Source of the DNA: Bdellovibrionales bacterium
GTDB lineage: Bacteria; Bdellovibrionota; Bdellovibrionia; Bdellovibrionales; UBA1609
DNA length: 64,000 nucleotides
Reading direction: 5' to 3'
Assembly: GCA_965261545.1 (NCBI GenBank)
Contig: CBDHDF010000010.1
Location: 518,741 to 582,740 of the forward strand
Under the pieces are notes generated by a model that was not told the DNA's origin, ran no database searches, and worked only from the letters and a program-made list of their open reading frames with translations. Of the stretch, positions 1 to 64,000 are shown piece by piece. The translations under genes were made by a program, and so were the position numbers. Every line of letters begins with the position of its first letter. The stretch's first letter is position 1.

Positions 1-2
1 AA

Positions 3-425
3 ATTATCAGTGGATATGAAGATGTTATCAAAGCAGGAGTTCGAAGCAAAAACCAGAGATCAGCATTGTTTCGAGCCTCCCATGAAAATGCGAAGAAAAA
101 AACAGAGTTAAAAAGATCAGAAGATATATTCGTACTCCTTGGATTGGATACGAGCATTGCCTTTTATGAAGAAGAGAAAAAGCGTTATGACGCAGAATTC
201 AAGAGACTGGCCAGAAAACACAAAGAAATTAAACACCTCCAGGGAATTCCAGGAATTGGACACATCAATGCTGTTAAAATCGTAGCTCGTGTTGTAGACC
301 CTCATCGATTTGAACGCAATTCTTGGTGGAGTTACTGTGGACTAGTGAAGCTGGCTAGAGTTAGTGGTGGAAAAATTTATGGAAAGAAAAACTCTAGATC
401 TTGTCGGCTGTTAGCTGACAATTAA
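3..425 (+). pseudogene. IS110-family transposase fragment (C-terminal Transposase_20-like part). The 5' end lies beyond the window and the 3' end is cut.
   Basis: The frame is open from the window edge (ISGYEDVIKAGVRSKNQRSALF...). LQGIPGIGHINAVKIVARVVDPHRFERNSWWSYCGLV is the conserved IS110/IS1111 C-terminal signature. The frame ends at 415-425, where IS21-type end motifs begin. Confidence 0.7.
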
Positions 426-860
426 AATGCCCCACCGTCGCCAATGAAAAGTGGCCACTTTTCAGAGGAGGACCTATGGTGATTTTTGGCATTGTCAACC
501 GAGACGCATATAATCAATTGATATTACTCATAAAAAGGCTCCGAGCTGATAAGAACTCCTTTTGGGTTCTTGTCGACCTGGAAAGGGGCTCCGTGTTGGA
601 GAGTCCTTCCATGACAGCCTATTCAGGTTCCATATTTGTCATTTGTAGACTGTTTCTGGATTTCAATGAGGTTAAATATATAGTCAAGAAAAGCCTGTTT
701 AGGCTGTGCCCATTTTCTAAAGTATTTAAATTCCACAAGATTCCAACATTTGCCTCAATTTTCATGGAATTTCTTTTTGAAGACAGGCTTCCCTTAAAGC
801 CGTCGCCAATTAAAATGTCCCACTTTCAATATGGAGGTTGTCGCCAATGAAAAGTGACCA
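415..860. repeat. Four direct copies of a ~21-bp motif GTCGCCAAT(G/T)AAAA(G)TGNCCA, at 415-434 (degenerate), 437-457, 802-822 and 840-860. Probable multi-copy end repeats of IS21-like element A.
   Basis: Read directly. Copies 437-457 and 840-860 differ at 1 of 21 positions. All are in the same orientation, just upstream of istA-A. IS21-family ends are known to carry several direct repeats. Confidence 0.5.
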
Positions 861-975
861 ATCTTCAGGGAGTGTTCAAATACTAGACAATGAAGTCTCT
901 TCTTCTGATATAGATACTAAGCTCACAGAGTCCCTCCCTTTTGCAACTCAAAAGGTTAGCAATGAGGAGGATCTT

Positions 976-2596
976 ATGATTAGTCAATACACTTTCGGCC
1001 GCATTCGTGACCTGAGTCACAGTGGTAAAAATAAGACAGAAATATCTCGTGAATTAGGGATCAATCGTAAGACGGTGGGCAAGTACTGTGAGTCCAACAC
1101 CCCACCGAAGTACAAGGCGAGGTCCAAAAGAACTCGCCCAGATCCCCTTAATGGATATATGGATCGGGTGAAGTACTTTTTGAAGTTGAACCCAAGTAAC
1201 ACCGCCCGTGAAATATATGAGCTACCTGAAATCCCTAAAAGTTGTAACTAGGTTTAATGTATTGCGTTAACTCTCTTTTCCTATGGAATTGGCTACTATC
1301 AACGGTTTGAGAGGTTTAATAGTATTAATATATTTAATATGACTCATAAAAATCTTCTTCGAAAGGTCCTTCGTTCCCATTGGATCGACAATATAAATTA
1401 GGCATAGTGGTAGCCTGCTTCTCTTCCTTGTCCCAAAAGCTTTTAACTTTATAGAGATAGGTTTTTCTTCAGTAACCCTCTCCAAAATTAGTTTCAGCTC
1501 CTATAGCCTGTTTCATGTGTTCTTGGGAAAGATATATCGCAGATTTTTCCTCTATTTGAAACAATTTTGAGAGATATTTCTTTCATTAAGATTATTATAA
1601 GAGTACACAGTTTAAAATAGCAGTGCCAAGTTTCAAAACGAATCTCGGCAAGAACTACTGGTTTTTTCCTTATTTTTTTGCTCAAAAGTGTATGACATCG
1701 TTAATATTGTAACTATGCTTTTGAAGAGATGAAAATCTCTTAATCAAAGTGAAGGCCTTCTCAGACAATAATCAGGACTTAAGTCCTATACCTAGTTACA
1801 ACTTTTAGGGATTTCAGGGAGCTATTAGTTGAGGAGGGTTATCGTGGGAGTGAGAGAACGGTTCAGAGAAGAGTTTGTGAGATTCTTGGTTCTCGCCCCA
1901 AGGAGCGTTTTTTCAGCCAAAGATATGATCCTGGAGAACAGGCTCAGTTTGATTTTAAGGAGAAGGTTGCTTTACCATTTGCCGATGGTGTTCAGATCGT
2001 TCATCTCCATTTTGGAACATTGCCTTGTAGTGGCACCTGTTGGGTTCGTGCCTACCCCTTTCTTGTCTATGAGTGTTTCATCGATGGGGTGCATGCTTTT
2101 TTTGAAAAGATAGGTGGGATGAGTGCGAACATCCGTATTGATAATTTATCTCCCTGTGTGAAGAAAGTTCTTAAAGGAAATCAGCGAATTTACACCCAAT
2201 CTTTTGATCGAGCCATCCAATACTATGGATTTAAGGTTCTTCCCTGCCGCGCAGGGAAGGGCTCTGACAAGGGAGATGTGGAGCGTGATATTCGAACCTT
2301 CAGTTCTCGGATAAAAAATATTGTTAGAAACAAAGGAATTGTTTTTAAAGACTGGGATCATTTGAATCAGTTTTTAGAGTCTTATATGGATCAGCATCAG
2401 AGTGACTCCACCAAATCTCGCTTTGAGGAGGAGGCCAAAGTTCTTAAGCCTTTGCCTCCACGAGATGAAGATATTCTCTGTAAGGTGAATATTTGTCAAA
2501 GTAATGGTTATGGGACTTTGAGAATAGGTAAAACCACATATTCCATACCTGATGAGGTGATCCAATCTCCCTGTAAAACCGTACAGGGTCCCTATC
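976..2596 (+). pseudogene. istA: IS21-family transposase IstA (element A), 5' two thirds. It is interrupted by the MITE at 1225-1818 and ends at the IS21-B insertion.
   Basis: An SD (gaggagg) precedes ATG 976. There is an HTH (YTFGRIRDLSHSGKNKTEISRELGINRKTVGKYC). After excising 1225-1818 plus one TSD copy, the frame reads REIYELLVEEGYRGSERTVQRRV. The catalytic core follows (QFDFKE..., IDNLSPCVKKV, YYGFKVLPCRAGKGSDKGDVER). Confidence 0.85.
1225..1818. mobile_element. Non-autonomous MITE-like element, 594 bp, with perfect 28-bp terminal inverted repeats and a 6-bp target duplication.
   Basis: TIR cctgaaatccctaaaagttgtaactagg at 1225-1252 and its exact reverse complement at 1791-1818. The flanking direct repeat gagcta lies at 1219-1224 and 1819-1824. 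Only short ORFs (72 and 63 aa, minus strand) lie inside, none transposase-like. Confidence 0.85.
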
Positions 2597-2682
2597 CCCG
2601 ATGGGCGGGTTAAACCAGGCCATTTGTGGGCGGGCAAACCAGGCCATTTAGGGCGATCTGACAAGATGGGCTCACCCTACCT

Positions 2683-3453
2683 TTAATTTTTTATCTTGAC
2701 AAGTCGGTTTGAAGCTTCCTTCAATCGGTAGCTTTTTCCCTCAAATTTTAATAGTTGGCTGCAGTGGAGAAGGCGATCCAGGATGGCAGAGGCCACGGTA
2801 TTATCGCCCAAACACTTTCCCCAGTCCTCAATAATGCGATTGGAGGTAATAAGAGTGCTTTTTCTCGCTGAGTATCGATCCAGAATGATTTCCTGGAAGT
2901 CATCGCAAGCCTCTGGCGGAATGCGCTTTCTAAGAAAAAGATCATCAATGATCAACAGGTCCACATGGATGAGTTGGGTGTAGAACCTCTTTCTGCGCCC
3001 CAGCTGCCTGGCCTCAAAGAGATTTTCAAAGAGCTTGTGAGCTTCTTGATACAAAACCTTGTAATTTGATATGGAACAGACCTTGGTGGCTATAGCTTTT
3101 GCAATGTGGCTTTTTCCAGTTCCAGGGGAGCCAATAAGCAAGGCTCCCTCCCCCTGCTTGATGAACTTCAAGTTCATTAATTCCAAGATCATTGGCTTGG
3201 GTATTTTTGGGTTAAAATTCCAATCAAAGCCGGTGAGGGTGGACTCTTCCGTGAGCTTGGATGCTTTGAGGAGTCTCTCACATTTTTTGCTTTTCTTGAA
3301 ATCCTTTTCATCCTGTAAGAGCAATGAGAAGGTCTCTTGGAAGTTTTGTTGGTTCTGTGTGTGTTGGTAACTTCGAGCCTCAAATGTTTCAAACATGCCT
3401 ATAAGCTTAAGGCTTTTGAGAGTCTCTTGTATTTCTGTAGGTGACATTGGCAT
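2683..3453 (-). CDS. istB: IS21-family helper ATPase IstB (element B).
   Basis: 256 aa. Walker A LLIGSPGTGKSHIAKAIA, Walker B LLIIDDL, typical IstB size. The SD ggaaaggag lies upstream. Confidence 0.9.
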   Translation of the reverse strand: MPMSPTEIQETLKSLKLIGMFETFEARSYQHTQNQQNFQETFSLLLQDEKDFKKSKKCERLLKASKLTEESTLTGFDWNFNPKIPKPMILELMNLKFIKQGEGALLIGSPGTGKSHIAKAIATKVCSISNYKVLYQEAHKLFENLFEARQLGRRKRFYTQLIHVDLLIIDDLFLRKRIPPEACDDFQEIILDRYSARKSTLITSNRIIEDWGKCLGDNTVASAILDRLLHCSQLLKFEGKSYRLKEASNRLVKIKN

Positions 3454-3532
3454 TGTGATTGCTCCTTTCCTCTAGAAGAGGGGTTGGGGGGGTGGATTAA
3501 GTAAGGTTGGTGCTAGGCTGAGGGTGTAAGGG

Positions 3533-6086
3533 CAATGGCATTCGTTTTTGCAGAAGGTTTTTCCACATTTTTCTGACTCCCTCTAACATACTGAGTTAAG
3601 GGGGCTTTTATCTTTTTTCTTTTTCCGAAAAAAAATACTTGAGTCCACCCCATCGTTGTGTCACATTATATTTGAACCATTCCCAAAGGGGAGAGACTCA
3701 AATGGACCCACGCATAGAGACATTGCCTTCAACAACTTTTTTTGGAAGACGCTTGACGCGCAAGCAAATTGCCGACATTCAAAAGACGGTGGCGCTATTT
3801 CCTTCTTTAAGTCGCCGTGAACTGGGTTATACAGTTTGTGAACATCTTGGTTGGCTAACTCCCAAAGGTGATCATCGCATCCAATCGTGCCTTCGTATGC
3901 TTGAGACGCTAGAGGAACTTGACATTCTATCCCTGCCAGAAAAAGACATGTCAAAGCGGAGTGTCCCCTCCAAAAAAATCACTTGGACACACCGAACAGA
4001 TGAAAAGCCTCTCATCAACGATAAACTAGACTCATTGACCCCACTTTCTTTGCAAATCGTAACTGATCAAGAGGCCATTAAGGAATGGAATGAAGTTGTC
4101 GATCGGCATCATTATCTCAATTACAGACGTCCCTTTGGTCCCCACTTACGCTATTTCATCTTAGATAATTGTGGGCGAAGATTGGGTTGTCTTTTATTTG
4201 AAGCTGGCACATCCACTTTGCCTTGCCGTGATGAATGGATCGGTTGGCAAAATCGAGCTTACAAAAAGCACTTGAATTTAGTGGTGAACAATAGTCGATT
4301 TTTGATCTTTCCCTGGGTAAAGGTTCGCCATCTTGCTTCGATGGCTTTATCTATGGCAACTCGCCAACTTCCCACAGACTGGGAGTTAAAACATGCTTTC
4401 AAACCTGTACTCATGGAGACTTTTGTCGACCTTACCAAATTTAATGCCACGAGCTATCGTGCTGCCAACTGGCTTTATTTGGGCAAAACAAATGGGAGTC
4501 GTGCCTACAAAAATGTAAAGGGAAAAACTCAAAAAGGTGTTTATGTTCAACCTCTGACAAAGAATTATCAGTCTATCTTATTGAATGGCCCCCAATGCGC
4601 TATCAAGAAACCCGTCGGGAAACCCACCATCAAGCCACATAAGAACTTGGCTGAGCCTATGCTAGAGGACTCTTTTGTGCATCTTTGGCAAAACATCATC
4701 AAGACAGTGGTTATCATTGCAGATGAGTACGACCGAACCTGGCAAAAGCGTCAACGTGTCTTGAATACATTGTTGATTATACTTTTCATCTTCCGACTTG
4801 TTTTCTCTAAAGGAAAACAAGGTTATGATACAACTTTGATTGAACTTTGGGAGCAGTGTCGCATATTAGACATTGAACTCCCTCAACCTAAACCAGTTCG
4901 GGCATCCACTATGTGTAGTGCACGGGCTAAAGTAGATGAAAATATATTTAAAGTTTTGCATGATGAAATTCTTAAACAAGACGGTATATCCAATTCTAGT
5001 ACCTTATGGAAGGGCCATAAGGTTTTCGCAGTGGATGGATCGAAAATAAATTTACCACGTCAACTCGTAGATAATGGGTATCAGCAACCATGGGAAAAAG
5101 CATGGTACCCTCAAGGTCTTGTCAGTTGCCTGTACCAACTACAGTCGAAGATTCCTGTGGATTTTGATCTCTTTGCCCATAACAATGAGAGAAAGGCTGC
5201 ACAAACTCATTTCAAAAAATTGTTTGAAAACGATGTTGTGGTTTATGATCGTGGCTATTATTCCTACGAAATGCTTCATGAGCATAAGGTGCGAAGTCTG
5301 CATGCGGTGTTTAGGATAAGGAGAAATGCCAACACTGTTTTTGATGAATTTATTAATAATGATCAAAAAGACTCAGTGATCCAAGTCATTCCTAGCAAGC
5401 AAATTCTGAAAGAACTACATAAAAAAAAGCCACAAGACGACTTCAAAGCCTACGCTTTGCGTTTGGTCAAATATAAAATTGGACAAACTACTTTTGTTCT
5501 AGGAACAACCTTAATGGATCAAAAAAAATATTCCATTGATGATCTGGCCAATCTCTATCATGGACGCTGGAGTATAGAGGAACTGTACAAAATATCCAAA
5601 GAACTGATGACCATTGAAGAGTTTCATTCTCAAAGTGAAAGGGGAGTCAAACAAGAATTGTTTGCACACTTCACACTTATCACTCTGACAAGATTATTTT
5701 CCAACTACACGGAAGACCGTCTTAATACATCTCAATCCCATAGTAAAAAACAAACCATGCAGACAAACTTTAAAAACAATTTACTGACAATTGCAAGAAA
5801 TATTGAAGGTCTTTTTCTTCAACAAAAGGTAGTGCTTAGTAAAACCCTCAATTGCATCATTACAAATATGAAGACCTGCCGACAAAGGCTACGTCCGAAT
5901 AGGCATTACGACCGAGTTTCTAGAAAACCCATCGGAGTATGGAGACCCAGTAAAGAGGTTAGGGGGGCTATGGCCAACGGATAATCACATGGATCAAAGA
6001 AAAAAACTTGGGGTTAGCCCACCCCCGAGGAGTTAGAGGTTCAAATCCTTAACCGAATGGGATCTCTCACTAAACGAATGCCATTG
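3533..6086 (+). mobile_element. IS4-family insertion sequence, copy 1 (2554 bp), encoding a DUF4338-like/DDE fusion transposase.
   Basis: The 15-bp terminal IR caatggcattcgttt lies at 3533-3547, with its reverse complement at 6072-6086. The 10-bp target duplication ggtgtaaggg lies at 3523-3532 and 6087-6096. A second copy is at 62639-64000. Confidence 0.9.
3702..5984 (+). CDS. Fusion transposase with an N-terminal DUF4338-like domain and a C-terminal IS4-family DDE domain.
   Basis: N-terminal motifs: HHYLNYRRPFGPHLRYFI, RDEWIGW, NNSRFLIFPWVKVRHLAS, METFVD, YRAANWLYLGKTNG. C-terminal part: VFAVDGSKINLP, VVVYDRGYYS, YHGRWSIEELYKISK (the Y-2-R-3-E-6-K signature of IS4). The likely start is ATG 3702; the ORF track gives TTG 3639. 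Confidence 0.8.
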   Translation: MDPRIETLPSTTFFGRRLTRKQIADIQKTVALFPSLSRRELGYTVCEHLGWLTPKGDHRIQSCLRMLETLEELDILSLPEKDMSKRSVPSKKITWTHRTDEKPLINDKLDSLTPLSLQIVTDQEAIKEWNEVVDRHHYLNYRRPFGPHLRYFILDNCGRRLGCLLFEAGTSTLPCRDEWIGWQNRAYKKHLNLVVNNSRFLIFPWVKVRHLASMALSMATRQLPTDWELKHAFKPVLMETFVDLTKFNATSYRAANWLYLGKTNGSRAYKNVKGKTQKGVYVQPLTKNYQSILLNGPQCAIKKPVGKPTIKPHKNLAEPMLEDSFVHLWQNIIKTVVIIADEYDRTWQKRQRVLNTLLIILFIFRLVFSKGKQGYDTTLIELWEQCRILDIELPQPKPVRASTMCSARAKVDENIFKVLHDEILKQDGISNSSTLWKGHKVFAVDGSKINLPRQLVDNGYQQPWEKAWYPQGLVSCLYQLQSKIPVDFDLFAHNNERKAAQTHFKKLFENDVVVYDRGYYSYEMLHEHKVRSLHAVFRIRRNANTVFDEFINNDQKDSVIQVIPSKQILKELHKKKPQDDFKAYALRLVKYKIGQTTFVLGTTLMDQKKYSIDDLANLYHGRWSIEELYKISKELMTIEEFHSQSERGVKQELFAHFTLITLTRLFSNYTEDRLNTSQSHSKKQTMQTNFKNNLLTIARNIEGLFLQQKVVLSKTLNCIITNMKTCRQRLRPNRHYDRVSRKPIGVWRPSKEVRGAMANG

Positions 6087-7992
6087 GGTGTAAGGGTGAG
6101 TGGTAGATTTCGTTGTTGGCATGTAAATCCCAGTAGATGGCATACTCGGATGGTGCTCGAATGATGTCGTGGTCTTGGGTGAGGTGGGATTCCATCTTTT
6201 TCTCATCCACAGGGGGCTGTAGTTCCTCAACAAGCCTTTTAAAGACCCTAAGAGATAAGACCCCTCTGCTCACAGCCTGAATGGCTGCTTTTTCAATAAG
6301 ATCAGAGTGATATTTTTTAGCCAAGGACACCACCCCACGCATCTGCCTGTTTCCAACTCTCTCATCCACCCTGAGTAATGACTGACAAAAAGCTTTTGTT
6401 TGAGGGCCAATCTGACCCGCATCAGCTAAAATATTTTCTACATGGCGAGATGGATTATAAACACGATCTTTGTCTAGCAAAGAGAGACTCCCCGGGAGAG
6501 TGGCTTTTTGGTGGCGGCGGATAACACTCATCGTAGCAGGGTCCATAATCTCTATGTCTTTATCATAAATACGCACAATGACTTGGCTCTTTAGATCAGA
6601 AGGGTAGGCGCAATAGTAACTGTTTCCCACTTGAATGAGCCCATCGTCTGCAACTGTTCGTATCTCTTGTTTAAAAAAATCAAATTTCTTTTGGGGGAGC
6701 TTTTTGAGAAAGGGGCTCTCTTCTTCAAACATCTCAGAAACGACTCGCTTGGTGCGACCATGGACCCGAGGGCGAGCCCAAGTGTGCTCCCAGTGCATGA
6801 GCCACTCATTTTGCTCCTCAATGGTTTTAAATGAACGACCCTTCAGTGCTGTGTCTTGGGTGTGGTGAATGGCGTGCTCAACGGTTCCTTTCCTATCAGG
6901 ATCACGAACTCTTGCCGGGTCAGCAACGACCCCGTAGTGAGTCAGTACAGCGCCATAAACGGCGTTCAGCGTTGGCTCATAGATATCTGGCTTAATAACA
7001 CCTTCCTTGAGATTGTCTAAGACGACATATTGAGGGCAGCCCAAAAAATAATGAAAAGCCTCCTCATGGAGTCTGCTCCACGTCTCTTGGCTGGACTTCC
7101 AAACAACCTTGCGAAAAGAGGCACGAGAGTACTTGAGGGTCATCACAAAAAGGCGAGGCCGCCTATATTTGCCTGTCCGGGGGTGAACAGTCAGAGCCCC
7201 TTGGCCATAATCCACTTGGGCTTCCTCTCCGGGGGGAAAATCCAAGCGATCATAGCGTTTGGGAGTACTCTTCTTCAGCTTCCTTACAAATTTTTTCACG
7301 CTGTCGTAGGAGTGAGAAAAACCAAATTTCTCCACTAAATCTTGGTAGATGGCCATTCGATTGCGCTCTAAGTTCAAAGCCTGATTTTCAATCCAAGCCC
7401 TGTGGGGCTCACAAGCCGACTGATGACATAAGGGGCGTTGAGAGGTTTTATCTTTAAGAGATTTTTTCAATCCAGGTGGTTCTATACAGTCCGTGGATCC
7501 AGTTTCTGTGGGAGCAGCCATCGGTTCCACCATGGTTGTGGATGGGCGCGTGAGGCAGGCGGAGGAGTGCATGGAAGCCCCATCAGACACGACAAGACAT
7601 GCTGAGCCTGATCCTATAGGGGAAGATGGAGGCGTTTCTAAGGGGGGTGTGGCTTCCCCTAGAAGAACCTGCTGATTGAATTCTGTGGAGGAGACCGAAA
7701 CTTCCTTGGGCTTTTCGAACTGGGCCACAGGAAGGCTTGGAGGCTCCGCAGAGCAAATTTCAGGAGAACATGAAGATGAACATGACTCTGCTTCTGAGCA
7801 CACCGAAAAGGCTGGAGATTTTGGCTCTATACCTCCTGTACGCCCCTTTTTGGCAATGACCCTATGGGCTTTCGCATACTCTGAAACCGTAGATCGACCT
7901 ACATGTAGCCTTTTCGCTATTTTACGAAATGAGTGACCTGCTATAATTAATGTTAATATCTCTTCTTGTTTTTGTTTATTCAAGACGTTCAT
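6070..7992 (-). CDS. istA: IS21-family transposase IstA (element B). The last codons are replaced by the IS insertion at 6086.
   Basis: 640 aa. HTH (SFRKIAKRLHVGRSTVSEY), catalytic core (QVDYGQG, VLDNLKEGV, DPARVRDPDRKGTVE). The present stop lies inside the IS terminal repeat. The native tail (..HSPLHPQPSTNLT) continues at 3532 downward. Confidence 0.85.
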   Translation of the reverse strand: MNVLNKQKQEEILTLIIAGHSFRKIAKRLHVGRSTVSEYAKAHRVIAKKGRTGGIEPKSPAFSVCSEAESCSSSCSPEICSAEPPSLPVAQFEKPKEVSVSSTEFNQQVLLGEATPPLETPPSSPIGSGSACLVVSDGASMHSSACLTRPSTTMVEPMAAPTETGSTDCIEPPGLKKSLKDKTSQRPLCHQSACEPHRAWIENQALNLERNRMAIYQDLVEKFGFSHSYDSVKKFVRKLKKSTPKRYDRLDFPPGEEAQVDYGQGALTVHPRTGKYRRPRLFVMTLKYSRASFRKVVWKSSQETWSRLHEEAFHYFLGCPQYVVLDNLKEGVIKPDIYEPTLNAVYGAVLTHYGVVADPARVRDPDRKGTVEHAIHHTQDTALKGRSFKTIEEQNEWLMHWEHTWARPRVHGRTKRVVSEMFEEESPFLKKLPQKKFDFFKQEIRTVADDGLIQVGNSYYCAYPSDLKSQVIVRIYDKDIEIMDPATMSVIRRHQKATLPGSLSLLDKDRVYNPSRHVENILADAGQIGPQTKAFCQSLLRVDERVGNRQMRGVVSLAKKYHSDLIEKAAIQAVSRGVLSLRVFKRLVEELQPPVDEKKMESHLTQDHDIIRAPSEYAIYWDLHANNEIYHSPLHPMAFV

Positions 7993-8114
7993 CCTTCCCT
8001 CCCAGGTTGTTTTCTAGAAGGTATTTTACAATACGCCTTGTCAGATATTAAATTTTAAATGGCCTGGTTTGCCCGCCCACAAATGGCCTGGTTTGCCCTC
8101 CCCTCCGGGCTATC

Positions 8115-8560
8115 ATGTCACGATCTATCGTGCAGGAGGGAAGCAAGAAATTGTCGCTCGCCATCAAAGAAAACCTGATGGGGAGCATAGTCTTCTTCTT
8201 GAACATATCCTTCCCTCTTTAGTTCGTAAGCCGCAAGCCATGGTAAGATGGGCTCACCGATCCATTCTTTTTCCAACAAATGTGTTTGAAAATTTTTATC
8301 AATACCTCAAGCAACAAGATTCAAGCCGTGCCGAGCATGAATATTTAAGAGTTATCAACTTGATTCAGCATGTGAGTTGGCAGGACTTATCTACAGCCAT
8401 GGAGCTTCAATTAGAAAGTCGTGAGATTTTCGACTTTAAATCCATAAAAGATTTGCTCTTAGGCAATCCCACCAAAATTAATTTGAATGACCAACAAAAA
8501 CCACTTCAACCTAGATTGTCTCAATATGACAGTCTTGTTCCAAACATAGGAGGTTCTTAA
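8115..8560 (+). pseudogene. istA: IstA (element A), 3' third, continuing from 2596.
   Basis: Joins in frame to codon ..GPY at 2593-2595 once IS21-B is removed. It overlaps the istB-A start (ATGA at 8557-8560), as is typical for IS21. Confidence 0.8.
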
Positions 8561-8964
8561 TGAATCACGAAGAACTTATAGGTTCTCTTAAAAAACTCCG
8601 ACTTCCAGCGATGGCGGATGAATATGTTGCAACGGCTAGAGTTGCCGAAAAAACAAAAAAGACGTATGAACAGTATTTAGGTATACTCGTTCAAAATGAG
8701 CTTGCTGACAAGCATTCCCAGAGAGTGAAAAGATTGCTTAAGGGGGCCAAGCTTCCTCAACTTAAATCACTCCAAACTTATAACTTCCAGAAAAGAACGG
8801 GAGTGACAGCTCAGCAAATTAATTGGATGGCAGAGGGAGAGTGGGTCAGAAAAGCCTGTAATGTTGTGTTTTACGGAAGCTTTGGAATGGGGAAAAGTCA
8901 TTTGGCCATGTCCCTAGTTCGTTCACTCTGTGAACAAGGCTATCGATGTTTATGGGTCACCACT
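8560..8964 (+). pseudogene. istB: IstB (element A), truncated after about 135 codons.
   Basis: An N-terminal IstB-like helix region and Walker A (FYGSFGMGKSHLA) are present. Walker B and the rest are missing. Similarity ends at ..RCLWVTT, followed by tgttatacg... Confidence 0.75.
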
Positions 8965-9279
8965 TGTTATACGATACTTTATTCTGACTAGAATTCGCCT
9001 TTATTTTTTATTTTTCTTTGACCATCCCTAGAGAATTATTACATTCCCTTGACTAAGTCTTGTCATAACCTCCCCATGAGTTTAATACTCTGCATCAGGA
9101 GGTGTTATGATTTTAGCTACTTTTGTATCAACGGATGACCTTGTAAAAGAAGGTAAGAATTACAATTGGAAGAGGCCATGTAAGTGCCAAAATCCCGGAT
9201 GTAAAAGTGAGAAGCTCTGGGGCCATGGCTATGTGAAGAGATACTTTTTTGCATGCTCTGAAGCGGTCTACCTCAAGCG

Positions 9280-10696
9280 CAATGCCGTTTCCTTAAGCCA
9301 CCACACCCCTCTGCCTCTGCGTTAAGCTATTTCTTTTAAAAGAACTCCCAGCCCTTTTGATAGACCTTTCATAGCTTCTTTTGAAGTGCCTCCTCTTCTC
9401 CATTGAAATCTTCATCAGCAACTTTATCTGCTTCCTAAATTTCTGATAGAGCCCCGCAACAAAAAGAGGGATGCTATCCATTATGAAATCAAGAATCAGT
9501 TTAAAGTTAGGTTTTTTGTAGTCATTTTTTACCAACTGATTCACACTGTCTTCATCCTCATTTATGCTCATTTGAATCTTTGTATAATTGAAGAGCCAAA
9601 AATAAGAATACAGCTCTTGCAATATTCCATTAAGGCTTGTTGAGTGCCACTGCTCCATTTTCATTGTCGATGTAAAATCACGAAATGTCGTTTCTATTTC
9701 CCAACGACGAGAGTAAAGAGCAACCATATCCTTCTTGTCCAAGGAGCCATGCGGAAGATTAGTGGCCAAAACAGAGAACTCCCCAGTCTTTGGGTTTTTA
9801 TACTTATAGAGATGAATGACCACCCCCTCAATAACCATTCGTGAATACCAACCTGGGCCATTAAATAAATTTACAATGGGGATAAAAGTAGAGCCTCGCT
9901 TACAACGCGCAATAAAGAAGTTACTGGCTTGAGCATGGGCCTTAATAATCTCTGTAGATAAATAAAGCCTATCGTAGAGAGTTATGCTATTACTCTCAAA
10001 ACTACCTATCATTTGAATAGCATTGGCGATTTCGTTGAGAGCGGGAGAAAAGCAAAGATTCTTTGTCACACCCGATAAAACGTCATAAGCATGAGATAGA
10101 TACATACGTAAGAAATGAGTTTCCATCTCATTTGGGCAAGGGTACCCACAATAACCCTCCTTTAAAAGATCTTTAGAGCGAGGAAGTGCTAATTGGTCGC
10201 CATCTATGGCATAGATATAAAAACCATGAAACGTTTTTCTCAATGGTTCGTAGTCTGTAATCAGAGATTCAAAGATATCTTTGAAAAATAGGTAAGAAAT
10301 ACTTTGACGTATCTTGCTGAGACTGCTTTTGACTGGCATGAGAAGCAGGTCACCAAAATGAGTCCATACCGTCTTAAGAGCGATTTGGTAGCCTTCGTAA
10401 TTTGTTCCGGAAATAAGATAGATAATGGTAAAAAAGAAAATTTGAGGATTAAATTTTCGATTCCTTTTTTGTTTTTCTGGATCGACAAGGTGCTCTGGCT
10501 TGAAGGAAGAATCAAGTTTTGGTAGAATAAAATGGTCATCTGTGACGCGAACTCGTCATTTGGGGGCTTTCGAGATCAATATTGGATTGCATGTGACTTA
10601 CTCCTTGGTTGAGGGTTGGGTGTAAAATAAAACAAGTCTTATTCTTGTCGATTTATCTAATAATTTCAAGAGATTTTTCTTAAGGAAACGGCATTG
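9280..10696 (-). mobile_element. IS4-family insertion sequence (about 1.4 kb).
   Basis: The 17-18-bp terminal IR (c)aatgccgtttccttaag lies at 9280-9297, with its reverse complement at 10679-10696. The 10-11-bp target duplication acctcaagcg(c) lies at 9270-9280 and 10697-10707. Confidence 0.85.
9293..10339 (-). CDS. IS4-family DDE transposase.
   Basis: IYAIDGDQLALP, ITLYDRLY, YSRRWEIETTFRDFTSTMK (YREK signature). The frame stays open a further 72 codons upstream (to 10555) but has no ATG/GTG/TTG there. Confidence 0.8.
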   Translation of the reverse strand: MPVKSSLSKIRQSISYLFFKDIFESLITDYEPLRKTFHGFYIYAIDGDQLALPRSKDLLKEGYCGYPCPNEMETHFLRMYLSHAYDVLSGVTKNLCFSPALNEIANAIQMIGSFESNSITLYDRLYLSTEIIKAHAQASNFFIARCKRGSTFIPIVNLFNGPGWYSRMVIEGVVIHLYKYKNPKTGEFSVLATNLPHGSLDKKDMVALYSRRWEIETTFRDFTSTMKMEQWHSTSLNGILQELYSYFWLFNYTKIQMSINEDEDSVNQLVKNDYKKPNFKLILDFIMDSIPLFVAGLYQKFRKQIKLLMKISMEKRRHFKRSYERSIKRAGSSFKRNSLTQRQRGVVA

Positions 10697-11118
10697 ACCT
10701 CAAGCGCTGGCGGTGTCCTCACTGCCACAGTGTTATAACGACAAGACCCAAGTCGTTCTGGCGTCGTTTTCAAGAGACAAAGTCTCGTATTTTCGAAGCA
10801 TTACGACATCGTCTGAACCCCAAGATTCCCAAGGCATGGCCCCTTTGGACAACGAGGCAAAGAGCGGGGCACTGGCTGAAAAAACTTCTTAATCACGCTA
10901 AGGCTTATAATCTGATGAAAGAAAAAGATCCACTTAGCACAGTGGCCTTTTATCAAGAGAAAAACCTGGACATTTTTGGTTAACGAAGTTTGCCAGTGCT
11001 CCCATTTATTTTCAACCTACCGTTTCTTGTCATTAACAAAGAGTCAGGAAGTTGTGTATCTCTTATTTCAAGAAAGATTTCCAATAACGGAAATTAAATC
11101 AAAGAAAGAGAGGTCAAA

Positions 11119-12417
11119 ATGGCTGATAAGGACAAGAAAATGGAGGTTGCCACCTTTAGATTCGGAGTGATTTCTGAATTTGTTACAGGGTTGCGCCTTG
11201 AATATGGAGAAAAAGAGAGATTGCTTACGGAAAAATCTTCCAAGAGCTATCGTGTTCCCTACTCATCATCGACTCGTGTGAGTCGTTCCACCATAAAAAA
11301 ATGGATTGCAGACTACAAGGGATCGGGCAATAGATTAGAGGGGCTTATGCCATCGGATCGCAAGGATCAAGGTCAATTTAGAAGTCTTGATGAATCTCTC
11401 CAAGTGGTCATTAAAGAGATCATGAAGGCAAAGGGACATTTTACAGGCATAGCCCTTGTCAATGCTCTACGTCAGCGCGGCTCTATTGGTACCAATGAAG
11501 AGATCAATATGAGTGTGCTTTATAGATTTTTAAAGCATCACAAATTGCAACAAAAAGAGTCCACAGATCGTAGGTCCTTTGAAGCTTCGTCTCCCAATGA
11601 AATGTGGCAGTCAGATGTTCTTCATGGCCCCATTGTGGTTGGCAAAAAGAGAAAGAAAGTAAAATCCTACCTCATTGCCATATTGGATGACAATTCTCGC
11701 ATCATTCCCCACGGGGAGTTTTATGAGTCCGAAAGGCTTGAGAATATGAAGGATTGTCTTAAGAAAGCTGTTGAGAAGAGGGGGCTTCCTCAAAAGCTTT
11801 ATATCGATAATGGGGCTTGTTTTAAGGCTATAAACTTGGAACAGGTCACAGCTTCCTTGGGTATTCAGATTATTCACACTCCTCCTTATACTCCTCAGGG
11901 TCGGGGGAAAGTGGAGCGTTGGTTTCGATATGTACGGGAAAACTTCTTTCCTCGCTGCGATGAAAAAACCTTGAGCCTTGAAGAACTGAATGAGGTATTT
12001 TCTGACTGGGTGGAGAGTTATCACCACAAAGTTCATGGAACCACTGGCGAAACTCCATTGGCGAAATTCCGTAAAAATATGAAGTGTGTTCGTCCCGCTC
12101 CCCCCAATCTATTGGACTATTTTCGATTTATTCAATTTCGACGAGTTAAAAAGGATCGAACTTTTCATTTGAATGGAACCATATATGAAGCTCCCGTAGA
12201 CCTGATCGATAGAAGAGTGGAACTCAAGTTCCACAGAGAGACTCCCGAAGATGTTGAAATTTTCTTTGATGGAAGAAGCTTTGGTCAGGCCAATTTATTG
12301 GATCGGCATGTGAATTTTTACTTGGGTCGCAATGGAAAGGTGACTTCTGCCACGAAAGAGACAAAACCAAAATCAGGAGAATTATTTTCAGGAGATAAAA
12401 CAGGAGGTAAGAAATGA
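11119..12417 (+). CDS. Mu/Tn552/TniA-like DDE (rve integrase-core) transposase.
   Basis: 432 aa. N-terminal HTH region, then a DDE triad context: MWQSDVLHG, KLYIDNGACF, PYTPQGRGKVERWF. The stop overlaps the start of a downstream AAA+ gene (ATGA at 12414). Confidence 0.75.
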   Translation: MADKDKKMEVATFRFGVISEFVTGLRLEYGEKERLLTEKSSKSYRVPYSSSTRVSRSTIKKWIADYKGSGNRLEGLMPSDRKDQGQFRSLDESLQVVIKEIMKAKGHFTGIALVNALRQRGSIGTNEEINMSVLYRFLKHHKLQQKESTDRRSFEASSPNEMWQSDVLHGPIVVGKKRKKVKSYLIAILDDNSRIIPHGEFYESERLENMKDCLKKAVEKRGLPQKLYIDNGACFKAINLEQVTASLGIQIIHTPPYTPQGRGKVERWFRYVRENFFPRCDEKTLSLEELNEVFSDWVESYHHKVHGTTGETPLAKFRKNMKCVRPAPPNLLDYFRFIQFRRVKKDRTFHLNGTIYEAPVDLIDRRVELKFHRETPEDVEIFFDGRSFGQANLLDRHVNFYLGRNGKVTSATKETKPKSGELFSGDKTGGKK

Positions 12418-12803
12418 AATACATTGAATATTTTGGAATGAAGTTCTCTCCTTTTAATGACAATCTTAAATCCAAAGACCTTATGTCTTTACCTGGAACA
12501 ATGGCAGTGAAAGAGAGATTGGATTATGTTCTTTCCATTGGTGGAATTATGGTCGTCACCGGCGATGTTGGCACCGGAAAATCCACCGCCATGAGATGGA
12601 GTTTAGATCAATTCCACAAATCTGAAATTAACAGCTGTTATGTGACGGCGAACAGTGGCTCAACCAGTGAGCTATATAGACAATTGTGTTGGAGTATAAA
12701 TTTAAATTTAAGAGGAAACCATAGGTCCTTCCTTCTTAAGGAATTCAAAGAAGCCATCTCAGAAATATTAGAACAACAAAGAAATAAAATTGTGGTTATC
12801 ATT
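12414..12803 (+). pseudogene. TniB/ExeA-like AAA+ transposition ATPase, truncated by an IS insertion.
   Basis: Walker A (VVTGDVGTGKST) followed by KIVVII, which is where Walker B should start. The frame is broken at the IS terminal repeat beginning at 12804. Confidence 0.65.
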
Positions 12804-12830
12804 CATAGGTGTTCGTGGTTTTTTATTCTT

Positions 12831-14075
12831 TCATAGCAAGACCTTTTTAGCCATATTCATTGATGTTTTTCGCCGTCGGTAGTTTGTGTCATAAATTTCA
12901 TGGGAGAATATCTTGATCTTCTCTATCAAAATATTTAAATACTTTTGAGATGAGCTTAGGAGATATTTGATAAAATCAGAGGCTAATAAGACGGTAACCT
13001 TAGCAACTCTTTGAAACGATGTGGAGTCATTTTGTTCCTTATTGAGTTTAGTTCTTCCTATCCTCAAAACAACACTTGATGTGAGGTGAGCCGCTAATGA
13101 AGCAAGAAGAAGACTCTCTATGATATTTTGATCGTTTGAGGTGATCTGATTTGCATTCAAAGAATTCTTACAAGATTTGAAAATAAGTTCACATTGCCAA
13201 CGTAAACGATAAATTGGATATATGGACTCCGCTGCCACATCTAAATTCGTGCAATACCAATGATAGCGTTTTTCGGAGGAATTCCAGAAGCCTACAATTC
13301 TCAAACTTACCCATTTACCATTGGACAAGACACTGCCTATAAATTCAACAACATCGTTTTTTTTCTTGAGTTTAATATCAGAGAACTCTTTTCCAACATA
13401 GTAATCTGGCAAACCTTCAACAACAGCATCAATAAGAATAGAGGCATTTGACTTTACTCTAGACAAGAAAAATCCTTTAGCTTCATGAATAGATGACAAT
13501 AAGCCATAGTCCCAATATCCCAAATCAAAGATGACTAATTTTCCAACGAGTTCCTTTATATCAGGAAAGCACTTCCTATCGTTAGTGGAAGACGGAGTTA
13601 ATTCGAACCAAGTCATTATACCACTGAATAAACTGAAACAAGCGTGCCATTTAATTCCTGCGTTTGTTCTTGTCCCTGGAAAATTCTCAGATGCTCCATC
13701 CCAAAGGCTTATTGTGCTTGAGTCAACAAGAAGAACGTCTGAGACTCCCAGTTGTAATAATATGGCTTTGCTCCCATGAAAAGCTCCATGAGATAGCTTT
13801 ATCATGAGCATTTCAACCAGTTTACTCAGAAGCTCTTTTAATCTTTTTCTAGAGAGTCTTTCCCAGAAGCTGTGTCTTTCAATTCTTAATCCTAAATGAC
13901 TTATCATAAACCTCCTAATTCCCTCTATTGAATATGTCTTAGAGTCTCCCTGGAATGACAAGACAAGAGCCACAATAAACTCAAGAGGTGGAATGGTTGC
14001 CCGAGAGTCCTTTTCAGGAATAACTTTCTTGAAACATTTTTTGATCGTTTTAAGTGTTTGAGCTTCCGTGCTCAT
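12831..14075 (-). CDS. IS4-superfamily DDE transposase (DDE_Tnp_1 type).
   Basis: 414 aa. VLLVDSSTISLW, LVIFDLGYWDY, YRLRWQCELIFKSCKNSL (YREK signature). Confidence 0.8.
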   Translation of the reverse strand: MSTEAQTLKTIKKCFKKVIPEKDSRATIPPLEFIVALVLSFQGDSKTYSIEGIRRFMISHLGLRIERHSFWERLSRKRLKELLSKLVEMLMIKLSHGAFHGSKAILLQLGVSDVLLVDSSTISLWDGASENFPGTRTNAGIKWHACFSLFSGIMTWFELTPSSTNDRKCFPDIKELVGKLVIFDLGYWDYGLLSSIHEAKGFFLSRVKSNASILIDAVVEGLPDYYVGKEFSDIKLKKKNDVVEFIGSVLSNGKWVSLRIVGFWNSSEKRYHWYCTNLDVAAESIYPIYRLRWQCELIFKSCKNSLNANQITSNDQNIIESLLLASLAAHLTSSVVLRIGRTKLNKEQNDSTSFQRVAKVTVLLASDFIKYLLSSSQKYLNILIEKIKIFSHEIYDTNYRRRKTSMNMAKKVLL

Positions 14076-14180
14076 ATTTGCCCCCTGCGTTTAAAAAATA
14101 AAAATTTCCTCCAATTAATCTTGACCTATTAAGATACTAACGCGAGAATCATTAAGTCTGTAGATAACTCACTTGTATCT

Positions 14181-14645
14181 ATGCGGATTCATTGTATTCG
14201 ACAGGAGCAAAAAATAGCAATGATTTTTGGACTTTTAATATTACTTTCTTTGGGATCCTTTATATCTCTTCTTATTTCCTTATTGGTATTTGGATTTGGT
14301 TATTTACTGGCACTCATCCTCCCATTAACTCAGATGCAAGCATCTTCTTTGTTTTTTGCTTCACTCACACTTTTGGTTCTTACATGTATTTTTATGATGC
14401 TCATATCTCAATTTAAAAATCGTTACTTTCACCAGAATCTAGGAGATATTCTTTTTGATAATTTGGATGAGGATTTGGAAGATGAAAAGCAAAAAAAAAT
14501 TGTAACTGAAGATATGTCTGCATCACAGCAGAAAAATGACCAAAGCGAAAAAATTGGAAGAAATCAATCCTGTCCATGCGGAAGTGGAAAGAAATTTAAA
14601 TTCTGTTGTTCCCAAAAGTCCACAGTTCTTTCGTTACACAATTAA
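14181..14645 (+). CDS. Membrane protein with a C-terminal SEC-C metal-binding motif (passenger gene of the IS).
   Basis: Two or three hydrophobic helices, an acidic linker, and the C-terminal CPCGSGKKFKFCC (SEC-C motif). An alternative start is ATG 14220. Confidence 0.6.
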   Translation: MRIHCIRQEQKIAMIFGLLILLSLGSFISLLISLLVFGFGYLLALILPLTQMQASSLFFASLTLLVLTCIFMMLISQFKNRYFHQNLGDILFDNLDEDLEDEKQKKIVTEDMSASQQKNDQSEKIGRNQSCPCGSGKKFKFCCSQKSTVLSLHN

Positions 14646-15055
14646 GTCTCTTAAAACACATGGCTTGTCGTGGATATCAAATGTCAATCTGCGTCCATTT
14701 CTCAAAATACCATCTATAAATATTTATAAATCGCCCACTTCCCTCTATGTAAAAAAGGAGGCTTGAAAAGTATTTCCATTAATTCGGAATTAAAATTAGA
14801 AAAAAACCACGAACACCTATGCATAAAGGTTCATTTAAACGATTAGTACGTCCTCTATTCCTTAACATTTACGATGACCCAAATTGAAGATTGTAGGAAG
14901 GAGCATTTTCCAACCGGTCTTGAATTAAGAGTGTCCAAATAGACGAATCATAGGAATATGTTGTTTTAGAGATGTAAATAAAAAGCCATTAACCATGAAG
15001 AAGAAGTGCTAGAAAGAACTTGGTGAGAGATTTCGGAAGGACGGGTGACCGTATG

Positions 15056-15316
15056 CAGCAAAAGATGGTAATTTTTTGCAACATGGATAGGTATATTTTC
15101 TTGACATACTTTTTCATAGACAGCAAAAGATGGTAATTTTTTGCAACATGGATAGGTATATTTTCTTGACATACTTTTTCATAGACAGCAAAAGATGGTA
15201 ATTTTTTGCAACATGGATAGGTATATTTTCTTGACATACTTTTTCATAGACAGCAAAAGATGGTAATTTTTTGCAACATGGATAGGTATATTTTCTTGAC
15301 ATACTTTTTCATAGAC
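15056..15316. repeat. Tandem array of four near-perfect 65-bp units.
   Basis: The unit is cagcaaaagatggtaattttttgcaacatggataggtatattttcttgacatactttttcataga, starting at 15056, 15121, 15186 and 15251. The array ends 3 bp before ATG 15319. Confidence 0.95.
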
Positions 15317-15318
15317 GA

Positions 15319-16128
15319 ATGGCATTGAAGTACGACAGTCGTGCCGAGAATATCCGACAAGCTTTAAAGAATCGAGGATGGACGATCAATGATGGTGGAT
15401 TTTCTTTCTTCGTCTCTGTTTGGAGAACTTCTACCAACAATGAATCCATCACCCTCCCTTTACCACTAGGGTATAATTATAATTTCCAGGTGAATTGGGG
15501 CGATGGTTCTTCCAGCGAAGTCACAGCCCACGATGACAGCGACATCACCCATACCTACGCAGAGGCTGGAGATTACACCATGACTATTTCTGAAACCCTT
15601 GAAGCTTGGAATTTCAAAAACTATGCCATTGAACATAGGTCTAAACTCATTTTTGTGAAAGATCTCGGCGACGTGGATTGGAAAGATTTGCAAGAAGCCT
15701 TTTATTACTGTCGCAATTTGGAAAGCCTAAGGGGAGGAAATGTCTCTGGTGTTATAAGTATGAGATCTATGTTTCACACCTCGTTTCAGGGTTCAGTCCT
15801 TCATCCCGATGTGAGCCGTTGGGATACTTCCAAGGTCACAGATATGAAAAGTATGTTTGAACAAGCTCTGTCAGCTCAACCCAATATGTCCCAATGGGAT
15901 TTTCGCAATGTTAAGATCATGAGACGCATGCTTAGAAACATCATTCTGCCCACGGAGGTGTATAGCCGCATGATCAAGCAAATTCACAGCACTTCACAAA
16001 AAAATAACATTTCGTTTCATGGGGGAAATTCAAAATACAATAACAGTGCCATTGATGCACGAGCGGCTCTCATAGCTCGAAAATGGACCATTGTTGATGG
16101 TGGTCTCGATGGAGGAGTCGGGGAATAG
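15319..16128 (+). CDS. DUF285/BspA-like repeat protein lacking a signal peptide, probably a 5'-truncated or chimeric paralog.
   Basis: The first 27 aa (..AENIRQALKNRGWTINDGG) resemble the C-terminal module of this family. They are followed by the family N-terminal module (VWRTSTNNESITLPLPLGYNYNFQVNWGDGS) and one or two WDTSKVTDM repeats. Confidence 0.7.
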   Translation: MALKYDSRAENIRQALKNRGWTINDGGFSFFVSVWRTSTNNESITLPLPLGYNYNFQVNWGDGSSSEVTAHDDSDITHTYAEAGDYTMTISETLEAWNFKNYAIEHRSKLIFVKDLGDVDWKDLQEAFYYCRNLESLRGGNVSGVISMRSMFHTSFQGSVLHPDVSRWDTSKVTDMKSMFEQALSAQPNMSQWDFRNVKIMRRMLRNIILPTEVYSRMIKQIHSTSQKNNISFHGGNSKYNNSAIDARAALIARKWTIVDGGLDGGVGE

Positions 16129-16399
16129 GAAGGATAATCTGACCTCATCTTTTAAATTCACTCCACCGTAGAACAAGCAACACGAACTGAACCAACTCCT
16201 TTGATGAGGTTGACCCACTTAAGGTGCTCATATGCTTGTTCTGGGTTCTTTTGAGCCACAACCCTTTCATTTTACTCTGCTATGATTCTTGTATTTAAAG
16301 TTTAGCATATGATCCTCCGAAGATAAAGAGAAATAAGAAATAAGAAATTAAATTAAATACTATTTATCTTTATCTACAAAGACCATTCGGAGATACAAT

Positions 16400-17857
16400 A
16401 TGATATATTTCATGAAAGAAAGAATTGTCAGAAAGTATCTTGCTTTATTATTTTATATTTTTGTTTTCACTCTTGTGGGCTGTAAAGATACTACTAAAAA
16501 ACCGATACAGATGATAAGCATCAATGGTCAAGAATCGAATCAAAAAAATAAGGATATAGAAGAAGATATAATAGAAGAAAGTGTAGTGGCAGAAAGTAGA
16601 GCATCAAAAGGTATAGAAGACGAAAATGAATTGAAATTTGACAGTTTTGAGTCTCTCACATTAGAAAACGTAGATTCTTACCCTATAAGAGGGAGATGCC
16701 TTTCAAGTTTAGGTTCAGTGAGCATTGCCACAGGGCAGTCTGCTGTGGAGCATGTTTTAGATTGTGAAGAAAATAATACTTTTTCAGGAATTTTTGATAT
16801 GAGAGAAATAACTTCAGATCATTCTTTAATAACAGCAACTCAAGGCTCTAAAACTATCACAAATTCATCTATAGAAAATGAGGTTCAATACTTTGTAAGT
16901 GAATGGAAATTTGATGGAGAAAACTATCTCTTCGTTTTTCCTATTAAAGAGAATTTAAAATATAATTTTATTATTGATTGGGGGGACGGTAGTTCTCAAA
17001 ATGAAGTGACATCTTTCGATGACCCGGATAAGAGTCATACCTATACTAAACCTGGAAATTATATCATTACCGTTATGGGGCTTTGTGAGGGTTTTGAGAA
17101 TGCCCGAGGTAATAGGGTCGGACCTGATGCTGATCACCTTGTAAAAGTTTTGAATCTAGGCCATGTGGGTTGGAAGGATTTATCCTACGCCTTTTCACAA
17201 AACCAGTATCTCACAGATTTTTTTGGAGGAAACACCTCTCAGGTGACTAATATGTCTTATATGTTTTATGGAGCCTACGAAGTCACTCCCAATGTGAATG
17301 GATGGGATACGTCTCAAGTGACAGATATGTCTTATATGTTTAACAGTGCTTTACTCGCCAACTTAGATGTGAGTGATTGGGATACGTCTCAAGTGACAAA
17401 TATGTCTTATATGTTTTCCAATGCCGATCGAGCCACTCCAGATGTGAGTGATTGGAATACGTCCCAAGTGACAGATATGTCTTCTATGTTTAGCGTTGCG
17501 ACTATAATCAATCCCGACGTGAGTGACTGGGATACGTCTCAAGTAACAAATATGTCTCGTATGTTTTATCATTCTCGATCTGCAAATCCTTATACAGCCA
17601 CATGGGATTTAAGTCGTATCCAAAGTATCGAAAGTATTTTTGATCGATCAACAAACTTATCTCTTGAAAATTATTCAATATTTCTTAGGGTGGCTGCTCA
17701 GATGATACCTGAAGATGCTTTTGGTCCTAAAAGCATAGGATCTAAAGTTCCCATTAAAGTGCAGTACAACGTTCAGGCAAAGTCTTCTAGGTCGATCTTG
17801 TTGAGTCGAGGTTGGACGATCAATGATGCTGGTTTGATTTCCACAGCTGGTGAGTGA
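16400..17857 (+). CDS. DUF285/BspA-like repeat surface lipoprotein.
   Basis: Lipobox FTLVGC. IIDWGDGSSQNEV module. Five or more tandem 26-aa repeats (DVSDWDTSQVTNMSYMF). C-terminal SRGWTINDAG module. Confidence 0.75.
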   Translation: MIYFMKERIVRKYLALLFYIFVFTLVGCKDTTKKPIQMISINGQESNQKNKDIEEDIIEESVVAESRASKGIEDENELKFDSFESLTLENVDSYPIRGRCLSSLGSVSIATGQSAVEHVLDCEENNTFSGIFDMREITSDHSLITATQGSKTITNSSIENEVQYFVSEWKFDGENYLFVFPIKENLKYNFIIDWGDGSSQNEVTSFDDPDKSHTYTKPGNYIITVMGLCEGFENARGNRVGPDADHLVKVLNLGHVGWKDLSYAFSQNQYLTDFFGGNTSQVTNMSYMFYGAYEVTPNVNGWDTSQVTDMSYMFNSALLANLDVSDWDTSQVTNMSYMFSNADRATPDVSDWNTSQVTDMSSMFSVATIINPDVSDWDTSQVTNMSRMFYHSRSANPYTATWDLSRIQSIESIFDRSTNLSLENYSIFLRVAAQMIPEDAFGPKSIGSKVPIKVQYNVQAKSSRSILLSRGWTINDAGLISTAGE

Positions 17858-17932
17858 TGAATAAAGGGCGAAGGCTTTTTTCTTATTTTGGGAAACGAAC
17901 TCTGTTCTATAGATAATAGACAACAACTGGCT

Positions 17933-19528
17933 TTACTCTGAATGCAAAGGCCATTGGACAATTTTTCGACTACTGCCTCTGCGGGATTTCATAAGATCAA
18001 TAATCTCATCTTTGGGGCTCTTTAAGCCTAAGCTTTTTGAGTTTAATTCTACGGAGTTGGGGCTTAATTCCTCGGAGTCGGGGCTTAATTCCTCGGAGTC
18101 GGAGCTTAATTCTTTTGAGCTTTTTGCACCTTTGAGTTCCTTTGCCATGGCCCTGTGGAGAAGGGCTTTAAGCTCATTTCCTGTGTTAAAAACATTTACA
18201 ACATTAAGTTGGGATACCCTCATGCTTCTCAATTTTTGTGCTTTGAATTCCATCGCTTCTGCGTTATTCATATGCTTCGGACCAACAAATCCAATACAGC
18301 CAGCCGCCAAGGGCTCCATAACACTGTGAACCTTTCGGTGAAAGGACCCTCCCACAAAGGCAAAATCAGCCCAAGGATAAATCTCTGCAAGAAGCCCCAT
18401 CTGGTCCACAAGAAGAACTTCGCCCTTCTTCCAATATTTCCACTGGCTCAGGGGGCGAAAGTCCAATTTATGGTGAGACATCATCTTCTCAAAGTTCAAT
18501 AGGTGTTGGCGGGTGGGCTCATGTGGGGCCACTATAAGGTGGAGTTTTCCGTTTTGAACTAGGGTGGCGGCCCCCTCTAGCAACTTAACTTCATCAACTG
18601 GCCAGGTGGAGCCTGCAACCAAGGTAGGGGTGGGGGCGGTGGTGGCCAACCCCTTTGGACTCTGGAGAGAAGATCTGGGGTTTTCCAGGCGATAAAAAAC
18701 TTGGTCGTACCTCGTGTCTCCACAAACCTTAAGCTTCTCTTCAGAAACTCCCATAGACTTAAAGTTTTTAAAGTCCACAGAGTTAATCACACCTATGAGA
18801 TTTAAGTGTCCCCAGATCCATCGATAATAAAATCCAAACACTTTATGGAGTGGTCTAAGCTGCTGAAAACTCGCAGAAAAAAGATAACAGGGAAGTCCCA
18901 TGCGACGACATTGGTGGAGTAGTTCCGGCCACAAATCCGTGCGCGCAATAAAAAGGGCCCGAGGTCGATAGTGGCGAAGAAAAGAATGACATGGTCCAGG
19001 CAAATCTAGGGGCAGGGGGACGGAGAGATCCACAAGGGGATCAGTCTCGATGGGCTTGCGATAGCTTGGAGAAAAATAGGTCACAAGGATAGGGCAGTGA
19101 GGTTGACTTGCTTTCCATTGTCGTATCAGGGGCTTGGCATATTCAAACTCCCCTGATGCACAATGAATCCATATAGGGGCTTTCTCGCCCTCCTCTCCAC
19201 CGGCGATAATCTCTCTTTCTGTTTCACCTTCTCTTTCACAGGTGATCTCTCTTTCTGTTTCACCTTCTGTCTCTATTTGTGGTAGGGGCTTCAAAGAAGG
19301 GTTTTTTCCCCTGCGAGGCCAGCGCATTTGAAATCCCTCACGGACTTTCTTATTCCATGGAAAAATCACAAATAGGAGGAAACAAAGGGCCGTGGGAACC
19401 ACAAACCACCTATAAATGAAGAGAAGCCCTTTTTCCTTTCGAGATAATGGGGCGAATAAGGATGATGAAGATAATGGTGGTGGTGGCGACATAATTTCTT
19501 TTATTGGCTCGGTGTGATTCTTCATCAA
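17933..19528 (-). CDS. waaA: 3-deoxy-D-manno-octulosonic acid (Kdo) transferase with repeat-containing extensions.
   Basis: IWIHCASGEFEYAKPLI, VTYFSPS and GGSF..HSVMEP are Kdo-transferase-like. It is 531 aa, about 100 aa longer than usual. Confidence 0.75.
   Translation of the reverse strand: MMKNHTEPIKEIMSPPPPLSSSSLFAPLSRKEKGLLFIYRWFVVPTALCFLLFVIFPWNKKVREGFQMRWPRRGKNPSLKPLPQIETEGETEREITCEREGETEREIIAGGEEGEKAPIWIHCASGEFEYAKPLIRQWKASQPHCPILVTYFSPSYRKPIETDPLVDLSVPLPLDLPGPCHSFLRHYRPRALFIARTDLWPELLHQCRRMGLPCYLFSASFQQLRPLHKVFGFYYRWIWGHLNLIGVINSVDFKNFKSMGVSEEKLKVCGDTRYDQVFYRLENPRSSLQSPKGLATTAPTPTLVAGSTWPVDEVKLLEGAATLVQNGKLHLIVAPHEPTRQHLLNFEKMMSHHKLDFRPLSQWKYWKKGEVLLVDQMGLLAEIYPWADFAFVGGSFHRKVHSVMEPLAAGCIGFVGPKHMNNAEAMEFKAQKLRSMRVSQLNVVNVFNTGNELKALLHRAMAKELKGAKSSKELSSDSEELSPDSEELSPNSVELNSKSLGLKSPKDEIIDLMKSRRGSSRKIVQWPLHSE
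18029..18120. repeat. In-frame 21-bp tandem repeat (about 4 units) in the waaA 3' end.
   Basis: ctcggagtcggggcttaattc units at 18050, 18071 and 18092. They encode ELSSDSE/ELSPDSE/ELSPNSV. Confidence 0.85.
19209..19280. repeat. In-frame 36-bp tandem duplication in the waaA 5' part.
   Basis: atctctctttctgtttcaccttct at 19209 and 19245. Encodes GETEREI twice. Confidence 0.85.
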
Positions 19529-19542
19529 TGTGAGGTGGTGGT

Positions 19543-20355
19543 TTAAGGAATTAATTTATCTAAGGAATTAGGAGAAAGCCCCCAACCTTGAACAATTTCT
19601 CTTTCGTTTTGGGCTGAGGCTGATTTTTTAAATTTAGCACCTGGACGTCCTTTGACCACTGCTTCACACTCCTTCCAAGTTTTGTGTCGTTGCAGTTTTC
19701 CATTGACATAACTTAAGTAAGAGTGGGTTGCAGATTTGGGGGAGCTAGATTTCATAGGAGGTAGTGACATATCTTCGGGCAAATCGTGAATGGCGAAGGG
19801 GTAGTGGAGAAGGGGGCCTGAGTAAAGTTGGGGCTTTTTTTTCTTTGTAAACTCAACGGCAATTTCATCACATCGCTCGTTGCCTGGAACTCCTATGTGA
19901 CCACGTACATACTTCCACTCCATAAAAAAGTGGATTTTTTGCCTGGTATCCACCGCATGGTGAAGCCTTTCCCACAGATCTTTATTGATCACGGGGGTGC
20001 CTCCGGCGGTTTTCCAACTCCGTTTTTTCCAGGCCCATATCCATTGGGTGATACCACGAATGACATAGGTGGAGTCTGTCATCACCCACAACTTTTCAGG
20101 CGTTGAGTTTCTGGGAGATAAATTTCTAGAAGTCGAGTTTTTGGGGGTCAAATTTTGAGGGGTCGAAGCAAGGCTCTCTAAGGCGCGAATCACAGCTGTC
20201 ATTTCCATTCGATTGTTGGTTGTTGAGGAATCCCCCCCTCCCAACTCTTGAATATGTCCATGCGGATAGGCAATAATAGCACCAAAGCCCCCAGGCCCTG
20301 GGTTTCCAGAGCAAGCTCCATCTGTAAAAATCAATATGGTGTTTTGTAAATCCAT
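19543..20355 (-). CDS. rnhA: Ribonuclease HI with an internal low-complexity insert and a C-terminal hybrid-binding-like domain.
   Basis: IFTDGACSGNPGPGGFGAI, NNRMEMTAVIRALE, MTDSTYV, RGHIGVPGNERCDEIA. The C-terminal TWKECEAVVKGRPGAKFKK resembles the RNase H1 HBD. Confidence 0.85.
   Translation of the reverse strand: MDLQNTILIFTDGACSGNPGPGGFGAIIAYPHGHIQELGGGDSSTTNNRMEMTAVIRALESLASTPQNLTPKNSTSRNLSPRNSTPEKLWVMTDSTYVIRGITQWIWAWKKRSWKTAGGTPVINKDLWERLHHAVDTRQKIHFFMEWKYVRGHIGVPGNERCDEIAVEFTKKKKPQLYSGPLLHYPFAIHDLPEDMSLPPMKSSSPKSATHSYLSYVNGKLQRHKTWKECEAVVKGRPGAKFKKSASAQNEREIVQGWGLSPNSLDKLIP
20095..20154. repeat. In-frame 30-bp x2 repeat inside rnhA.
   Basis: Encodes NLTPKNSTSR/NLSPRNSTPE between catalytic motifs. 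Confidence 0.8.
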
Positions 20356-20360
20356 AGGGA

Positions 20361-20954
20361 TTAAAAATGAGTTCCTATATGCGCTTTAAAATAAATTCCC
20401 TCGTATTTCTGAATGGGGCCCAGACCCTCATCTTTCATATAAAAACGTCCTGTTTCTACACCCACTAAGAAGCCGAAGAGTTTACCGCCTCCCTCAATCC
20501 CCATGGAGTAGGAAGGACCCACGCTATCTCCAAACTCCTGCACAGAGCCCGTCTTGGGATCCACTCGTGTTTCTCCCCAATGGGCAAAACCCCAAGTTCC
20601 AATGGCACCTACAAAAAAGCCAAGCTCAATGGGTCTCCAACTGGCAATAGCAGCGAGTCTTTGAAAATTGACACTCACCTCATCGTAAAAATTATTTCGC
20701 TCCGAAGCTCCGAGCAACTCATATCGTAGGCCAAAGGCAAAGGGAAAGAGGGGGGGGGAAATAATGGCATCTGCTCCCAAGCTTGTAAGTGCTCCAATTT
20801 GTGGAGCCTTTTTGGTGATGGGATCGGGATCCACCGGGATTCCTCCATAATGCAGGCGCCCCTCTAAAAGAGCTTGAGCTTGCTCCTGGGGAGCAATGCA
20901 AGCGAAGAAAAAGAAAACAAATAAAGAGAAAATAGGGAAAATAAATCTCAACAT
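20361..20954 (-). CDS. Small outer-membrane beta-barrel protein (putative).
   Basis: Signal peptide MLRFIFPIFSLFVFFFFAC..AQA. Alternating hydrophobic pattern. C-terminal ..YFKAHIGTHF. The likely start is ATG 20954; the ORF track extends to 21005. Confidence 0.5.
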   Translation of the reverse strand: MLRFIFPIFSLFVFFFFACIAPQEQAQALLEGRLHYGGIPVDPDPITKKAPQIGALTSLGADAIISPPLFPFAFGLRYELLGASERNNFYDEVSVNFQRLAAIASWRPIELGFFVGAIGTWGFAHWGETRVDPKTGSVQEFGDSVGPSYSMGIEGGGKLFGFLVGVETGRFYMKDEGLGPIQKYEGIYFKAHIGTHF

Positions 20955-21215
20955 ACACACCTCGCTTTTGTCAGAATAATAATTATGATAGCCAGTAAAT
21001 ACCAATAATGCTAGTCATAAGGTGACAGCACAAATCATCACAATGCAAGCCGCCCCAAGATCGATGCGATGCGTCTAATGCCCATTAGGGGAGGCTTTTT
21101 TTCTTTATTCGTAGGCCCCGCTCCTCTTCTCACCAACCTTGTTATCATGCCAGCCCTTGATCCATTTTGGTGTTATTTGTGTTTACGTAATCCAATTTCT
21201 TTATCTTAACTCACT

Positions 21216-22478
21216 TTGCTTTCTTTGTTCAATATGACCTTGCCCTTCCATATGTATATGTTACTTTTAGCTATGCATATTGATTACCGACCCATGGGGC
21301 AATGGGAAAAACTTTGTCATCAATGGAGTCAACAACTTCACTTTCCAAGTGGCTCTGTGCAAGTTTACCAAGGACTCCCCCATGGCCTCATGGAAGTGGG
21401 TTTTGGTTTGACCAGGCTATTTCCCCACAGGAAGCGAATTCACTTTATCAAGGGGCTTAGCTCTCATTTTTCCCAATTGATAACGACTTTAGCTGTGGAT
21501 GGCTATGATGTGGTGGAATGGACTCTCGAAGACCTCCAAGGCATGATTTCTTCCACAGAGTGGGAACAGAAGTTGGACAGCAAAGACCTCTTTGTTTTGT
21601 ACTCTATGGATGACCCCCTTTTAGGGCGCCTTTTTCCCGTTCAAGCACTGGAAAAAATAGCACGAGATAAAAAAATCTTTCAAATATGCATCTCCCACAG
21701 TTGGCATCACTATGTCTCCAGAGAAATGATCTTGCAAGGCCAAAACAGTTACAAAATCAGTTTGTACTCCATGGACTTTAAGTGTTGCTTGGCTCACCTT
21801 GGAGAAAGGTCTCAAATCGAAGCTTTGACTTCAAGCTCTTTGAATTGGGAGGAGTGGCTCCATAGAGACATAGGTCTAGAGTGGAACCACATGACTCAAG
21901 CCACCCAGGTCCTATCACCCCCTAAGGTCAATGAAAATAAGAACCGGGAACTCATTTTGCAATTTGAATCCACCATCAGAAACAATGACCAAGATTTTTC
22001 AATAGCCCCAAGGGATCCAAATAACTCAAATCCTTCAAATACTCCAAGGGATTCAAGCACCTCAAGTATTCCACATGTTCCAAATGACTCAAATCCTCCT
22101 GAAATGATAGCTCCTCTTCATGGGGCTCCAAGGCTGTTTGACCGTGCTGTTTTATGTTGGGAGGATATGGATGGGCTTACTCTCATCGACTGTATCGCCA
22201 AAGAAATGAATCTAGAGCTTGCCCCTCCTGGAGAGGATAAGAATTTTGAAACCACAAGCCTATCTCGTTGGCACTGTGAAAAATCCATGGGCTGGCTTCA
22301 AGACATGGGCATTTCTCCAAATCAAGCTAGGGGTTTGGTTATTTTTTCCCACTCCATAATCAATGATCGCTTCATCGACATCCTTCTATGGGCTCGCAAG
22401 GCTGTTCTTCATCGACAATTAGGCTCCCCACCAACAACAACATCGTCAAAGCCCAACCCAACCCTCCCTCAAAACTGA
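21216..22478 (+). CDS. Hypothetical protein with a Ser/Pro/Asn-rich insert.
   Basis: Long ORF (420 aa) in a coding-dense region. No motif recognised. The start codon is uncertain. Confidence 0.4.
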   Translation: MLSLFNMTLPFHMYMLLLAMHIDYRPMGQWEKLCHQWSQQLHFPSGSVQVYQGLPHGLMEVGFGLTRLFPHRKRIHFIKGLSSHFSQLITTLAVDGYDVVEWTLEDLQGMISSTEWEQKLDSKDLFVLYSMDDPLLGRLFPVQALEKIARDKKIFQICISHSWHHYVSREMILQGQNSYKISLYSMDFKCCLAHLGERSQIEALTSSSLNWEEWLHRDIGLEWNHMTQATQVLSPPKVNENKNRELILQFESTIRNNDQDFSIAPRDPNNSNPSNTPRDSSTSSIPHVPNDSNPPEMIAPLHGAPRLFDRAVLCWEDMDGLTLIDCIAKEMNLELAPPGEDKNFETTSLSRWHCEKSMGWLQDMGISPNQARGLVIFSHSIINDRFIDILLWARKAVLHRQLGSPPTTTSSKPNPTLPQN

Positions 22479-22488
22479 AGGCGAAAAA

Positions 22489-23586
22489 GTGAAATTCAAA
22501 CCCTCCTCTAAAGCCCAGCCTTCTCTTAAAGCCCAGCCATCCTCTAAAACACAACCCTCTCTTAAAACTCAGCCCCCTCTGAAAAGACCACGCCTCCTTA
22601 AAAACTCGTCATCTCTCCAAAGCCGTCTTATCATCTTACTTAAAGTTCTTCTTGCCTGTGGACTCATTTATTGGCTTGTCACTGGAGGATATTTTGATCT
22701 CAAGGCTCTCTCTCATATTCTGTTCAACCCATATTATGCCTTGTTATTTATCGGACTTATCGGACTCAATCTTGTGCTCGTGAACCTGCGTTGGTGGGTT
22801 TTGTTAAGGTCTCAAGGATTTCAATCGAGGATACCAGAAGTTTTTTCTCTTGGCCTCGTTGGTATTTTCTTTAACCACGCCGTTCCAGGGTCCATCGGGG
22901 GAGACCTTGTTAAAGGTTATTACCTTGTACAAAAGTATCCCCATAGAAAACTCCAAGCTGGCTTTACTATTGTTGTAGATAGGGCCCTTGGACTCTACAC
23001 CATGAGTTGCCTCGCCCTGCTCGCTCTTGCCACAAGCACTTCTTTCATCAAAAATAACACGATGCTTATGGCCACAGCCCTTGGAGTGTTGTCCCTATTT
23101 TCTTTATTCACGGCCTTCGTGTTTCTAAGTTATTCCAAAAGGTTTAAGAAAAAATTATTCCGCCTTTTTCAGAAGCTTCCGGGACGCATTATTGTACTTG
23201 ACTTGTACAAAGCCCTATATAGCTATCGAAAAAACAAAAAAGCTTTGTTGTATGCCACAGGGCTTAGTATCCTAGCTCAAATTACTATGACAGTGTGTTT
23301 TTTCTGTGTGGGGTATATCCTTGGAGAAAGTTTGGAAGTTATGACCTATGTTTTTGCCGTCTCCGTGGGATTGATTATTGTTGCCGTTCCCATTGCACCA
23401 GCAGGTATTGGAGTCGGGCAAGTGGCCATGCTCTTTTTATTCCAGGCCCACTCAGGAGTTTCTTCCCAGGTGGGCCCCGTTGGTCTAAGTATTATCCAAC
23501 TCACCTTCCTGCTGTGGGGGCTTGTGGGAGCCTATATTTATTTAAAACCCAAGACTCAAGTGCAAGAAGTAATAGGGAATATATGA
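22489..23586 (+). CDS. UPF0104/LPG_synthase_TM-type flippase-like membrane protein.
   Basis: Eight or so TM segments. NHAVPGSIGGDLVKGYYL motif. The N-terminus carries an 18-bp x5 repeat (PSSKAQ/PSLKAQ...). Confidence 0.6.
   Translation: MKFKPSSKAQPSLKAQPSSKTQPSLKTQPPLKRPRLLKNSSSLQSRLIILLKVLLACGLIYWLVTGGYFDLKALSHILFNPYYALLFIGLIGLNLVLVNLRWWVLLRSQGFQSRIPEVFSLGLVGIFFNHAVPGSIGGDLVKGYYLVQKYPHRKLQAGFTIVVDRALGLYTMSCLALLALATSTSFIKNNTMLMATALGVLSLFSLFTAFVFLSYSKRFKKKLFRLFQKLPGRIIVLDLYKALYSYRKNKKALLYATGLSILAQITMTVCFFCVGYILGESLEVMTYVFAVSVGLIIVAVPIAPAGIGVGQVAMLFLFQAHSGVSSQVGPVGLSIIQLTFLLWGLVGAYIYLKPKTQVQEVIGNI
22501..22590. repeat. In-frame 18-bp x5 repeat at the 5' end of the UPF0104 gene.
   Basis: Units start at 22501, 22519, 22537, 22555 and 22573. 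They encode PSSKAQ, PSLKAQ, PSSKTQ, PSLKTQ and PPLKRP. Confidence 0.85.
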
Positions 23587-24935
23587 TCGACAATCGAACT
23601 CAAGTCCTCATTACATCGGTGAGAAAGCTTCTTCGCCGTGGAGCTGAGCCCAACATTCGACGAATTCTCTCAAAGGCCCACGAAGCTGATGTTGCCGTTT
23701 TGTTGGAGAGCTTCGATATTAGCGAAAGAGTGCAGTTGTTTTACCTTGAAGAGGAGGAGCAAAAAAGAGCCTCCTCTCTCAGCTACCTTAGCCAAGATTC
23801 CCAAAGAGAACTTCTTGAACACCTGCCCAAGGACGAAATTCTCAAGATGCTTAGCCTTATGGACTCCGACGATGCCGCCGATTTGCTAGGCTATCTTTCT
23901 GAGGAAGAGTCTAAAGACATTCTTCTCTCCATGGTCAAAGAAGATTCTGAAGAAGTAGCGGATCTCATGGGCTATCCCGAAGACTCCGCAGGCGGACTAA
24001 TGAGTTCTGAGTATTTGAGCCTAGACAAAGACCTTACTGTGGCTGAAGCCATACAGGAAATTCAACACGAAGACAATGAATCCAAGGTGGCCTTTTATAT
24101 TTATGTCACCAATGAGCAAGGGCTCCTTATCGGCATCGTCAGTTTAAAGCAGCTTCTTTTATCTAAGAAATCCAAACTTCTAAAAGACATTATGACCCCA
24201 GAAGTTATATCCACCACTATGGATGCTCACCAAGAGCAAGTGGCAGAGATTGTTGAAAGGTACGACTTTTTGTCTTTACCCGTTGTCGATGCTCAAAGAA
24301 AACTCATTGGTGTGATTACAGTGGATGATGTTCTCGATGTCATTCGTGAAGAGGCCGAAGAAGATTTATTGCAAATGGGGCAGGCGGGGGGAAGCATTCA
24401 TCTTCCCTTTAAGGAGCATTTAAAGGCACGCTTTCCTTGGATTGTTCTCGCCTTTGCCAGTGGAGCCCTTTGTTTTTCTGTGGTCTACCTTTTTGGAGAT
24501 CCTCCCATATCCTCTTTCTGGCTTATTGCGGCTTTCACTCCCATGTTGCTGTCTTTGGGGGCCACAGTGGGAGGACAATCCACAACTGTCGCTTTAGGGG
24601 TGATTCGTTCCACCAAGTCCGATATGATCCGATGGGGATTTCACTTGCAAAGGGAAAGCCAACTAGGTTTTGTCTTTGCGACCACCTTGAGTGCTGTTAT
24701 ATGGTTGATGGGAGAGCAACTTTTTCCCCAGCACGACCTAAGCCATATTGTGGCACTGGCCACATTTTTTCAAATCACCTTGTCCATGGTCATGGGCCAC
24801 TTTATTCCCATGATCTTTCATCGTCTTCAAATGGAAACGACCATGGCCCTACTCCCACTTCTCACGATGCTTGCCGACCTCTCTGCCGTGGGTATCTTGT
24901 TTGGTTTTTTTAAAGTCTTTAAGAGGGTATGCTAG
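23583..24935 (+). CDS. mgtE: Magnesium transporter MgtE.
   Basis: 450 aa from ATG 23583, which overlaps the upstream stop. N-domain, tandem CBS (..VDAQRKLIGVITVDDVLDVIREE) and a C-terminal 5-TM channel domain. Confidence 0.85.
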   Translation: MIDNRTQVLITSVRKLLRRGAEPNIRRILSKAHEADVAVLLESFDISERVQLFYLEEEEQKRASSLSYLSQDSQRELLEHLPKDEILKMLSLMDSDDAADLLGYLSEEESKDILLSMVKEDSEEVADLMGYPEDSAGGLMSSEYLSLDKDLTVAEAIQEIQHEDNESKVAFYIYVTNEQGLLIGIVSLKQLLLSKKSKLLKDIMTPEVISTTMDAHQEQVAEIVERYDFLSLPVVDAQRKLIGVITVDDVLDVIREEAEEDLLQMGQAGGSIHLPFKEHLKARFPWIVLAFASGALCFSVVYLFGDPPISSFWLIAAFTPMLLSLGATVGGQSTTVALGVIRSTKSDMIRWGFHLQRESQLGFVFATTLSAVIWLMGEQLFPQHDLSHIVALATFFQITLSMVMGHFIPMIFHRLQMETTMALLPLLTMLADLSAVGILFGFFKVFKRVC

Positions 24936-25531
24936 CCTCCATGATTCATGACAAAATCATCGTTCTTAGAACCATCAAATACTCGGAGTCAGACCTCATT
25001 GTTCATGGGCTCAACACTGGAGGGGAAAAACGCCATTTCATAGCCAAAGGAGCCTTAAGAAGTCGAAGGCGCTTCAGTGGTGGTATTTTAGAGTCCACTC
25101 ATTATATTCAAGTTAGCTATGGACGTCGAACCCAAAAGAAAGAGAAGGCTATGCACTTTCTCCATGAAGCCAGTCTTATCGAAGACTTTCCAAAAATTCG
25201 CACAAGCTATGAGCGTCTTGAAATGAGTTTTTATTTCTTAAAAATGACCAGCAAAGTAGGTTTGGAGGGAGACTGTGATTCGCCACGCCTCTTTCACCTC
25301 CTCGGTCACTCCCTGCGCTGCTTGGAAACCACTGGAGACCTCAATAAATTGAAATTCTTCTTTGAAGCAAAGCTTATGGAGCAACAAGGGGTTCTCCCCT
25401 TCGACACTTCCCTTCGAGAAGTGATCTCCACCTCTATTCTCGACCATGAACAGGTTTCTAGTAGCTCCGAAGATTGGAGGATGGCAAGATCCCTCGTTCG
25501 TCATAGTCTACAGGATTATTTAAATATATGA
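24929..25531 (+). CDS. recO: DNA repair protein RecO.
   Basis: N-terminal OB-fold pattern (IIVLRTIKYSESDLIVHGL..GEKRHFIAKGALRSRRRF). Size 200 aa. Confidence 0.7.
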   Translation: MLASMIHDKIIVLRTIKYSESDLIVHGLNTGGEKRHFIAKGALRSRRRFSGGILESTHYIQVSYGRRTQKKEKAMHFLHEASLIEDFPKIRTSYERLEMSFYFLKMTSKVGLEGDCDSPRLFHLLGHSLRCLETTGDLNKLKFFFEAKLMEQQGVLPFDTSLREVISTSILDHEQVSSSSEDWRMARSLVRHSLQDYLNI

Positions 25532-25637
25532 GCTTAGATCTTTTAAGATGTTTAGAAATATTTCAAAATGCTCAGAAGTATTTTAAAATATTGGGAGATA
25601 TTTTAAAATGTTATTAAAAGAAATGTTATTAAAAGAT
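25532..25637. repeat. Degenerate roughly 20-bp repeats between recO and yggS, ending in a 15-bp duplication that contains the yggS ATG.
   Basis: The ..tattttaaaat.. units are repeated. atgttattaaaagaa (25608-25622) is followed by atgttattaaaagat (25623-25637). Confidence 0.8.
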
Positions 25638-26318
25638 AGGGTTGCGCAAGTTTTAGAAAAAGTTTTTTTGTCATCTGAAAAATCAGGTCGCAGTGGAAAA
25701 GATATTTGCATCTTGGCTGCGTCGAAGAAGCACCCCCCCCCTCTTATTCGAGAAGCCTTTCATTGTGGACTTTGCAATTTTGGTGAAAATTATATTCAAG
25801 AATACCATGATAAGGTGAAGGTTTTAGATGACTTAAAAATAATTTGGCATTTTATAGGCCCCTTGCAGAGCAATAAAGTTAAAAGTATTGTAGGAACTTT
25901 TGCTATGATTCAGTCTGTGGGACGTCTCAAGATTCTTCATGAAATTCACCGGCAATCCATGAAAAAAAATCTTGTTCAAAAAATTCTTCTTCAAGTCAAT
26001 TTCTCAAAAGAAAAAAGTAAATCGGGTTTTTTTGAAGAGGAAATACCTTCTGTTTTAGAGGCAGCCCAAAGTTGTCGTGGCCTTCAGGTATGTGGACTTA
26101 TGGTGATGCCTCCTCCTGTAAATCATGAAGAGTGCAATCGAGCCATCTTTGCAAGGGCAAAAAGCGAATCTGAATTATGGAAAAAATATCTCAACCATGA
26201 ACATCACCTAGGGGAATTATCCATGGGGACATCTCAAGATTTTTCTATAGCTATTGAAGAGGGGGCCACCATGGTGCGCTTGGGCTCTCTTCTCTTGGGT
26301 CCTAGAAAAATAAGCTAG
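25608..26318 (+). CDS. yggS: YggS-family pyridoxal-phosphate homeostasis protein.
   Basis: ILAASKKH, FGENYIQE, WHFIGPLQSNKVK, LSMGTSQDFSIAIEEGATMVRLGS. Confidence 0.85.
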   Translation: MLLKEMLLKDRVAQVLEKVFLSSEKSGRSGKDICILAASKKHPPPLIREAFHCGLCNFGENYIQEYHDKVKVLDDLKIIWHFIGPLQSNKVKSIVGTFAMIQSVGRLKILHEIHRQSMKKNLVQKILLQVNFSKEKSKSGFFEEEIPSVLEAAQSCRGLQVCGLMVMPPPVNHEECNRAIFARAKSESELWKKYLNHEHHLGELSMGTSQDFSIAIEEGATMVRLGSLLLGPRKIS

Positions 26319-26548
26319 AAAGGCTTCAGAAAGGTCCTACATTCTCACTCGCTATAGAGTCGTGGGGCATCCCACTCCCACCGCATCTCTCACAAATGAG
26401 ATTTAAGAAATATGGACCTTTGTATAGTTCTATACTTTTTTATTATCAACAAAGTAAAGACAATATATAATATTTATTGATGAATAATATTAAATTTATA
26501 TTTATCAACCTATTTTAAAAAAAACCTATTTAAAAAAAGGGGGGGGAC

Positions 26549-26911
26549 ATGAAGTCCTTTGTTCATTTTACTATTGTCGCTGCCATTTGTGGCTTGATAT
26601 CAACCATAGCCTTGGGACATAACAACTCCGATACTTGGGGATATATGCGTGTCGATAATGATGGAGCCTATGTCATTGCAACAAGGTGTTACGACATCTA
26701 CGGCAACGATGTCAATTCATGGCAACGCACTCCCATTGGCGGATTTAGAAGTTGCCACGGCGCATACATAAGAGTGGATTTTCTCTTTCTCGATGCCCAT
26801 AAAACGCAACGCTTCTGGCGAAGTGACTATGATTGTGGCAACAAAGGTCTCTATGTGACACTCAAAGGAACCATTGATTTCTTTACTAAAGTAGAAGTTC
26901 GCTGTGAGTAA
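26549..26911 (+). CDS. Small secreted 4-Cys protein of unknown function. A paralog lies at 61934-62326.
   Basis: Signal peptide. Conserved blocks shared with the paralog: WGY(M/I)R(V/I)DN, (R/K)CYD.YG, FRSCHGAY(I/M)R(V/M)DF, CG(N/D)KGLY(V/L).L, and a C-terminal Cys. Confidence 0.6.
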   Translation: MKSFVHFTIVAAICGLISTIALGHNNSDTWGYMRVDNDGAYVIATRCYDIYGNDVNSWQRTPIGGFRSCHGAYIRVDFLFLDAHKTQRFWRSDYDCGNKGLYVTLKGTIDFFTKVEVRCE

Positions 26912-27246
26912 AGATGAGGCATCACCATATGCGATGGTTGTAGGATCCTTTTGACACAGAGATTAAAAAAAAGTTACCATGAATCTGGTTAGGGTTCTAC
27001 AGTAGGATCCTAAAATAGTTGTAAGTAAAATAGAGAATTTTACAAAATTAACACATTAGTCTTGATTAATGAAGATTCATGGGCTAGTAGGTCTCTTTAG
27101 CTAGTAGGTCTCTTTAGCCAATAGGCATCATGGGCTAGAGATCCACAAATCAAATGCGCTTATCTTATAGATCTCCCGCAAAGATGACTTATAAGGTGAC
27201 GTTGCGATCAGTAAGCCCAAAAAAGCCTCAAGAAGGGAGTTGTTAA

Positions 27247-28446
27247 GTGAAGCTACTGCTATCCACTTTATCCACAAAACCAGCTGTCGCCGTGTTTGCT
27301 GTCGCTATTTTTGTCACTTTCATTCCAAAAGCAAATTCCAAGAATGTGAAGAGTTTTCAAGGGGGCGAAGAGGTGACCCAGGGGGAGGAAGCCGAAGTTA
27401 GGTGGAAATCCTACTACTATGAAGTTCAACGAGGTGAAACACTTTATTCGCTACTGCAGCAGTCTGGCTTCTCTGATCGTGAGATAAGTGATTTTATAAA
27501 AGAGTCTGGTCTTTCAGAAAACTTTTTTCTTGAAATAGGACAAACTTATTTGGAGAAAAGGAGGCCGGGGCATACGGAGTTACTTCTCTTTCAAAACGAG
27601 AGCAACCAAGCCCATGTTTTTACCAAGAAAGTGGGAGAGAAGTCTCGGAGTGTTTCCACATACCATATTCAAAAGCAGCCCTTGAGAACTGAAGTCCATG
27701 AAGCGAAAGGACAAATGGTGGGCTCTATCTTGGGAAGCCTACAAAAGGTGGTTCCCGATAGGTTTATTGGCCTCCGCTTTCTAGATGCATTTGTTTTAGA
27801 TTTTCATCTTGTGAGTGAGGTTCAGCGAGGCGCTCGATTTATAATCCGTTATGAGAAGAAAATGCTGGGGCCGAATATAATTCGCTATGGAGAACTCCTT
27901 TATGCAGAGTTGGAGATATCAGGCCACACCTACAAGCGTTACTTTATCCCTCTCGCACGCGGAGGGGTTTTTGTGGGAGAGAACCTCCATGACCAGCGTC
28001 CTTTATTTGCGCCCGTTGACTATATTCATATTTCTAGCCTTTTTCAAAAAAATCGTTATCACCCTATTTATAAAAGGGTGATGCCCCATCGAGGAGTGGA
28101 TTTTGTGGCAGCCACGGGAACTCCGGTTTATTCTGTGGCTTCAGGTGTTGTGGAAAAAAGGGGATACAGTCGTTCGGCGGGTTATTATGTGTCTGTCAAG
28201 CACGAAGGGGGATTGTCTAGTCATTACAATCACCTTCATAGAATTTCAGAAAATATCTCCTTAGGAGAATTTCTCCCTGCGGGAGTTCAACTTGGAAAAG
28301 TGGGGTGTACAGGTCTATGCACAAAGGCTCACTTGCACTTTGCTGTCAAAAGGGGTGGAGAATTTATCAACCCCATAGGCCTATTGAAAAATCACTCTTT
28401 TTTCCAAAAAAACCATTTGGAAAGAGAATTTGCCAAACTTCACTAA
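27247..28446 (+). CDS. M23-family metallopeptidase.
   Basis: HRGVDFVAATGTPVYSVASG, HYNHL, AHLHFAV. N-terminal signal/TM and a LysM-like YYEVQRGETLYSLL. Confidence 0.85.
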   Translation: MKLLLSTLSTKPAVAVFAVAIFVTFIPKANSKNVKSFQGGEEVTQGEEAEVRWKSYYYEVQRGETLYSLLQQSGFSDREISDFIKESGLSENFFLEIGQTYLEKRRPGHTELLLFQNESNQAHVFTKKVGEKSRSVSTYHIQKQPLRTEVHEAKGQMVGSILGSLQKVVPDRFIGLRFLDAFVLDFHLVSEVQRGARFIIRYEKKMLGPNIIRYGELLYAELEISGHTYKRYFIPLARGGVFVGENLHDQRPLFAPVDYIHISSLFQKNRYHPIYKRVMPHRGVDFVAATGTPVYSVASGVVEKRGYSRSAGYYVSVKHEGGLSSHYNHLHRISENISLGEFLPAGVQLGKVGCTGLCTKAHLHFAVKRGGEFINPIGLLKNHSFFQKNHLEREFAKLH

Positions 28447-28585
28447 AGATATCACCAAATCTCACTAGAAATATAAATATTCACCATAAAGCCTATCTTG
28501 AGGTATTCTATAGACTTGAGGCATTCTTATAGATAATTCGTAGATAGAGAGTTTACCCACAGTTCAAAAGCAGCTATAAGGGGTC

Positions 28586-29899
28586 ATGGATGTAAGAGAC
28601 CCCATTCACGGATCGATTGCCCTCAGTTCTGCCGAATTAAAAATCATTGATAGTGTGGCCTATCAAAGGCTTAGGGCGATTAAACAACTGGGCTTTGCAG
28701 AGCTTAGCTTTCCAGGGGCCACCCACAACCGCTTTCTTCATTCCATAGGGGTTTGCCATCTTGCGGGGAGAATCTTTGACAGTGCTCTTCACAACTTTAA
28801 GTTTGGTTCTTCTGAAAGCACAACACGCTTGAGGCAATGCCTTAAACTGGCGGCCCTTCTTCACGATATTGGCCATGGACCTCTCAGTCATACCACGGAA
28901 GAGGTCATGCCCCCTGTGAAAGAACTCAATATTCCTGCATACAAAAATCGCCGCTCCGACATTGAGATTGAGCCCATGGATAACTCTCGTCAAGCCAACC
29001 ATGAAGATTACACCATTAAATTTATCACTGATTCCTCCTTGTCTGTCATCATCCGACGTGAATTCCCCCAAATGGATCCCATTCATGTTGCCTGCCTTGT
29101 GGATAAATCCCTTCTTTGCCCCGATGATTTTTTCAAAGAGGGAGGCTTTGATCTTCGCCCCATTCTAAGCCAAATTATCAGTTCTGAAATGGACGTGGAT
29201 CGCATGGACTACCTTGAAAGAGATGCTTATTTCTGTGGAACCAGTTATGGAAAAGTTGAACTCGACTGGTTGCTTGCCAACACAACCCATCACCTTGTGG
29301 ACGACCAGGTGTATTTGTCCTTACAAAGGAGGGCCCTTTACACTTTTGATGATTTCTTGCTCGCCCGCCATCACATGCACCTCATGGTTTATTTTCACCA
29401 TAAAAGTATTATCTACGAAGAGCTTCTTTATAGATACTTAACTTCCAAGGATTGTCACTATAAAATTCCCAGTCAGATTGAAGAGTACATTCATTGCACA
29501 GATTATGGTTTTTACCAACACCTCACCCAAGTCGACAATTTATGGGCAAGACGCATTGCCGATCAGATTCCCTATCAGAGACTGTTTGAGTGGCATTTCG
29601 TAGAGACTTCTTCACCTCGCACCAAGAAGATGAAAGAAATTCTTGCCAGTGAGGGTATTGACACCATTGCTTCGAATTCAAAGGCTCGGCTTAGTAAGTG
29701 CCACTCCTCTCACCCCATTGAAAAATCCTTTCCCATTTATGTTGTGGACCCTTACGATATTGGAGGTCAACCCCACAGCATTCAAGAAAGCACAGAAATT
29801 TTTAGTAAGTATGAAGAAATTCGTAGCATTGATCGCCTTTATGTGGCCCCTGAAAATTTGGAAAAATCCAAACAAATTCTTGTGGATCGAGGACTTTAA
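28586..29899 (+). CDS. HD-domain phosphohydrolase (dNTP triphosphohydrolase-like, COG1078 type).
   Basis: RFLHSIGVCHL, LLHDIGHGPLSH, DVDRMDYLERD. Confidence 0.8.
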   Translation: MDVRDPIHGSIALSSAELKIIDSVAYQRLRAIKQLGFAELSFPGATHNRFLHSIGVCHLAGRIFDSALHNFKFGSSESTTRLRQCLKLAALLHDIGHGPLSHTTEEVMPPVKELNIPAYKNRRSDIEIEPMDNSRQANHEDYTIKFITDSSLSVIIRREFPQMDPIHVACLVDKSLLCPDDFFKEGGFDLRPILSQIISSEMDVDRMDYLERDAYFCGTSYGKVELDWLLANTTHHLVDDQVYLSLQRRALYTFDDFLLARHHMHLMVYFHHKSIIYEELLYRYLTSKDCHYKIPSQIEEYIHCTDYGFYQHLTQVDNLWARRIADQIPYQRLFEWHFVETSSPRTKKMKEILASEGIDTIASNSKARLSKCHSSHPIEKSFPIYVVDPYDIGGQPHSIQESTEIFSKYEEIRSIDRLYVAPENLEKSKQILVDRGL

Positions 29900-29956
29900 G
29901 AGCATCGAAGACTTTAAGAGCATAGAGAACTTTAAAAGTATAGAACACTTTCATGG
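29892..29956. repeat. 18-bp x3.5 tandem repeat starting in the last codons and stop of the HD gene.
   Basis: gactttaagagcatcgaa / gactttaagagcatagag / aactttaaaagtatagaa / cactttcatgg. The first unit holds the TAA stop at 29897-29899. Confidence 0.85.
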
Positions 29957-29968
29957 AGGTCTGATATT

Positions 29969-30532
29969 ATGATTCAGGTATTGTTTGTATGTTTGGGAAA
30001 TATTTGTCGCTCTCCAGCCGCAGAGGGAGTCATGAAAAAAATGATTGAAGACCGGGGATTTCAAAACAAAATATCTTGTGATTCGGCGGGAACTTCGGGC
30101 TTTCACCATGGACATCATGCAGACTCCCGTATGCATGAAACCGCATCCCAAAGGGGTTATCAACTCACCAGCCGTTCAAGGAAGTTCACTGTCGATGATT
30201 TTCAACGCTTTGACTATATTCTGACTATGGATAACCAAAACTACAAAGATGTCATGAAAGGTGTCACAAAGGATGTTATGAAAAATATCACGAAGGATAT
30301 CATGGATGATTCCCCGATGAAAAAAGTCCTTGGGAAAAAGGAGCATGGAGAAAAAGACCAAACTCTTGAGGATAAGGTTTACAAATTTGTGGATTTTTGC
30401 CAGGCCCACAATATATCTGAAGTGCCTGATCCCTACTACAAGGAGGACGAAGGCTTTCAGTTTGTCATGGACCTTCTTGAAGATGGTTGTAAAAATCTTT
30501 TGGATAAGATCGTCAAGGAAAATCAATGGTGA
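29969..30532 (+). CDS. Low-molecular-weight protein-tyrosine phosphatase with an internal repeat insert.
   Basis: VLFVCLGNICRSPAAEG (CX5R loop), ..VPDPYY. 187 aa, against about 150-160 aa usually. Confidence 0.85.
   Translation: MIQVLFVCLGNICRSPAAEGVMKKMIEDRGFQNKISCDSAGTSGFHHGHHADSRMHETASQRGYQLTSRSRKFTVDDFQRFDYILTMDNQNYKDVMKGVTKDVMKNITKDIMDDSPMKKVLGKKEHGEKDQTLEDKVYKFVDFCQAHNISEVPDPYYKEDEGFQFVMDLLEDGCKNLLDKIVKENQW
30245..30310. repeat. In-frame 24-bp x2.75 repeat inside the LMW-PTP gene.
   Basis: Units at 30245, 30269 and 30293. They encode KDVMKGVT/KDVMKNIT/KDIMDD. Confidence 0.85.
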
Positions 30533-31548
30533 GCACCCAAACCTTTCAAAGCTTTAGAGTTCATGAAGCTAAAAAGGCAGGTCACCTTCAAGATATTTAC
30601 CTCCATGACCTTACACAGGGAGATACGGTGATAAGGTCCTATTTTTCCAGTCTCAACTATAAAGATGCCCTCGCTGTTACAGGTAAGGGCAAGATTCTCA
30701 AGCGTTTTCCACTCAATCCTGGTATTGATGTTGTGGGGGAAGTTATACAATCCTCAGACCCTCAACTTCATTCAGGCACCTTTGTCGTTATTACGGGCTG
30801 TCAACTGGGTGAGTCCTATGATGGTGGCCTTTCGGAAATTGTTCGTGTTCCCTCTTCCATTGCCATCCCCCTTCCCCAAGGTCTTTCACCTAGAAATGCT
30901 ATGATCTATGGAACAGCTGGTTTTACAGCAGCTCTTGCTATTTTAAGAATGGAAATCAACGGACAAAAACCAAGTGATGGTCCCATTTTAATCACAGGTT
31001 CTAGTGGAGGAGTCGGTTCTTTTGCTGTGGCCTTCCTTCACCAAAGAGGATATGAAGTTCATGCTCTGAGTGGCAAACCATCACAGCACCAAAGGCTTAA
31101 AGATTTAGGGGCCAACCAAGTGATGCTTCCTGAAGACCTTCATTTGGGTCATCGTCCCCTTGAAAAAGGTCTATGGGCGGGAGTCGTGGATAGCGTGGGC
31201 GGCGAATTGCTGTCCAAACTGATTCCACATATCAAGTTATGGGGTCAAGTGGCCTCTATTGGTTTGGCTGGAGGAGCTTCTTTTTCTGGAACAGTGATGC
31301 CACATATTTTAAGGGGCGTTTCCATTCTTGGTATAAGTTCCAATAATTGTCCTTGGGACATGCGATTAAAAATTTGGAATGATTTGGCCTCTTTTGGGAA
31401 AGTGAAAAATTTGGATTCTTTTGTCAGCCAAAATATTCATCTAGAGGGAGTGCTCCGAGCTTGTGAGCAGATGCTCCATCGCAAAACCTTTGGTCGAATT
31501 CTCGTTGAGATACCGAGACCCACTTCGGGTTTTTCACTACGATTATAA
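30526..31548 (+). CDS. YhdH/AcuI-type NADPH:quinone (acrylyl-CoA) oxidoreductase, MDR family.
   Basis: SLNYKDALAVTGKGKILKRFPLNPGIDVVGEV, ITGSSGGVGSFAV. Confidence 0.8.
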   Translation: MVSTQTFQSFRVHEAKKAGHLQDIYLHDLTQGDTVIRSYFSSLNYKDALAVTGKGKILKRFPLNPGIDVVGEVIQSSDPQLHSGTFVVITGCQLGESYDGGLSEIVRVPSSIAIPLPQGLSPRNAMIYGTAGFTAALAILRMEINGQKPSDGPILITGSSGGVGSFAVAFLHQRGYEVHALSGKPSQHQRLKDLGANQVMLPEDLHLGHRPLEKGLWAGVVDSVGGELLSKLIPHIKLWGQVASIGLAGGASFSGTVMPHILRGVSILGISSNNCPWDMRLKIWNDLASFGKVKNLDSFVSQNIHLEGVLRACEQMLHRKTFGRILVEIPRPTSGFSLRL

Positions 31549-31567
31549 AAAAACATAAAAAAAATAA

Positions 31568-31644
31568 TGGTAGCGAGGGAGGGACTTGAACCCCCGGCCA
31601 CCGGATTATGATTCCGATGCTCTAACCAACTGAGCTACCTCGCC
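31568..31644 (-). tRNA. tRNA with anticodon CAT (elongator Met, or Ile2 if lysidine-modified), with CCA encoded.
   Basis: Folded by hand: GGCGAGG acceptor (G1-U72 wobble), D arm GCTC/GAGC, anticodon stem TCGGA/TCCGG with loop ATCATAA, 5-nt variable loop, T arm GGGGG-TTCAAGT-CCCTC, then ACCA. It lacks the three G-C pairs of initiator tRNA. Confidence 0.9.
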
Positions 31645-31882
31645 ATGAGGGCTGAATAAGATTCGCCAGTAGACGATCTAACCCCACAGATAAATTTAAT
31701 GAGACTCCCAGTGAGGGATAATGAGGTTGGATAGTAACAATGTGGCAGCATCGAGTCAAACAGCGTCAGAAACTTTATACACTCTATGCGTTATTCAACC
31801 CCCTATGAACGAACTCAATCACTTAAATAAACCCCTCACATGGCTCCAACCGCTGCCTCAATCACCAGTGGGCACTTTCCAG

Positions 31883-33196
31883 TCACGGATTGAAGGAGTC
31901 CAGAGAGAAGTTCTTTAAGAAGGAATCTTCCAGTAAACGCCCTATCACAGCCCAAACCTGGGTGAGTTCCTCTGGAGTTATACAATAGGGTGGTAATACA
32001 TAGAGGATGTTTCCAAGGGGTCTTAGAAAAACTCCCTCTTCCATGGCTCTTTGGGTAATGATTTGAGAGAAAGGGGACTCATACCCCCTCTGGTCTGAGG
32101 CAAGTTCGATGGCGGCCACAGTGCCACACACTCTTGTATCCACAACACAGGGGTGACTTCTATAAGGAGCTATATTTTTCATATGAATATGGTGAATTTG
32201 TTCCCATTTTGATTTTAAGACGTGATCTTTCATAAGTTGAGTGCTCGCTGTCGCTGCGGCACAAGCTATTGGATTGGCCGTAAAACTGTGACCATGAAAA
32301 AGCATTTTACTTTTTTCTTCATCGAGAAAACATTGATAAACTTCAGGTGTGGCTATGGTCAAAGACAGAGGGAGAAAACCGCCCGTAAGACCCTTTGACA
32401 GACAAATTATATCTGGCTTTTCGTCAATATGATCCATGGCAAAATTTCGCCCTGTTCTTCCAAAGCCTGTCATGACTTCATCAAAAATAACATAAGCTCC
32501 ATGTTTACGTGCCACTTGCACGACTTCGCTCAAAGCCTGAGGGGGCCACATAATCATTCCACCGGCACCCTGGATAAGTGGCTCCACAATAAGAGCCGCC
32601 ACACGACTGCCATGCTCTTCCATTTGATTCTTAAGGTCATCCACATAGGAAGTCCATGGGGCTGTACTCTTTGTGCCTTGTTCAACATGAATGACATCAA
32701 AGAGCATTTCCTTGTAGGGCTGGGTGAAAAGACTCGGTCCGCCCACACTCATAGCGCCAGCTGTATCGCCATGATAAGCCTGCTTAAAGGCGACAAAACG
32801 ATTTCTCGTAGCTTCCCCCTTTTGTTGACAAGCCTGGAGAGCCATTTTTAAAGAAACTTCCACGGCTGTGGAGCCGTTATCTGAGAAAAAGAAATGTTTG
32901 AGGGAAGAGGGAAGGAGTTCTTGCAAAGATTCTATGAGTTGCTCAGCTGGTTCATGAGAAAAATTTCCAAACAAAACCTGATCCACTTGTTCAAGTTGTC
33001 TTTGAACTGCTTGAACCACTTGGGGGTGGCAGTGGCCATGGGTAATTACCCACCAAGACGAAATGGCGTCAATAAGTTCTTGCCCATTTTCCAAAAACAA
33101 CTTGGCTCCACGGGAACCCACAACCCTAGGGGGAGGGGCCGCTAACTTCATTTGCGTAAAAGGACGCCAGAGAGAAGAGTTCATATCATGACTCAT
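31883..33196 (-). CDS. bioA: Adenosylmethionine-8-amino-7-oxononanoate aminotransferase.
   Basis: Class III aminotransferase. SWWVITHGH, VIFDEVMTGFGRTG, PLP lysine in CLSKGLTGG. Lies in the bio cluster. Confidence 0.9.
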   Translation of the reverse strand: MSHDMNSSLWRPFTQMKLAAPPPRVVGSRGAKLFLENGQELIDAISSWWVITHGHCHPQVVQAVQRQLEQVDQVLFGNFSHEPAEQLIESLQELLPSSLKHFFFSDNGSTAVEVSLKMALQACQQKGEATRNRFVAFKQAYHGDTAGAMSVGGPSLFTQPYKEMLFDVIHVEQGTKSTAPWTSYVDDLKNQMEEHGSRVAALIVEPLIQGAGGMIMWPPQALSEVVQVARKHGAYVIFDEVMTGFGRTGRNFAMDHIDEKPDIICLSKGLTGGFLPLSLTIATPEVYQCFLDEEKSKMLFHGHSFTANPIACAAATASTQLMKDHVLKSKWEQIHHIHMKNIAPYRSHPCVVDTRVCGTVAAIELASDQRGYESPFSQIITQRAMEEGVFLRPLGNILYVLPPYCITPEELTQVWAVIGRLLEDSFLKNFSLDSFNP

Positions 33197-33935
33197 AGGG
33201 GCCTCGCTTACTTATAAGGGCGTGTTTATTCAAGAGAGGACTCGCAAATTTTTGATCTTGAGGGGGTGGCGTAGCCTCTTGGTGAAAAACGGCCTTTTGG
33301 GGTATGACCTGTGGAGGCATGGCCTTTTGGGGGACTGCCTCCATCCAAGAATCGAGCAAACATTTAAAAGCAGCTTCTTCTTTGTTTGCAAATATTTTTT
33401 GTCTCTGAGGGGCTTTTTCTGGATCCAATTCATAAATGAGAAAGCGCATTGTTTCTAGGTGAGAATTTTCTTCGTTGAGAATCCCTTGCAATTTGAAAGT
33501 TCGCTCCTTGTATAATTTAAACGGCCTGATGATCTGAAGATAGAGTGTATAAACAAAAATGGCTCTCTCTTCGATAAGCCATGTTACATAGAGATAATTG
33601 AGCCGAGTGTTCGTCACTTGTAACTCATGGGTCACCATGTGATCGAGAGATTGGAAATAATCCTTAGAAGACTTTCCCGCAAGCAGTGCATCTTCACTGT
33701 AATTGGGGCAAGCTCCTGGCAGAGTTTTTTCTGAAAGCTTCTTAAAAAAATAAGCATGGCGAGTTTCTTCAGCAATATGCTCCATCATCATAAGGTCTAA
33801 GCTATGGGCCTCTTGACTCTTGATAATTTTGCGTGCTCCGATGTATTCTAGAAGTGAAAGGGTATTGAGCCATTTTGCATGGTGCAAAGGTTCGTGGGCA
33901 AGGGTATTTAAAAAATTGATAATTGTTTGGTGCAT
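33186..33935 (-). CDS. Ferritin-like/diiron-carboxylate-type protein of unknown function, embedded in the biotin operon.
   Basis: Two E...ExxH units: LLEYIG..(27 aa)..EETRH and LIEERA..(about 32 aa)..EENSH. 249 aa. The 11-nt overlap with the bioA start suggests translational coupling. Confidence 0.55.
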   Translation of the reverse strand: MHQTIINFLNTLAHEPLHHAKWLNTLSLLEYIGARKIIKSQEAHSLDLMMMEHIAEETRHAYFFKKLSEKTLPGACPNYSEDALLAGKSSKDYFQSLDHMVTHELQVTNTRLNYLYVTWLIEERAIFVYTLYLQIIRPFKLYKERTFKLQGILNEENSHLETMRFLIYELDPEKAPQRQKIFANKEEAAFKCLLDSWMEAVPQKAMPPQVIPQKAVFHQEATPPPQDQKFASPLLNKHALISKRGPYES

Positions 33936-34019
33936 ATGTTTTTCACCTCTGCATATGTTTTTTTACTGCTGTTTCTCGGTAAATCCTAATTCTCGACAAG
34001 TCCTTATTTTCGACAAGTC

Positions 34020-34625
34020 CTAGGCCCAAAAAAAACCGTATCCAAGCTTGAGATCTAAATATTCAAAATTCTCTAGATTTTCAAGCCAAGGAAACTCAAA
34101 AACTGGTATCTTTGATAAACGCTCTATGGTTTGGCGGTTGGACTCATTGGGGGGGCCCACCATCACCACAGAGTGAATATTCAGGTTTCGTTTTTTAAGA
34201 GCCTCAATACTGAGCAGGCTATGATTTAAGGTGCCAAGAGAGCTTTTTGCAACAAGAATGACGGGTAAGCCTAGGTGCGACATTAAATCCATCATATTGT
34301 GCTCCCATGTTATGGGCACGTAAACACCTCCTGCACCCTCCACAATAAGGGGCTGAGGTCCCAAAGGCATCTTGCAATGGGTGGTGGTGATATCCAAGTC
34401 AATACCTTCTAGCTCAGAAGCTCTATGGGGGGAGAGGGGGTGCTTTAATTTATAAGCACTCGGGTGAACTTTGGTGCTTCCCACAAGGTCCCTCACAGTT
34501 TCTTCATCGGATGGCTCTCCGCACTGAATGGGCTTCCAATATTTACCACCACCACACTTTGTGAGGTAGGCTGAAAAAATTGTTTTGCCAATATCTGTGT
34601 CTGTTCCCGTAACAAAATAGCTCAT
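34020..34625 (-). CDS. bioD: Dethiobiotin synthetase.
   Basis: YFVTGTDTDIGKT P-loop, EGAGG motif, 201 aa, bio cluster. Confidence 0.85.
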   Translation of the reverse strand: MSYFVTGTDTDIGKTIFSAYLTKCGGGKYWKPIQCGEPSDEETVRDLVGSTKVHPSAYKLKHPLSPHRASELEGIDLDITTTHCKMPLGPQPLIVEGAGGVYVPITWEHNMMDLMSHLGLPVILVAKSSLGTLNHSLLSIEALKKRNLNIHSVVMVGPPNESNRQTIERLSKIPVFEFPWLENLENFEYLDLKLGYGFFWA

Positions 34626-34646
34626 AAATTTTCCTCTATGCCTCTT

Positions 34647-35852
34647 CTATGTCTCCTTAATGAAGTGAAACACCTCTTCGAGTTGCTGGCGAGTCTGTGT
34701 ACTTTTTAAGCAGATTCTTAAGCGTTCATTGCCCTTGGCCACTGTGGGGTAGCGAATGGGCTTAATATTAAAATTTTTTCTTTGAAGACCCTCTGCCACC
34801 CTTGTTACTTGTCGGCTGCCAGGAACCAAAACAGAAACGATATGACTCCTTTGGGTTCCTCTCCCATCACTGTGGGCATAACTGTGGTTTTTACCTAGGT
34901 GGGTCCAAAGCCAATCCATATGCTCCCATAGCTTCTGGCGAAGTTGGGGTTCAGATTCCCACACCGTCCAAGCTGCCATCCACTGCTCCATCACCAGAGG
35001 AGAGGGGGCTGTTGTGTATATAAAACTCCTGGAAGTATTGATAAGCCACTTTTTAACTTCCTCCGAACAAAGGACAAAGGCCCCCTGACTTCCAAAAGCC
35101 TTCCCCATAGTGTGAACGGAGATGATATTTCTTTTGCTCTCTAAATCATCCACAAAACCCAAGCCCTTTTGTCCATAAATCCCCGTGGCATGGGCCTCGT
35201 CAATGAACAACCAAGCTTCATGTTTTTGAGCGAGGGCGTAAAGATCTTGGAGGGGAGCAAAGTCACCCTCCATGCTGAAGAGACTTTCACTGATGATAAC
35301 CTTAAAGGGGGGGGGCTCCAGGGGAGCCTTTTCTATGAAGGGAGCTTTTTCCATAGGTGACTGGGGAGAAGGATGACCTTCAATTTGAGACATTTTTTCT
35401 TCTAGGTCCCTAAGGTCGCAATGTTTATAAATGGACTTTGAGGCCCCCGAAAGTCGAATGCCATCGATGAGGCTTGCATGGTTGAGTTCGTCAGAAAATA
35501 TATGGACATTTGAAAATATATGGGTATTTGAAAATAAAGAAGTTATGACACCAACATTGGCTAGGTAACCACTTCCATACACCAAGGCGGATGGACGCTG
35601 AAATTTGTGGGCTAGAAATTTTTCCACCTTTTCATGCTGCAGATGGTGACCACAGAGGAGTCGTGATCCCCCTGAACCCATGGGTACCCCCCTTTGCAAA
35701 GCTTCTATAAGAGTTTCGCGAATATGCGGATGATGAGATAACCCCAAAATATCGTTGGACGAAAAATCTACACCCGTGGATAGAGATAGTTGGCGGCAAA
35801 GACCCTTTTCTTCTAGTTGAGTGAGCTTTCTACGGAGGGTGTTTTCAAGCAT
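34647..35852 (-). CDS. bioF: 8-amino-7-oxononanoate synthase.
   Basis: SGYLANVG, FIDEAHATGIYG, PLP lysine in HTMGKAFGSQG. Confidence 0.9.
   Translation of the reverse strand: MLENTLRRKLTQLEEKGLCRQLSLSTGVDFSSNDILGLSHHPHIRETLIEALQRGVPMGSGGSRLLCGHHLQHEKVEKFLAHKFQRPSALVYGSGYLANVGVITSLFSNTHIFSNVHIFSDELNHASLIDGIRLSGASKSIYKHCDLRDLEEKMSQIEGHPSPQSPMEKAPFIEKAPLEPPPFKVIISESLFSMEGDFAPLQDLYALAQKHEAWLFIDEAHATGIYGQKGLGFVDDLESKRNIISVHTMGKAFGSQGAFVLCSEEVKKWLINTSRSFIYTTAPSPLVMEQWMAAWTVWESEPQLRQKLWEHMDWLWTHLGKNHSYAHSDGRGTQRSHIVSVLVPGSRQVTRVAEGLQRKNFNIKPIRYPTVAKGNERLRICLKSTQTRQQLEEVFHFIKET
35494..35539. repeat. In-frame 18-bp x2.5 repeat inside bioF.
   Basis: gaaaatatatggacattt / gaaaatatatgggtattt / gaaaataaag. 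Encodes SNTHIF/SNVHIF. A second 18-bp x2 repeat lies at 35324-35359. Confidence 0.85.
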
Positions 35853-36880
35853 TCCATGGGCTCCATGGGTTTTAGGCTTAAGTCTTCAAAAAGCTTTTGA
35901 TCTTTTGAAACTTCAGGATTGGGGGAAGTCAAAAGTCTTTCCCCTAGGAAAATAGAATTGGCCCCTGCATAAAAACAGAGAAGCTGCTCAGCAGATGTCA
36001 TGTTAATTCGCCCCGCACTGAGGCGAATCATGGAATTTGGCATATGCACCCTTGCCGTTGCAATGACCCGCACCACATCCAAAGTTTCCACAGGTTTTTG
36101 TTTGGCCAAAGGTGTGCCCTCGATGGCCACAAGAGTATTGATGGTGACACTTTCTGGTTGAGGGTTCATTTTTACCAGTTGGTGTAAGAAGTGAATGCGA
36201 TCTTTATGGGCTTCTCCCAGCCCAAGAATCCCACCCGTGCAAACAGTGATCCCTGCTTCACGCACATGGCTTAATGTTTTCAGACGATCTTGAAACTGAC
36301 GGGTCGAAATGACCTTCTCATAAAAATCTTCAGAGCAATCTATATTGTGGTTGTAGGCGTAAAGCCCGGCATCTTTAAGTTGTTGGGCTTGATGCTTTTT
36401 CAGCATACCTAAGGTGCAGCAAACTTCCATATCCATGGAACTTATACGTCGTACCATCTCTAAAACACGATTGAATTGAGGGCCGTCACGGACCTCTCTC
36501 CAAGCGGCTCCCATGCAAAACCGTGTCGCCCCTTCAGCTTTGGCCCTTTGGGCTTCAAAGATAACTTCATTCACTTCCATGAGGTCTTCTTTTTGAACCC
36601 CCGTTTTGTAATGGGCCGACTGGGGGCAATAGGCGCAATCTTCAGGACAGCCCCCTGTTTTAATAGAAAGCAAACGACTTGTTTGAATGGTCATGGGGTC
36701 GAAGCAAGACCTATGAATTCTATGAGCCTTTTCGATAAGCTCCACCATGGGAAGTCCATAGGTTTTTTGGATAGATTGAATAGATTGTATAGAAAAAGCA
36801 GACTGTATGTCGCCACTGGAAGAATCAGATTGAAGTTGAGTTTCAAGCTCCATAGAAGCGATAGGTTCCTCCAATATCAC
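35813..36880 (-). CDS. bioB: Biotin synthase (radical SAM).
   Basis: GGCPEDCAYCPQS (CxxxCxxC), YNHNID, and ..SIFLGERLLT at the C-terminal part. The N-terminus carries an SIQSIQSIQ repeat. Confidence 0.9.
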   Translation of the reverse strand: MILEEPIASMELETQLQSDSSSGDIQSAFSIQSIQSIQKTYGLPMVELIEKAHRIHRSCFDPMTIQTSRLLSIKTGGCPEDCAYCPQSAHYKTGVQKEDLMEVNEVIFEAQRAKAEGATRFCMGAAWREVRDGPQFNRVLEMVRRISSMDMEVCCTLGMLKKHQAQQLKDAGLYAYNHNIDCSEDFYEKVISTRQFQDRLKTLSHVREAGITVCTGGILGLGEAHKDRIHFLHQLVKMNPQPESVTINTLVAIEGTPLAKQKPVETLDVVRVIATARVHMPNSMIRLSAGRINMTSAEQLLCFYAGANSIFLGERLLTSPNPEVSKDQKLFEDLSLKPMEPMECLKTPSVESSLN

Positions 36881-37163
36881 TGAAAAAGCAAGGCTTGTTG
36901 CCTACTGTTAAGTTTGATGACAGGCGTCGGTTTTATATTCATTATTCTCTCAAGGAAGTTTTTAGAAGGTCTTTTATTTCAACAACTTACCAATCGCCTT
37001 CCCAGGCACTCTATTTGCTCCATAAAACATCAAGTTGTCGAAGCAAAGGTTAGGGGAAACCTTTGCAACTTGAATTTGTTGCAAAACGAACAATGAGCTG
37101 AATAGACTCTCATGTGGGAAGTCCCCGTTTCCATGATGGGTTACAAATCCTTAGGAGGCAAAA

Positions 37164-38045
37164 TTGAAACAAATATCTTCATTATTTATACTCTGGTTCT
37201 CATCCCTGTTTTTAATGGGGTGCTTTGGACAAAACAGCGAATTCGATAACAAGTCTGTTGAGATTGTTGAAAGTCAGAGCCTCCCATCCAATACGGATAC
37301 AAATACAGAGAGTACTCGCAACACGGATACAAATACAGGAAGTAATGACAATAAAGAAACCAGTAAAAATAATGAAAATAGCGAAAAGAGCGAAAATATT
37401 ATTTGTAATCCTTTTGCGGAATCGAAGAAGTGTTCCCCTACCCAGTCGTCGTCCCAGACAAATGGTCTTATTGGGTACATATACTATTTAAAGTCTCTTC
37501 ATGGCTCTTACTGGGGGCTTTATCATTCATCTCTCGACGATTATTTCGACTACGGTATCAAGGTTCCAAACCTTGTTCAAATGAGCCAAATCAATATTCC
37601 TGCGAGAGCTTTTCTGAAAGGTTTTAAAGTCGCCGATGGAAGTATTATTAAAGATAGGAATGGCAATAAATTGTATGAATGGTTCTCATTGCGTCTTTCA
37701 GGTTTTATCATGCCCAATCGTAGCTCAAAAGAAAGGAGCTATGAATTTTCTATGCTGTCTGATGATGGAATGAGAGTTGTTATTGATGGACAAGTTATTC
37801 TAGAAGATGATGGATTGCACGAACCTCGATGGAGCTGTACCTCTCAATCTTATGTATTTAAGCCTTTAGCGAAAAAAAATATTGAGATTCATTACTTTCA
37901 AGGCCCTCGGACACACATTGCTATGACACTCATGTATCGCGTGGCAGGCACAGGTCAAGGGTGCCCTTCTAGAGATGTCGTCGAGCCATCCCATGGGAAT
38001 TGGCAAGTCGTACCTTCAGATTTTTTTTATCCGAAGAAGCCCTAA
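37164..38045 (+). CDS. Lipoprotein with a PA14-like domain.
   Basis: Lipobox LFLMGC. Thr/Asn/Asp-rich repeat linker. YEFSMLSDDGMRVVIDGQVILEDDG and IEIHYFQG are typical of PA14. Confidence 0.6.
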   Translation: MKQISSLFILWFSSLFLMGCFGQNSEFDNKSVEIVESQSLPSNTDTNTESTRNTDTNTGSNDNKETSKNNENSEKSENIICNPFAESKKCSPTQSSSQTNGLIGYIYYLKSLHGSYWGLYHSSLDDYFDYGIKVPNLVQMSQINIPARAFLKGFKVADGSIIKDRNGNKLYEWFSLRLSGFIMPNRSSKERSYEFSMLSDDGMRVVIDGQVILEDDGLHEPRWSCTSQSYVFKPLAKKNIEIHYFQGPRTHIAMTLMYRVAGTGQGCPSRDVVEPSHGNWQVVPSDFFYPKKP

Positions 38046-38061
38046 AGTCAATCTTGGTCGC

Positions 38062-38793
38062 TCATTTTGCACACATCACCCAAGAACCTCCCACAACGGC
38101 GGCGGGCAATAAAAGAAGGGTTAGGCCAGGCACCAACAAAGAAAGGCTCAACATGGTCGCCATACCTGAAAACTCAGGGAGGTGATTTCTAAAATATTTA
38201 AATCTCTGGGCAAGGCCCATCTGTTGAGCTTCAAATGAATAATCCATAGAGTCAAAGGCCATAATAAGGGTCAAACCAAAAACTGCCAACACATTGACAA
38301 GAGGAATAAAAGAAAAAACAAACAAAATGATACCAATAAGGGCAAAGACAAAAGAACGCACCATAGAGACCATGAACATACGAAGACTGTTGGTCAACCA
38401 AGCACTCCCATAAGAAGAAGAACTTTTCAAAAGTCCATAGTGGACCAAAGTCTTTTCAGCCATGATGGCATTAAAGGGGGCGGCAATCACTGTGGATAAC
38501 AAAAAAGTCGCATACAAGAGCAAGCCCACAAATACCACCCAAAAGAAGAAGCCGAGCAGAGGTGAAAGAAGAGCATAGGCCCAACCACTGGAGTCACTAA
38601 AAATACGCTCTAGAGCCTGAGTTTTCCATGCAGACACCTTCTCTCGACCTACAGAAAAACCAAAGATCAGAATAAGCCCATCAATAACAAAGGGAATTAC
38701 GGCCCAAACCAAGAGACCTGGAATACCAAAGATCGCCTTGATTCCCTGAAAAACAAACGCCATTCCCCTGCTATAACGATAGAGTAAAGTCAT
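38062..38793 (-). CDS. EI24/CysZ-like integral membrane protein.
   Basis: 243 aa with 4-6 TM segments in an arrangement resembling the EI24 family. Motif-level call only. Confidence 0.4.
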   Translation of the reverse strand: MTLLYRYSRGMAFVFQGIKAIFGIPGLLVWAVIPFVIDGLILIFGFSVGREKVSAWKTQALERIFSDSSGWAYALLSPLLGFFFWVVFVGLLLYATFLLSTVIAAPFNAIMAEKTLVHYGLLKSSSSYGSAWLTNSLRMFMVSMVRSFVFALIGIILFVFSFIPLVNVLAVFGLTLIMAFDSMDYSFEAQQMGLAQRFKYFRNHLPEFSGMATMLSLSLLVPGLTLLLLPAAVVGGSWVMCAK

Positions 38794-38831
38794 ACACGCC
38801 TTTTATATAGAATTATAGTCATACATATTTT

Positions 38832-40031
38832 TTATTTTGTCTTTGTGCTTTGTTTAGTCTGCTTTAAGTAGGCCACAAACTTTCTCTCATGTTGCCCTAG
38901 AATGGTAAACAAGTTGGTAACCCAAGGGCTCTTCCCAATCTCCCAAATTCTCCCTTTCTTAAGGTTTTGAAGGCAACTTAGAACCCTTTGCACCATTTTT
39001 GTCTGAACAATTAAATGCTTGCGAATCTGTTGTTGAGAAAGATTTTCTGATGGCTTTTTATTGGCCTCTTCCCACAAGCCATCATAAACTTCAATGAGAT
39101 GGTGCAAAGCCCTGTTGGACCATATTTTACTGTCAAACTCCACAGCCCTTAGAAGATAGAGTTGCTGGTGATCTAAGGCACCCACAGACCTTTTGCTTGG
39201 TCGCCTTCCTTGAAAAAATAAAGCCCTTTGATTGACCTTTCCCATGAGAAACAAAGTTTTTGCAAAGAGTTCCTTTTGTTTATAGGGGTCGGTCTTTTTG
39301 TTTCTCAAGGAGCGAAGTCCCTCTTCAGCCTTACTAAAGAAATGACGAGCCATCTTTTTATTACCAAGCCTTAGGTAAGCCGCTCCAAGGCGCGCTGGAA
39401 TCTCAGCCTTTCCGACTTCTTTGGGAAAGAACTCCACCTTCTGAAGGGCACCCATAAGGCTGGTCACCACTCTCTCATCTTTTCTTAAACACTCATAGGC
39501 ATAGCTCAATCTCAAAAGAGACTGAACTTCAATCTTAGATAATTCCTTCCGGCGAGAGACTTGAACTGCTTTTTTAAAGTAGCGAGCGGCTGTCTTACAT
39601 TTTGCCAAACCCTCATAAGCACTTCCCACATTGTAGAGAGCCAGCAGTTCGAGTTGAGAGTCAGGGTGCTTTGCAAGAAGAGAGCGAAAGGCTTTCACAG
39701 CCTTTTTGTACTCTTCCTTATCCATATGCTTTAAGCCCTTCTGAAACTTCTGTAAGGCCGCCTCACCGGGTAAGAAAGCTTGATGATTCACCTTTCCTCC
39801 ATGGGGAGAACCATTTTCTTTTCCTATATTTTTTCCAAGATTTGTTCCTATATATTTGCCCATGTAAGAGCAACCCAAGCAAAAATAAGTGACTGCAATA
39901 AGCCCCACCAAACCCATCCAAATCTTGACTATGGAAAAGAATCTCATTTTTCTGAACAGGACTTTTATTTTTCTACATAGGACTTTCTTTTTTCTAAACA
40001 AAATTTTCATTTCTTTGAACAGGACTTTCAT
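38832..40031 (-). CDS. TPR-like lipoprotein. The 5' end consists of in-frame 21-bp repeats.
   Basis: Possible lipobox FCLGCS after MRFFSIVKIWMGLVGLIAV. Helical repeat pairs (AYEGLAKCKTAARYFKKA, AYLRLGNKKMARHFFSKA). The true start may be the fourth ATG (about 39947). Confidence 0.5.
   Translation of the reverse strand: MKVLFKEMKILFRKKKVLCRKIKVLFRKMRFFSIVKIWMGLVGLIAVTYFCLGCSYMGKYIGTNLGKNIGKENGSPHGGKVNHQAFLPGEAALQKFQKGLKHMDKEEYKKAVKAFRSLLAKHPDSQLELLALYNVGSAYEGLAKCKTAARYFKKAVQVSRRKELSKIEVQSLLRLSYAYECLRKDERVVTSLMGALQKVEFFPKEVGKAEIPARLGAAYLRLGNKKMARHFFSKAEEGLRSLRNKKTDPYKQKELFAKTLFLMGKVNQRALFFQGRRPSKRSVGALDHQQLYLLRAVEFDSKIWSNRALHHLIEVYDGLWEEANKKPSENLSQQQIRKHLIVQTKMVQRVLSCLQNLKKGRIWEIGKSPWVTNLFTILGQHERKFVAYLKQTKQSTKTK
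39945..40028. repeat. 21-bp x4 repeat forming the 5' end of the TPR-like gene.
   Basis: Units at 39945, 39966, 39987 and 40008 (plus strand). Units 1 and 4 carry in-frame ATG codons; units 2 and 3 are degenerate copies without ATG. Together they give MKVLFKE MKILFRK KKVLCRK IKVLFRK M.. Confidence 0.85.
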
Positions 40032-40073
40032 TTCTTCTCCCCTCTTTTTGATGTGAGCTATTTTCGATATGAG

Positions 40074-41219
40074 CTACCTCTTCCAACTCTTGTAAAGAAT
40101 TTGTCCAAACTCCTCCAAACTCTTTTGTCCCACCACTCCTCCCCTCAATTCAGGAACCATCACAAAATCAGACCCCTCCCCAAGAGAAGTCTGAATTTGC
40201 TGGAGGGAAGAAATCTTTTCTCTGTACTCCAAAGAGAGACCACGACATAGGTCTGTCAACCGAGGATCCGAAAACTCCATCTCTTTTCCTTCAAATTCTT
40301 CAAACCCCTCCCCCTCCATCCACGATGGATAGCAGCGATTCACAATCACCCCGTAAAGCCCTTGCCCTCTTTTCTTAAGTTCATGGGCCAAATAGCTCAC
40401 CTCCTTATTTTTACTCTTATTTCCACTGGCGACAAGAAGAACTCTCGTGCTTTCACGACCAAGAATCTCTTCAAATCGACAACTGCTATGGACAATGGCC
40501 TGTTGGAGGTCCTGAGCACTGATAAAAAACTCTCTGAGTTCATCCACAAAATCAGGCCCTGTCACAAGCTCCATGGCTTTAAGAACTTGAAGAGTTCCCC
40601 GGTGAACAACCTTTCTAAAAAGACCCTGCTTCTCCGCCGGCTGGAGAAACCACTTAGAAACAGAGTCATCAAAAAGGGCTCGAAGTTTTCCAGGAGCTTC
40701 TAAGAAATTCACGGCATGTTGTGTGGGAGGGGTGTCTAAAACAATGAGGTCATATTGACCCGAGCCATGGAACTCAAGGAGCCTTTCCAGAGAAGAAAAC
40801 TCCTGGGACCCACTTAAAGTTGTGGAAAGCTGTTGAAATAATTTGTTGTTAAGCAGCCTCCCCGCCAGGTGGGCATCGGGGATCGAGCGCCTCACAAAGG
40901 AGCGAAAGGATTCTTCGGGATTGAGAAGATAGGCAAAAAGAGAACCTTCCCCCATAGTCGTGCTGGTGCCCACAGAGACCACGCCCGGACCTTGGGCTGC
41001 GGAGCTTAACCCCAAACTTGTGGCAAGCCGAAGAGATGGGTCAATGGTCATGACAAGAACTCTTCGCCCTTGTTGGGCCGCCCTCATACCTAGGGAAGCT
41101 GCAAGGGTTGTCTTTCCCACTCCTCCACTGCCCATAACAAGAATAATTTTTGATTTTTCAAGAAGTTCATTCACTCTGCATCTACTTTCCATAGGTCTTA
41201 TGGGACCAACGAAGACCAC
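40074..41219 (-). CDS. ArsA/GET3-family ATPase.
   Basis: P-loop VMGSGGVGKTT, DTPPT switch motif. Confidence 0.75.
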   Translation of the reverse strand: MVFVGPIRPMESRCRVNELLEKSKIILVMGSGGVGKTTLAASLGMRAAQQGRRVLVMTIDPSLRLATSLGLSSAAQGPGVVSVGTSTTMGEGSLFAYLLNPEESFRSFVRRSIPDAHLAGRLLNNKLFQQLSTTLSGSQEFSSLERLLEFHGSGQYDLIVLDTPPTQHAVNFLEAPGKLRALFDDSVSKWFLQPAEKQGLFRKVVHRGTLQVLKAMELVTGPDFVDELREFFISAQDLQQAIVHSSCRFEEILGRESTRVLLVASGNKSKNKEVSYLAHELKKRGQGLYGVIVNRCYPSWMEGEGFEEFEGKEMEFSDPRLTDLCRGLSLEYREKISSLQQIQTSLGEGSDFVMVPELRGGVVGQKSLEEFGQILYKSWKR

Positions 41220-42106
41220 CGAATTTTACCCACAAGATCGTCCACTCTCTGTCGACCACTTTCTCCAAAACCCATGGGAGACACAATCACCTTCAAGCCT
41301 TCAGCCTCAAACTTTTTCAAGGCTTCTTTCTTGTAGGAAAGATGGGCCCGAACATCACCTAAAAATTCTCTTTGCCTCATAGAAAGAGATTCTTTCTCCA
41401 AAGAAACCACAGTACTCCCTACAGCGTTCTCCACATTGGGGTAAACACGATTGAGAACCACCGTGGGCTCAAGGTTGTGCTCTTTTCGCAACTGCTGACA
41501 GGTTTCTAGGGCTTCAACTACAGGCATCTCCTCCACTGTTGAAACCATATAAAGAGAAAAAATAGCTGGATTGAAGACCACATTTAAAATAGAACGACTC
41601 TCACGCCCCGCAGCTCCCTTGGAAACCACATAGCCTATACCCTTGGGAGCCATGAGAAGGGCCCGGCAATGCCCTGTGGAATAGGCATCAACAACCATCT
41701 CATCATAATCCATGGGAGGACCTATGCCCCGTGGCCCACTGGTGATTTTTCCCAAAATAGCAAGCTCACTTAAAGCGGGTGCGGCTCTTATTAAAGCCCC
41801 CATCACCTTGCTCTCAAAAAACAAGTCCACCAACTTGGAAACCTTTAAATAATAGGCCAAAAATTCTTTTAAACAATCCACCCCCGTCCACCGACTTACA
41901 TGCAAATTAGGCAAAACCTCACGGGCCTCAAAGCCTATCGGTGCATTTGTAGGTGCATTAAAAAGTTGGGAGAACTCACTCACCAAACCCAGTTCGACCA
42001 AGAGAACTCGCTTTCCTGCCTTGGCCAAGTCCATAGCAAGCACAGCCGCCATGGTCGATTTACCAACTCCCCCCTTACCTGTAATTAAATGAATTCTCTG
42101 GCCCAC
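41198..42106 (-). CDS. ArsA/GET3-family ATPase.
   Basis: P-loop ITGKGGVGKST, VVDAYSTGH. Overlaps the downstream paralog by 22 nt. Confidence 0.75.
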   Translation of the reverse strand: MGQRIHLITGKGGVGKSTMAAVLAMDLAKAGKRVLLVELGLVSEFSQLFNAPTNAPIGFEAREVLPNLHVSRWTGVDCLKEFLAYYLKVSKLVDLFFESKVMGALIRAAPALSELAILGKITSGPRGIGPPMDYDEMVVDAYSTGHCRALLMAPKGIGYVVSKGAAGRESRSILNVVFNPAIFSLYMVSTVEEMPVVEALETCQQLRKEHNLEPTVVLNRVYPNVENAVGSTVVSLEKESLSMRQREFLGDVRAHLSYKKEALKKFEAEGLKVIVSPMGFGESGRQRVDDLVGKIRWSSLVP

Positions 42107-42450
42107 TCTTGATTCCTATTCTACAGATCACAGTCCAAACCCAACCCACCTCATCTTTTCTCCAAGTTCACTCTGTGTCAACTCTCACCCCGCAATGGTT
42201 CAATGAGCAACTTGAGAGTCCGCAGTTTTTTGTCCATAATGCCTAAATTATCTAAATACTTGTACTTGTCCTTGATCCGTGGAAGTTGATGGGCTATAAA
42301 CCAGCCACAGTTTGCTTAAAACACTTTCTACTTCTTTGGAAGGACTTCATTTGAGACATCGTTAATATAAATTTAATATTTAATATTTAATATTTAATAT
42401 AAAAATATAAATCTAATATAAAAAAAATTTCATGAGTATAAGGAGAATCT

Positions 42451-44328
42451 ATGTCGCATCGCGCCTTGATCCAAGGTTTCTCATTTATAGCACTGGCCCT
42501 TATAATTATTTTTATAGACACACATTCTCCAGCGAGTTCATGGACCCACTCTCTCCAACAAGCCCGTCGATACCATATCGTTCGAGATGACTCTTCTTTC
42601 AACTATACGCAGACAGTTCTTCCCACCACGAAAGGACAGTTTAAACTCATTGGCCCTGATAAAGGACGTCTCTCATTAATGACAAAATTGCAAATGATCC
42701 GTAGAGCTAAATACACCCTTGATATAGGCTACTATATTTTAAAGAGAGATATCTCTGCTTATTCTTTATTGCACGAAGTTTGTAAAGCCATAGAAAGAGG
42801 TGTAGATGTCCGCATTCTCATCGACTCCCTAGGGTCCATTCATCATTTCCACGGCGAATTAAAAGCCCTTTCTTACTGCCCAAGAGGACTTATGCTGGAT
42901 GAAAGCGGTCGACACAATCGAGAAAATATCCGCTCCAAAGTGCAATCTGTAGTTTTTAATTCTCTCTTTCACCCTATTGGTGATCTTCTAGACTTAATCC
43001 GAGGACTTGGCCGTGTCATCAAAAACATCGCCCAACAAAAGACAAACAATAGACCCTTTAAAAATTGGGCAAACCGCCGTATGCATGATAAAATCATTCT
43101 CATTGATGGTCGTATTCCTGAGTTTGCCATGGGCCTTATCGGTGGTAGAAATATATCTATTAATTATTATAATATTGACAAAGAAGGCCGGGCCCAAAAT
43201 GAAACCTATCAAGATATAGAGATTCTTTTTAAAAATGCTGAACGAGGAACTGTTGACAACCATCAACAGCTTGGTGCCATTGTTTCTGATTACTTCGATA
43301 TACTGTTTACACATATAGGCAACAAAAAATTAGTTCTAAACATCCCTCTTTTCACTGGGCGTCATCTTAACATCATGAAATCCAAGCACCATCAACTTCT
43401 CAACGCCCCCGGAGGAAGAAAGACTTACAATGAAGCTTATGAATTTCTTGATTCAAACTTCATTGAAGCTGAAGGTCGATGGCTCCATGAAACCTACAAC
43501 TTATTTAAAAGGAGACATCTTGCCAGAGCCTTAGATGATGCTTCAGATTCAAAAGATACGCTGCCTTATGTTGCCGAGCAAGAAAATGCTTCATCCAATT
43601 CGATTTATCACTTTATGAGAAATGCTATGCTCACTTCGCAGAAGCGTCTTGTTATTATCTCTCCTTATTTATTTTTTAACAAACAAATCAATGCCAATAT
43701 GCCTTTTTTTGATCACGTAAATGAGTATGCCCTCATTCAAGAATGGTTGGGTGGAGACTCCGAAAGAGTCGTGGAGATTATCACAAATTCTGTACTCACA
43801 AGCGATAATTTCTTCGCTCAAGCCATCATCGATCAGGAGGTCTTTCCCCAGCTAATGACATTTCAAGAAGAAAACTTCTCCCTCATCCCTGAATTTCGTG
43901 AGCTTGCACCCAAGATAATGTCCCAGGACGAATGGAATCAAATTATTGATGAAGGTCGAATTCAAATTTGGGAATACGGTCAAATGGATAGTGTTCAACT
44001 GGGGGGTGACCTCGCCTATGGAAAACTTCATATAAAAACCTCAGTGATAGACAGTGACACTATAATGATTACAACATCTAATCTGGATTTTCGCTCAAGG
44101 CATTACAATACGGAATCTGGCCTTGCCATATTTAATCCCCAACTGGTCGCCCAATTTGAGAAGGACATCGAAGAACTCAAATCTCATTCACTGCTTTGGG
44201 GAAGCCCTGAGTGGAAACAAGTGCGAAAAGAAGTCGCCCAGAAAGGCGGGATAAGAAGTCTTTCAGTAAAGCACCAAAAGGCCATTTATCAGTTACTTTC
44301 TGCATCTGGCCTTCGTTGGCTTTTCTGA
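42451..44328 (+). CDS. Phospholipase D-family protein with two HKD motifs.
   Basis: MHDKIILIDG and LHIKTSVIDSDTIMITTSN. N-terminal TM/signal. Confidence 0.8.
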   Translation: MSHRALIQGFSFIALALIIIFIDTHSPASSWTHSLQQARRYHIVRDDSSFNYTQTVLPTTKGQFKLIGPDKGRLSLMTKLQMIRRAKYTLDIGYYILKRDISAYSLLHEVCKAIERGVDVRILIDSLGSIHHFHGELKALSYCPRGLMLDESGRHNRENIRSKVQSVVFNSLFHPIGDLLDLIRGLGRVIKNIAQQKTNNRPFKNWANRRMHDKIILIDGRIPEFAMGLIGGRNISINYYNIDKEGRAQNETYQDIEILFKNAERGTVDNHQQLGAIVSDYFDILFTHIGNKKLVLNIPLFTGRHLNIMKSKHHQLLNAPGGRKTYNEAYEFLDSNFIEAEGRWLHETYNLFKRRHLARALDDASDSKDTLPYVAEQENASSNSIYHFMRNAMLTSQKRLVIISPYLFFNKQINANMPFFDHVNEYALIQEWLGGDSERVVEIITNSVLTSDNFFAQAIIDQEVFPQLMTFQEENFSLIPEFRELAPKIMSQDEWNQIIDEGRIQIWEYGQMDSVQLGGDLAYGKLHIKTSVIDSDTIMITTSNLDFRSRHYNTESGLAIFNPQLVAQFEKDIEELKSHSLLWGSPEWKQVRKEVAQKGGIRSLSVKHQKAIYQLLSASGLRWLF

Positions 44329-44338
44329 AAAGCTTCTA

Positions 44339-44378
44339 GGGGAATTTTGGGGAATCTTGGAGAATCTTAGGGAATCTT
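44339..44378. repeat. 10-bp x4 repeat spanning the stop of the DUF547 gene.
   Basis: ggggaatttt ggggaatctt ggagaatctt agggaatctt. The last units encode the C-terminal ..KIP and the stop on the minus strand. Confidence 0.85.
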
Positions 44379-45173
44379 GTTGAGACTCCAATTGTATGCA
44401 CTGTAACTGATGGAGAGTTTCCCACCATAGAGTTTGGCTTTGATAGCAGGGTCATCTGTAATGTACTTAGAGACAAACCTCTGAACTGTTTGCTCTCCCT
44501 TTGTAAAATCCTCTTTAAACCACTTAAAAATTTTAGAAATTTTAAGGGTACCACCTTGGATGTGATTGCGAGAAGTATCTCGGAGAAAACTTTTGGTTTG
44601 CTTTTCCAATTGCTTTTCCAACTTGTTTTCCGTGAAAGCTTCATTGAGAAGAGCTGGGCATCCAATAGAGGCACAATTCACGGCAAAATGAGTTCGTGGC
44701 TCATTGAATTTTACTCGTAGTATCTTGTGTTCTATTTCATCGAGATGGCGTTTTTCTCCAAGAAGAGTAAAAAACTTTTTTTCCCATGGAGTTCTCAAGG
44801 GAAAGAACGTGCCCAAATCTTTAATGGAATCTAAAGGATAGTTATCAATAATAAGTTTCACAGTGTAAGCGTTGTAGGCATTGACCCAAAAGACATACTT
44901 TTGCCTTTGATTCCAGGAGTTAAATTTCTTTTTGTCAATGGCCTCAAGTTTTCTGAGATAAGTCTGAAGTTTTCCAGAGTCTCGCTTTAAACCTACATAA
45001 TTCACCTGGCTGACAGGACCTCTCACCGTGACATACTTTCTTAGAACTTCTGTCCAAAGACTATGGGAGTGATCAAAGTCCATGGATGAATCTCGTGCCC
45101 CTTGGGACCAAACAAGGGATGCCATAAGAAAAACCGAGCTTCCCAAAATTCCTATACTTCCCATACTAAGCAC
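44367..45173 (-). CDS. DUF547 domain protein.
   Basis: FWVNAYNAYTVKLIIDNYPLDSIKD, LDEIEHKILR, PRTHFAVNCASIGCPAL. Confidence 0.7.
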   Translation of the reverse strand: MLSMGSIGILGSSVFLMASLVWSQGARDSSMDFDHSHSLWTEVLRKYVTVRGPVSQVNYVGLKRDSGKLQTYLRKLEAIDKKKFNSWNQRQKYVFWVNAYNAYTVKLIIDNYPLDSIKDLGTFFPLRTPWEKKFFTLLGEKRHLDEIEHKILRVKFNEPRTHFAVNCASIGCPALLNEAFTENKLEKQLEKQTKSFLRDTSRNHIQGGTLKISKIFKWFKEDFTKGEQTVQRFVSKYITDDPAIKAKLYGGKLSISYSAYNWSLNKIP

Positions 45174-46653
45174 CCCGCCTCCAATTAAAAAATTTCTCTA
45201 AGAATTTCAAAGCCTCTTCAGGCTTACGGGCCTTCTTCCACTCTCCAGCCAAATATTTATTGGCCTCGGCCATGGTGGGATAAATATGGATCGTGCCCAA
45301 AATAGAATTCAAACCAAAACCATTTTTCATAGCGGCAATAAACTCTCCAATAAGGTCACTGGCGTGATACCCAGCAATGGTGGCCCCAATAACCTGATCG
45401 GTACCAGGTTTTGTAAGGACTTTCACAAAGCCATGGTCTTCACTGTCAGCAATGGCTCGATCCAAGTCGTCGAGACCGTAGGTAGAAACCTCGTAATCCA
45501 CCCCTTGCTCCGTGGCTGTCGTCTCTGTTAGCCCTACCGTGGCGACCTCAGGATCTGTATAAGTCGCCCAGGGAATGACACTATAATCAACTTTAAAGCT
45601 TTTATTAAAGGGGGCGGGTATAATGTTTGTAAAAGGCTTAAAAAGAGCATTCACACAGGCATAATAAGCTTGGTGAGCGGCCGTGTGTGTGAACTGATAG
45701 GGACCCGCAACATCTCCACAAACAAAGATATTATTGTAGTTTGTTGCCAAGAAATCATTGGCCTTGACGGTGCCACGGTCTGTGAGTTCCACACCTAAGT
45801 CTTCAAGACCAAAACCCTTCACGTTGGCCCGGCGACCAAGAGCAATAAGAACTTCATCAAATTCAATTTCTTTTTCCTGCTTGTCGTGTTCAGCGACCAA
45901 AATCTTTTGCATTCCATCCACCTTAAAGGATTTGGCTGTGTGATTGGTATAAATTTGCATTCCCTCAGACTCAAATTTTTTCATTACAAGAGTAGAAACC
46001 TCTTTGTCCTCACGGGCCATAATGCGAGGAGATCGCTCCACAAGAAGAACCTGAGAACCCAACCTTTGAAAACTTTGAGCCAACTCAGATCCAATGGGCC
46101 CTCCTCCAAGAACGAGAAATCTTGGGGGTTGCTTGCGAATCTCCCAAATATTGTCTGAAGTTAAATACTTTATCTTATCAAGCCCTGGAATGGGCGGGAC
46201 AAAAGGTCCTGCACCTGTAGCCACAATAATCGCACGGGTTGTAAGAACTTTGCCATTGACTTCAATTTCGTAGGGCGAAAGGATCTTGGCATCCCCTGTG
46301 ATACACTCCACTCCCAAGCTACTATAGCGCTCTATGGAGTCATGGGGTTCGACTTTTTTAACGACGTTTTGCACACGCTCCATTACCTCCGCAAAATCAT
46401 AATCAATTTTGGCTGATTTAAAACCAAAATCTTTGGCCCTTTTTGCATAAGCCATCATTTTTGCCGACCTGATAAGAGCTTTTGAGGGAACACAACCCGT
46501 GTTGAGACAATCTCCTCCCATCTTGTGCCTTTCAATCAAGCCCACCCGGGCTTTGAGAGTGGCGGCAATATAGGAAGACACAAGCCCTCCACTCCCCGCA
46601 CCAATGACAAGAAGGTTGTAATCAAATTGACTTGGTTTTTTATATGATTTCAT
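45166..46653 (-). CDS. FAD-dependent pyridine nucleotide-disulfide oxidoreductase (mercuric reductase/dihydrolipoamide dehydrogenase-like).
   Basis: LVIGAGSGG, redox disulfide GGDCLNTGCVPSK, second Rossmann LVLGGGPIGSELAQ, C-terminal dimerisation domain. Confidence 0.85.
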   Translation of the reverse strand: MKSYKKPSQFDYNLLVIGAGSGGLVSSYIAATLKARVGLIERHKMGGDCLNTGCVPSKALIRSAKMMAYAKRAKDFGFKSAKIDYDFAEVMERVQNVVKKVEPHDSIERYSSLGVECITGDAKILSPYEIEVNGKVLTTRAIIVATGAGPFVPPIPGLDKIKYLTSDNIWEIRKQPPRFLVLGGGPIGSELAQSFQRLGSQVLLVERSPRIMAREDKEVSTLVMKKFESEGMQIYTNHTAKSFKVDGMQKILVAEHDKQEKEIEFDEVLIALGRRANVKGFGLEDLGVELTDRGTVKANDFLATNYNNIFVCGDVAGPYQFTHTAAHQAYYACVNALFKPFTNIIPAPFNKSFKVDYSVIPWATYTDPEVATVGLTETTATEQGVDYEVSTYGLDDLDRAIADSEDHGFVKVLTKPGTDQVIGATIAGYHASDLIGEFIAAMKNGFGLNSILGTIHIYPTMAEANKYLAGEWKKARKPEEALKFLEKFFNWRRGA

Positions 46654-47339
46654 GAATCCACCTTTTTCTTTTTAATAAGTCCAATGATTTTTTTAGATAT
46701 CAATGGGAAAATTCCCAATATAACAAATGAAACAATAAGCTTGGGTGATAAGATACCCGATAAGGAATCTATTTTGGCAAGTTCTGTTCCCGCATTGACA
46801 TAGACAATGGTCCCAGCCAACATTCCAATTTGGCTTACAATAAAAAAATGAAGAGTCTTAATTGGTGTTAAACCCATGACAAGGTTTATGACAAAGAAGG
46901 GAATGGCTGGAATCAAACGCATGGTAAATAAATAAAACATCCCCTCCCTTTCAATGCCTTCATTGATAACCTTAAGCTTATCACCAAATTTACTCTGAAT
47001 GGCATCCCGGAGCATAAATCGGGCCACCAAAAAAGCCGAAGTGGCTCCTATTGTACTGGCGAAAGAAACAAGAATCGTTCCCGTCAAAAGACCAAACAGG
47101 GCTCCCCCAAGAAGTGTGAGGATGGCGGCCCCCGGGAGAGAAAGGGCGGTGACAACAATATAACTGACCAAGTAAATGACAATGGTGAGAGTGGGGTTTC
47201 CCTCCTTATAAGCTTGAAAATCCGATTGTCTCTGTTTAAGGTACTCAAAACTAAGGTATTGACCAAGGTCAAAATAAAAGAAGGCCCCCAAAAGAGCAAT
47301 AATAAGAACAATAACAACATATTTAAAAGAATTTTTCAT
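46650..47339 (-). CDS. TVP38/TMEM64 (DedA-related) membrane protein.
   Basis: 229 aa, 5-6 TM. FTMRLIPAIPFFVINLVMG motif. The 4-nt overlap with the downstream gene indicates an operon. Confidence 0.7.
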   Translation of the reverse strand: MKNSFKYVVIVLIIALLGAFFYFDLGQYLSFEYLKQRQSDFQAYKEGNPTLTIVIYLVSYIVVTALSLPGAAILTLLGGALFGLLTGTILVSFASTIGATSAFLVARFMLRDAIQSKFGDKLKVINEGIEREGMFYLFTMRLIPAIPFFVINLVMGLTPIKTLHFFIVSQIGMLAGTIVYVNAGTELAKIDSLSGILSPKLIVSFVILGIFPLISKKIIGLIKKKKVDS

Positions 47340-47523
47340 AAGATTCCCTTCTTGTATTTATATATTATTCTTATTTACTATTATCGGCCCTCATTTCTCA
47401 ATTTCTAAACCTTGTTTTCTAAAAAATACCTTATGAAAGTAAAATCTAGATATAAATGGAGCTATAATCAGGATCAACGTCTTAAGATGAGTGGCTTAGA
47501 ATGAATAATTTGGGACGAGTCAC

Positions 47524-49071
47524 TTATGATTTTGACTTATAGACCCCTTGGACCATTCGGTCCATCACCATGGCACACAAAAGAATGGCCAGCCCAGCGA
47601 GAAGTCCTTGCCCTTTGGCAGCGTACTGTAAAGCTTCAAGAATAAGGGCACCTAAACCCTCGGCCCCAATCAATGAAGCAATCACAACCATGGAAAGACT
47701 CATCATAATGGTTTGGTTGATACCTGTCATAATGGATGGCATGGCCAGGGGAAGTTCCACATGCCATAACAACTGCCCCCTAGAGCAACCAAATGCAATG
47801 GCAGCCTCTTTTGTGGTTTTGGGTATATTACTTATTCCGAGGGCCGTGAGGCGTACCACAGGGGGCATGGCAAAAATAATGGTGGCCAAAATGCCAGGAG
47901 GTTTGCCCGTTCCAAAAAAGGCAATAATGGGGATAAGGTAAACAAAAGCAGGCATGGTCTGCATGAAGTCAAGAGCCGGCCGAGCCAAAGAGTAGGCTCT
48001 AGGGTTATGCCCAAACCAAATTCCCAGGGGAATACCAAAGACAAGGCAAAGCAGAGACCCCACACCAATGAGAGAAATGGTCATCATGGCCACTTCCCAG
48101 AGTCCTAAAAAAGCTAGGTAGGAGATGGCAGCGGCTGTAAAAATGGCCATTCGAAGCCCCCCCAGACGAAAGGCCGTGACAATAAAAACCAGCCATACAA
48201 CAGGCCATGGAGTTACAATGAAGAGGGTCTCACATATTTTAATAAGGCTGGAAATAACAGTCACCACCCCCTCAAATACATCTCCAAAGCGGCGAGCAAT
48301 GGAATCAAAAGCCTTATCTCCCAAGTCGGCCAGCTTAAAAAAGAGTTCTTTTTCCAAAGGGAACTTGGTGATGGGAAAACCTATGATTTTTTTAAAGACA
48401 GCATCAGGATGAGAGTGGGTAAAACGAAAGATGGTGAGAGGGGCAATGAAGAAGGTCAGAAAAAAACCCATGATAAAGTGGGCCCAACTCACACCTTTTT
48501 TGTATTTGTCTGGAAAAGCGAGCCAGTGTCGATATTTTTTCTCGTAGGCCACATTGGCGTAGAAACCTTCGACAATTTTGACGAAGATAAGTAAAATCAC
48601 TCCAAAGATAGCCCAGGGAACAAGACTTTCTTGGGCCAATTCTTGTTGAAGCTGGCTGGCTGTGAGTTGAAGGTTATCGAGAATCTGGGAGGCCGTTTCC
48701 AAGTTATTTGACTCCCCTTGAGCCATAGCTTTTTCCATTTGCTCTTTGCGATAAGCTATATTTTTCATAATTTGCTCATAACGGAGCCTCTTCTCTCCCC
48801 CAGGTTCGGCCCATAGCCCTCGGGCTATGGTGACAAAGGAGATAAGTTCCGCAATGAGAAAAAACCAGAAGAACCCCCACATTTGTCGCCAAGCTCCCCA
48901 GAGGGGACCAAGGACACAAGCTGCCATGTTCCATGAAAAAACAAGGTCTTTCGCTTCTTGGAGCCTTTGGAATTCTCGCATGTAATACTTTTGACGATGC
49001 AGGGTAAAGGCACCAGTTTGCTCACTTAAATTCTTCAATTTTTCTTCCTTACTTTTTAATTTACTTTGCAA
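47524..49071 (-). CDS. proW: Glycine betaine/proline-type ABC transporter permease with a roughly 230-aa N-terminal extension.
   Basis: The C-terminal half has the ProW-like permease core and EAA loop (KEAAIAFGCSRGQLLWHVELPLAMPSIMTGINQ). TTG start at 49071. Confidence 0.7.
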   Translation of the reverse strand: MQSKLKSKEEKLKNLSEQTGAFTLHRQKYYMREFQRLQEAKDLVFSWNMAACVLGPLWGAWRQMWGFFWFFLIAELISFVTIARGLWAEPGGEKRLRYEQIMKNIAYRKEQMEKAMAQGESNNLETASQILDNLQLTASQLQQELAQESLVPWAIFGVILLIFVKIVEGFYANVAYEKKYRHWLAFPDKYKKGVSWAHFIMGFFLTFFIAPLTIFRFTHSHPDAVFKKIIGFPITKFPLEKELFFKLADLGDKAFDSIARRFGDVFEGVVTVISSLIKICETLFIVTPWPVVWLVFIVTAFRLGGLRMAIFTAAAISYLAFLGLWEVAMMTISLIGVGSLLCLVFGIPLGIWFGHNPRAYSLARPALDFMQTMPAFVYLIPIIAFFGTGKPPGILATIIFAMPPVVRLTALGISNIPKTTKEAAIAFGCSRGQLLWHVELPLAMPSIMTGINQTIMMSLSMVVIASLIGAEGLGALILEALQYAAKGQGLLAGLAILLCAMVMDRMVQGVYKSKS

Positions 49072-49134
49072 CTAGATGCTTTGAACTTTTATAACTAGCT
49101 GCTTTGAACTTTTATAACTAACTGCTTTGAACTA
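49070..49134. repeat. 23-bp x3 repeat at the proV stop / proW start junction.
   Basis: aactagatgctttgaacttttat / aactagctgctttgaacttttat / aactaactgctttgaact. The third unit holds the last 5 codons and stop of proV. Confidence 0.9.
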
Positions 49135-49990
49135 AAGGTGACGACTTTGCGGGGAGGTCTTCGGGATTCACAGAGCAATTACTCACAAATTGCCTCACAT
49201 AGTCGTCGGCGGGATGAGATAAGATTTCTTGGGGCGAAGCCACCTGGACAATGCGCCCCTCGCACATAATAGCAATACGGTGCCCAATGCGAACGGCTTC
49301 ATCTAAGTCATGGGTAATAAAAACAGAGGTCTTTCCAAGCTCCTGTGACAAAACCATAAATTCATCTTGCAGTTCACGACGAATGAGGGGGTCAAGGGCT
49401 GAAAATGGCTCATCCATAAGCAAAATTTCAGGGTCGAGGGCAAGAATTCTTGCCAGGCCCACTCGCTGCTTCATGCCACCAGAGAGTTCCGAGAGATGGC
49501 GCTCTCCGTGACCCTTGAGTTTCACCAACTCTAAACACTCTTGGGATTTTTTCCAACAGTGAGCCTTGGATTCTTGGCGAAGGCGCAGGGGTAAGTTGAT
49601 ATTTTCTCGCACGGTGAGGTGGGGGAGGAGAGCTGTGTGTTGAAAGACCATTCCAATTTGCCGGGCGCGCATATACCTCAACTCTTGGTGGCCCATTCGT
49701 AAAATATTTTTACCTAAAACAGTGATTTTACCTGCTGTGGGATGAACGAGGCGGTTGATGTGTCGAAGAATGGTGGATTTACCAGAGCCTGATAAACCAA
49801 TAACACAAAAAATCTCCCCTCTTTGGACTTCAAAAGAAGCATTTTGAACTCCCACAAAGCAGTTATATGTTTTAGTGATCTCTGAGGCTGTTTGGCCATG
49901 ACGCATAGAATCTAAAGCCTCCAAGGCTCGACCACCAAAAATCTTCCACACCCCATCAAGTCGAATAACAGTTTCTTCTACTTGAGCCAA
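49118..49990 (-). CDS. proV: Glycine betaine/proline-type ABC transporter ATP-binding protein (no CBS tail).
   Basis: [34 protein letters not shown]-loop ITHD. Confidence 0.8.
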
Positions 49991-51081
49991 GAATCCACCA
50001 GGGAAGAGTTTTTAGCGATCCATTCACGGGCAAATAATTCTGGCGGCATTTTTTTCACAGTAAGCTGGTAGCTCATGGACTCCATATCTTTTTCTGAAAA
50101 ACGAATGCGATTAAGAAGTTGCACTACTTGGGAATGGAACTTCTCCAAGGAAACTGAATAATGCATACTTATGGTAGCACTTTTCCAAGCTGTTGTGGCA
50201 TAGGATTTTTCCAACCACTGAGGGTCCTCTTTTGGAAGTAAAATCTTCCACTTGGAGGGATCATGGGGGTCTTCCTTTAACTTTTTAAGTTTATGAAGGG
50301 TGAATATGTGGTGGGGAGAGTAACAAAAAAAGGCAATATTTTGTTTTTTGTTAATAGCGGCATCCACTTCGACCATGGCAAGAGCTTCCTCCATCACCTT
50401 AAGCTTCATGGTATTATTGTAACCATATGATTTGGCCCGAATTTTTTCAGCAGGCGTGGATCCCCAACCCACAGCTCCAATCCACATTTCGCCCTGCCCA
50501 TCACCATCTGTGTCAAAATGTTGGGCCATGACTGGATTGCTAAGTTCAGCAACACTTTTAATGCCTGTTCTCTCGGCTGTACCTTGACTGACACAAATAT
50601 TTTGATAAGCAAGAGTTGGGGTATCTGTGACCGTGTCTTTAATAGACTTGTTCTCCTCCACATATTTTTTAGTGAAATTATCGTGATTGGGTGACCATGT
50701 TTCGGGGTGAATATGCATGGCGGATCGATCCAGTGCTTCAAAGATCACGGCGTTGGAACCATTTTGAAGTTCAACTTGAAGTCCGAAATTATCGACAATC
50801 AAGATCTTAAGGATATTGGCCCTTGCGCGCCCTGAGGGCCAGTTGGGAATCCCAATGACGATTTTTTCAATGGACTTTTGGCTCCCACTCTCGGTAGGAA
50901 GAAGCTGATCTGAAGCCTGTTGGTTTTGAGTCGGCTCCTGTGGAGGAGTGTCAGAAGTATTTGAAGCCGGTGAAGAGTTGGAGGCTGTGGGGAGTTGAGT
51001 AGGTTCTTCTATAAAAATAAAAAAGATCGACACAATGACAGCTACAGCCAGTAGAACGATAAAAAGTGCATATTTTTTCAT
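49978..51081 (-). CDS. proX: Glycine betaine-type substrate-binding protein (OpuAC-like).
   Basis: Signal peptide. [46 protein letters not shown] pattern. Confidence 0.6.
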
Positions 51082-51237
51082 ATGTTTTCTTCCTTTGTTT
51101 AGTTTGTTTAACTCACTAGGTTTAATTTATTTCTCCTTTAGCAGCAATTGTGCGACAAGTCAATATTGATCTTCGCACCATTATCCTTCTGTCGCTTTAT
51201 GGTTTTACAGCCACTCATCTATTTTGTTAAGTGTTGT

Positions 51238-52305
51238 TTATAGTATTTTAGGTGTTAATTTCCAAGTGAAGGTGTATTGAGCTTCGCTAATATGTTTCTG
51301 TTGATTGCGAGAAATCACAGTGGTCACAAAAATCCATCGAGAGTTACTGTGCCTTCCCAAAAAAACCAATCCTAAAGAAGTTGCATGGCGTTGATCCCGT
51401 TTGACTTTAAGAGAAGGGTTCAAATAATCATAGCGTGTCATCAACTTGAATTTGCGATGGAGTATGTAATTGAAATCCATATACCATGATTGAAATGAAT
51501 CTGCTTGGGGATTGAACTCTTGATCTAAAGAACCATAGGTATATTCGGCTAAAAACTGGAAATGATCTTTTTTATACCAAAGAAAATAGGGGTTGAAAAC
51601 TTGCCAACGAGACTTCAAGCTAAGGTCGACCCCAGCAAGATGAGACGATTGTAAAAGGGTGGAGTGAGGCTGAGTTGTTCCAGCATGTCCCGACAACCCT
51701 AATTCTATGTTATTGTAGTGCCACCCCCAAGAGGCGGTGCAATAAAAATCTCCATCGAGATTCTGACCAGATTCTCCATTGTGAATGGCTAATTTTGTGT
51801 AAAAACCTTGATGCTCAATAAAATAACTCAGCCCAAGATCTCTCAACCCAATAATTCTTCTCGAAAAGATAAGCCTGCGAGGAAAATCTATTTGATATTC
51901 TTGAGTCCGGCCATTGACCCCAAAATCAAGGGGAATGAGCCCCATGCGTATCCTCCCATAGATGCCCTCATACTGACCATAGGCTTCGTAAAACCCTATG
52001 TCATTTATTGTGGTTTCTTGAAAGATCTGAGGCGGATTGATAAGCTTTTTGGAACCAAAACGAACCCTACTTGAAAGCCAAGGGCTTTTCTCCCACAAGA
52101 TCGATATAGAACTTTTATCAAAATAAAAGCCTCCGAGAGCTCCCTCCGGAAAGTGAAGCTGGGCTTCAACCAAAATGTTGTCTATGGATATTTTCCCTAG
52201 GTTTTCTTCACCTAGACTTTCTTCACCTAGACTTTCTTCAGAAATCCATAGAGAAGATAACAGAAAAACTATTATAGAAAACAATAATATTGTGCGTAAA
52301 TGCAT
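51238..52305 (-). CDS. Putative outer-membrane beta-barrel/porin-like protein.
   Basis: Signal peptide, then a 15-bp x3 repeat (EESLG). Alternating aromatic-rich strands. No specific motif recognised. Confidence 0.35.
   Translation of the reverse strand: MHLRTILLFSIIVFLLSSLWISEESLGEESLGEENLGKISIDNILVEAQLHFPEGALGGFYFDKSSISILWEKSPWLSSRVRFGSKKLINPPQIFQETTINDIGFYEAYGQYEGIYGRIRMGLIPLDFGVNGRTQEYQIDFPRRLIFSRRIIGLRDLGLSYFIEHQGFYTKLAIHNGESGQNLDGDFYCTASWGWHYNNIELGLSGHAGTTQPHSTLLQSSHLAGVDLSLKSRWQVFNPYFLWYKKDHFQFLAEYTYGSLDQEFNPQADSFQSWYMDFNYILHRKFKLMTRYDYLNPSLKVKRDQRHATSLGLVFLGRHSNSRWIFVTTVISRNQQKHISEAQYTFTWKLTPKIL
52196..52240. repeat. In-frame 15-bp x3 repeat after the signal peptide of the porin-like gene.
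   Basis: cctag(g/a)(t/c)tttcttca x3. Encodes EESLG EESLG EENLG. Confidence 0.9.
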
Positions 52306-52876
52306 TCTCAGTATTATAAATGAAAATCGAGGAATCTAAAAGAAAATGCATGTTTTAGAAGGTACCTCTCTACTAATGTCTAAAACAATGTCTAAAAATA
52401 CTTCTGTTCAAGAAAACCCAAGAGACTTATGGCAAGAAATCTAATAGAAATTATGATGGGGCCGATAAGAAACCTAAGGAGTGGTAAAAGGTTAAATAGA
52501 GAGCTGAATTAGCTTTTGATTCTTCGCTGATTTGACTTTGCCCTTCCCTGTAAATCATTCCCAGCACACTTTGGGCGTCTCACTTTGATATTTGCTTTCC
52601 TCATACTTTCAACCTAGTTATAGAATAACGTCATACATGTCGAGACTTTTGTTTAATTTATTCTTTAGTAAACTCAGTTACTTATGTTGCTTTATAAAAA
52701 AAAATTAGGTACTAGCAACTAGGTCAGGTTAAAACAATTGCATGAAATGTCGCAAATACAATACTGCCGCTAAGCTCATATTGACCCAATCATATTAAAT
52801 TGTTACAATAAAATAAACCACTTTCACTTTACTGGTTTGTTACCAAAACCACTAGAGGTCACAATGAAAAAAAAAC

Positions 52877-53779
52877 GTGCAAATTGCCTTATTGGGAATT
52901 TTCTTTTTGGTCGTACCATTATTTCTATTTCAAAACTGTTCCAACGAACTCCCCAGTGCAAATGACGCATCATCTAAGTCTTCCGGTACAAGTGAGCCTA
53001 ATGAAGTGCCTATCGGTTCTAGCGAATATGGATCTATTATTATTCCATCTTCCACCAACCCAAATGATCCCAGTGATGTGGTTGTAGGCCCCAACAATTT
53101 AATAAATATACAGCCAAACACTTTCATTGAATCGCCAGTGAATTGTACAAACATTTGTCAAGAGCAACAGCAGTGTGCCTCTCAAAAAAGCAGTAGTGAA
53201 AGATTATCCTGCCGAAACTCTTGCAATAGAAGAACGGGCCTCTGTGCACCTTTTGAGCTCCATCGAGACCCCTACACTTTAACAAGTTTTGTTGTTCCTG
53301 GGGGATATAAAAAAGTCAATATCACCTTGGAGCACTGTACAGATCGAAACGATGTTTTAGTGATTGAAGGCCCCTATCTTCACTTTAAAACGCTTAATTC
53401 TGGAGCTATATGGAATGCTCGATTTGGTGCCAATGTGGGCAGAGGTCCTCGATGTAAAAAAGAAGATTTATTGGATCATGCGAAAGTGAAGGTAAGAAAC
53501 TTTAATAAGGCTGGAAACTTTCAAAGCGAAAAAGTATATATTTGGAAATTTCCTGCTGCCCTCTCCTACCCACTCAACGTGATAAACGATATTGATATCC
53601 AAAAACCCGTTTTTGTTCATGTGAAAAGTCTTAAGGGGCCAGGAGTTAAAATTCATAGAATTTATGACAATGAAGCCTACAACAAACAATTATCTTTTAT
53701 TTTAGAGTATATTTTTTGGTATGACCCTAAGTACACCACTAACTTTGATCTCTATTATAAACCAAAAGAATCTAACTGA
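52877..53779 (+). CDS. Cys-rich putative lipoprotein of unknown function.
   Basis: LFLFQNC lipobox-like sequence. The annotated GTG start lacks a charged n-region. An out-of-frame ATG plus an A9 tract lies at 52864-52875. Confidence 0.5.
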   Translation: MQIALLGIFFLVVPLFLFQNCSNELPSANDASSKSSGTSEPNEVPIGSSEYGSIIIPSSTNPNDPSDVVVGPNNLINIQPNTFIESPVNCTNICQEQQQCASQKSSSERLSCRNSCNRRTGLCAPFELHRDPYTLTSFVVPGGYKKVNITLEHCTDRNDVLVIEGPYLHFKTLNSGAIWNARFGANVGRGPRCKKEDLLDHAKVKVRNFNKAGNFQSEKVYIWKFPAALSYPLNVINDIDIQKPVFVHVKSLKGPGVKIHRIYDNEAYNKQLSFILEYIFWYDPKYTTNFDLYYKPKESN

Positions 53780-55025
53780 GAATACCAATCACACAACCGG
53801 TGCAGCAAGTGGCTAACAGACCTGCCACCAAACTCTTCCAAGCCAGTCCAAGGATTTCCTTACGCCGCTCTGGTATGAGCACAGTCAAACCACCCACCAT
53901 AATGCCAAGCCCTCCAAAGTTGGCAAAACCGCACATGGCATAAACCAGAATGAGGCGGCTGCGTTCCCCCAAACTGCCCTCGGGCAACTGAGCCAGCTCC
54001 GCGTAAGAAACCAATTCGTTGAGTACAACCTTGGTGGCCATCAATCGACCTGCCTCAGCACACTCCGCCCAGGGGATCCCCATCAACCAGCAAAGAGGGA
54101 TCATCACCAAACCTAGAATTCGCTGCAAAGTGATGGCTCCACCGGCCACATGGGGCAACAAGCCAAGCAGATCATTGGCCAAGTGAACAAGGGCGACCAG
54201 CGAAATCAGCATGGCAATAATGAGAAGCACCATATTGAGCCCCTGCTGCGTGCCCACAGACAAAGCCTCCATGGCACTTGATGTTTCCCGTAGTGGCAGA
54301 TGACTACGAAGTTGAAGTGATTCTCCATCATTGACCGGCACCATCAAAAGAGCGATGGCGATGGCAGCAGGGGCACTGATCACCGAGGCAATCAAAAGTT
54401 GGCCAGTGGCATTGGGCAAAACGGACGTTAGGATGCCAGCGTAAAGGACAAAAACGGAACCGGCGATAGTAGCCATCCCGGTGGTCATCAAAACAAACAA
54501 CTCACTACGGCTGAAATACTTGAGATAGGGGCGAACGAAGAGTGGTGCTTCAGTCATGCCAATGAAGATATTGGCAGCACTCGCCAAACCAATGGCACCA
54601 CCAATGCGAAAGCTTCGCTCCAACACGAAGCCCATAATCTTCACAATCCAGGGTAGAATTCGCCAGTGGGTGAGCAACGAAGTCAATGCACTTGTCACCA
54701 AAACAATGGGAAGAACTTGGAAAGCTAAAATAAAAGTGGCACTGGCCTGAATTTCTGCAAAAGGCAGTGGCCCACCCCCCAGATAGCCAAAAACCATACT
54801 GGTGCCCTGGCGAGTGGCCATCTCCATGCTAGTGACAACATGCCCTAGGGAAGCCACCATATCTGCAATCAAAGGCACCTTGAGGAATACCAAGGCGAGA
54901 ACCAACTGGAGGGCAATGCTGGCCAAAGCAATTTTCCAGGCTTCAAGCCGTCGCTTCTCCCCCATAGCCCAAGCCAGGACAAGTAGCACAACCAAGCCTA
55001 AGGCACTCTGTAACTCTGGCATCAC
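53772..55025 (-). CDS. nupC: NupC/CNT-family nucleoside transporter.
   Basis: 417 aa, polytopic. C-terminal YAMCGFANFGGLGIMVGG motif typical of CNT. GC is clearly above that of the flanks. Confidence 0.8.
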   Translation of the reverse strand: MMPELQSALGLVVLLVLAWAMGEKRRLEAWKIALASIALQLVLALVFLKVPLIADMVASLGHVVTSMEMATRQGTSMVFGYLGGGPLPFAEIQASATFILAFQVLPIVLVTSALTSLLTHWRILPWIVKIMGFVLERSFRIGGAIGLASAANIFIGMTEAPLFVRPYLKYFSRSELFVLMTTGMATIAGSVFVLYAGILTSVLPNATGQLLIASVISAPAAIAIALLMVPVNDGESLQLRSHLPLRETSSAMEALSVGTQQGLNMVLLIIAMLISLVALVHLANDLLGLLPHVAGGAITLQRILGLVMIPLCWLMGIPWAECAEAGRLMATKVVLNELVSYAELAQLPEGSLGERSRLILVYAMCGFANFGGLGIMVGGLTVLIPERRKEILGLAWKSLVAGLLATCCTGCVIGILS

Positions 55026-55139
55026 CTCGATTCTCCTTTCTCTTAAAGAATGAAGTTGATAAGGCTCTGCTACTATAATTGATTCTGATGGCTATGGCGA
55101 CCCTAAAATGGATCACCCTGAAGATGTCTCACTGGCAAC

Positions 55140-56756
55140 TCATTCCTCTTGGGGGGGGGGAGTGTACTGGCGAAAAGTCTCACCACCCACCTTAAGACCT
55201 ATGAAAGGATCTCGTCCCAATTTTTGCACGCTGTACTTGAGAATACCTATATTGCCAGGATCAGGTTGCAACACTTGGATATAGTAAACGAGCACGGCGT
55301 TTTCCTTGGCCTCATGCTCAAGACCCGCCAATGTGTGGCCAGCCTTAACAGTCAGTGTTTCATACATAGGTAACACCGTTTGTTCAAAGACGTAACACTC
55401 CCTTGACAAGTCATCTATGGGCGTCAGACTTGTATCATAGGCTATGACATCAGAATCTTTGAACCAGGGGTTTCTATGATCCTTAATTTGCACAAGAACA
55501 CTTTCTTCACCATCGGGATTATCCTTGAGATTTTCACTATCAAGAGCTGCTGTGTAGCGAGTTGTCCTCCCTGTGCTTTGGGATGCAAAATAAACAAAAG
55601 TTTCAACTCCATCCAATATTCCGTCTCTATCTGTATCAAAAACTTCGGGATTCCCCTTTGTCATACGGCTGTCCTTGCTAGAACGATTTTCAAGTTCATC
55701 CTCCTCACACTTTGTCAATAAGTCAAAGTCCTGGTCTGAACGATCATGGCATGGAGTCAATGATTTTCCTGGGTATCTAAAGCGCAGCCAATGAAAAAAA
55801 TCTCCATAGCCATCTCCAAAGCTAAAACGATTGGCGGGGTCAAAAGATTTTCCCTCTTGACTTAATTCCTCAGCATATAAGTTGTTCATTGCAATTTCAT
55901 CGCGATCACACATTCCATCTACATCTGAATCCACATCGATCTTACCGTCCAAACAAAACCCAGCATTGAGATTATAAACTAAAAATTCCTTAAGACTCCA
56001 TGGAATCACGTCGCCAGTGACAATCAGTTGATCAAAATCCCAACTTTCATCATCTTCAAAATTGACAAAATGACCACGTCCCGCACTCGCCATATCTTCC
56101 AGTCGCTGAATAGCATCTTCACTTCCCCTTCCATAGTAGGCTGAACTTAGATAAATGGGGCGTCCTTTTGTGTTGATAAGACTGGAGACTTGGGAGTTAG
56201 TATTGCCATCTTGGGGCTCTCCATCTGAAATAAAGAATATGACATATCCTGAAGATTCATTGGGATACTTAAGAACGTCATCTTCAATGGCTTGCTTGAC
56301 CATATTGAGGGCTGGCTTGTAATTTGTATTACCACGGTAGGGATTTTGACGAATCTCATCGCTCGCCGACTTCACTTCATTGAGATCTTTTGTGAAAATA
56401 GCCCTATTGCTATCTCCTTCCTCATTGATAAGAGCCACGGGGCTATCGTCGAATAAGATGATTCCGTACTGATAACCTTCTTGTTGAGAAAGTCCATCCA
56501 CAAAATTGTCAATATTATCAGCACGCTTAAGCCCATATGGATCTGTGCTGGCGTTGCTTCCTGAAACATCCACAACAAACATAACTTTTGTGTCACCCTC
56601 GATTTCCACAGGGTCTACAATACAAAAACTATCTTCTGATGTGATAGAAAGAGCCTCTGGAGACTCTGGAGTTAAACTCACATTGAGACAGCCGCTAAGC
56701 CAGAGAGCAAAGAAACTCAAAAAAATTCGTAAAATGGCTCGCCCAATCATGGCCAT
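55140..56756 (-). CDS. Lipoprotein with a vWA domain and thrombospondin-type-3-like Ca-binding repeats.
   Basis: Lipobox LWLSGC. MIDAS (VVDVSGSNAS..T..SDGEP). DxDxDG-type motifs (DVDSDVDGMCDRDE, DTDRDGILDGVE). Confidence 0.7.
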   Translation of the reverse strand: MAMIGRAILRIFLSFFALWLSGCLNVSLTPESPEALSITSEDSFCIVDPVEIEGDTKVMFVVDVSGSNASTDPYGLKRADNIDNFVDGLSQQEGYQYGIILFDDSPVALINEEGDSNRAIFTKDLNEVKSASDEIRQNPYRGNTNYKPALNMVKQAIEDDVLKYPNESSGYVIFFISDGEPQDGNTNSQVSSLINTKGRPIYLSSAYYGRGSEDAIQRLEDMASAGRGHFVNFEDDESWDFDQLIVTGDVIPWSLKEFLVYNLNAGFCLDGKIDVDSDVDGMCDRDEIAMNNLYAEELSQEGKSFDPANRFSFGDGYGDFFHWLRFRYPGKSLTPCHDRSDQDFDLLTKCEEDELENRSSKDSRMTKGNPEVFDTDRDGILDGVETFVYFASQSTGRTTRYTAALDSENLKDNPDGEESVLVQIKDHRNPWFKDSDVIAYDTSLTPIDDLSRECYVFEQTVLPMYETLTVKAGHTLAGLEHEAKENAVLVYYIQVLQPDPGNIGILKYSVQKLGRDPFIGLKVGGETFRQYTPPPQEE

Positions 56757-57109
56757 TCCTTTCCATTATAACACAATCCCTGAAAGCCAGGATGAGTTGT
56801 GAACAAGATTCAGATGCCAAAATTTATCTGCTAGAATTTATCTACCAAAATTTATCTTCTAGGATTCATCAATGATGAAGTCTTACTTCTCTTAATATCC
56901 TAATAAAAGCAATTATGGGGCCAAGTAGCCAAATTATAAACTCAAGTTTTCTTAGGTATTTAAGAAAAAAAGAAGATAGAATTTTTAATGAAAATTGTAT
57001 AGTGAGAGATTTGTAAAAGAATTTTTACTAAAATAAAAGAAATTAATAAAAAAATTTCCTATCCTATGGACTTTCCCGAGCACATCCATATTAATCACAC
57101 CCATGATTA

Positions 57110-57562
57110 TTAATAAATAATAATCGAAGAAGAGTGGCTCTCAATATTAGAAGGACTCCGAACCTTAGACTCCTTCTGCATCGAATCTTGTTGTTTTTCC
57201 ACCATTTGAGTCTTTTTTGTCTCAGTTTCACCTTCATGAAGCTCCCCAAGGGTATTAAGGGCATCAAAATTATCTTCACCTTCACTTTTACCTTTCTTAC
57301 CTTTTGATAATCCAGTGACTCCTAAAGAAGTTTTCAATTGATCTATGAGTTGAGCCTGCTCTCCCAGTGAATCTGATATCTTAGATTCCCACTCCTCATC
57401 CTTTACAACCTCTCGAACTTCATGGGCTATTTGTATATTAGGTATATTGAGAACCTCCACAAGCTTTTTCGTCTCATCCACTGCCACCTCTTGGCCACCC
57501 ACAGTAAGTATCCACCCCAAAGTCAGTAACACTTCTATTAAGATACATCTCCATAGATTCAT
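57110..57562 (-). CDS. Hypothetical secreted acidic/lysine-rich protein.
   Basis: Probable start is MNLWRCILIEVLLTLGWILTVGG (ATG 57562). No known motif. Confidence 0.35.
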   Translation of the reverse strand: MNLWRCILIEVLLTLGWILTVGGQEVAVDETKKLVEVLNIPNIQIAHEVREVVKDEEWESKISDSLGEQAQLIDQLKTSLGVTGLSKGKKGKSEGEDNFDALNTLGELHEGETETKKTQMVEKQQDSMQKESKVRSPSNIESHSSSIIIY

Positions 57563-57710
57563 GATAGCTCCCCCGCCTTTTCTCATTTTTGAACTGTCAA
57601 CCCTAAATTGTTTAATGCAAGAATGTCGCCAAGTGAGAACCTCATTTATTTCAAAAGAAGGCATCATGAGTGTTTAGGAATTACACAAAAGACTTATATT
57701 TAAACAAATA

Positions 57711-57763
57711 TGTACCTTCATGGGGGCGCCTTGCTTCCCCACCCACGCCCATGAATGTTATGT
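57711..57763. repeat. REP-like hairpin element, copy A.
   Basis: Arms ttcatgggggcg (57716-57727) and cgcccatgaa (57745-57754) around the loop ccttgcttccccaccca. A 40-nt stretch is identical to 59073-59112. Confidence 0.75.
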
Positions 57764-58094
57764 ATTAAAATAGGATTTATTAATAAATCCAGTATTTTAG
57801 ACGAAAAAAATTCATAGGAACTATTTAGGGAGTACCGCATTAATTCGAGCAATAAAATTTGCATCCTCACCAAAATCTGTGGGTTAAAGGAGGCTCTCAA
57901 TCAAACAAATGGGCCTAGAATTTCTAGAAAAAATGCTTGGCTCTGGCTTTGCTAGGTTACATTTCTCTTTGCGTCAAATTTTGGACCATTCTGGAAAATT
58001 TCAGAAAATTTTGGTGAAAATAGCTACTTTTTCTTGCAAATAGATCACAATCTGTCAGCCTTACCTAGGATGTAAATTATACAAAGGAGCCACT

Positions 58095-58982
58095 ATCAAT
58101 CGTATCAATCGTTTATGGTTAGCTTTTGTTTTCTTCCTTTACTCTTTTGTCGTCACGGCATCTCCATCTAACTCAGATAAATACTATGGTCCTTTCTTGG
58201 GTCATTTGCTGTATTCTCCACATATGACAAGTGATGAAGTTAGGTCTCACCTCTACAACATACTCACAGGAACCCATGTGACTCACTCAGAGGGGGCTCC
58301 TGATATGATCTTTACATCTTGCACACCTGAAACATGCGAAATATGTACTGACAGACATTGTTATCGGCATATAACAAGAGATTATAGAATCACAAAAAGA
58401 ATTCTCTTTGATATTGATATCAATGAAGATGGCGAGGATTTTTTCTTTCGCAGCTTTTATTGCAAATATGATTTTCACTCTAAAGACCACCCCTCAGTGG
58501 CTCCGGGAAAAATTCCCAACTCCTTTAAATTAAATGTGGAACACCTATGGCCACAAAGCCATTTCTCAAAACAGCAATCTAAAAAAGAACAAAAAAATGA
58601 TCTCCATCACTTACAAATTGTCAATATGAGAGTGAACTCAACAAGAGGCAATAGAAGATATGGTGAAGTTAAGGAAGTTTCAAAACAAATATGTGAGGGT
58701 ACTTTTCTTGGAAAAGATCAATCTTCCGAAACTATCTTTCAGCCTCGTTTTGAAAATCGAGGAAATATTGCAAGGAGTCTTTTTTATTTTTCCATCAGAT
58801 ACCAAGTTGAGATCTCCCCGGAAGAGGAAAACTTTCTAAGGAAGTGGCATAGAGAAGATCCTGTGGATGCACAGGAGCGGGCACGCCATGAAATGATTGC
58901 CTTTTCACAAAAAAACCGAAATCCCTTTGTAGATTATCCACAACTAGAAGATAAGATCCTCAACTTTGGAAGCTCGAAATAA
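58095..58982 (+). CDS. Endonuclease I-family secreted nuclease, with a probable non-canonical ATC start.
   Basis: LNVEHLWPQS, NDLHHLQIVNMRVNSTRGN, NRNPFVDYP. An in-frame signal peptide (NRINRLWLAFVFFLYSFVVTAS) lies upstream of the first canonical start (TTG 58197). The SD aaggag (58084-58089) sits 5 nt before ATC 58095. Confidence 0.7.
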   Translation: MNRINRLWLAFVFFLYSFVVTASPSNSDKYYGPFLGHLLYSPHMTSDEVRSHLYNILTGTHVTHSEGAPDMIFTSCTPETCEICTDRHCYRHITRDYRITKRILFDIDINEDGEDFFFRSFYCKYDFHSKDHPSVAPGKIPNSFKLNVEHLWPQSHFSKQQSKKEQKNDLHHLQIVNMRVNSTRGNRRYGEVKEVSKQICEGTFLGKDQSSETIFQPRFENRGNIARSLFYFSIRYQVEISPEEENFLRKWHREDPVDAQERARHEMIAFSQKNRNPFVDYPQLEDKILNFGSSK

Positions 58983-59036
58983 AGCTGGTCTTTGATTTTT
59001 ACTTCTGACTCCTGCTTTGATAACATCTTCATATCC
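58966..59036 (-). pseudogene. 71-bp remnant of an IS110-family transposase gene, homologous to window positions 12-82.
   Basis: The reverse complement reads GYEDVIKAGVRSKNQRPALFRAS, against GYEDVIKAGVRSKNQRSALFRAS at the window start. The first 28 nt are identical (ggatatgaagatgttatcaaagcaggag). It overlaps the last codons of the nuclease gene in antisense. Confidence 0.75.
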
Positions 59037-59112
59037 GCGCCCCCATGAATGTTACAAACATTCATAGTAACATTCATGGGGGCGCCTTGCTTCCCCACCC
59101 ACGCCCATGAAT
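59037..59112. repeat. BIME-like cluster of REP-like arms, consisting of a perfect 19-bp inverted repeat plus hairpin copy B.
   Basis: gcgcccccatgaatgttac (59037-59055) and gtaacattcatgggggcgc (59067-59085) are separated by 11 nt. The second arm also forms hairpin B with cgcccatgaa (59102-59111). Confidence 0.75.
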
Positions 59113-59114
59113 CT

Positions 59115-59470
59115 TTCTAGGCCCCCACTTCTTTGCACGAAGCAACTCGGTGGACAGCTTCGCTGGTCTATATAATTGGCCTCTTTTAGTTACTCTGGAC
59201 TTTTGATGGTATTTTTGTCATGTATGATTCCGATACAATAAAGGATAAAGCAATAACATTATTGGAAGGTGATAAGATGAGTGGCCGTTGAATAGATTGG
59301 TAATTTTAATTCCGTGAAGTAACATGGTCTTGAGCTTTGGATCGAACCCACGCATGTACCTGCACTCTGAGTGTATGGACGTATAGTAAGTTGACCTATT
59401 TTCGCTTTAGAATTTATGGCAAAATCCCAAGGCTCTAGTTTTATCACCTTCTTTTTTTCTAACAGAAAGG
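59115..59470 (+). ncRNA. Candidate bridge (guide) RNA region of the IS110 element.
   Basis: A long non-coding left end lies directly upstream of the recombinase, as in IS110-group elements where the bridge RNA is encoded. No coding potential. Local stems are present, e.g. cgaagc..gcttcg at 59138-59162. Exact ends and loops were not determined. Confidence 0.35.
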
Positions 59471-59479
59471 AGGAGTCAT

Positions 59480-60682
59480 GTGGATATTATTTATAGTTCT
59501 GTTTGTGGAATAGATGTTCATCAACATATGTTGATGTGTACGATTGTCAAAGTGGAAGACGGTAAGAAGAAGTTTTTCACAAAAGAGTTCAAGAATTTTC
59601 CAAAAAATTTTCCTAGAATGCGCTCTTGGATGAAGCCACATAAGGTTGAGAGAGTTCTTTTTGAGAGCACAGGGATTTATTGGAATTCTTTATACGATGA
59701 TTTGACAGAAAAAGGTTATGAAGTAGATGTTATCAATGCCTTTCATGTCAAAAATATTACTGGTAAAAAAACTGACGTGTTGGATAGCCAGTGGATTGCA
59801 GAGCTTGGTGCTTGTGGTCTTCTAAGAGCTAGCTTCATTCCTCCACGTGAGATTCGTTCTATTAGACTTTTGGCTCGTTATCGTACAAAAACGATCCGCC
59901 AAATATCTTCGGAACAAAATCGTATGTATAAGGTTCTTGAATATTCAGGCATTCGTTTAACCTATGCAATGTCTAAAGCTGACTGCGTATCTGGTATGGC
60001 CATGATTCGTGCCATAGCTAATGGAGAGAGATCAGTTTCTAAATTGATGTCTCTTGCCAGAGGGTCTTTACGTCAAAAGACCGAAGAATTTTCTTACGCC
60101 CTGTCGGGAAAGATGACGGAAGAAAATCGTTTTGTTCTTCAACGCATTCTTGATCGAATAGATTTTTTGAAAAAAGAATGCTCTCAAATTGAAGAAGAAC
60201 TTTTCATTCGTATGAAACCCTATGAAAGGCAGTGGCATCTACTCCAGACTATACCTGGAATTGACGAATTAAGTGCAGCGCTTTTGATTGCAGAAATAGG
60301 AGGCAATGTGAAGTCTTTTAAAAATAAAGGAAATTTTTGCTCCTGGATGGGGATTTGCCCATCCAATAATGAGAGCGCAGGAAAAAAAAAGTCTTCACGA
60401 ACGAGGAAAGCGAACACATATGTGAAATCGTTGGTATGTGAGATGGCCAATAGTGCTATTAAGACGAATTCACAATTCAAAGGCAAATACCAATCACTTG
60501 TTATAAGGCGTGGGCACAAGAGATCAGTGATTGCCGTTGGTCACAAAATGATGGGAGTTGTTTATTCAGTCATAAGTAATGACACCCCCTACAAAGACCC
60601 TGGAATTGACTATGAAAAGCTCATGGTGAAAAAAAATGCACCAAGGTGGATTAGAGCGTTAAAAAAGTATGATTTCATGTAA
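59480..60682 (+). CDS. IS110-family DEDD recombinase/transposase.
   Basis: N-terminal VCGIDVHQHML (DEDD_Tnp_IS110). C-terminal LQTIPGIDELSAALLIAEIGGNVKSFKNKGNFCSWMGICPSNNESAGK (Transposase_20). The SD aaggaggag precedes GTG 59480. Confidence 0.9.
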   Translation: MDIIYSSVCGIDVHQHMLMCTIVKVEDGKKKFFTKEFKNFPKNFPRMRSWMKPHKVERVLFESTGIYWNSLYDDLTEKGYEVDVINAFHVKNITGKKTDVLDSQWIAELGACGLLRASFIPPREIRSIRLLARYRTKTIRQISSEQNRMYKVLEYSGIRLTYAMSKADCVSGMAMIRAIANGERSVSKLMSLARGSLRQKTEEFSYALSGKMTEENRFVLQRILDRIDFLKKECSQIEEELFIRMKPYERQWHLLQTIPGIDELSAALLIAEIGGNVKSFKNKGNFCSWMGICPSNNESAGKKKSSRTRKANTYVKSLVCEMANSAIKTNSQFKGKYQSLVIRRGHKRSVIAVGHKMMGVVYSVISNDTPYKDPGIDYEKLMVKKNAPRWIRALKKYDFM

Positions 60683-60774
60683 TGTAGGATGATTTAAAAA
60701 CTCGGACATTTGAAAAAATTCGAAGAACGGATAGTGGATTCGTGCGTCCAAACTACCCCGGAGATTCATAGTAA

Positions 60775-61839
60775 CTATTCATTATCGAGACCTTGATCAA
60801 TAATGGTCCAGTTTCGAGCGATGAGAGCATTTCGTGCATCCACAGCACTATTGTTGTACTGTGAATTTCCTCCATGAAACTCAACGTCATCTTGTTGAGA
60901 AGTACTGTGAATTTGGTTGAGCAGGTGGCTATACATATCTGTGGGAAGAGTGATGCCTTCAAGCATGCTTTCCATAGTTGTAACACTGTGAAAATTCCAT
61001 TGGGCCATATTGGGTTGTGCCACCTGGGCTTCTGAGAATATATTGCTCATGTCTGTGACCTTGGATGTATCCCAGCGACTGATATCAGGACTGGCAGCTC
61101 CTGTATCAGAAAACATATAACTCATATTTGTGACCTTGGATGTATCCCAGAGTCTTACGTCAGGATTGGCAGTTTCTGTGGAAGAAAACATATAACTCAT
61201 ATTTGTGACATTGGATGTGTCCCAGCGGCTTACGTCGGGATTGGCAGCACCTACATATGAAAACATATACCCCATGTCTGTGACTTTGGATGTATCCCAA
61301 TGACTGATCTCAGGACGGACCATTATGGCATTATAAAACATAGAGTTCATGCTTGTGACACTAGAGACGTTACCTCCGCTGAGGCTTTCTAAATTCCTAC
61401 AGCTACTAAAGGCTCTGTTTAAATTTTTCCAACCCACATCACCGAGATCTTTCACAGATATGAGTTTAATACTGTATTCGGGGGCAATGTCTTCAAAATT
61501 CCAAGCCTCAAGGGTTCCTGAAATGGTCACAGTGTAGTCTCCAGACTCTGCGTAGGTATGGGTGGTGTCACTGTCATCATGGGTTGTAATTTCGCTGAAT
61601 GAACCATCTCCCCAATTCACCTTGAAATTATAATTATATCCAGGGGGCAAAGGGAGAACGATAGCTTCGTTGTTGTTAGAAGTTCTCCAAATAGAGATAA
61701 AAGGAGGAGAGGTAGGACTACTGAAAGAGGATCCATATTGATCTTTTCCATCATTTCCACAGCCCAGAAAATTAATGCTGGTGAGACAAATGATAATTAA
61801 AGAAAAAGTCCATTTTTTAAAAAATTTTAATTGAATCAT
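60775..61839 (-). CDS. DUF285/BspA-like repeat surface lipoprotein.
   Basis: Lipobox NFLGCG. SIWRTSNNNEAIVLPLPPGYNYNFKVNWGDGS. Five WDTS(K/N)VT(D/N)M repeats. C-terminal ARNWTIIDQG. Closely related to 15319-16128. Confidence 0.75.
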   Translation of the reverse strand: MIQLKFFKKWTFSLIIICLTSINFLGCGNDGKDQYGSSFSSPTSPPFISIWRTSNNNEAIVLPLPPGYNYNFKVNWGDGSFSEITTHDDSDTTHTYAESGDYTVTISGTLEAWNFEDIAPEYSIKLISVKDLGDVGWKNLNRAFSSCRNLESLSGGNVSSVTSMNSMFYNAIMVRPEISHWDTSKVTDMGYMFSYVGAANPDVSRWDTSNVTNMSYMFSSTETANPDVRLWDTSKVTNMSYMFSDTGAASPDISRWDTSKVTDMSNIFSEAQVAQPNMAQWNFHSVTTMESMLEGITLPTDMYSHLLNQIHSTSQQDDVEFHGGNSQYNNSAVDARNALIARNWTIIDQGLDNE

Positions 61840-61853
61840 GGTTTATTTCCTGA

Positions 61854-61915
61854 CCCGGAGGAGTTAGAGGTTCAAATCTTTAAAGAATGGAACCTCTCAC
61901 TAAACGAATGCCATG
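61854..61915 (+). repeat. Solo, diverged copy of the right end of the DUF4338-IS4 element.
   Basis: About 52 of 60 positions match 6026-6086 (ggaggagttagaggttcaaatc..ctctcactaaacgaatgccat). No adjacent transposase. Confidence 0.7.
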
Positions 61916-61933
61916 CCCCCCATGGGTGGTGAC

Positions 61934-62326
61934 CTATTGACATTTTTTTCTTAGTTTATAGCTCCCTTGACTTGCGTCACTTAATTTCAAGTAGAGGCCT
62001 TTGTCCCCACAATTTCGCCAAGCACGCTGAGTTATTTTTGTAGGAAAGAAGTCCTCAGGACTCCTATTCGCATAGAAGTCCATTCTCATGTAAGCACCAT
62101 GGCAACTTCTAAAGTGGTTCTTCCCAGTTGTTCTCCAACTTCCACCTTTACCATACCGATCATAACACTTTGTATAAACAGGATAATCACGCTTGTTGTC
62201 AATACGAATATATCCCCAATTATCTGTATTTGGTCCATCATGTGCCAAGACCATGGTCGATATAAGACCCAAATTCATAAAAATAACTATGATAAAAGTT
62301 GTCATGAGATGAATAAATAAGTTCAT
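61934..62326 (-). CDS. Small secreted 4-Cys protein, paralog of 26549-26911.
   Basis: Signal/TM N-terminus. Shared blocks WGYIRIDN, KCYDRYG, FRSCHGAYMRMDF, CGDKGLYLKL, and a C-terminal KKCQ. Confidence 0.6.
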   Translation of the reverse strand: MNLFIHLMTTFIIVIFMNLGLISTMVLAHDGPNTDNWGYIRIDNKRDYPVYTKCYDRYGKGGSWRTTGKNHFRSCHGAYMRMDFYANRSPEDFFPTKITQRAWRNCGDKGLYLKLSDASQGSYKLRKKCQ

Positions 62327-62638
62327 AAAACCTCCTATTGTTATACATTTGCAGTGATCTGGAAAGTCCGCAGTTTTCGGGCTTATTTCGGAAGATCACG
62401 CATAAAGTCTAGAAGTTCCCCCCCTCTTCTTCTTGTGTAAAATTGTTTTGCACAAAGGGGGACCATCTAGGTTTGATGGTAGCAAAATGGAATGTGCTTT
62501 GCAAATGCGAGAAGCTTTTTCTGAGGATATTTAGACCACAAAAAATCTGATAACTGGCCGTCTCTTTTTTCCGCGAAAGGTCCCTATTTTAGAAAAAGTC
62601 TATCCGCCCACGACCTTCCATCATCACCCCCCGCCGCC

Positions 62639-64000
62639 CAATGGCATTCGTTTAGTGAGAGATCCCATTCGGTTAAGGATTTGAACCTCTAACTCCTCGG
62701 GGGTGGGCTAACCCCAAGTTTTTTTCTTTGATCCATGTGATTATCCGTTGGCCATAGCCCCCCTAACCTCTTTACTGGGTCTCCATACTCCGATGGGTTT
62801 TCTAGAAACTCGGTCGTAATGCCTATTCGGACGTAGCCTTTGTCGGCAGGTCTTCATATTTGTAATGATGCAATTGAGGGTTTTACTAAGCACTACCTTT
62901 TGTTGAAGAAAAAGACCTTCAATATTTCTTGCAATTGTCAGTAAATTGTTTTTAAAGTTTGTCTGCATGGTTTGTTTTTTACTATGGGATTGAGATGTAT
63001 TAAGACGGTCTTCCGTGTAGTTGGAAAATAATCTTGTCAGAGTGATAAGTGTGAAGTGTGCAAACAATTCTTGTTTGACTCCCCTTTCACTTTGAGAATG
63101 AAACTCTTCAATGGTCATCAGTTCTTTGGATATTTTGTACAGTTCCTCTATACTCCAGCGTCCATGATAGAGATTGGCCAGATCATCAATGGAATATTTT
63201 TTTTGATCCATTAAGGTTGTTCCTAGAACAAAAGTAGTTTGTCCAATTTTATATTTGACCAAACGCAAAGCGTAGGCTTTGAAGTCGTCTTGTGGCTTTT
63301 TTTTATGTAGTTCTTTCAGAATTTGCTTGCTAGAAATGACTTGGATCACTGAGTCTTTTTGATCATTATTAATAAATTCATCAAAAACAGTGTTGGCATT
63401 TCTCCTTATCCTAAACACCGCATGCAGACTTCGCACCTTATGCTCATGAAGCATTTCGTAGGAATAATAGCCACGATCATAAACCACAACATCGTTTTCA
63501 AACAATTTTTTGAAATGAGTTTGTGCAGCCTTTCTCTCATTGTTATGGGCAAAGAGATCAAAATCCACAGGAATCTTCGACTGTAGTTGGTACAGGCAAC
63601 TGACAAGACCTTGAGGGTACCATGCTTTTTCCCATGGTTGCTGATACCCATTATCTACGAGTTGACGTGGTAAATTTATTTTCGATCCATCCACTGCGAA
63701 AACCTTATGGCCCTTCCATAAGGTACTAGAATTGGATATACCGTCTTGTTTAAGAATTTCATCATGCAAAACTTTAAATATATTTTCATCTACTTTAGCC
63801 CGTGCACTACACATAGTGGATGCCCGAACTGGTTTAGGTTGAGGGAGTTCAATGTCTAATATGCGACACTGCTCCCAAAGTTCAATCAAAGTTGTATCAT
63901 AACCTTGTTTTCCTTTAGAGAAAACAAGTCGGAAGATGAAAAGTATAATCAACAATGTATTCAAGACACGTTGACGCTTTTGCCAGGTTCGGTCGTACTC
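62639..64000 (-). mobile_element. IS4-family DUF4338-DDE element, copy 2 (partial, runs off the window), inverted relative to copy 1.
   Basis: The terminal IR caatggcattcgttt starts at 62639. The sequence is co-linear with the reverse complement of 4724-6086. The encoded 407 aa differ at one residue (P to S). Confidence 0.9.
62741..64000 (-). CDS. DUF4338-DDE fusion transposase, C-terminal part (5' end outside the window).
   Basis: Identical to residues about 375-781 of the 3639-5984 ORF except VIQVISSKQ vs VIQVIPSKQ. The frame is open to the window edge. Confidence 0.9.
   Translation of the reverse strand, partial: EYDRTWQKRQRVLNTLLIILFIFRLVFSKGKQGYDTTLIELWEQCRILDIELPQPKPVRASTMCSARAKVDENIFKVLHDEILKQDGISNSSTLWKGHKVFAVDGSKINLPRQLVDNGYQQPWEKAWYPQGLVSCLYQLQSKIPVDFDLFAHNNERKAAQTHFKKLFENDVVVYDRGYYSYEMLHEHKVRSLHAVFRIRRNANTVFDEFINNDQKDSVIQVISSKQILKELHKKKPQDDFKAYALRLVKYKIGQTTFVLGTTLMDQKKYSIDDLANLYHGRWSIEELYKISKELMTIEEFHSQSERGVKQELFAHFTLITLTRLFSNYTEDRLNTSQSHSKKQTMQTNFKNNLLTIARNIEGLFLQQKVVLSKTLNCIITNMKTCRQRLRPNRHYDRVSRKPIGVWRPSKEVRGAMANG

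Follow-up and report, generated by a model that had tools for sequence, protein, structure and literature searches.

A probable BioE-like ferritin-type diiron oxygenase encoded between bioD and bioA in a biotin operon of a Bdellovibrionales bacterium

The product of a gene lying between bioD and bioA in a five-gene biotin operon of a Bdellovibrionales bacterium is probably a ferritin-like non-heme diiron oxygenase of the BioE type, which would give the operon its pimeloyl segment of biotin synthesis; this reading was assigned a probability of about 0.85. The gene, referred to here as x, occupies positions 33186..33935 on the minus strand of the window, the whole 64,000-nt stretch of DNA that was analysed; it begins with ATG, ends with TGA and encodes a product of 249 aa (X). 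The identification is based on homology to BioE, on conservation of the metal ligands and the substrate pocket, and on conserved operon linkage; from the characterised homologues we infer the catalytic activity of X, its ACP or CoA preference, its chain-length preference and the identity of its reductant. An initial annotation of this DNA had proposed a diiron oxygenase that, in analogy to the P450 BioI, splits a C-C bond oxidatively to make the pimeloyl arm, and the full-length homology to BioE with retained ligands and pocket supports that proposal. Its accompanying statement, that no characterised biotin enzyme of such a type was known, has been outdated since December 2025, when BioE was published as a ferritin-like diiron oxygenase (PMC12704756, PMC12915131). 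The early guess was thus right, but the enzyme type was already known, and X reveals no new kind of enzyme.

BioE cuts C14-C18 acyl-CoA or acyl-ACP at the C7-C8 bond to give pimeloyl-CoA or pimeloyl-ACP in an O2-dependent reaction, and this internal cleavage is a 10-electron oxidation of the thioester (PMC12704756, PMC12915131). Activity has been demonstrated for EmBioE of Elizabethkingia meningoseptica, CiBioE of Chryseobacterium indologenes and CpBioE of Chlamydia psittaci, all of which complement E. coli bioC/bioH deletion mutants (PMC12704756, PMC12915131).

The genes of the operon are arranged on the minus strand in the order bioB-bioF-bioD-x-bioA. The first gene, bioB (biotin synthase; 35813..36880), was identified by TIGR00433 (3.9e-111, 371 bits, cutoff 225) and by its Radical_SAM and BATS domains; its start codon is GTG, and its first 40 or so aa form an N-terminal extension that contains a SIQSIQSIQ repeat. 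It overlaps by 40 nt with bioF (8-amino-7-oxononanoate synthase; 34647..35852), for which TIGR00858 is the top-scoring model (2.4e-102) although the score of 342 bits does not reach the equivalog cutoff of 426; bioF also matches Aminotran_1_2 (2.9e-45), and the same family fills this slot in at least 33 related operons. A gap of 21 nt precedes bioD (dethiobiotin synthase; 34020..34625; TIGR00347 1.8e-33, 116 bits, cutoff 83; AAA_26 3.5e-48), and 84 nt separate bioD from x. Within the latter gap a Shine-Dalgarno-like GAGGTG (33944..33949, minus strand), read from the sequence, lies 8 nt 5' of the x ATG and is a putative ribosome-binding site. The last gene, bioA (adenosylmethionine-8-amino-7-oxononanoate transaminase; 31883..33196; TIGR00508 3.7e-159, 530 bits, cutoff 405), overlaps x by 11 nt (ATGAGTCATGA). 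The ORF coordinates match the packing of five genes on one strand and the 11-nt overlap described in the initial annotation. Inside the 283-nt region 5' of bioB, a repeat search located an imperfect palindrome (37028..37081, no strand assigned; 24-nt arms, 71% complementary) with the core GCAAAGGTT-N6-AACCTTTGC, which is a possible candidate operator. The core was found in none of 83 related loci, so a conserved role is without support.

X was assigned to no family by the Pfam and NCBIfam models, the nearest being AurF at E=0.053, short of the cutoff, and a PDB search with the single sequence returned noise only (HIV capsid matching the Pro-rich tail, E>=0.095). Sequences of the characterised BioE proteins were recovered by translating the published mutagenic and cloning primers (PMC12915131, Table S2), followed by a fragment search. 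Of these primers, the AT-rich ones labelled 'CpbioE' match C. pneumoniae (P0121), and the cloning and GC-rich sets match C. psittaci (P0129), whose termini, MLTSTIT and IEKTCRV, are exactly those of the published cloning primers. EmBioE was represented by 59 primer-encoded residues together with a close Pedobacter proxy, P0184. BLASTP aligned X over 139 aa with the characterised BioE of C. psittaci (E=1e-15, 33% identity) and over 162 aa with the Pedobacter BioE-clade protein (E=2e-29, 37% identity); identity to the characterised BioE proteins is 26-33%. The profile of the clade that contains X scored 103 bits against the primer-reconstructed fragments labelled CpbioE and 53 bits against those of E. 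meningoseptica, and hhalign of this clade against the characterised BioE clade gave a probability of 100% and E=2.1e-46 over 199 columns.

The wider family was sampled with phmmer, which returned 532 representatives (50% identity, E<=1e-3). The NJ tree separates two clades cleanly (114 versus 120 sequences), and by sequence X is a member of clade I, sister to the clade of the characterised BioE proteins (clade II). Clade I has about 32% identity to the characterised Chlamydia/Bacteroidota clade, and after the first ligand it carries the marker LE[YH]IG where the characterised clade has LEN[CAS]G. Its members belong to Bdellovibrionota, Leptospira, Alphaproteobacteria and Gammaproteobacteria, and it is not mentioned in the two BioE papers (PMC12704756, PMC12915131).

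X contains two motif units, E30-(27)-E57xxH60 and E122-(34)-E156xxH159, which are far beyond chance. Such a twofold E...ExxH pattern is a ferritin-like signature. Both units had been noted at the outset with spacings of 27-32; the second spacing, 34, falls outside that range and is longer than the 30 of X relatives because X has a private 4-residue loop insertion. The ligand codons, all on the minus strand, are 33846-33848 (E30), 33765-33767 (E57), 33756-33758 (H60), 33570-33572 (E122), 33468-33470 (E156) and 33459-33461 (H159). The same columns hold E26, E53, H56, E125, E155 and H158 in EmBioE and E41, E68, H71, E140, E170 and H173 in CpBioE, and mutating these six ligands in either enzyme abolishes iron binding and complementation (PMC12704756, PMC12915131). 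All six are invariant in 72 clade-I homologues and in a joint alignment of 21 sequences that takes in the characterised BioE clade, so that the loss of ligands in orthologs, named in the initial annotation as evidence that would speak against its proposal, was not seen. The AF2 model of X is a confident helical bundle (pLDDT 88, and above 90 across residues 1-200) with helices at residues 2-13, 16-40, 48-71, 87-105, 111-136, 140-170 and 175-200. Together with the ligand invariance and the PDB profile matches, this model defines residues 1-204 (33324..33935, minus strand) as the predicted conserved catalytic core, a seven-helix bundle.

Conservation extends to the acyl channel. The residues W33, L37, L40, I48, L105, V135, I139, L146, Y147 and Y150 of the CpBioE channel are mutationally required (PMC12704756, PMC12915131), and X has W22, L26, L29, I37, F94, V117, I121, V128, Y129 and Y132 at the mapped positions, of which eight are identical and two conservative; CpBioE L205, with no confident counterpart in X, lies outside the mapped ten. 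Basic carrier-binding residues are likewise retained, X R35, K36 (invariant) and K91 corresponding to CpBioE K46, K47 and K102, and EmBioE R31 and K32, which contact phosphopantetheine, align with X R35 and K36. Differences at the carrier interface are found at CpBioE F39 (L28 in X), Y103 (D92) and position 106 (Q95).

By analogy with BioE, fatty-acid synthesis would supply X with a long-chain acyl-ACP or acyl-CoA (about C14-C18), which would enter the hydrophobic channel omega end first, and R35, K36 and K91 would bind the phosphopantetheine carrier. The diiron site, with O2 and an external electron donor, would then cut the C7-C8 bond over several oxidative steps and release pimeloyl-ACP or pimeloyl-CoA and a Cn-7 fatty acid. 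BioF would join the pimeloyl thioester to alanine, after which BioA, BioD and BioB would complete biotin.

The product of bioF consumes a pimeloyl thioester. Among the 55 window ORFs with a length of 90 aa or more, a Pfam scan detected no gene of the bioC, bioH, bioW, bioI/P450 or bioZ/KAS-III type; the 64 kb window belongs to a contig about 1.1 Mb long, and the absence of such genes from the cluster, as first described, is borne out for the window as a whole. No transcription-factor domain, including that of an adjacent MocR/GntR-type BioL repressor, was found in any window ORF.

Genomes of X relatives were found with the single pattern LE[YH]IG[AS]RKI, and because the contigs were scanned with this pattern only clade I was returned, with no Chlamydia or Elizabethkingia. 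A homologue was present beside bio genes in 42 of the 56 non-Leptospira species genomes that encode one, so the conserved linkage that the initial annotation had set as a test is seen, and it extends over several phyla. The commonest order among the relatives is bioB-F-D-A-x, as in C. psittaci (B-F-D-A-E), where bioE follows bioA. The order in the window, B-F-D-x-A, is shared with the closest relative (L081) and with one other related locus (L013). Outside within-genus Leptospira synteny, no recurrent extra neighbours such as ferredoxin, ACP, bioC/H or similar genes were found beside the relatives.

Among the alternatives, the one that survives best holds that X is a BioE-family diiron oxygenase of the biotin pathway with another chemistry or substrate, such as free fatty acids, a shifted cleavage position, or a hydroxylation or desaturation whose product passes to another enzyme, clade I then not being isofunctional with clade II. 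This is unlikely, given that X keeps the ligands, 8 of 10 pocket residues and the basic pair that binds the carrier, that x and C. psittaci bioE share an operon slot, and that BioF needs a pimeloyl thioester for which no other source is encoded nearby. What lends it some weight is the clean separation of the two clades at their low identity, the replacement of CpBioE Y103 and position 106 by D92 and Q95 at the carrier interface, and the finding that CpBioE and EmBioE themselves differ in carrier preference and oligomeric state (PMC12704756, PMC12915131).

The fold class was addressed by profile and by structure comparison. A search of the PDB with the family profile gave cyanobacterial aldehyde-deformylating oxygenases (cADO) as top matches (about 20 chains, E 7e-8 to 1e-3), the match spanning profile positions 64-180, about half of the protein. 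cADO is likewise named as the nearest neighbour of BioE, and the family is classed as ferritin-like, in the BioE papers (PMC12704756, PMC12915131). Foldseek, a check suggested with the initial annotation, was run with the AF2 model of X against the PDB and gave no significant match (best E=0.13). Its top list mixes heme-oxygenase-like diiron oxidases (HDO; AetD), Dps, TenA and MiaE, with cADO-like entries at ranks 40-50; at this level of significance Foldseek cannot decide the fold class of X. On the profile evidence X probably belongs to the ferritin-like and not the heme-oxygenase-like class: of the two classes first considered, the former is favoured by the cADO match, and the profile search returned no HDO.

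Rubrerythrin is a diiron four-helix bundle with a C-terminal rubredoxin-like Cys4 domain. X has no rubredoxin domain and no Pfam Rubrerythrin match, and its 45-aa tail has no Cys, all of which argues against X being a rubrerythrin- or ferritin-like iron-handling protein or peroxide protector, co-transcribed so as to shield the Fe-S enzyme BioB or provide it with iron, as opposed to a biosynthetic oxygenase. Several relatives are named 'Rubrerythrin' or 'Ferritin' in UniRef, and ferritin-like and Dps-like proteins occur among the weak profile matches; however, the best PDB profile matches are the substrate-oxidising cADOs and not ferritins, the conserved channel residues are those that BioE function requires, and the homologues that have been characterised are enzymes whose products have been demonstrated, which makes an iron-handling or protective role very improbable. 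The least credible reading is an HDO of the UndA, CADD or AetD type, since the AetD chains that top the Foldseek list (TM about 0.46-0.51, probability 0.99, E 0.13-0.5) are, like all Foldseek matches, non-significant, the ferritin-like MiaE and PP_2188 have higher target-normalised TM values (0.61-0.63), and the profile search, the twofold motif and the classification in the BioE papers all indicate a ferritin-like protein.

X is like BioE in its full-length homology, six ligands, pocket and carrier pair and core of about 200 aa, and in the location of its gene in a bioBFDA operon, either internal or terminal; cADO chains, which top the PDB search with the family profile, are also the neighbour named for BioE. 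In Weeksellaceae, BioE forms a module with BioL, an adjacent MocR/GntR-type repressor, whereas Chlamydia BioE is without BioL (PMC12704756, PMC12915131). The x locus resembles that of Chlamydia in also lacking this regulator, and as BioL is missing beside Chlamydia BioE it does not define BioE. Differences from BioE are the gene order (B-F-D-E-A here, B-F-D-A-E in Chlamydia, and separate bioEFD and bioBA units in Elizabethkingia), the 4-aa loop insertion and 45-aa disordered tail that X alone possesses, and the placement of X, with its predicted activity, in a separate clade of groups absent from the lists in the BioE papers. cADO (PDB 5uwz, 2oc5, 4rc5) shares with BioE a ferritin-like diiron bundle, a long aliphatic chain in a hydrophobic channel and an external reducing system, but it takes C1 off a fatty aldehyde as formate whereas BioE cuts the internal C7-C8 bond, and its genomic partner is acyl-ACP reductase where that of BioE is bioFDAB. 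BioI of Bacillus subtilis (CYP107H1) is likewise encoded in a bio operon and uses O2 to cut long-chain acyl-ACP oxidatively at C7-C8, which gives pimeloyl-ACP (PMC12915131), but it is a heme-thiolate P450 of unrelated fold and cofactor, and no P450 is encoded in the 64 kb window.

With BioE, the known routes to the pimeloyl precursor of biotin number four, and the enzyme is a proposed antibacterial target. A clean sister clade in bioBFDA operons of phyla absent from the BioE papers, including a Bdellovibrionota member, and present apart from bio genes in every Leptospira sampled, would widen the reach of this pathway. It also offers an annotation for several hundred proteins now called 'hypothetical' or 'rubrerythrin', and its natural variation, about 32% identity with ligands and pocket kept, should be useful for studying 10-electron internal C-C cleavage at a diiron site.

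In Leptospira all 24 of 24 relatives are encoded away from bio genes; clade I is therefore not uniformly bio-linked. At 11 loci, all in Leptospira species that are pathogenic or otherwise not saprophytic, the gene is divergent from adjoining UbiA and UbiX genes, and 6 of the 11, from the pathogenic species closest to L. interrogans, have a UbiD-like gene nearby too. A search of the literature on Leptospira biotin genes found nothing useful. Given this separation from bio genes and proximity to UbiA, UbiX and UbiD, the reaction of the Leptospira branch could be another oxidation, such as one of prenylquinone metabolism, or the branch could account for the pimelate supply, so far unrecognised, in a major zoonotic pathogen. 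The broader view of clade I as a second BioE lineage, marked by LE[YH]IG[AS]RKI and perhaps not uniform in function, is taken jointly with these Leptospira ideas and with a role for the X tail a speculative one, and its probability as a whole is low.

The tail comprises residues 205-249 of X (33189..33323, minus strand), is Pro/Gln-rich and is predicted to be disordered (pLDDT 46-73). It is private to X, the closest relatives being 207-220 aa long and without it, and no tandem repeat was found in its coding DNA. The loop insertion (residues 137-140) and the tail might constitute a partner-docking or regulatory feature. The tail-coding part of x extends into the start of bioA and contains a GAGG 5 nt 5' of the bioA ATG.

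Gene X (33186-33935, minus strand), which runs from an ATG start to a TGA stop and encodes 249 aa, is the fourth gene of a same-strand run formed with bioB (35813-36880), bioF (34647-35852), bioD (34020-34625) and bioA (31883-33196), all on the minus strand. The bioB, bioD and bioA genes exceeded their NCBIfam equivalog cutoffs; bioF, which sits in the bioF slot, scored 342 bits against its best model, TIGR00858, below the cutoff of 426. The operon is compact: bioB shares 40 nt with bioF, gaps of 21 nt and 84 nt separate bioF from bioD and bioD from X, and the coordinates confirm the 11-nt overlap of X with bioA described in the initial annotation. The start codon of X is preceded, 8 nt upstream, by a GAGGTG sequence. 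Pfam and NCBIfam scans returned no model for X, the sole match being AurF (E=0.053). The absence from the cluster of a bioC, bioH, bioW, bioI or bioZ-type gene also held when all 55 window ORFs of at least 90 aa were scanned with Pfam, which detected no BioC-type methyltransferase, BioH-type hydrolase, BioW, P450 or KAS-III.

Read from its GTG start, bioB is extended at the N terminus by about 40 aa ahead of the TIGR00433 match (36760-36880, minus strand), and this extension includes a SIQSIQSIQ repeat; translation could instead begin at an internal ATG (M10). An imperfect palindrome in the upstream region of bioB (37028-37081, core GCAAAGGTT-N6-AACCTTTGC) could be an operator; its core was absent from every related locus searched.

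The initial annotation knew of no characterised biotin enzyme of the diiron type; however, work from December 2025 has characterised one, BioE, in Elizabethkingia, Chryseobacterium and Chlamydia psittaci as a non-heme diiron oxygenase of the ferritin-like type (PMC12704756, PMC12915131). BioE cuts C14-C18 acyl-CoA/ACP at C7-C8 to give pimeloyl-CoA/ACP and a Cn-7 acid, requires O2 and a reductant, and complements an E. coli ΔbioH strain, which lacks the BioC-BioH pimeloyl route; mutating any one of its six ligands abolishes both iron binding and activity (PMC12704756, PMC12915131). Neither paper mentions Leptospira or Bdellovibrio (PMC12704756, PMC12915131), and the published distribution survey used a threshold of >40% identity to the E. 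meningoseptica enzyme (EmBioE).

Because the text of the BioE papers contains no sequences, BioE fragments were obtained by translating the primers listed in Table S2 (PMC12915131), both those for cloning and those for mutagenesis, and the fragments' numbering fits all residues named in the papers. The X-family profile matched the fragments from primers labelled CpbioE with 102.8 bits (E=1e-27 at Z=1e6) and those of E. meningoseptica with 53 bits (E=1.5e-12). Full-length proteins were then retrieved by searching with the fragments. One of these, the 219-aa C. psittaci protein P0129, begins with MLTSTIT and ends with IEKTCRV, exactly as encoded by the cloning primers, and was therefore identified as the characterised enzyme, CpBioE. 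The primers labelled 'CpbioE' in Table S2 derive from two different genes: the cloning primers and a GC-rich set encode C. psittaci P0129, and the AT-rich mutagenic primers encode the C. pneumoniae orthologue, P0121. One primer in the same supplement is named H106A, yet the figure-legend text gives D106.

X matched CpBioE with E=1e-15 (33% identity over 139 aa) and a Pedobacter protein of the EmBioE-like group with E=2e-29 (37% over 162 aa). Comparison of the X-group and BioE-group profiles gave E=2.1e-46 and a probability of 100% over 199 columns, end to end, and the six ligands plus 16 more positions are invariant in both groups of the joint alignment. Eight CpBioE residues required by mutagenesis are identical in X (W33, L37, L40, I48, V135, I139, Y147 and Y150, corresponding to W22, L26, L29, I37, V117, I121, Y129 and Y132), and two are conservatively changed (L105 to F94, L146 to V128). 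The carrier-binding CpBioE residues K46/K47 (R31/K32 in EmBioE) and K102, likewise required according to mutagenesis, correspond to R35/K36 and K91 of X.

A search of a 5.8-billion-protein collection yielded 145 homologues of X. When 71 of these were aligned with X, the ligands E30, E57, H60, E122, E156 and H159 proved invariant, as did N24, G33, K36, I37, H53, E56, K65, Y93, D98, Y114, R124, A125, Y129 and E186. The two E...ExxH units of the initial annotation are present in X, as E30-(27)-E57xxH60 and E122-(34)-E156xxH159, but the second spacing falls outside the 27-32 residues it gave; it is 34 and not 30 because of a 4-residue insertion unique to X (residues 137-140) in the helix 5-6 loop. 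X also has a 45-aa tail (residues 205-249; 33189-33323, minus strand) that is rich in proline and glutamine, predicted to be disordered, and extends into the start of bioA; the bioA ribosome-binding site lies inside the tail-coding stretch. Tail and insertion are private to X, both being missing from its closest relatives (207-220 aa), and the DNA coding for the tail showed no tandem repeat.

The initial annotation left the fold as either ferritin-like or heme-oxygenase-like. The AlphaFold2 model of X is confident (pLDDT 88, pTM 0.81), has seven helices across residues 2-200 and is disordered from about residue 205. Foldseek gave this model no match with E<0.1, its top rows being a mixture of AetD, a Dps-like protein, TenA and MiaE; among these non-significant matches the top target-normalised TM scores (0.61-0.63) belonged to MiaE and PP_2188, both ferritin-like. 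Since Foldseek gave no decisive match, the assignment follows the family profile, whose best PDB matches were about 20 chains of cyanobacterial aldehyde-deformylating oxygenase (top E=7e-8), also the nearest neighbour of BioE in the BioE paper. On this sequence evidence X is assigned as ferritin-like and not heme-oxygenase-like.

A neighbour-joining tree of 234 sequences split cleanly into two clades with a mean identity of 32% between them, although intermediate sequences may exist because the two sets came from different queries. X falls in clade I (114 sequences, LE[YH]IG following the first ligand) together with Bdellovibrionota, Leptospira and Proteobacteria; Chlamydiales and Bacteroidota, and with them the characterised BioE enzymes, make up clade II (120 sequences, LEN[CAS]G). 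BioE function is already published for this sister clade. Run in full over 1.84 billion representatives, phmmer returned 532 relatives at E<=1e-3, 376 of them at E<=1e-10.

Gene neighbourhoods were compared at 80 loci from a scan of GTDB species genomes, against which the window BioB, BioF, BioD and BioA were run by tblastn. Bio genes lay within 10 kb of the homologue in 42 of 56 non-Leptospira loci, in the order bioB-F-D-A-x in 21 and F-D-A-x in 10; the others show parts of these arrangements, apart from locus L013, which has the window order B-F-D-x-A. Among the taxa represented are Bdellovibrionales/Oligoflexia, Rhodospirillales, Micropepsaceae, Asticcacaulis, Gammaproteobacteria and one Leptospirales MAG. 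The closest relative of X, P0003 (64% identity), also lies in a B-F-D-x-A cluster, with a 14-nt overlap onto bioA, and the C. psittaci order is B-F-D-A-E. None of the 24 Leptospira loci had a bio gene inside 10 kb. At 11 of them (L005-L010, L012, L015, L017, L023 and L032), which belong to non-saprophytic species, pathogens among them, the homologue is divergent from a UbiA-family prenyltransferase gene with UbiX just beyond (about 8900-10600 of each locus), and six (L005-L010, the pathogenic species closest to L. interrogans) have a UbiD-like gene about 4 kb downstream. The UbiA/UbiX neighbourhood is restricted to this genus. Besides bio genes, no gene family recurred beside homologues in the related loci except through within-genus synteny.

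X is thus a BioE homologue that keeps the ligands and pocket residues and is linked to a bio operon, which supports the earlier proposal of a diiron oxygenase making the pimeloyl moiety by oxidative C-C cleavage, as P450 BioI does; we put the probability of a BioE-type function at about 0.85. By homology, a long-chain acyl-ACP/CoA would enter a hydrophobic channel omega-end first, and the diiron centre, using O2 and an outside source of electrons, would cleave C7-C8 in several oxidation steps totalling about 10 electrons, after which the pimeloyl thioester would pass to BioF. Its activity, carrier preference, chain-length preference and reductant we infer by analogy with the characterised enzymes. 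The remaining interest lies in the uncharacterised clade I, in its Leptospira members located away from bio genes, and in the private insertion and tail of X.

Elsewhere in the window, insertion-sequence genes and fragments are densely piled at 66-14075 and 59480-63964, an unusual accumulation given that the contig measures only about 1.1 Mb. IS110 is represented by a fragment (66-425) and an intact copy (59480-60682), and IstB_IS21 by a gene at 2683-3453 (minus strand) and a truncated one at 8560-8991; the others are rve integrases (6070-7992, minus strand; 11119-12417) and DDE_Tnp_1 transposases (9293-10339, 12831-14075 and 62741-63964, all minus strand). A 781-aa ORF (3639-5984, plus strand) is an odd fusion, with a DruA domain (Druantia defence protein, PF14236, 1.4e-35) at its N terminus and a DDE_Tnp_1 transposase domain (7.6e-21) at its C terminus. 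Three DUF285 (BspA-like, 'Mycoplasma') repeat proteins are encoded at 15319-16128, 16400-17857 and 60775-61839 (minus strand), with a best E of 1.9e-56 and a weak PKD-domain match in one. A tandem pair of ArsA-like P-loop ATPase genes with a 22-nt overlap lies at 40074-42106 (minus strand), and genes for a TPR protein and for a membrane protein of the CysZ/EI24 family are found downstream of the pair.

Follow-up and report, generated by a model that had tools for sequence, protein, structure and literature searches.

An IS110-family insertion sequence at GTAA^CTATTCA in a Bdellovibrionales genome, with a probable bridge-RNA-like guide in its left end

The recombinase gene of an IS110-type element in a Bdellovibrionales genome is preceded by a long non-coding stretch, raising the question of whether this stretch encodes a guide RNA and, if so, where the element begins and ends and which DNA the guide would specify. 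The locus lies in a 64,000-nucleotide stretch of contig CBDHDF010000010.1, hereafter the window, and was compared with the other copies in the genome and with relatives elsewhere. The limits, the core region, the conserved structure, the guide-to-DNA matches and the target spectrum came directly out of this analysis. On the strength of these sequence comparisons, 59071-60774 is probably an IS110-family copy that carries in its left end, at 59259-59453, the gene for a ~190-nt bridge (seek) RNA directed at GTAA^CTATTCA. The features of the locus are listed in Table 1.

Table 1. Features of the element and its surroundings (window positions)
Feature	Position	Strand	Remarks
Left neighbour	59037..59070	.	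inverted left-end copy, then mini-element right end
Mobile unit	59071..60774	+	core copies 59069-59070 and 60773-60774
Left-terminal hairpin	59072..59112	+	ATTCATGGGGGCG / CGCCCATGAAT, C-rich loop; right donor side of element
Left sub-terminal inverted repeat	59107..59114	+	ATGAATCT, 8 bp; inverted copy of 60762-60769
65-nt module	59149..59213	+	~95% alike in ~52 copies of an IS256-family element
Bridge-RNA-like scaffold	59259..59453	+	R1 match full length, model positions 1-182
P1 5' strand	59265..59275	+	GAAGGUGAUAA; partner 59441-59451 UUAUCACCUUC; closes round both guide modules
Right target guide strand	59289..59298	+	UGAAUAGAUU; unpaired in threaded fold
P2a hairpin	59299..59313	+	GG(U)AA / UUCC, between two target-guide strands
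Left target guide strand	59314..59322	+	GUGAAGUAA; G-U-AA at 59319-59322
S1 strand, second module	59341..59357	+	AUCGAACCCACGCAUGU; homologous to relatives' near-invariant CUCGuACCCCGGAUUG
Left donor guide	59383..59389	+	AUAGUAA; unpaired strand 59383-59390
Recombinase gene	59480..60682	+	400 aa, GTG start, AGGAGG 5-6 nt upstream
Right end, 92 nt	60683..60774	+	sub-terminal repeat AGATTCAT 60762-60769; left-donor sequence ATTCATAGT+AA
Right half of target, this copy	60775..60781	+	CTATTCA; overlaps stop codon of DUF285 gene, minus strand

Recombinase, limits and core

Judged by its sequence, the open reading frame at 59480-60682 is an intact DEDD/IS110 recombinase, in agreement with the initial annotation. 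Its product carries the DEDD_Tnp_IS110 domain (PF01548, 4.8e-23, residues 9-154) and the Transposase_20 domain (PF02371, 4e-21, residues 253-338), and D12, E62, D99, D102 and S299 align with D11, E60, D102, D105 and S241 of IS621; these catalytic residues are invariant or nearly so among 18 homologues. Alignment-based scans of genome contigs yielded recombinase relatives of at most 48% identity, a single-protein scan of genome contigs yielded none, and the best relatives in genomes of the same class reached at most 35%. Closer relatives, P0002-P0007, were found in ENA/Logan at 65-80% identity. The plasmid collection contained no named close IS; the best match there was 41%, and the named matches ISBth13, ISKpn2, IS1618 and IS5708 stood at 21-31%.

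The limits of the element were read from the flanks of 37-38 ends. Across the copies in the genome, the conserved unit starts with (G)TAAC, at 59067-59071 in the window, and ends with ...ATTCATAGTAA at 60774. The flanks diverge immediately beyond both limits, variable sequence abutting GTAA^C on the left and ..AGTAA^ on the right. With one AA core copy counted, the mobile unit is 1,704 bp long, which displaces the limits of 59107-60775 proposed earlier. The left junction reads ...G T AA ^ CATTCATGG and the right junction ...ATTCATAGT AA ^ C, so that the element ends are CATTCATGG.. and ..TTCATAGT, with AA common to both. In relatives the base before AA is C or A on the left and T on the right; therefore, the exchange was placed within AA. 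The comparison of copies and flanks that the initial annotation had suggested as a check on ends and core thus led to an AA core. Classical terminal inverted repeats and target duplication beyond the short core were not found at these ends, and insertion is site-specific, as is usual for the IS110 family. The genome holds ~25 full-length copies with identity of at least 99.5%, separated by small indels of a kind typical for assembly error. The 400-aa frame is kept in only 8 of the 25, and its loss in the others may be due to assembly indels or decay.

The initial annotation took the palindrome at the left for a REP-like element into which the IS had inserted. Two self-insertions bear on this point: one (C10:1020948) sits at the equivalent of window position 59389, the other (C7:264121) at the equivalent of 59961, and both carried the hairpin along. 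Therefore, the 40-nt hairpin belongs to the element and forms its left terminus. The inverted copies of atgaat^ct that had been read as junctions do exist, as ATGAATCT and AGATTCAT, but they are sub-terminal repeats; relatives have ATGAAAG and CTTTCA(C/T) at the matching places. Similarly, the 12-bp direct repeat attcatagtaac is present at 59060-59071 and 60764-60775, but it did not arise by target duplication: on the left it belongs to an adjacent mini-element fragment, as its right-end-like terminus, and on the right it consists of the last bases of the element itself and one base of the flank. In the left neighbour, 59037-59055 repeats the start of the element's left end in inverted orientation and makes up a 19-bp palindrome together with 59067-59085, and 59056-59070 (AAACATTCATAGTAA) has exactly the sequence with which a 117-bp mini-element ends on its right. 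The palindromes of 'REP/BIME-like' appearance in this genome come from this IS, as its ends or as mini-derivatives, and are not host REPs.

The non-coding ends differ in length, 409 nt on the left against 92 nt on the right, in line with the long upstream and short downstream stretches noted earlier. The left end exceeds those of relatives by ~150 nt, and the module shared with an IS256-family element falls within this excess; it contains a TATAAT at 59171-59176.

A conserved structure and its probable guide strands

Rfam 15 (E<=1, 58800-61000) returned only chance miRNA and poxvirus matches, the single-sequence MFE of the whole left end was no better than that of shuffles (z -0.47), and blastn of the left end against the upstream regions of relatives showed zero primary-sequence similarity. 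The similarity to relatives is visible only via a covariance model, R1, whose sole source was the upstream sequence of 25 relatives at ~40% protein identity; Endozoicomonas copies were outside the model set. Since RNAalifold, applied to the raw MAFFT alignment, gave no more than 15 pairs, the structure was curated manually before being tested. It comprises 52 pairs, 32 of them with compensatory (double) changes in relatives, where 89.7% of cells are paired versus 37-47% when the partners are slid; none of 500 shuffles scored as high. R1 matches ~75 of 100 relatives directly upstream of their recombinase gene and matches the left end here with 53.3 bits (E 5.2e-14). The bridge-RNA-like structure expected by the initial annotation in the 5' non-coding end was thereby recovered by the covariance-model check it had proposed. 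A structured RNA in a long non-coding end, conserved with covariation, is how a bridge RNA or seekRNA is recognised.

When the left end is threaded onto this structure, the fold has -52.7 kcal/mol against an MFE of -54.4, a gap of 1.7 kcal/mol, and exactly the guide strands remain unpaired. Double changes occur in relatives in 13 of the 16 pairs of the closing helix P1, and P2a covaries, AA/UU replacing GG/CC, with the bulged U retained. In the second module, the ACCCACGC of the S1 strand also occurs at 59097-59104; the similarity of S1 to the 3' side of the terminal hairpin is mostly conservation (permutation p ~0.04).

Three of the four expected guide segments are identified at this element by means of the modelled structure. 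In the target loop, UGAAUAG (59289-59295) is complementary over 7 nt to the right flank CTATTCA, and the terminal UU of the same strand complements the AA core, with one bulged A between. In relatives, the mean longest match between the homologous strand and the right flank is 3.81 versus 3.12+-0.17, a value reached in 0 of 500 permutations. The pairing of the right guide requires this 1-nt bulge. On the left side, GUAA (59319-59322) has the same sense as the flanking G-T plus the AA core, and the CAU after it repeats the opening bases of the left end. The left match comprises the 2 nt G-T and the core only, and the preceding AAG mismatches the mostly T-rich flanks. In relatives, alignment columns 149, 148 and 147 agree with flank positions -2, -3 and -4, respectively, showing identities of 0.97, 0.82 and 0.50, versus 0.68, 0.39 and 0.24 expected. 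The loop would read the two halves of the site as GUAA against GT+AA and UGAAUAG..UU against AA+CTATTCA.

The third segment, AUAGUAA (59383-59389), has the same sense as the right end plus core of the element itself (60768-60774, 7 nt), and is thus the left-donor strand of the donor loop. The homologous strand agrees with the right end over 7-9 nt in 31 of 33 relatives, versus 0.8% of permuted pairs, and does so too in the Endozoicomonas copies, which the model had not seen. The 7-nt motif at 59381-59390 had been proposed as a target guide; a guide it appears to be, but a donor guide that copies the element's own right end. A right donor guide, a complement of the first bases of the left end, was sought by k-mer, permutation and column covariation and found neither here nor in relatives; the columns yielded same-sense copies only, and a module-1 strand compared with the left-end start gave no signal in relatives. 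The sole complement to the left-end start is the 3' arm of the hairpin, CCCAUGAAUCUU (12/14). This arm sits upstream of the conserved RNA and may be untranscribed.

Target sites, arrays and alternative readings

The preferred target is GTAA^CTATTCA. The right flank is CTATTCA at 16 of the ~25 right junctions that are not tandem-joined to another copy, and GT precedes AA at 24 of 26 non-tandem left junctions. Only 36 of the 25,461 GTAA sites in the genome carry the CTATTCA 7-mer; of these 36 GTAACTATTCA sites, 16 are occupied, and 13 GTATCTATTCAGGG sites without the AA core are all empty. Since GTAACTATTCAGGGGGTG is the 18-bp terminal inverted repeat of an IS66-family element (1,715 bp, DDE_Tnp_IS66 protein 1.6e-49), the IS110 element preys mainly on the ends of IS66 elements, cutting 4 bp inside the terminal repeat. 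The occupied IS66 sites have different outer flanks, and both ends of the IS66 element are used. A second class of target is the left junction of a resident copy, giving head-to-tail arrays, which are common, with an example at C7:121206-128203; their junctions (12 cases) are always the exact right-end-AA-left-end joint. These two classes, rather than REP-like sequences, are the chief natural targets, and the earlier description of the locus as a ready-made 'donor, target and guide triplet' mislabelled donor and target, because the motif matches the element's own right end, the hairpin is a terminus and the target is GTAA^CTATTCA.

Three other readings of the locus were weighed. The arrays and the site preference might stem from homologous recombination, amplification or long-read assembly artefacts instead of guided insertion, as copies more than 99.5% identical and often adjacent, the small indels between them, and the recurrence of some IS66 flanks, IS66 elements being repeats themselves, could lead one to expect. 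We consider this very unlikely: the occupied IS66 ends differ in their outer flanks and comprise both ends of the IS66 element, the window copy sits at a CTATTCA in the stop codon of a unique gene, sites without AA stay empty, and the array joints are exact. It is extremely unlikely that an element spanning 59107/59113-60763/60775 lies inside a pre-existing REP-like palindrome as its natural target, with gtATAGTAAg as target guide, even though solo 51-bp palindromes with the same arms occur without the IS and REP-targeting IS110 members are known (IS621, ISPpu9/10 and ISPa11; PMC11208160, PMC11187229). The hairpin is found at every left end whatever the flank, even inside other IS copies, at points where the uninterrupted sequence has none; the right flank never continues the palindrome (GTTAC); relatives at ~40% protein identity have a homologous terminal hairpin within their left ends; and ATAGTAA lies within the conserved unit, as its right end. 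The self-insertions carrying the hairpin rule out the palindrome as a pre-existing target.

The left-end structure could also be a cis-acting mRNA leader for translation or stability of the recombinase, the matches to flanks and ends being by-products of terminal repeats. About 15 nt separate the end of the 3' strand of P1 from the Shine-Dalgarno sequence, a search of the left end and of the tandem right-end/left-end junction gave no sigma-70-like promoter, and promoter and terminator scans of the same regions found nothing on the + strand, all of which would suit a leader. However, the guide strands covary with the right end (31/33 relatives) and with the host left flank at -2 to -4, and the right-guide strand matches host or IS66 DNA outside the element. 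A pure leader would have no reason to track DNA outside the RNA gene and is therefore disfavoured; in addition, in IS621, too, the bridge RNA is cleaved from the left end or transcribed together with it (PMC11208160). We regard a leader as very unlikely, and a guide RNA is the reading carried forward below.

Relation to known systems and meaning for the family

RNA production, circle formation and the chemistry are steps that we infer. The RNA structure itself is shown by homology and covariation: the long P1 helix encloses two modules, of which module 1 is the target-binding loop, specifying GTAA^CTATTCA. By analogy with the IS621 work, the excised circle would join the ends as ..CATAGT-AA-CATTCATGG.., its abutted-ends joint reading ..CATAGTAACATTCATGG.. 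/ ..GATTCATAGTAACATTCATGGGG.., and the RNA-loaded DEDD/Ser recombinase would recombine this joint with the target within the AA common to both, duplicating nothing beyond the core. Insertion beside the element's own left junction would build head-to-tail arrays. The public runs listed for the organism are four DNA runs from a single study, represented by assembled contigs, in which tandem copies show the same abutted-end joint as a circle would.

The element belongs to the IS110 family with a bridge-RNA-like guide in its left end, an ordinary feature of the family. Like IS621 (Durrant et al. 2024, PMC11208160; Hiraizumi et al. 2024, PMC11208158), it has a DEDD + Ser recombinase with the same catalytic residues, a guide RNA that the long left end encodes ahead of the gene, two modules whose strands either copy the left side and the core, for pairing with the bottom strand, or complement the core and the right side, for pairing with the top strand, and a dinucleotide core at both ends as the only target duplication. 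In contrast to IS621, with which protein identity is only ~20-25% (phmmer E 2.7e-15), the core is AA instead of CT, the top-strand guide comes first in the target loop (in IS621 the LTG A50-U58 precedes the RTG G77-G80), one long helix closes both modules, a 5' stem-loop and a right donor guide are not recognised, and a 40-nt terminal DNA hairpin and an 8-bp sub-terminal inverted repeat are present.

The guide order, with the right-guide strand ahead of the left-guide strand, is that of IS1111-type seekRNAs (ISEc11, ISPa11, ISKpn4; Siddiquee et al. 2024, PMC11187229), in which the top-strand match precedes the bottom-strand one. Further likenesses to IS1111 are the short right extension past the repeat (AGT + AA) and structured or repeated targets. 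The 8-bp sub-terminal inverted repeat agrees in part with those of IS1111, which measure 7-17 bp (PMC11187229): the right copy sits 3 nt plus core from the end, as in IS1111, but the left copy is 36 nt from the end instead of ~7. The RNA region lies upstream of the recombinase gene, whereas it is downstream in IS1111. Rare IS1111 relatives with an upstream region exist, such as ISMtsp17 (PMC11187229). As far as the reference titles in PMC11208160 tell, IS1383 in IS1384 inverted repeats (Muller et al. 2001) and IS4321/IS5075 in Tn21-family inverted repeats (Partridge & Hall 2003) are likewise IS110 elements that target the terminal inverted repeat of another element at a fixed position and orientation; here the victim is of the IS66 family, cut 4 bp inside its repeat, and the sequences are unrelated. 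The 'structure-gated' bridge recombinase of ISPpu10 (bioRxiv 10.64898/2026.03.19.712850) also has a DNA hairpin beside the recombination site, but in the target rather than, as here, in the donor (left terminus).

One copy has inserted into another copy's own ATAGTAA guide sequence, which may be a 'half-match' event. The clade is widespread in metagenomes, and ~75 of 100 sampled relatives carry the scaffold.

The locus does not overturn the known IS110 mechanism. Bridge and seek RNAs are a hot class of tools whose engineering is guided by natural diversity, and this is a natural multi-copy system with limits, core, three of four guide segments and an IS66 terminal repeat as target, in which ~25 non-tandem right junctions, including off-target and 'half-match'-like events, are available. 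At the family level, the scaffold combines an IS1111-type guide order with an RNA gene placed upstream, and the terminal DNA hairpin is conserved. As a tentative and rather doubtful proposal, the clade may be a third IS110-type architecture: an upstream RNA gene with IS1111-type guide order and one helix round both loops, lacking an RNA right-donor guide, the right donor side being read via the terminal DNA hairpin and the sub-terminal repeat (a structure-gated donor). In this genome the element might then be a hyper-parasite of IS66 ends that also multiplies in tandem by donor-side 'half-match' events.

Recombinase gene and limits of the element

The recombinase gene of the IS110-family element starts with GTG, with AGGAGG lying 5-6 nt ahead, and its product carries the domains DEDD_Tnp_IS110 and Transposase_20. 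In an alignment with the solved IS621 recombinase, whose chain numbering is offset by 2, D12, E62, D99, D102 and S299 correspond to IS621 D11, E60, D102, D105 and S241. Across 18 homologues these five catalytic residues vary hardly or not at all. The host genome (4.3 Mb, 41% G+C, 11 contigs) holds 25 full-length copies at least 99.5% identical, eight of which keep the open, identical 400-aa frame, together with many fragments; all element sequence gives 94 HSPs that cover 64 kb (1.5% of the genome).

The limits were read from a line-up of 37-38 left and right ends across the genome. The unit constantly starts with (G)TAAC-ATTCATGGGGG (59067-59071 onward) and ends with GGAGATTCATAGTAA (at 60774), and the copies diverge directly beyond both points. 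Two copies are nested in other copies, at the equivalents of 59389 (cgtatagtaa^gttgacc) and 59961 (cattcgtt-taa-cctatg), and since both brought the 40-nt hairpin along, the hairpin is the left terminus of the element and not its target. Target and element differ in the base after TAA in the first self-insertion and in the base before TAA in the second; therefore, strand exchange took place within TAA. In several relatives AA is preceded by C or A at the left junction and by T at the right end, which narrows the exchange to AA, the core.

The initial annotation's reading of an IS110 element with a bridge RNA is supported, and the short repeats on which it drew, ATGAATCT and AGATTCAT, attcatagtaac and ATAGTAA, all lie where it placed them. 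However, the limits (59107-60775), the target and the role given to ATAGTAA did not hold. According to the end line-up, its "junctions" ATGAATCT and AGATTCAT lie inside the element as an 8-bp sub-terminal inverted repeat. Of the 12-bp direct repeat attcatagtaac, the left copy is a neighbouring fragment's terminus, which resembles a right end, and the right copy is the right end of the element itself with one base of flank. Across the left edge of the element there is also an inverted repeat, perfect over 19 bp and with a spacer of 11 nt, in which an inverted fragment of the left-end start faces the actual left end; weak spurious matches there come from Rfam and from the covariance model described below.

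Features of the element and its surroundings (window positions)
Feature	Position	Strand	Remark
Mobile unit with one core copy	59071-60774		1,704 bp
Left end			409 nt
Right end			92 nt
Terminal hairpin	59072-59112		
Recombinase ORF	59480-60682	+	GTG start, 400 aa
ATGAATCT; AGATTCAT	59107-59114; 60762-60769		
attcatagtaac	59060-59071; 60764-60775		
ATAGTAA	59383-59389; 60768-60774		
Covariance model match	59259-59453		
Unpaired strands in threaded fold	59289-59297; 59315-59323; 59341-59353; 59383-59390		
Left donor guide strand (predicted)	59383-59390		
Left target guide strand (predicted)	59314-59322		
S1 strand	59341-59357		
Candidate -10 boxes	59234-59239; 59171-59176		TACAAT; TATAAT
65-nt module	59149-59213		
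Perfect inverted repeat	59037-59085		inverted fragment 59037-59055
Mini-element	57708-57830		
Endonuclease I gene	58197-58982	+	
DUF285/PKD lipoprotein-like gene	60775-61839	-	

Predicted bridge RNA and its guides

The nearest proteins (65-80% identity) were found only in ENA/Logan metagenomes. About 160 loci with proteins 36-48% identical were retrieved, and the upstream regions of 58 have sequence in common. The left ends of the relatives run from x|TAAC through a hairpin and ATGAAAG into some 180 nt of structured sequence. A seven-helix structure was fixed by hand on the upstream regions of 25 relatives, in which standard pairs occupy 89.7% of cells, against 37-47% when the partners are shifted 1-3 columns; both sides have changed in 32 of the 52 pairs, and values as high came up in none of 500 shuffles. 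A covariance model was built from the same 25 sequences with the window sequence left out. Applied to the non-coding end, a check that the initial annotation had proposed, it matched over its full length (53.3 bits, E 5.2e-14). The model also matches about 75 of 100 relatives directly upstream of recombinase genes, including clades absent from model building. Threaded on it, the window sequence has a fold of -52.7 kcal/mol; without constraints the optimum is -54.4.

No recognisable promoter for the predicted RNA was found in the left end or the tandem right-end/left-end junction; two candidate -10 boxes are present, TACAAT and TATAAT, the latter within a 65-nt module that is shared, at about 95%, with an IS256-family element of 1.8 kb present in some 52 copies. 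In that element the module lies within a 600-nt non-coding part, antisense to the transposase gene.

In 31 of 33 cases the relatives' left donor guide strand copies the last 7-9 nt of the right end in the same sense, including AA, a match seen in only 0.8% of permuted strand/end pairs; the same donor match (CACGGCAA) is seen in Endozoicomonas copies, which were not in the seed set. In the window the strand reads AUAGUAA, as does the right end. The initial annotation took this motif for a possible target guide; a guide it would be, and because the matched sequence belongs to the element, a donor guide is predicted. The relatives' left target guide equals the host flank at -2, -3 and -4 with frequencies of 0.97, 0.82 and 0.50 (expected 0.68, 0.39 and 0.24), followed by the core and the two bases that open the left end. 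The window version is AAG-U-AA-CAU, and GT precedes AA at 24 of 26 non-tandem left junctions. As to the right target guide, the relatives' strand 5' of P2a, a small hairpin between the target-guide strands, complements the core and right flank with a mean longest match of 3.81 (permuted 3.12+-0.17; none of 500 permutations as high). Matches of at least 6 nt occur at five loci (0.7 expected), and column signals are seen at alignment positions 118-122. The window strand, UGAAUAG-A-UU, complements AA-CTATTCA with one bulged A. K-mer, permutation and column-covariation analyses of the relatives and the window found no strand complementary to the left-end start as a right donor guide. The near-invariant S1 strand repeats ACCCACGC of the terminal hairpin, with weak support across the family.

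Targets, probable derivatives and neighbourhood

Among 37 right junctions, 15 run on into CTATTCAGGG, ten into the left end of another copy (12 tandem junctions by exact-joint count) and 12 elsewhere. The window copy, one of the last group, is flanked by the full CTATTCA; others match 6, 5 or 4 of 7 positions. CTATTCA follows just 36 of 25,461 genomic GTAA sites, and 16 of these are occupied. A 1,715-bp element with a single ORF (C7:255000-257000; C numbers denote contigs of this genome) has GTAACTATTCAGGGGGTG as its terminal inverted repeat of 18 bp, and its 478-aa protein is a transposase of the IS66 family. Both ends of this element are used as targets. The 13 variant ends GTATCTATTCAGGG, without the AA core, are empty in every case. 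The IS110-type element occupies about 44% of the sites that carry the terminal 11-mer of the IS66-family element. Variants of the IS66-family element share the terminal 16 bp and differ in their interiors (CAATGCCG..; GTAT..GGGGGGCATGAG).

The insertion in another copy's ATAGTAA guide sequence used a site like the left half of the donor and unlike the target, recalling what has been reported for IS621 as "half-match" events (bioRxiv 10.64898/2026.08.31.748434). Tandem arrays could come from such events, or from the likeness of CATTCAT, the start of the left end, to CTATTCA.

A mini-element of about 117 bp, present in the window and at C6:3544, C3:20865, C2:289193(-), C2:233573(-) and C11:725851, consists of the hairpin of the left terminus, an AT-rich stretch of about 55 nt and a terminus that resembles the right end, AAACATTCATAGTAA. 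It has G-TAA-C flanks like the full element, and a full copy follows in tandem on C11; the mini-element is probably a derivative that is not autonomous and is moved in trans. Perfect palindromes of 51 bp, GTAACATTCATGGGGGCG...CGCCCATGAATGTTAC, stand alone at C6:99927-99973 and C2:618571-618619 between direct repeats of 8 bp of host sequence (CAAATACA; AATGAGAC), which looks like a different, duplication-making mobility mode of the same hairpin. Copies are themselves interrupted: at C1:13225-16730 an insertion of about 3.5 kb with ends TCGCTGTCGCGAAAT../..ATTTCGCGACAGCGA and an apparently duplicated TA (IS630-like) splits a left end at CTTATCTAG, and further elements split others, e.g. C10:1003934-1021313. 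The window copy lies between the Endonuclease I and DUF285/PKD lipoprotein-like genes. Its CTATTCA flank overlaps the DUF285 stop codon, which the right junction abuts, and thus neither neighbouring gene is disrupted.

Relation to known IS110-family systems

As in the IS621 bridge RNA, the predicted bottom-strand guides copy the left side and core, and the top-strand guide complements the core and right side (PMC11208160, PMC11208158). In contrast to IS621, the core is AA rather than CT, the target-loop top-strand guide stands ahead of the bottom-strand guide, both modules lie within one helix, and a conserved hairpin at the terminus and a sub-terminal repeat are present. The top-strand-first order is that of IS1111-type seekRNAs, the reverse of the IS110 type (Siddiquee et al., PMC11187229); however, the RNA gene is upstream, as in the IS110 type, and rare exceptions of such kind are mentioned by the same authors. 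The inverted repeats of another transposon as targets have precedents in the family, such as IS1383 in IS1384, and IS4321/IS5075 in Tn21 ends (cited in PMC11208160). The element is a well-resolved but ordinary case of a known type, some of whose architectural features merit specialist attention.
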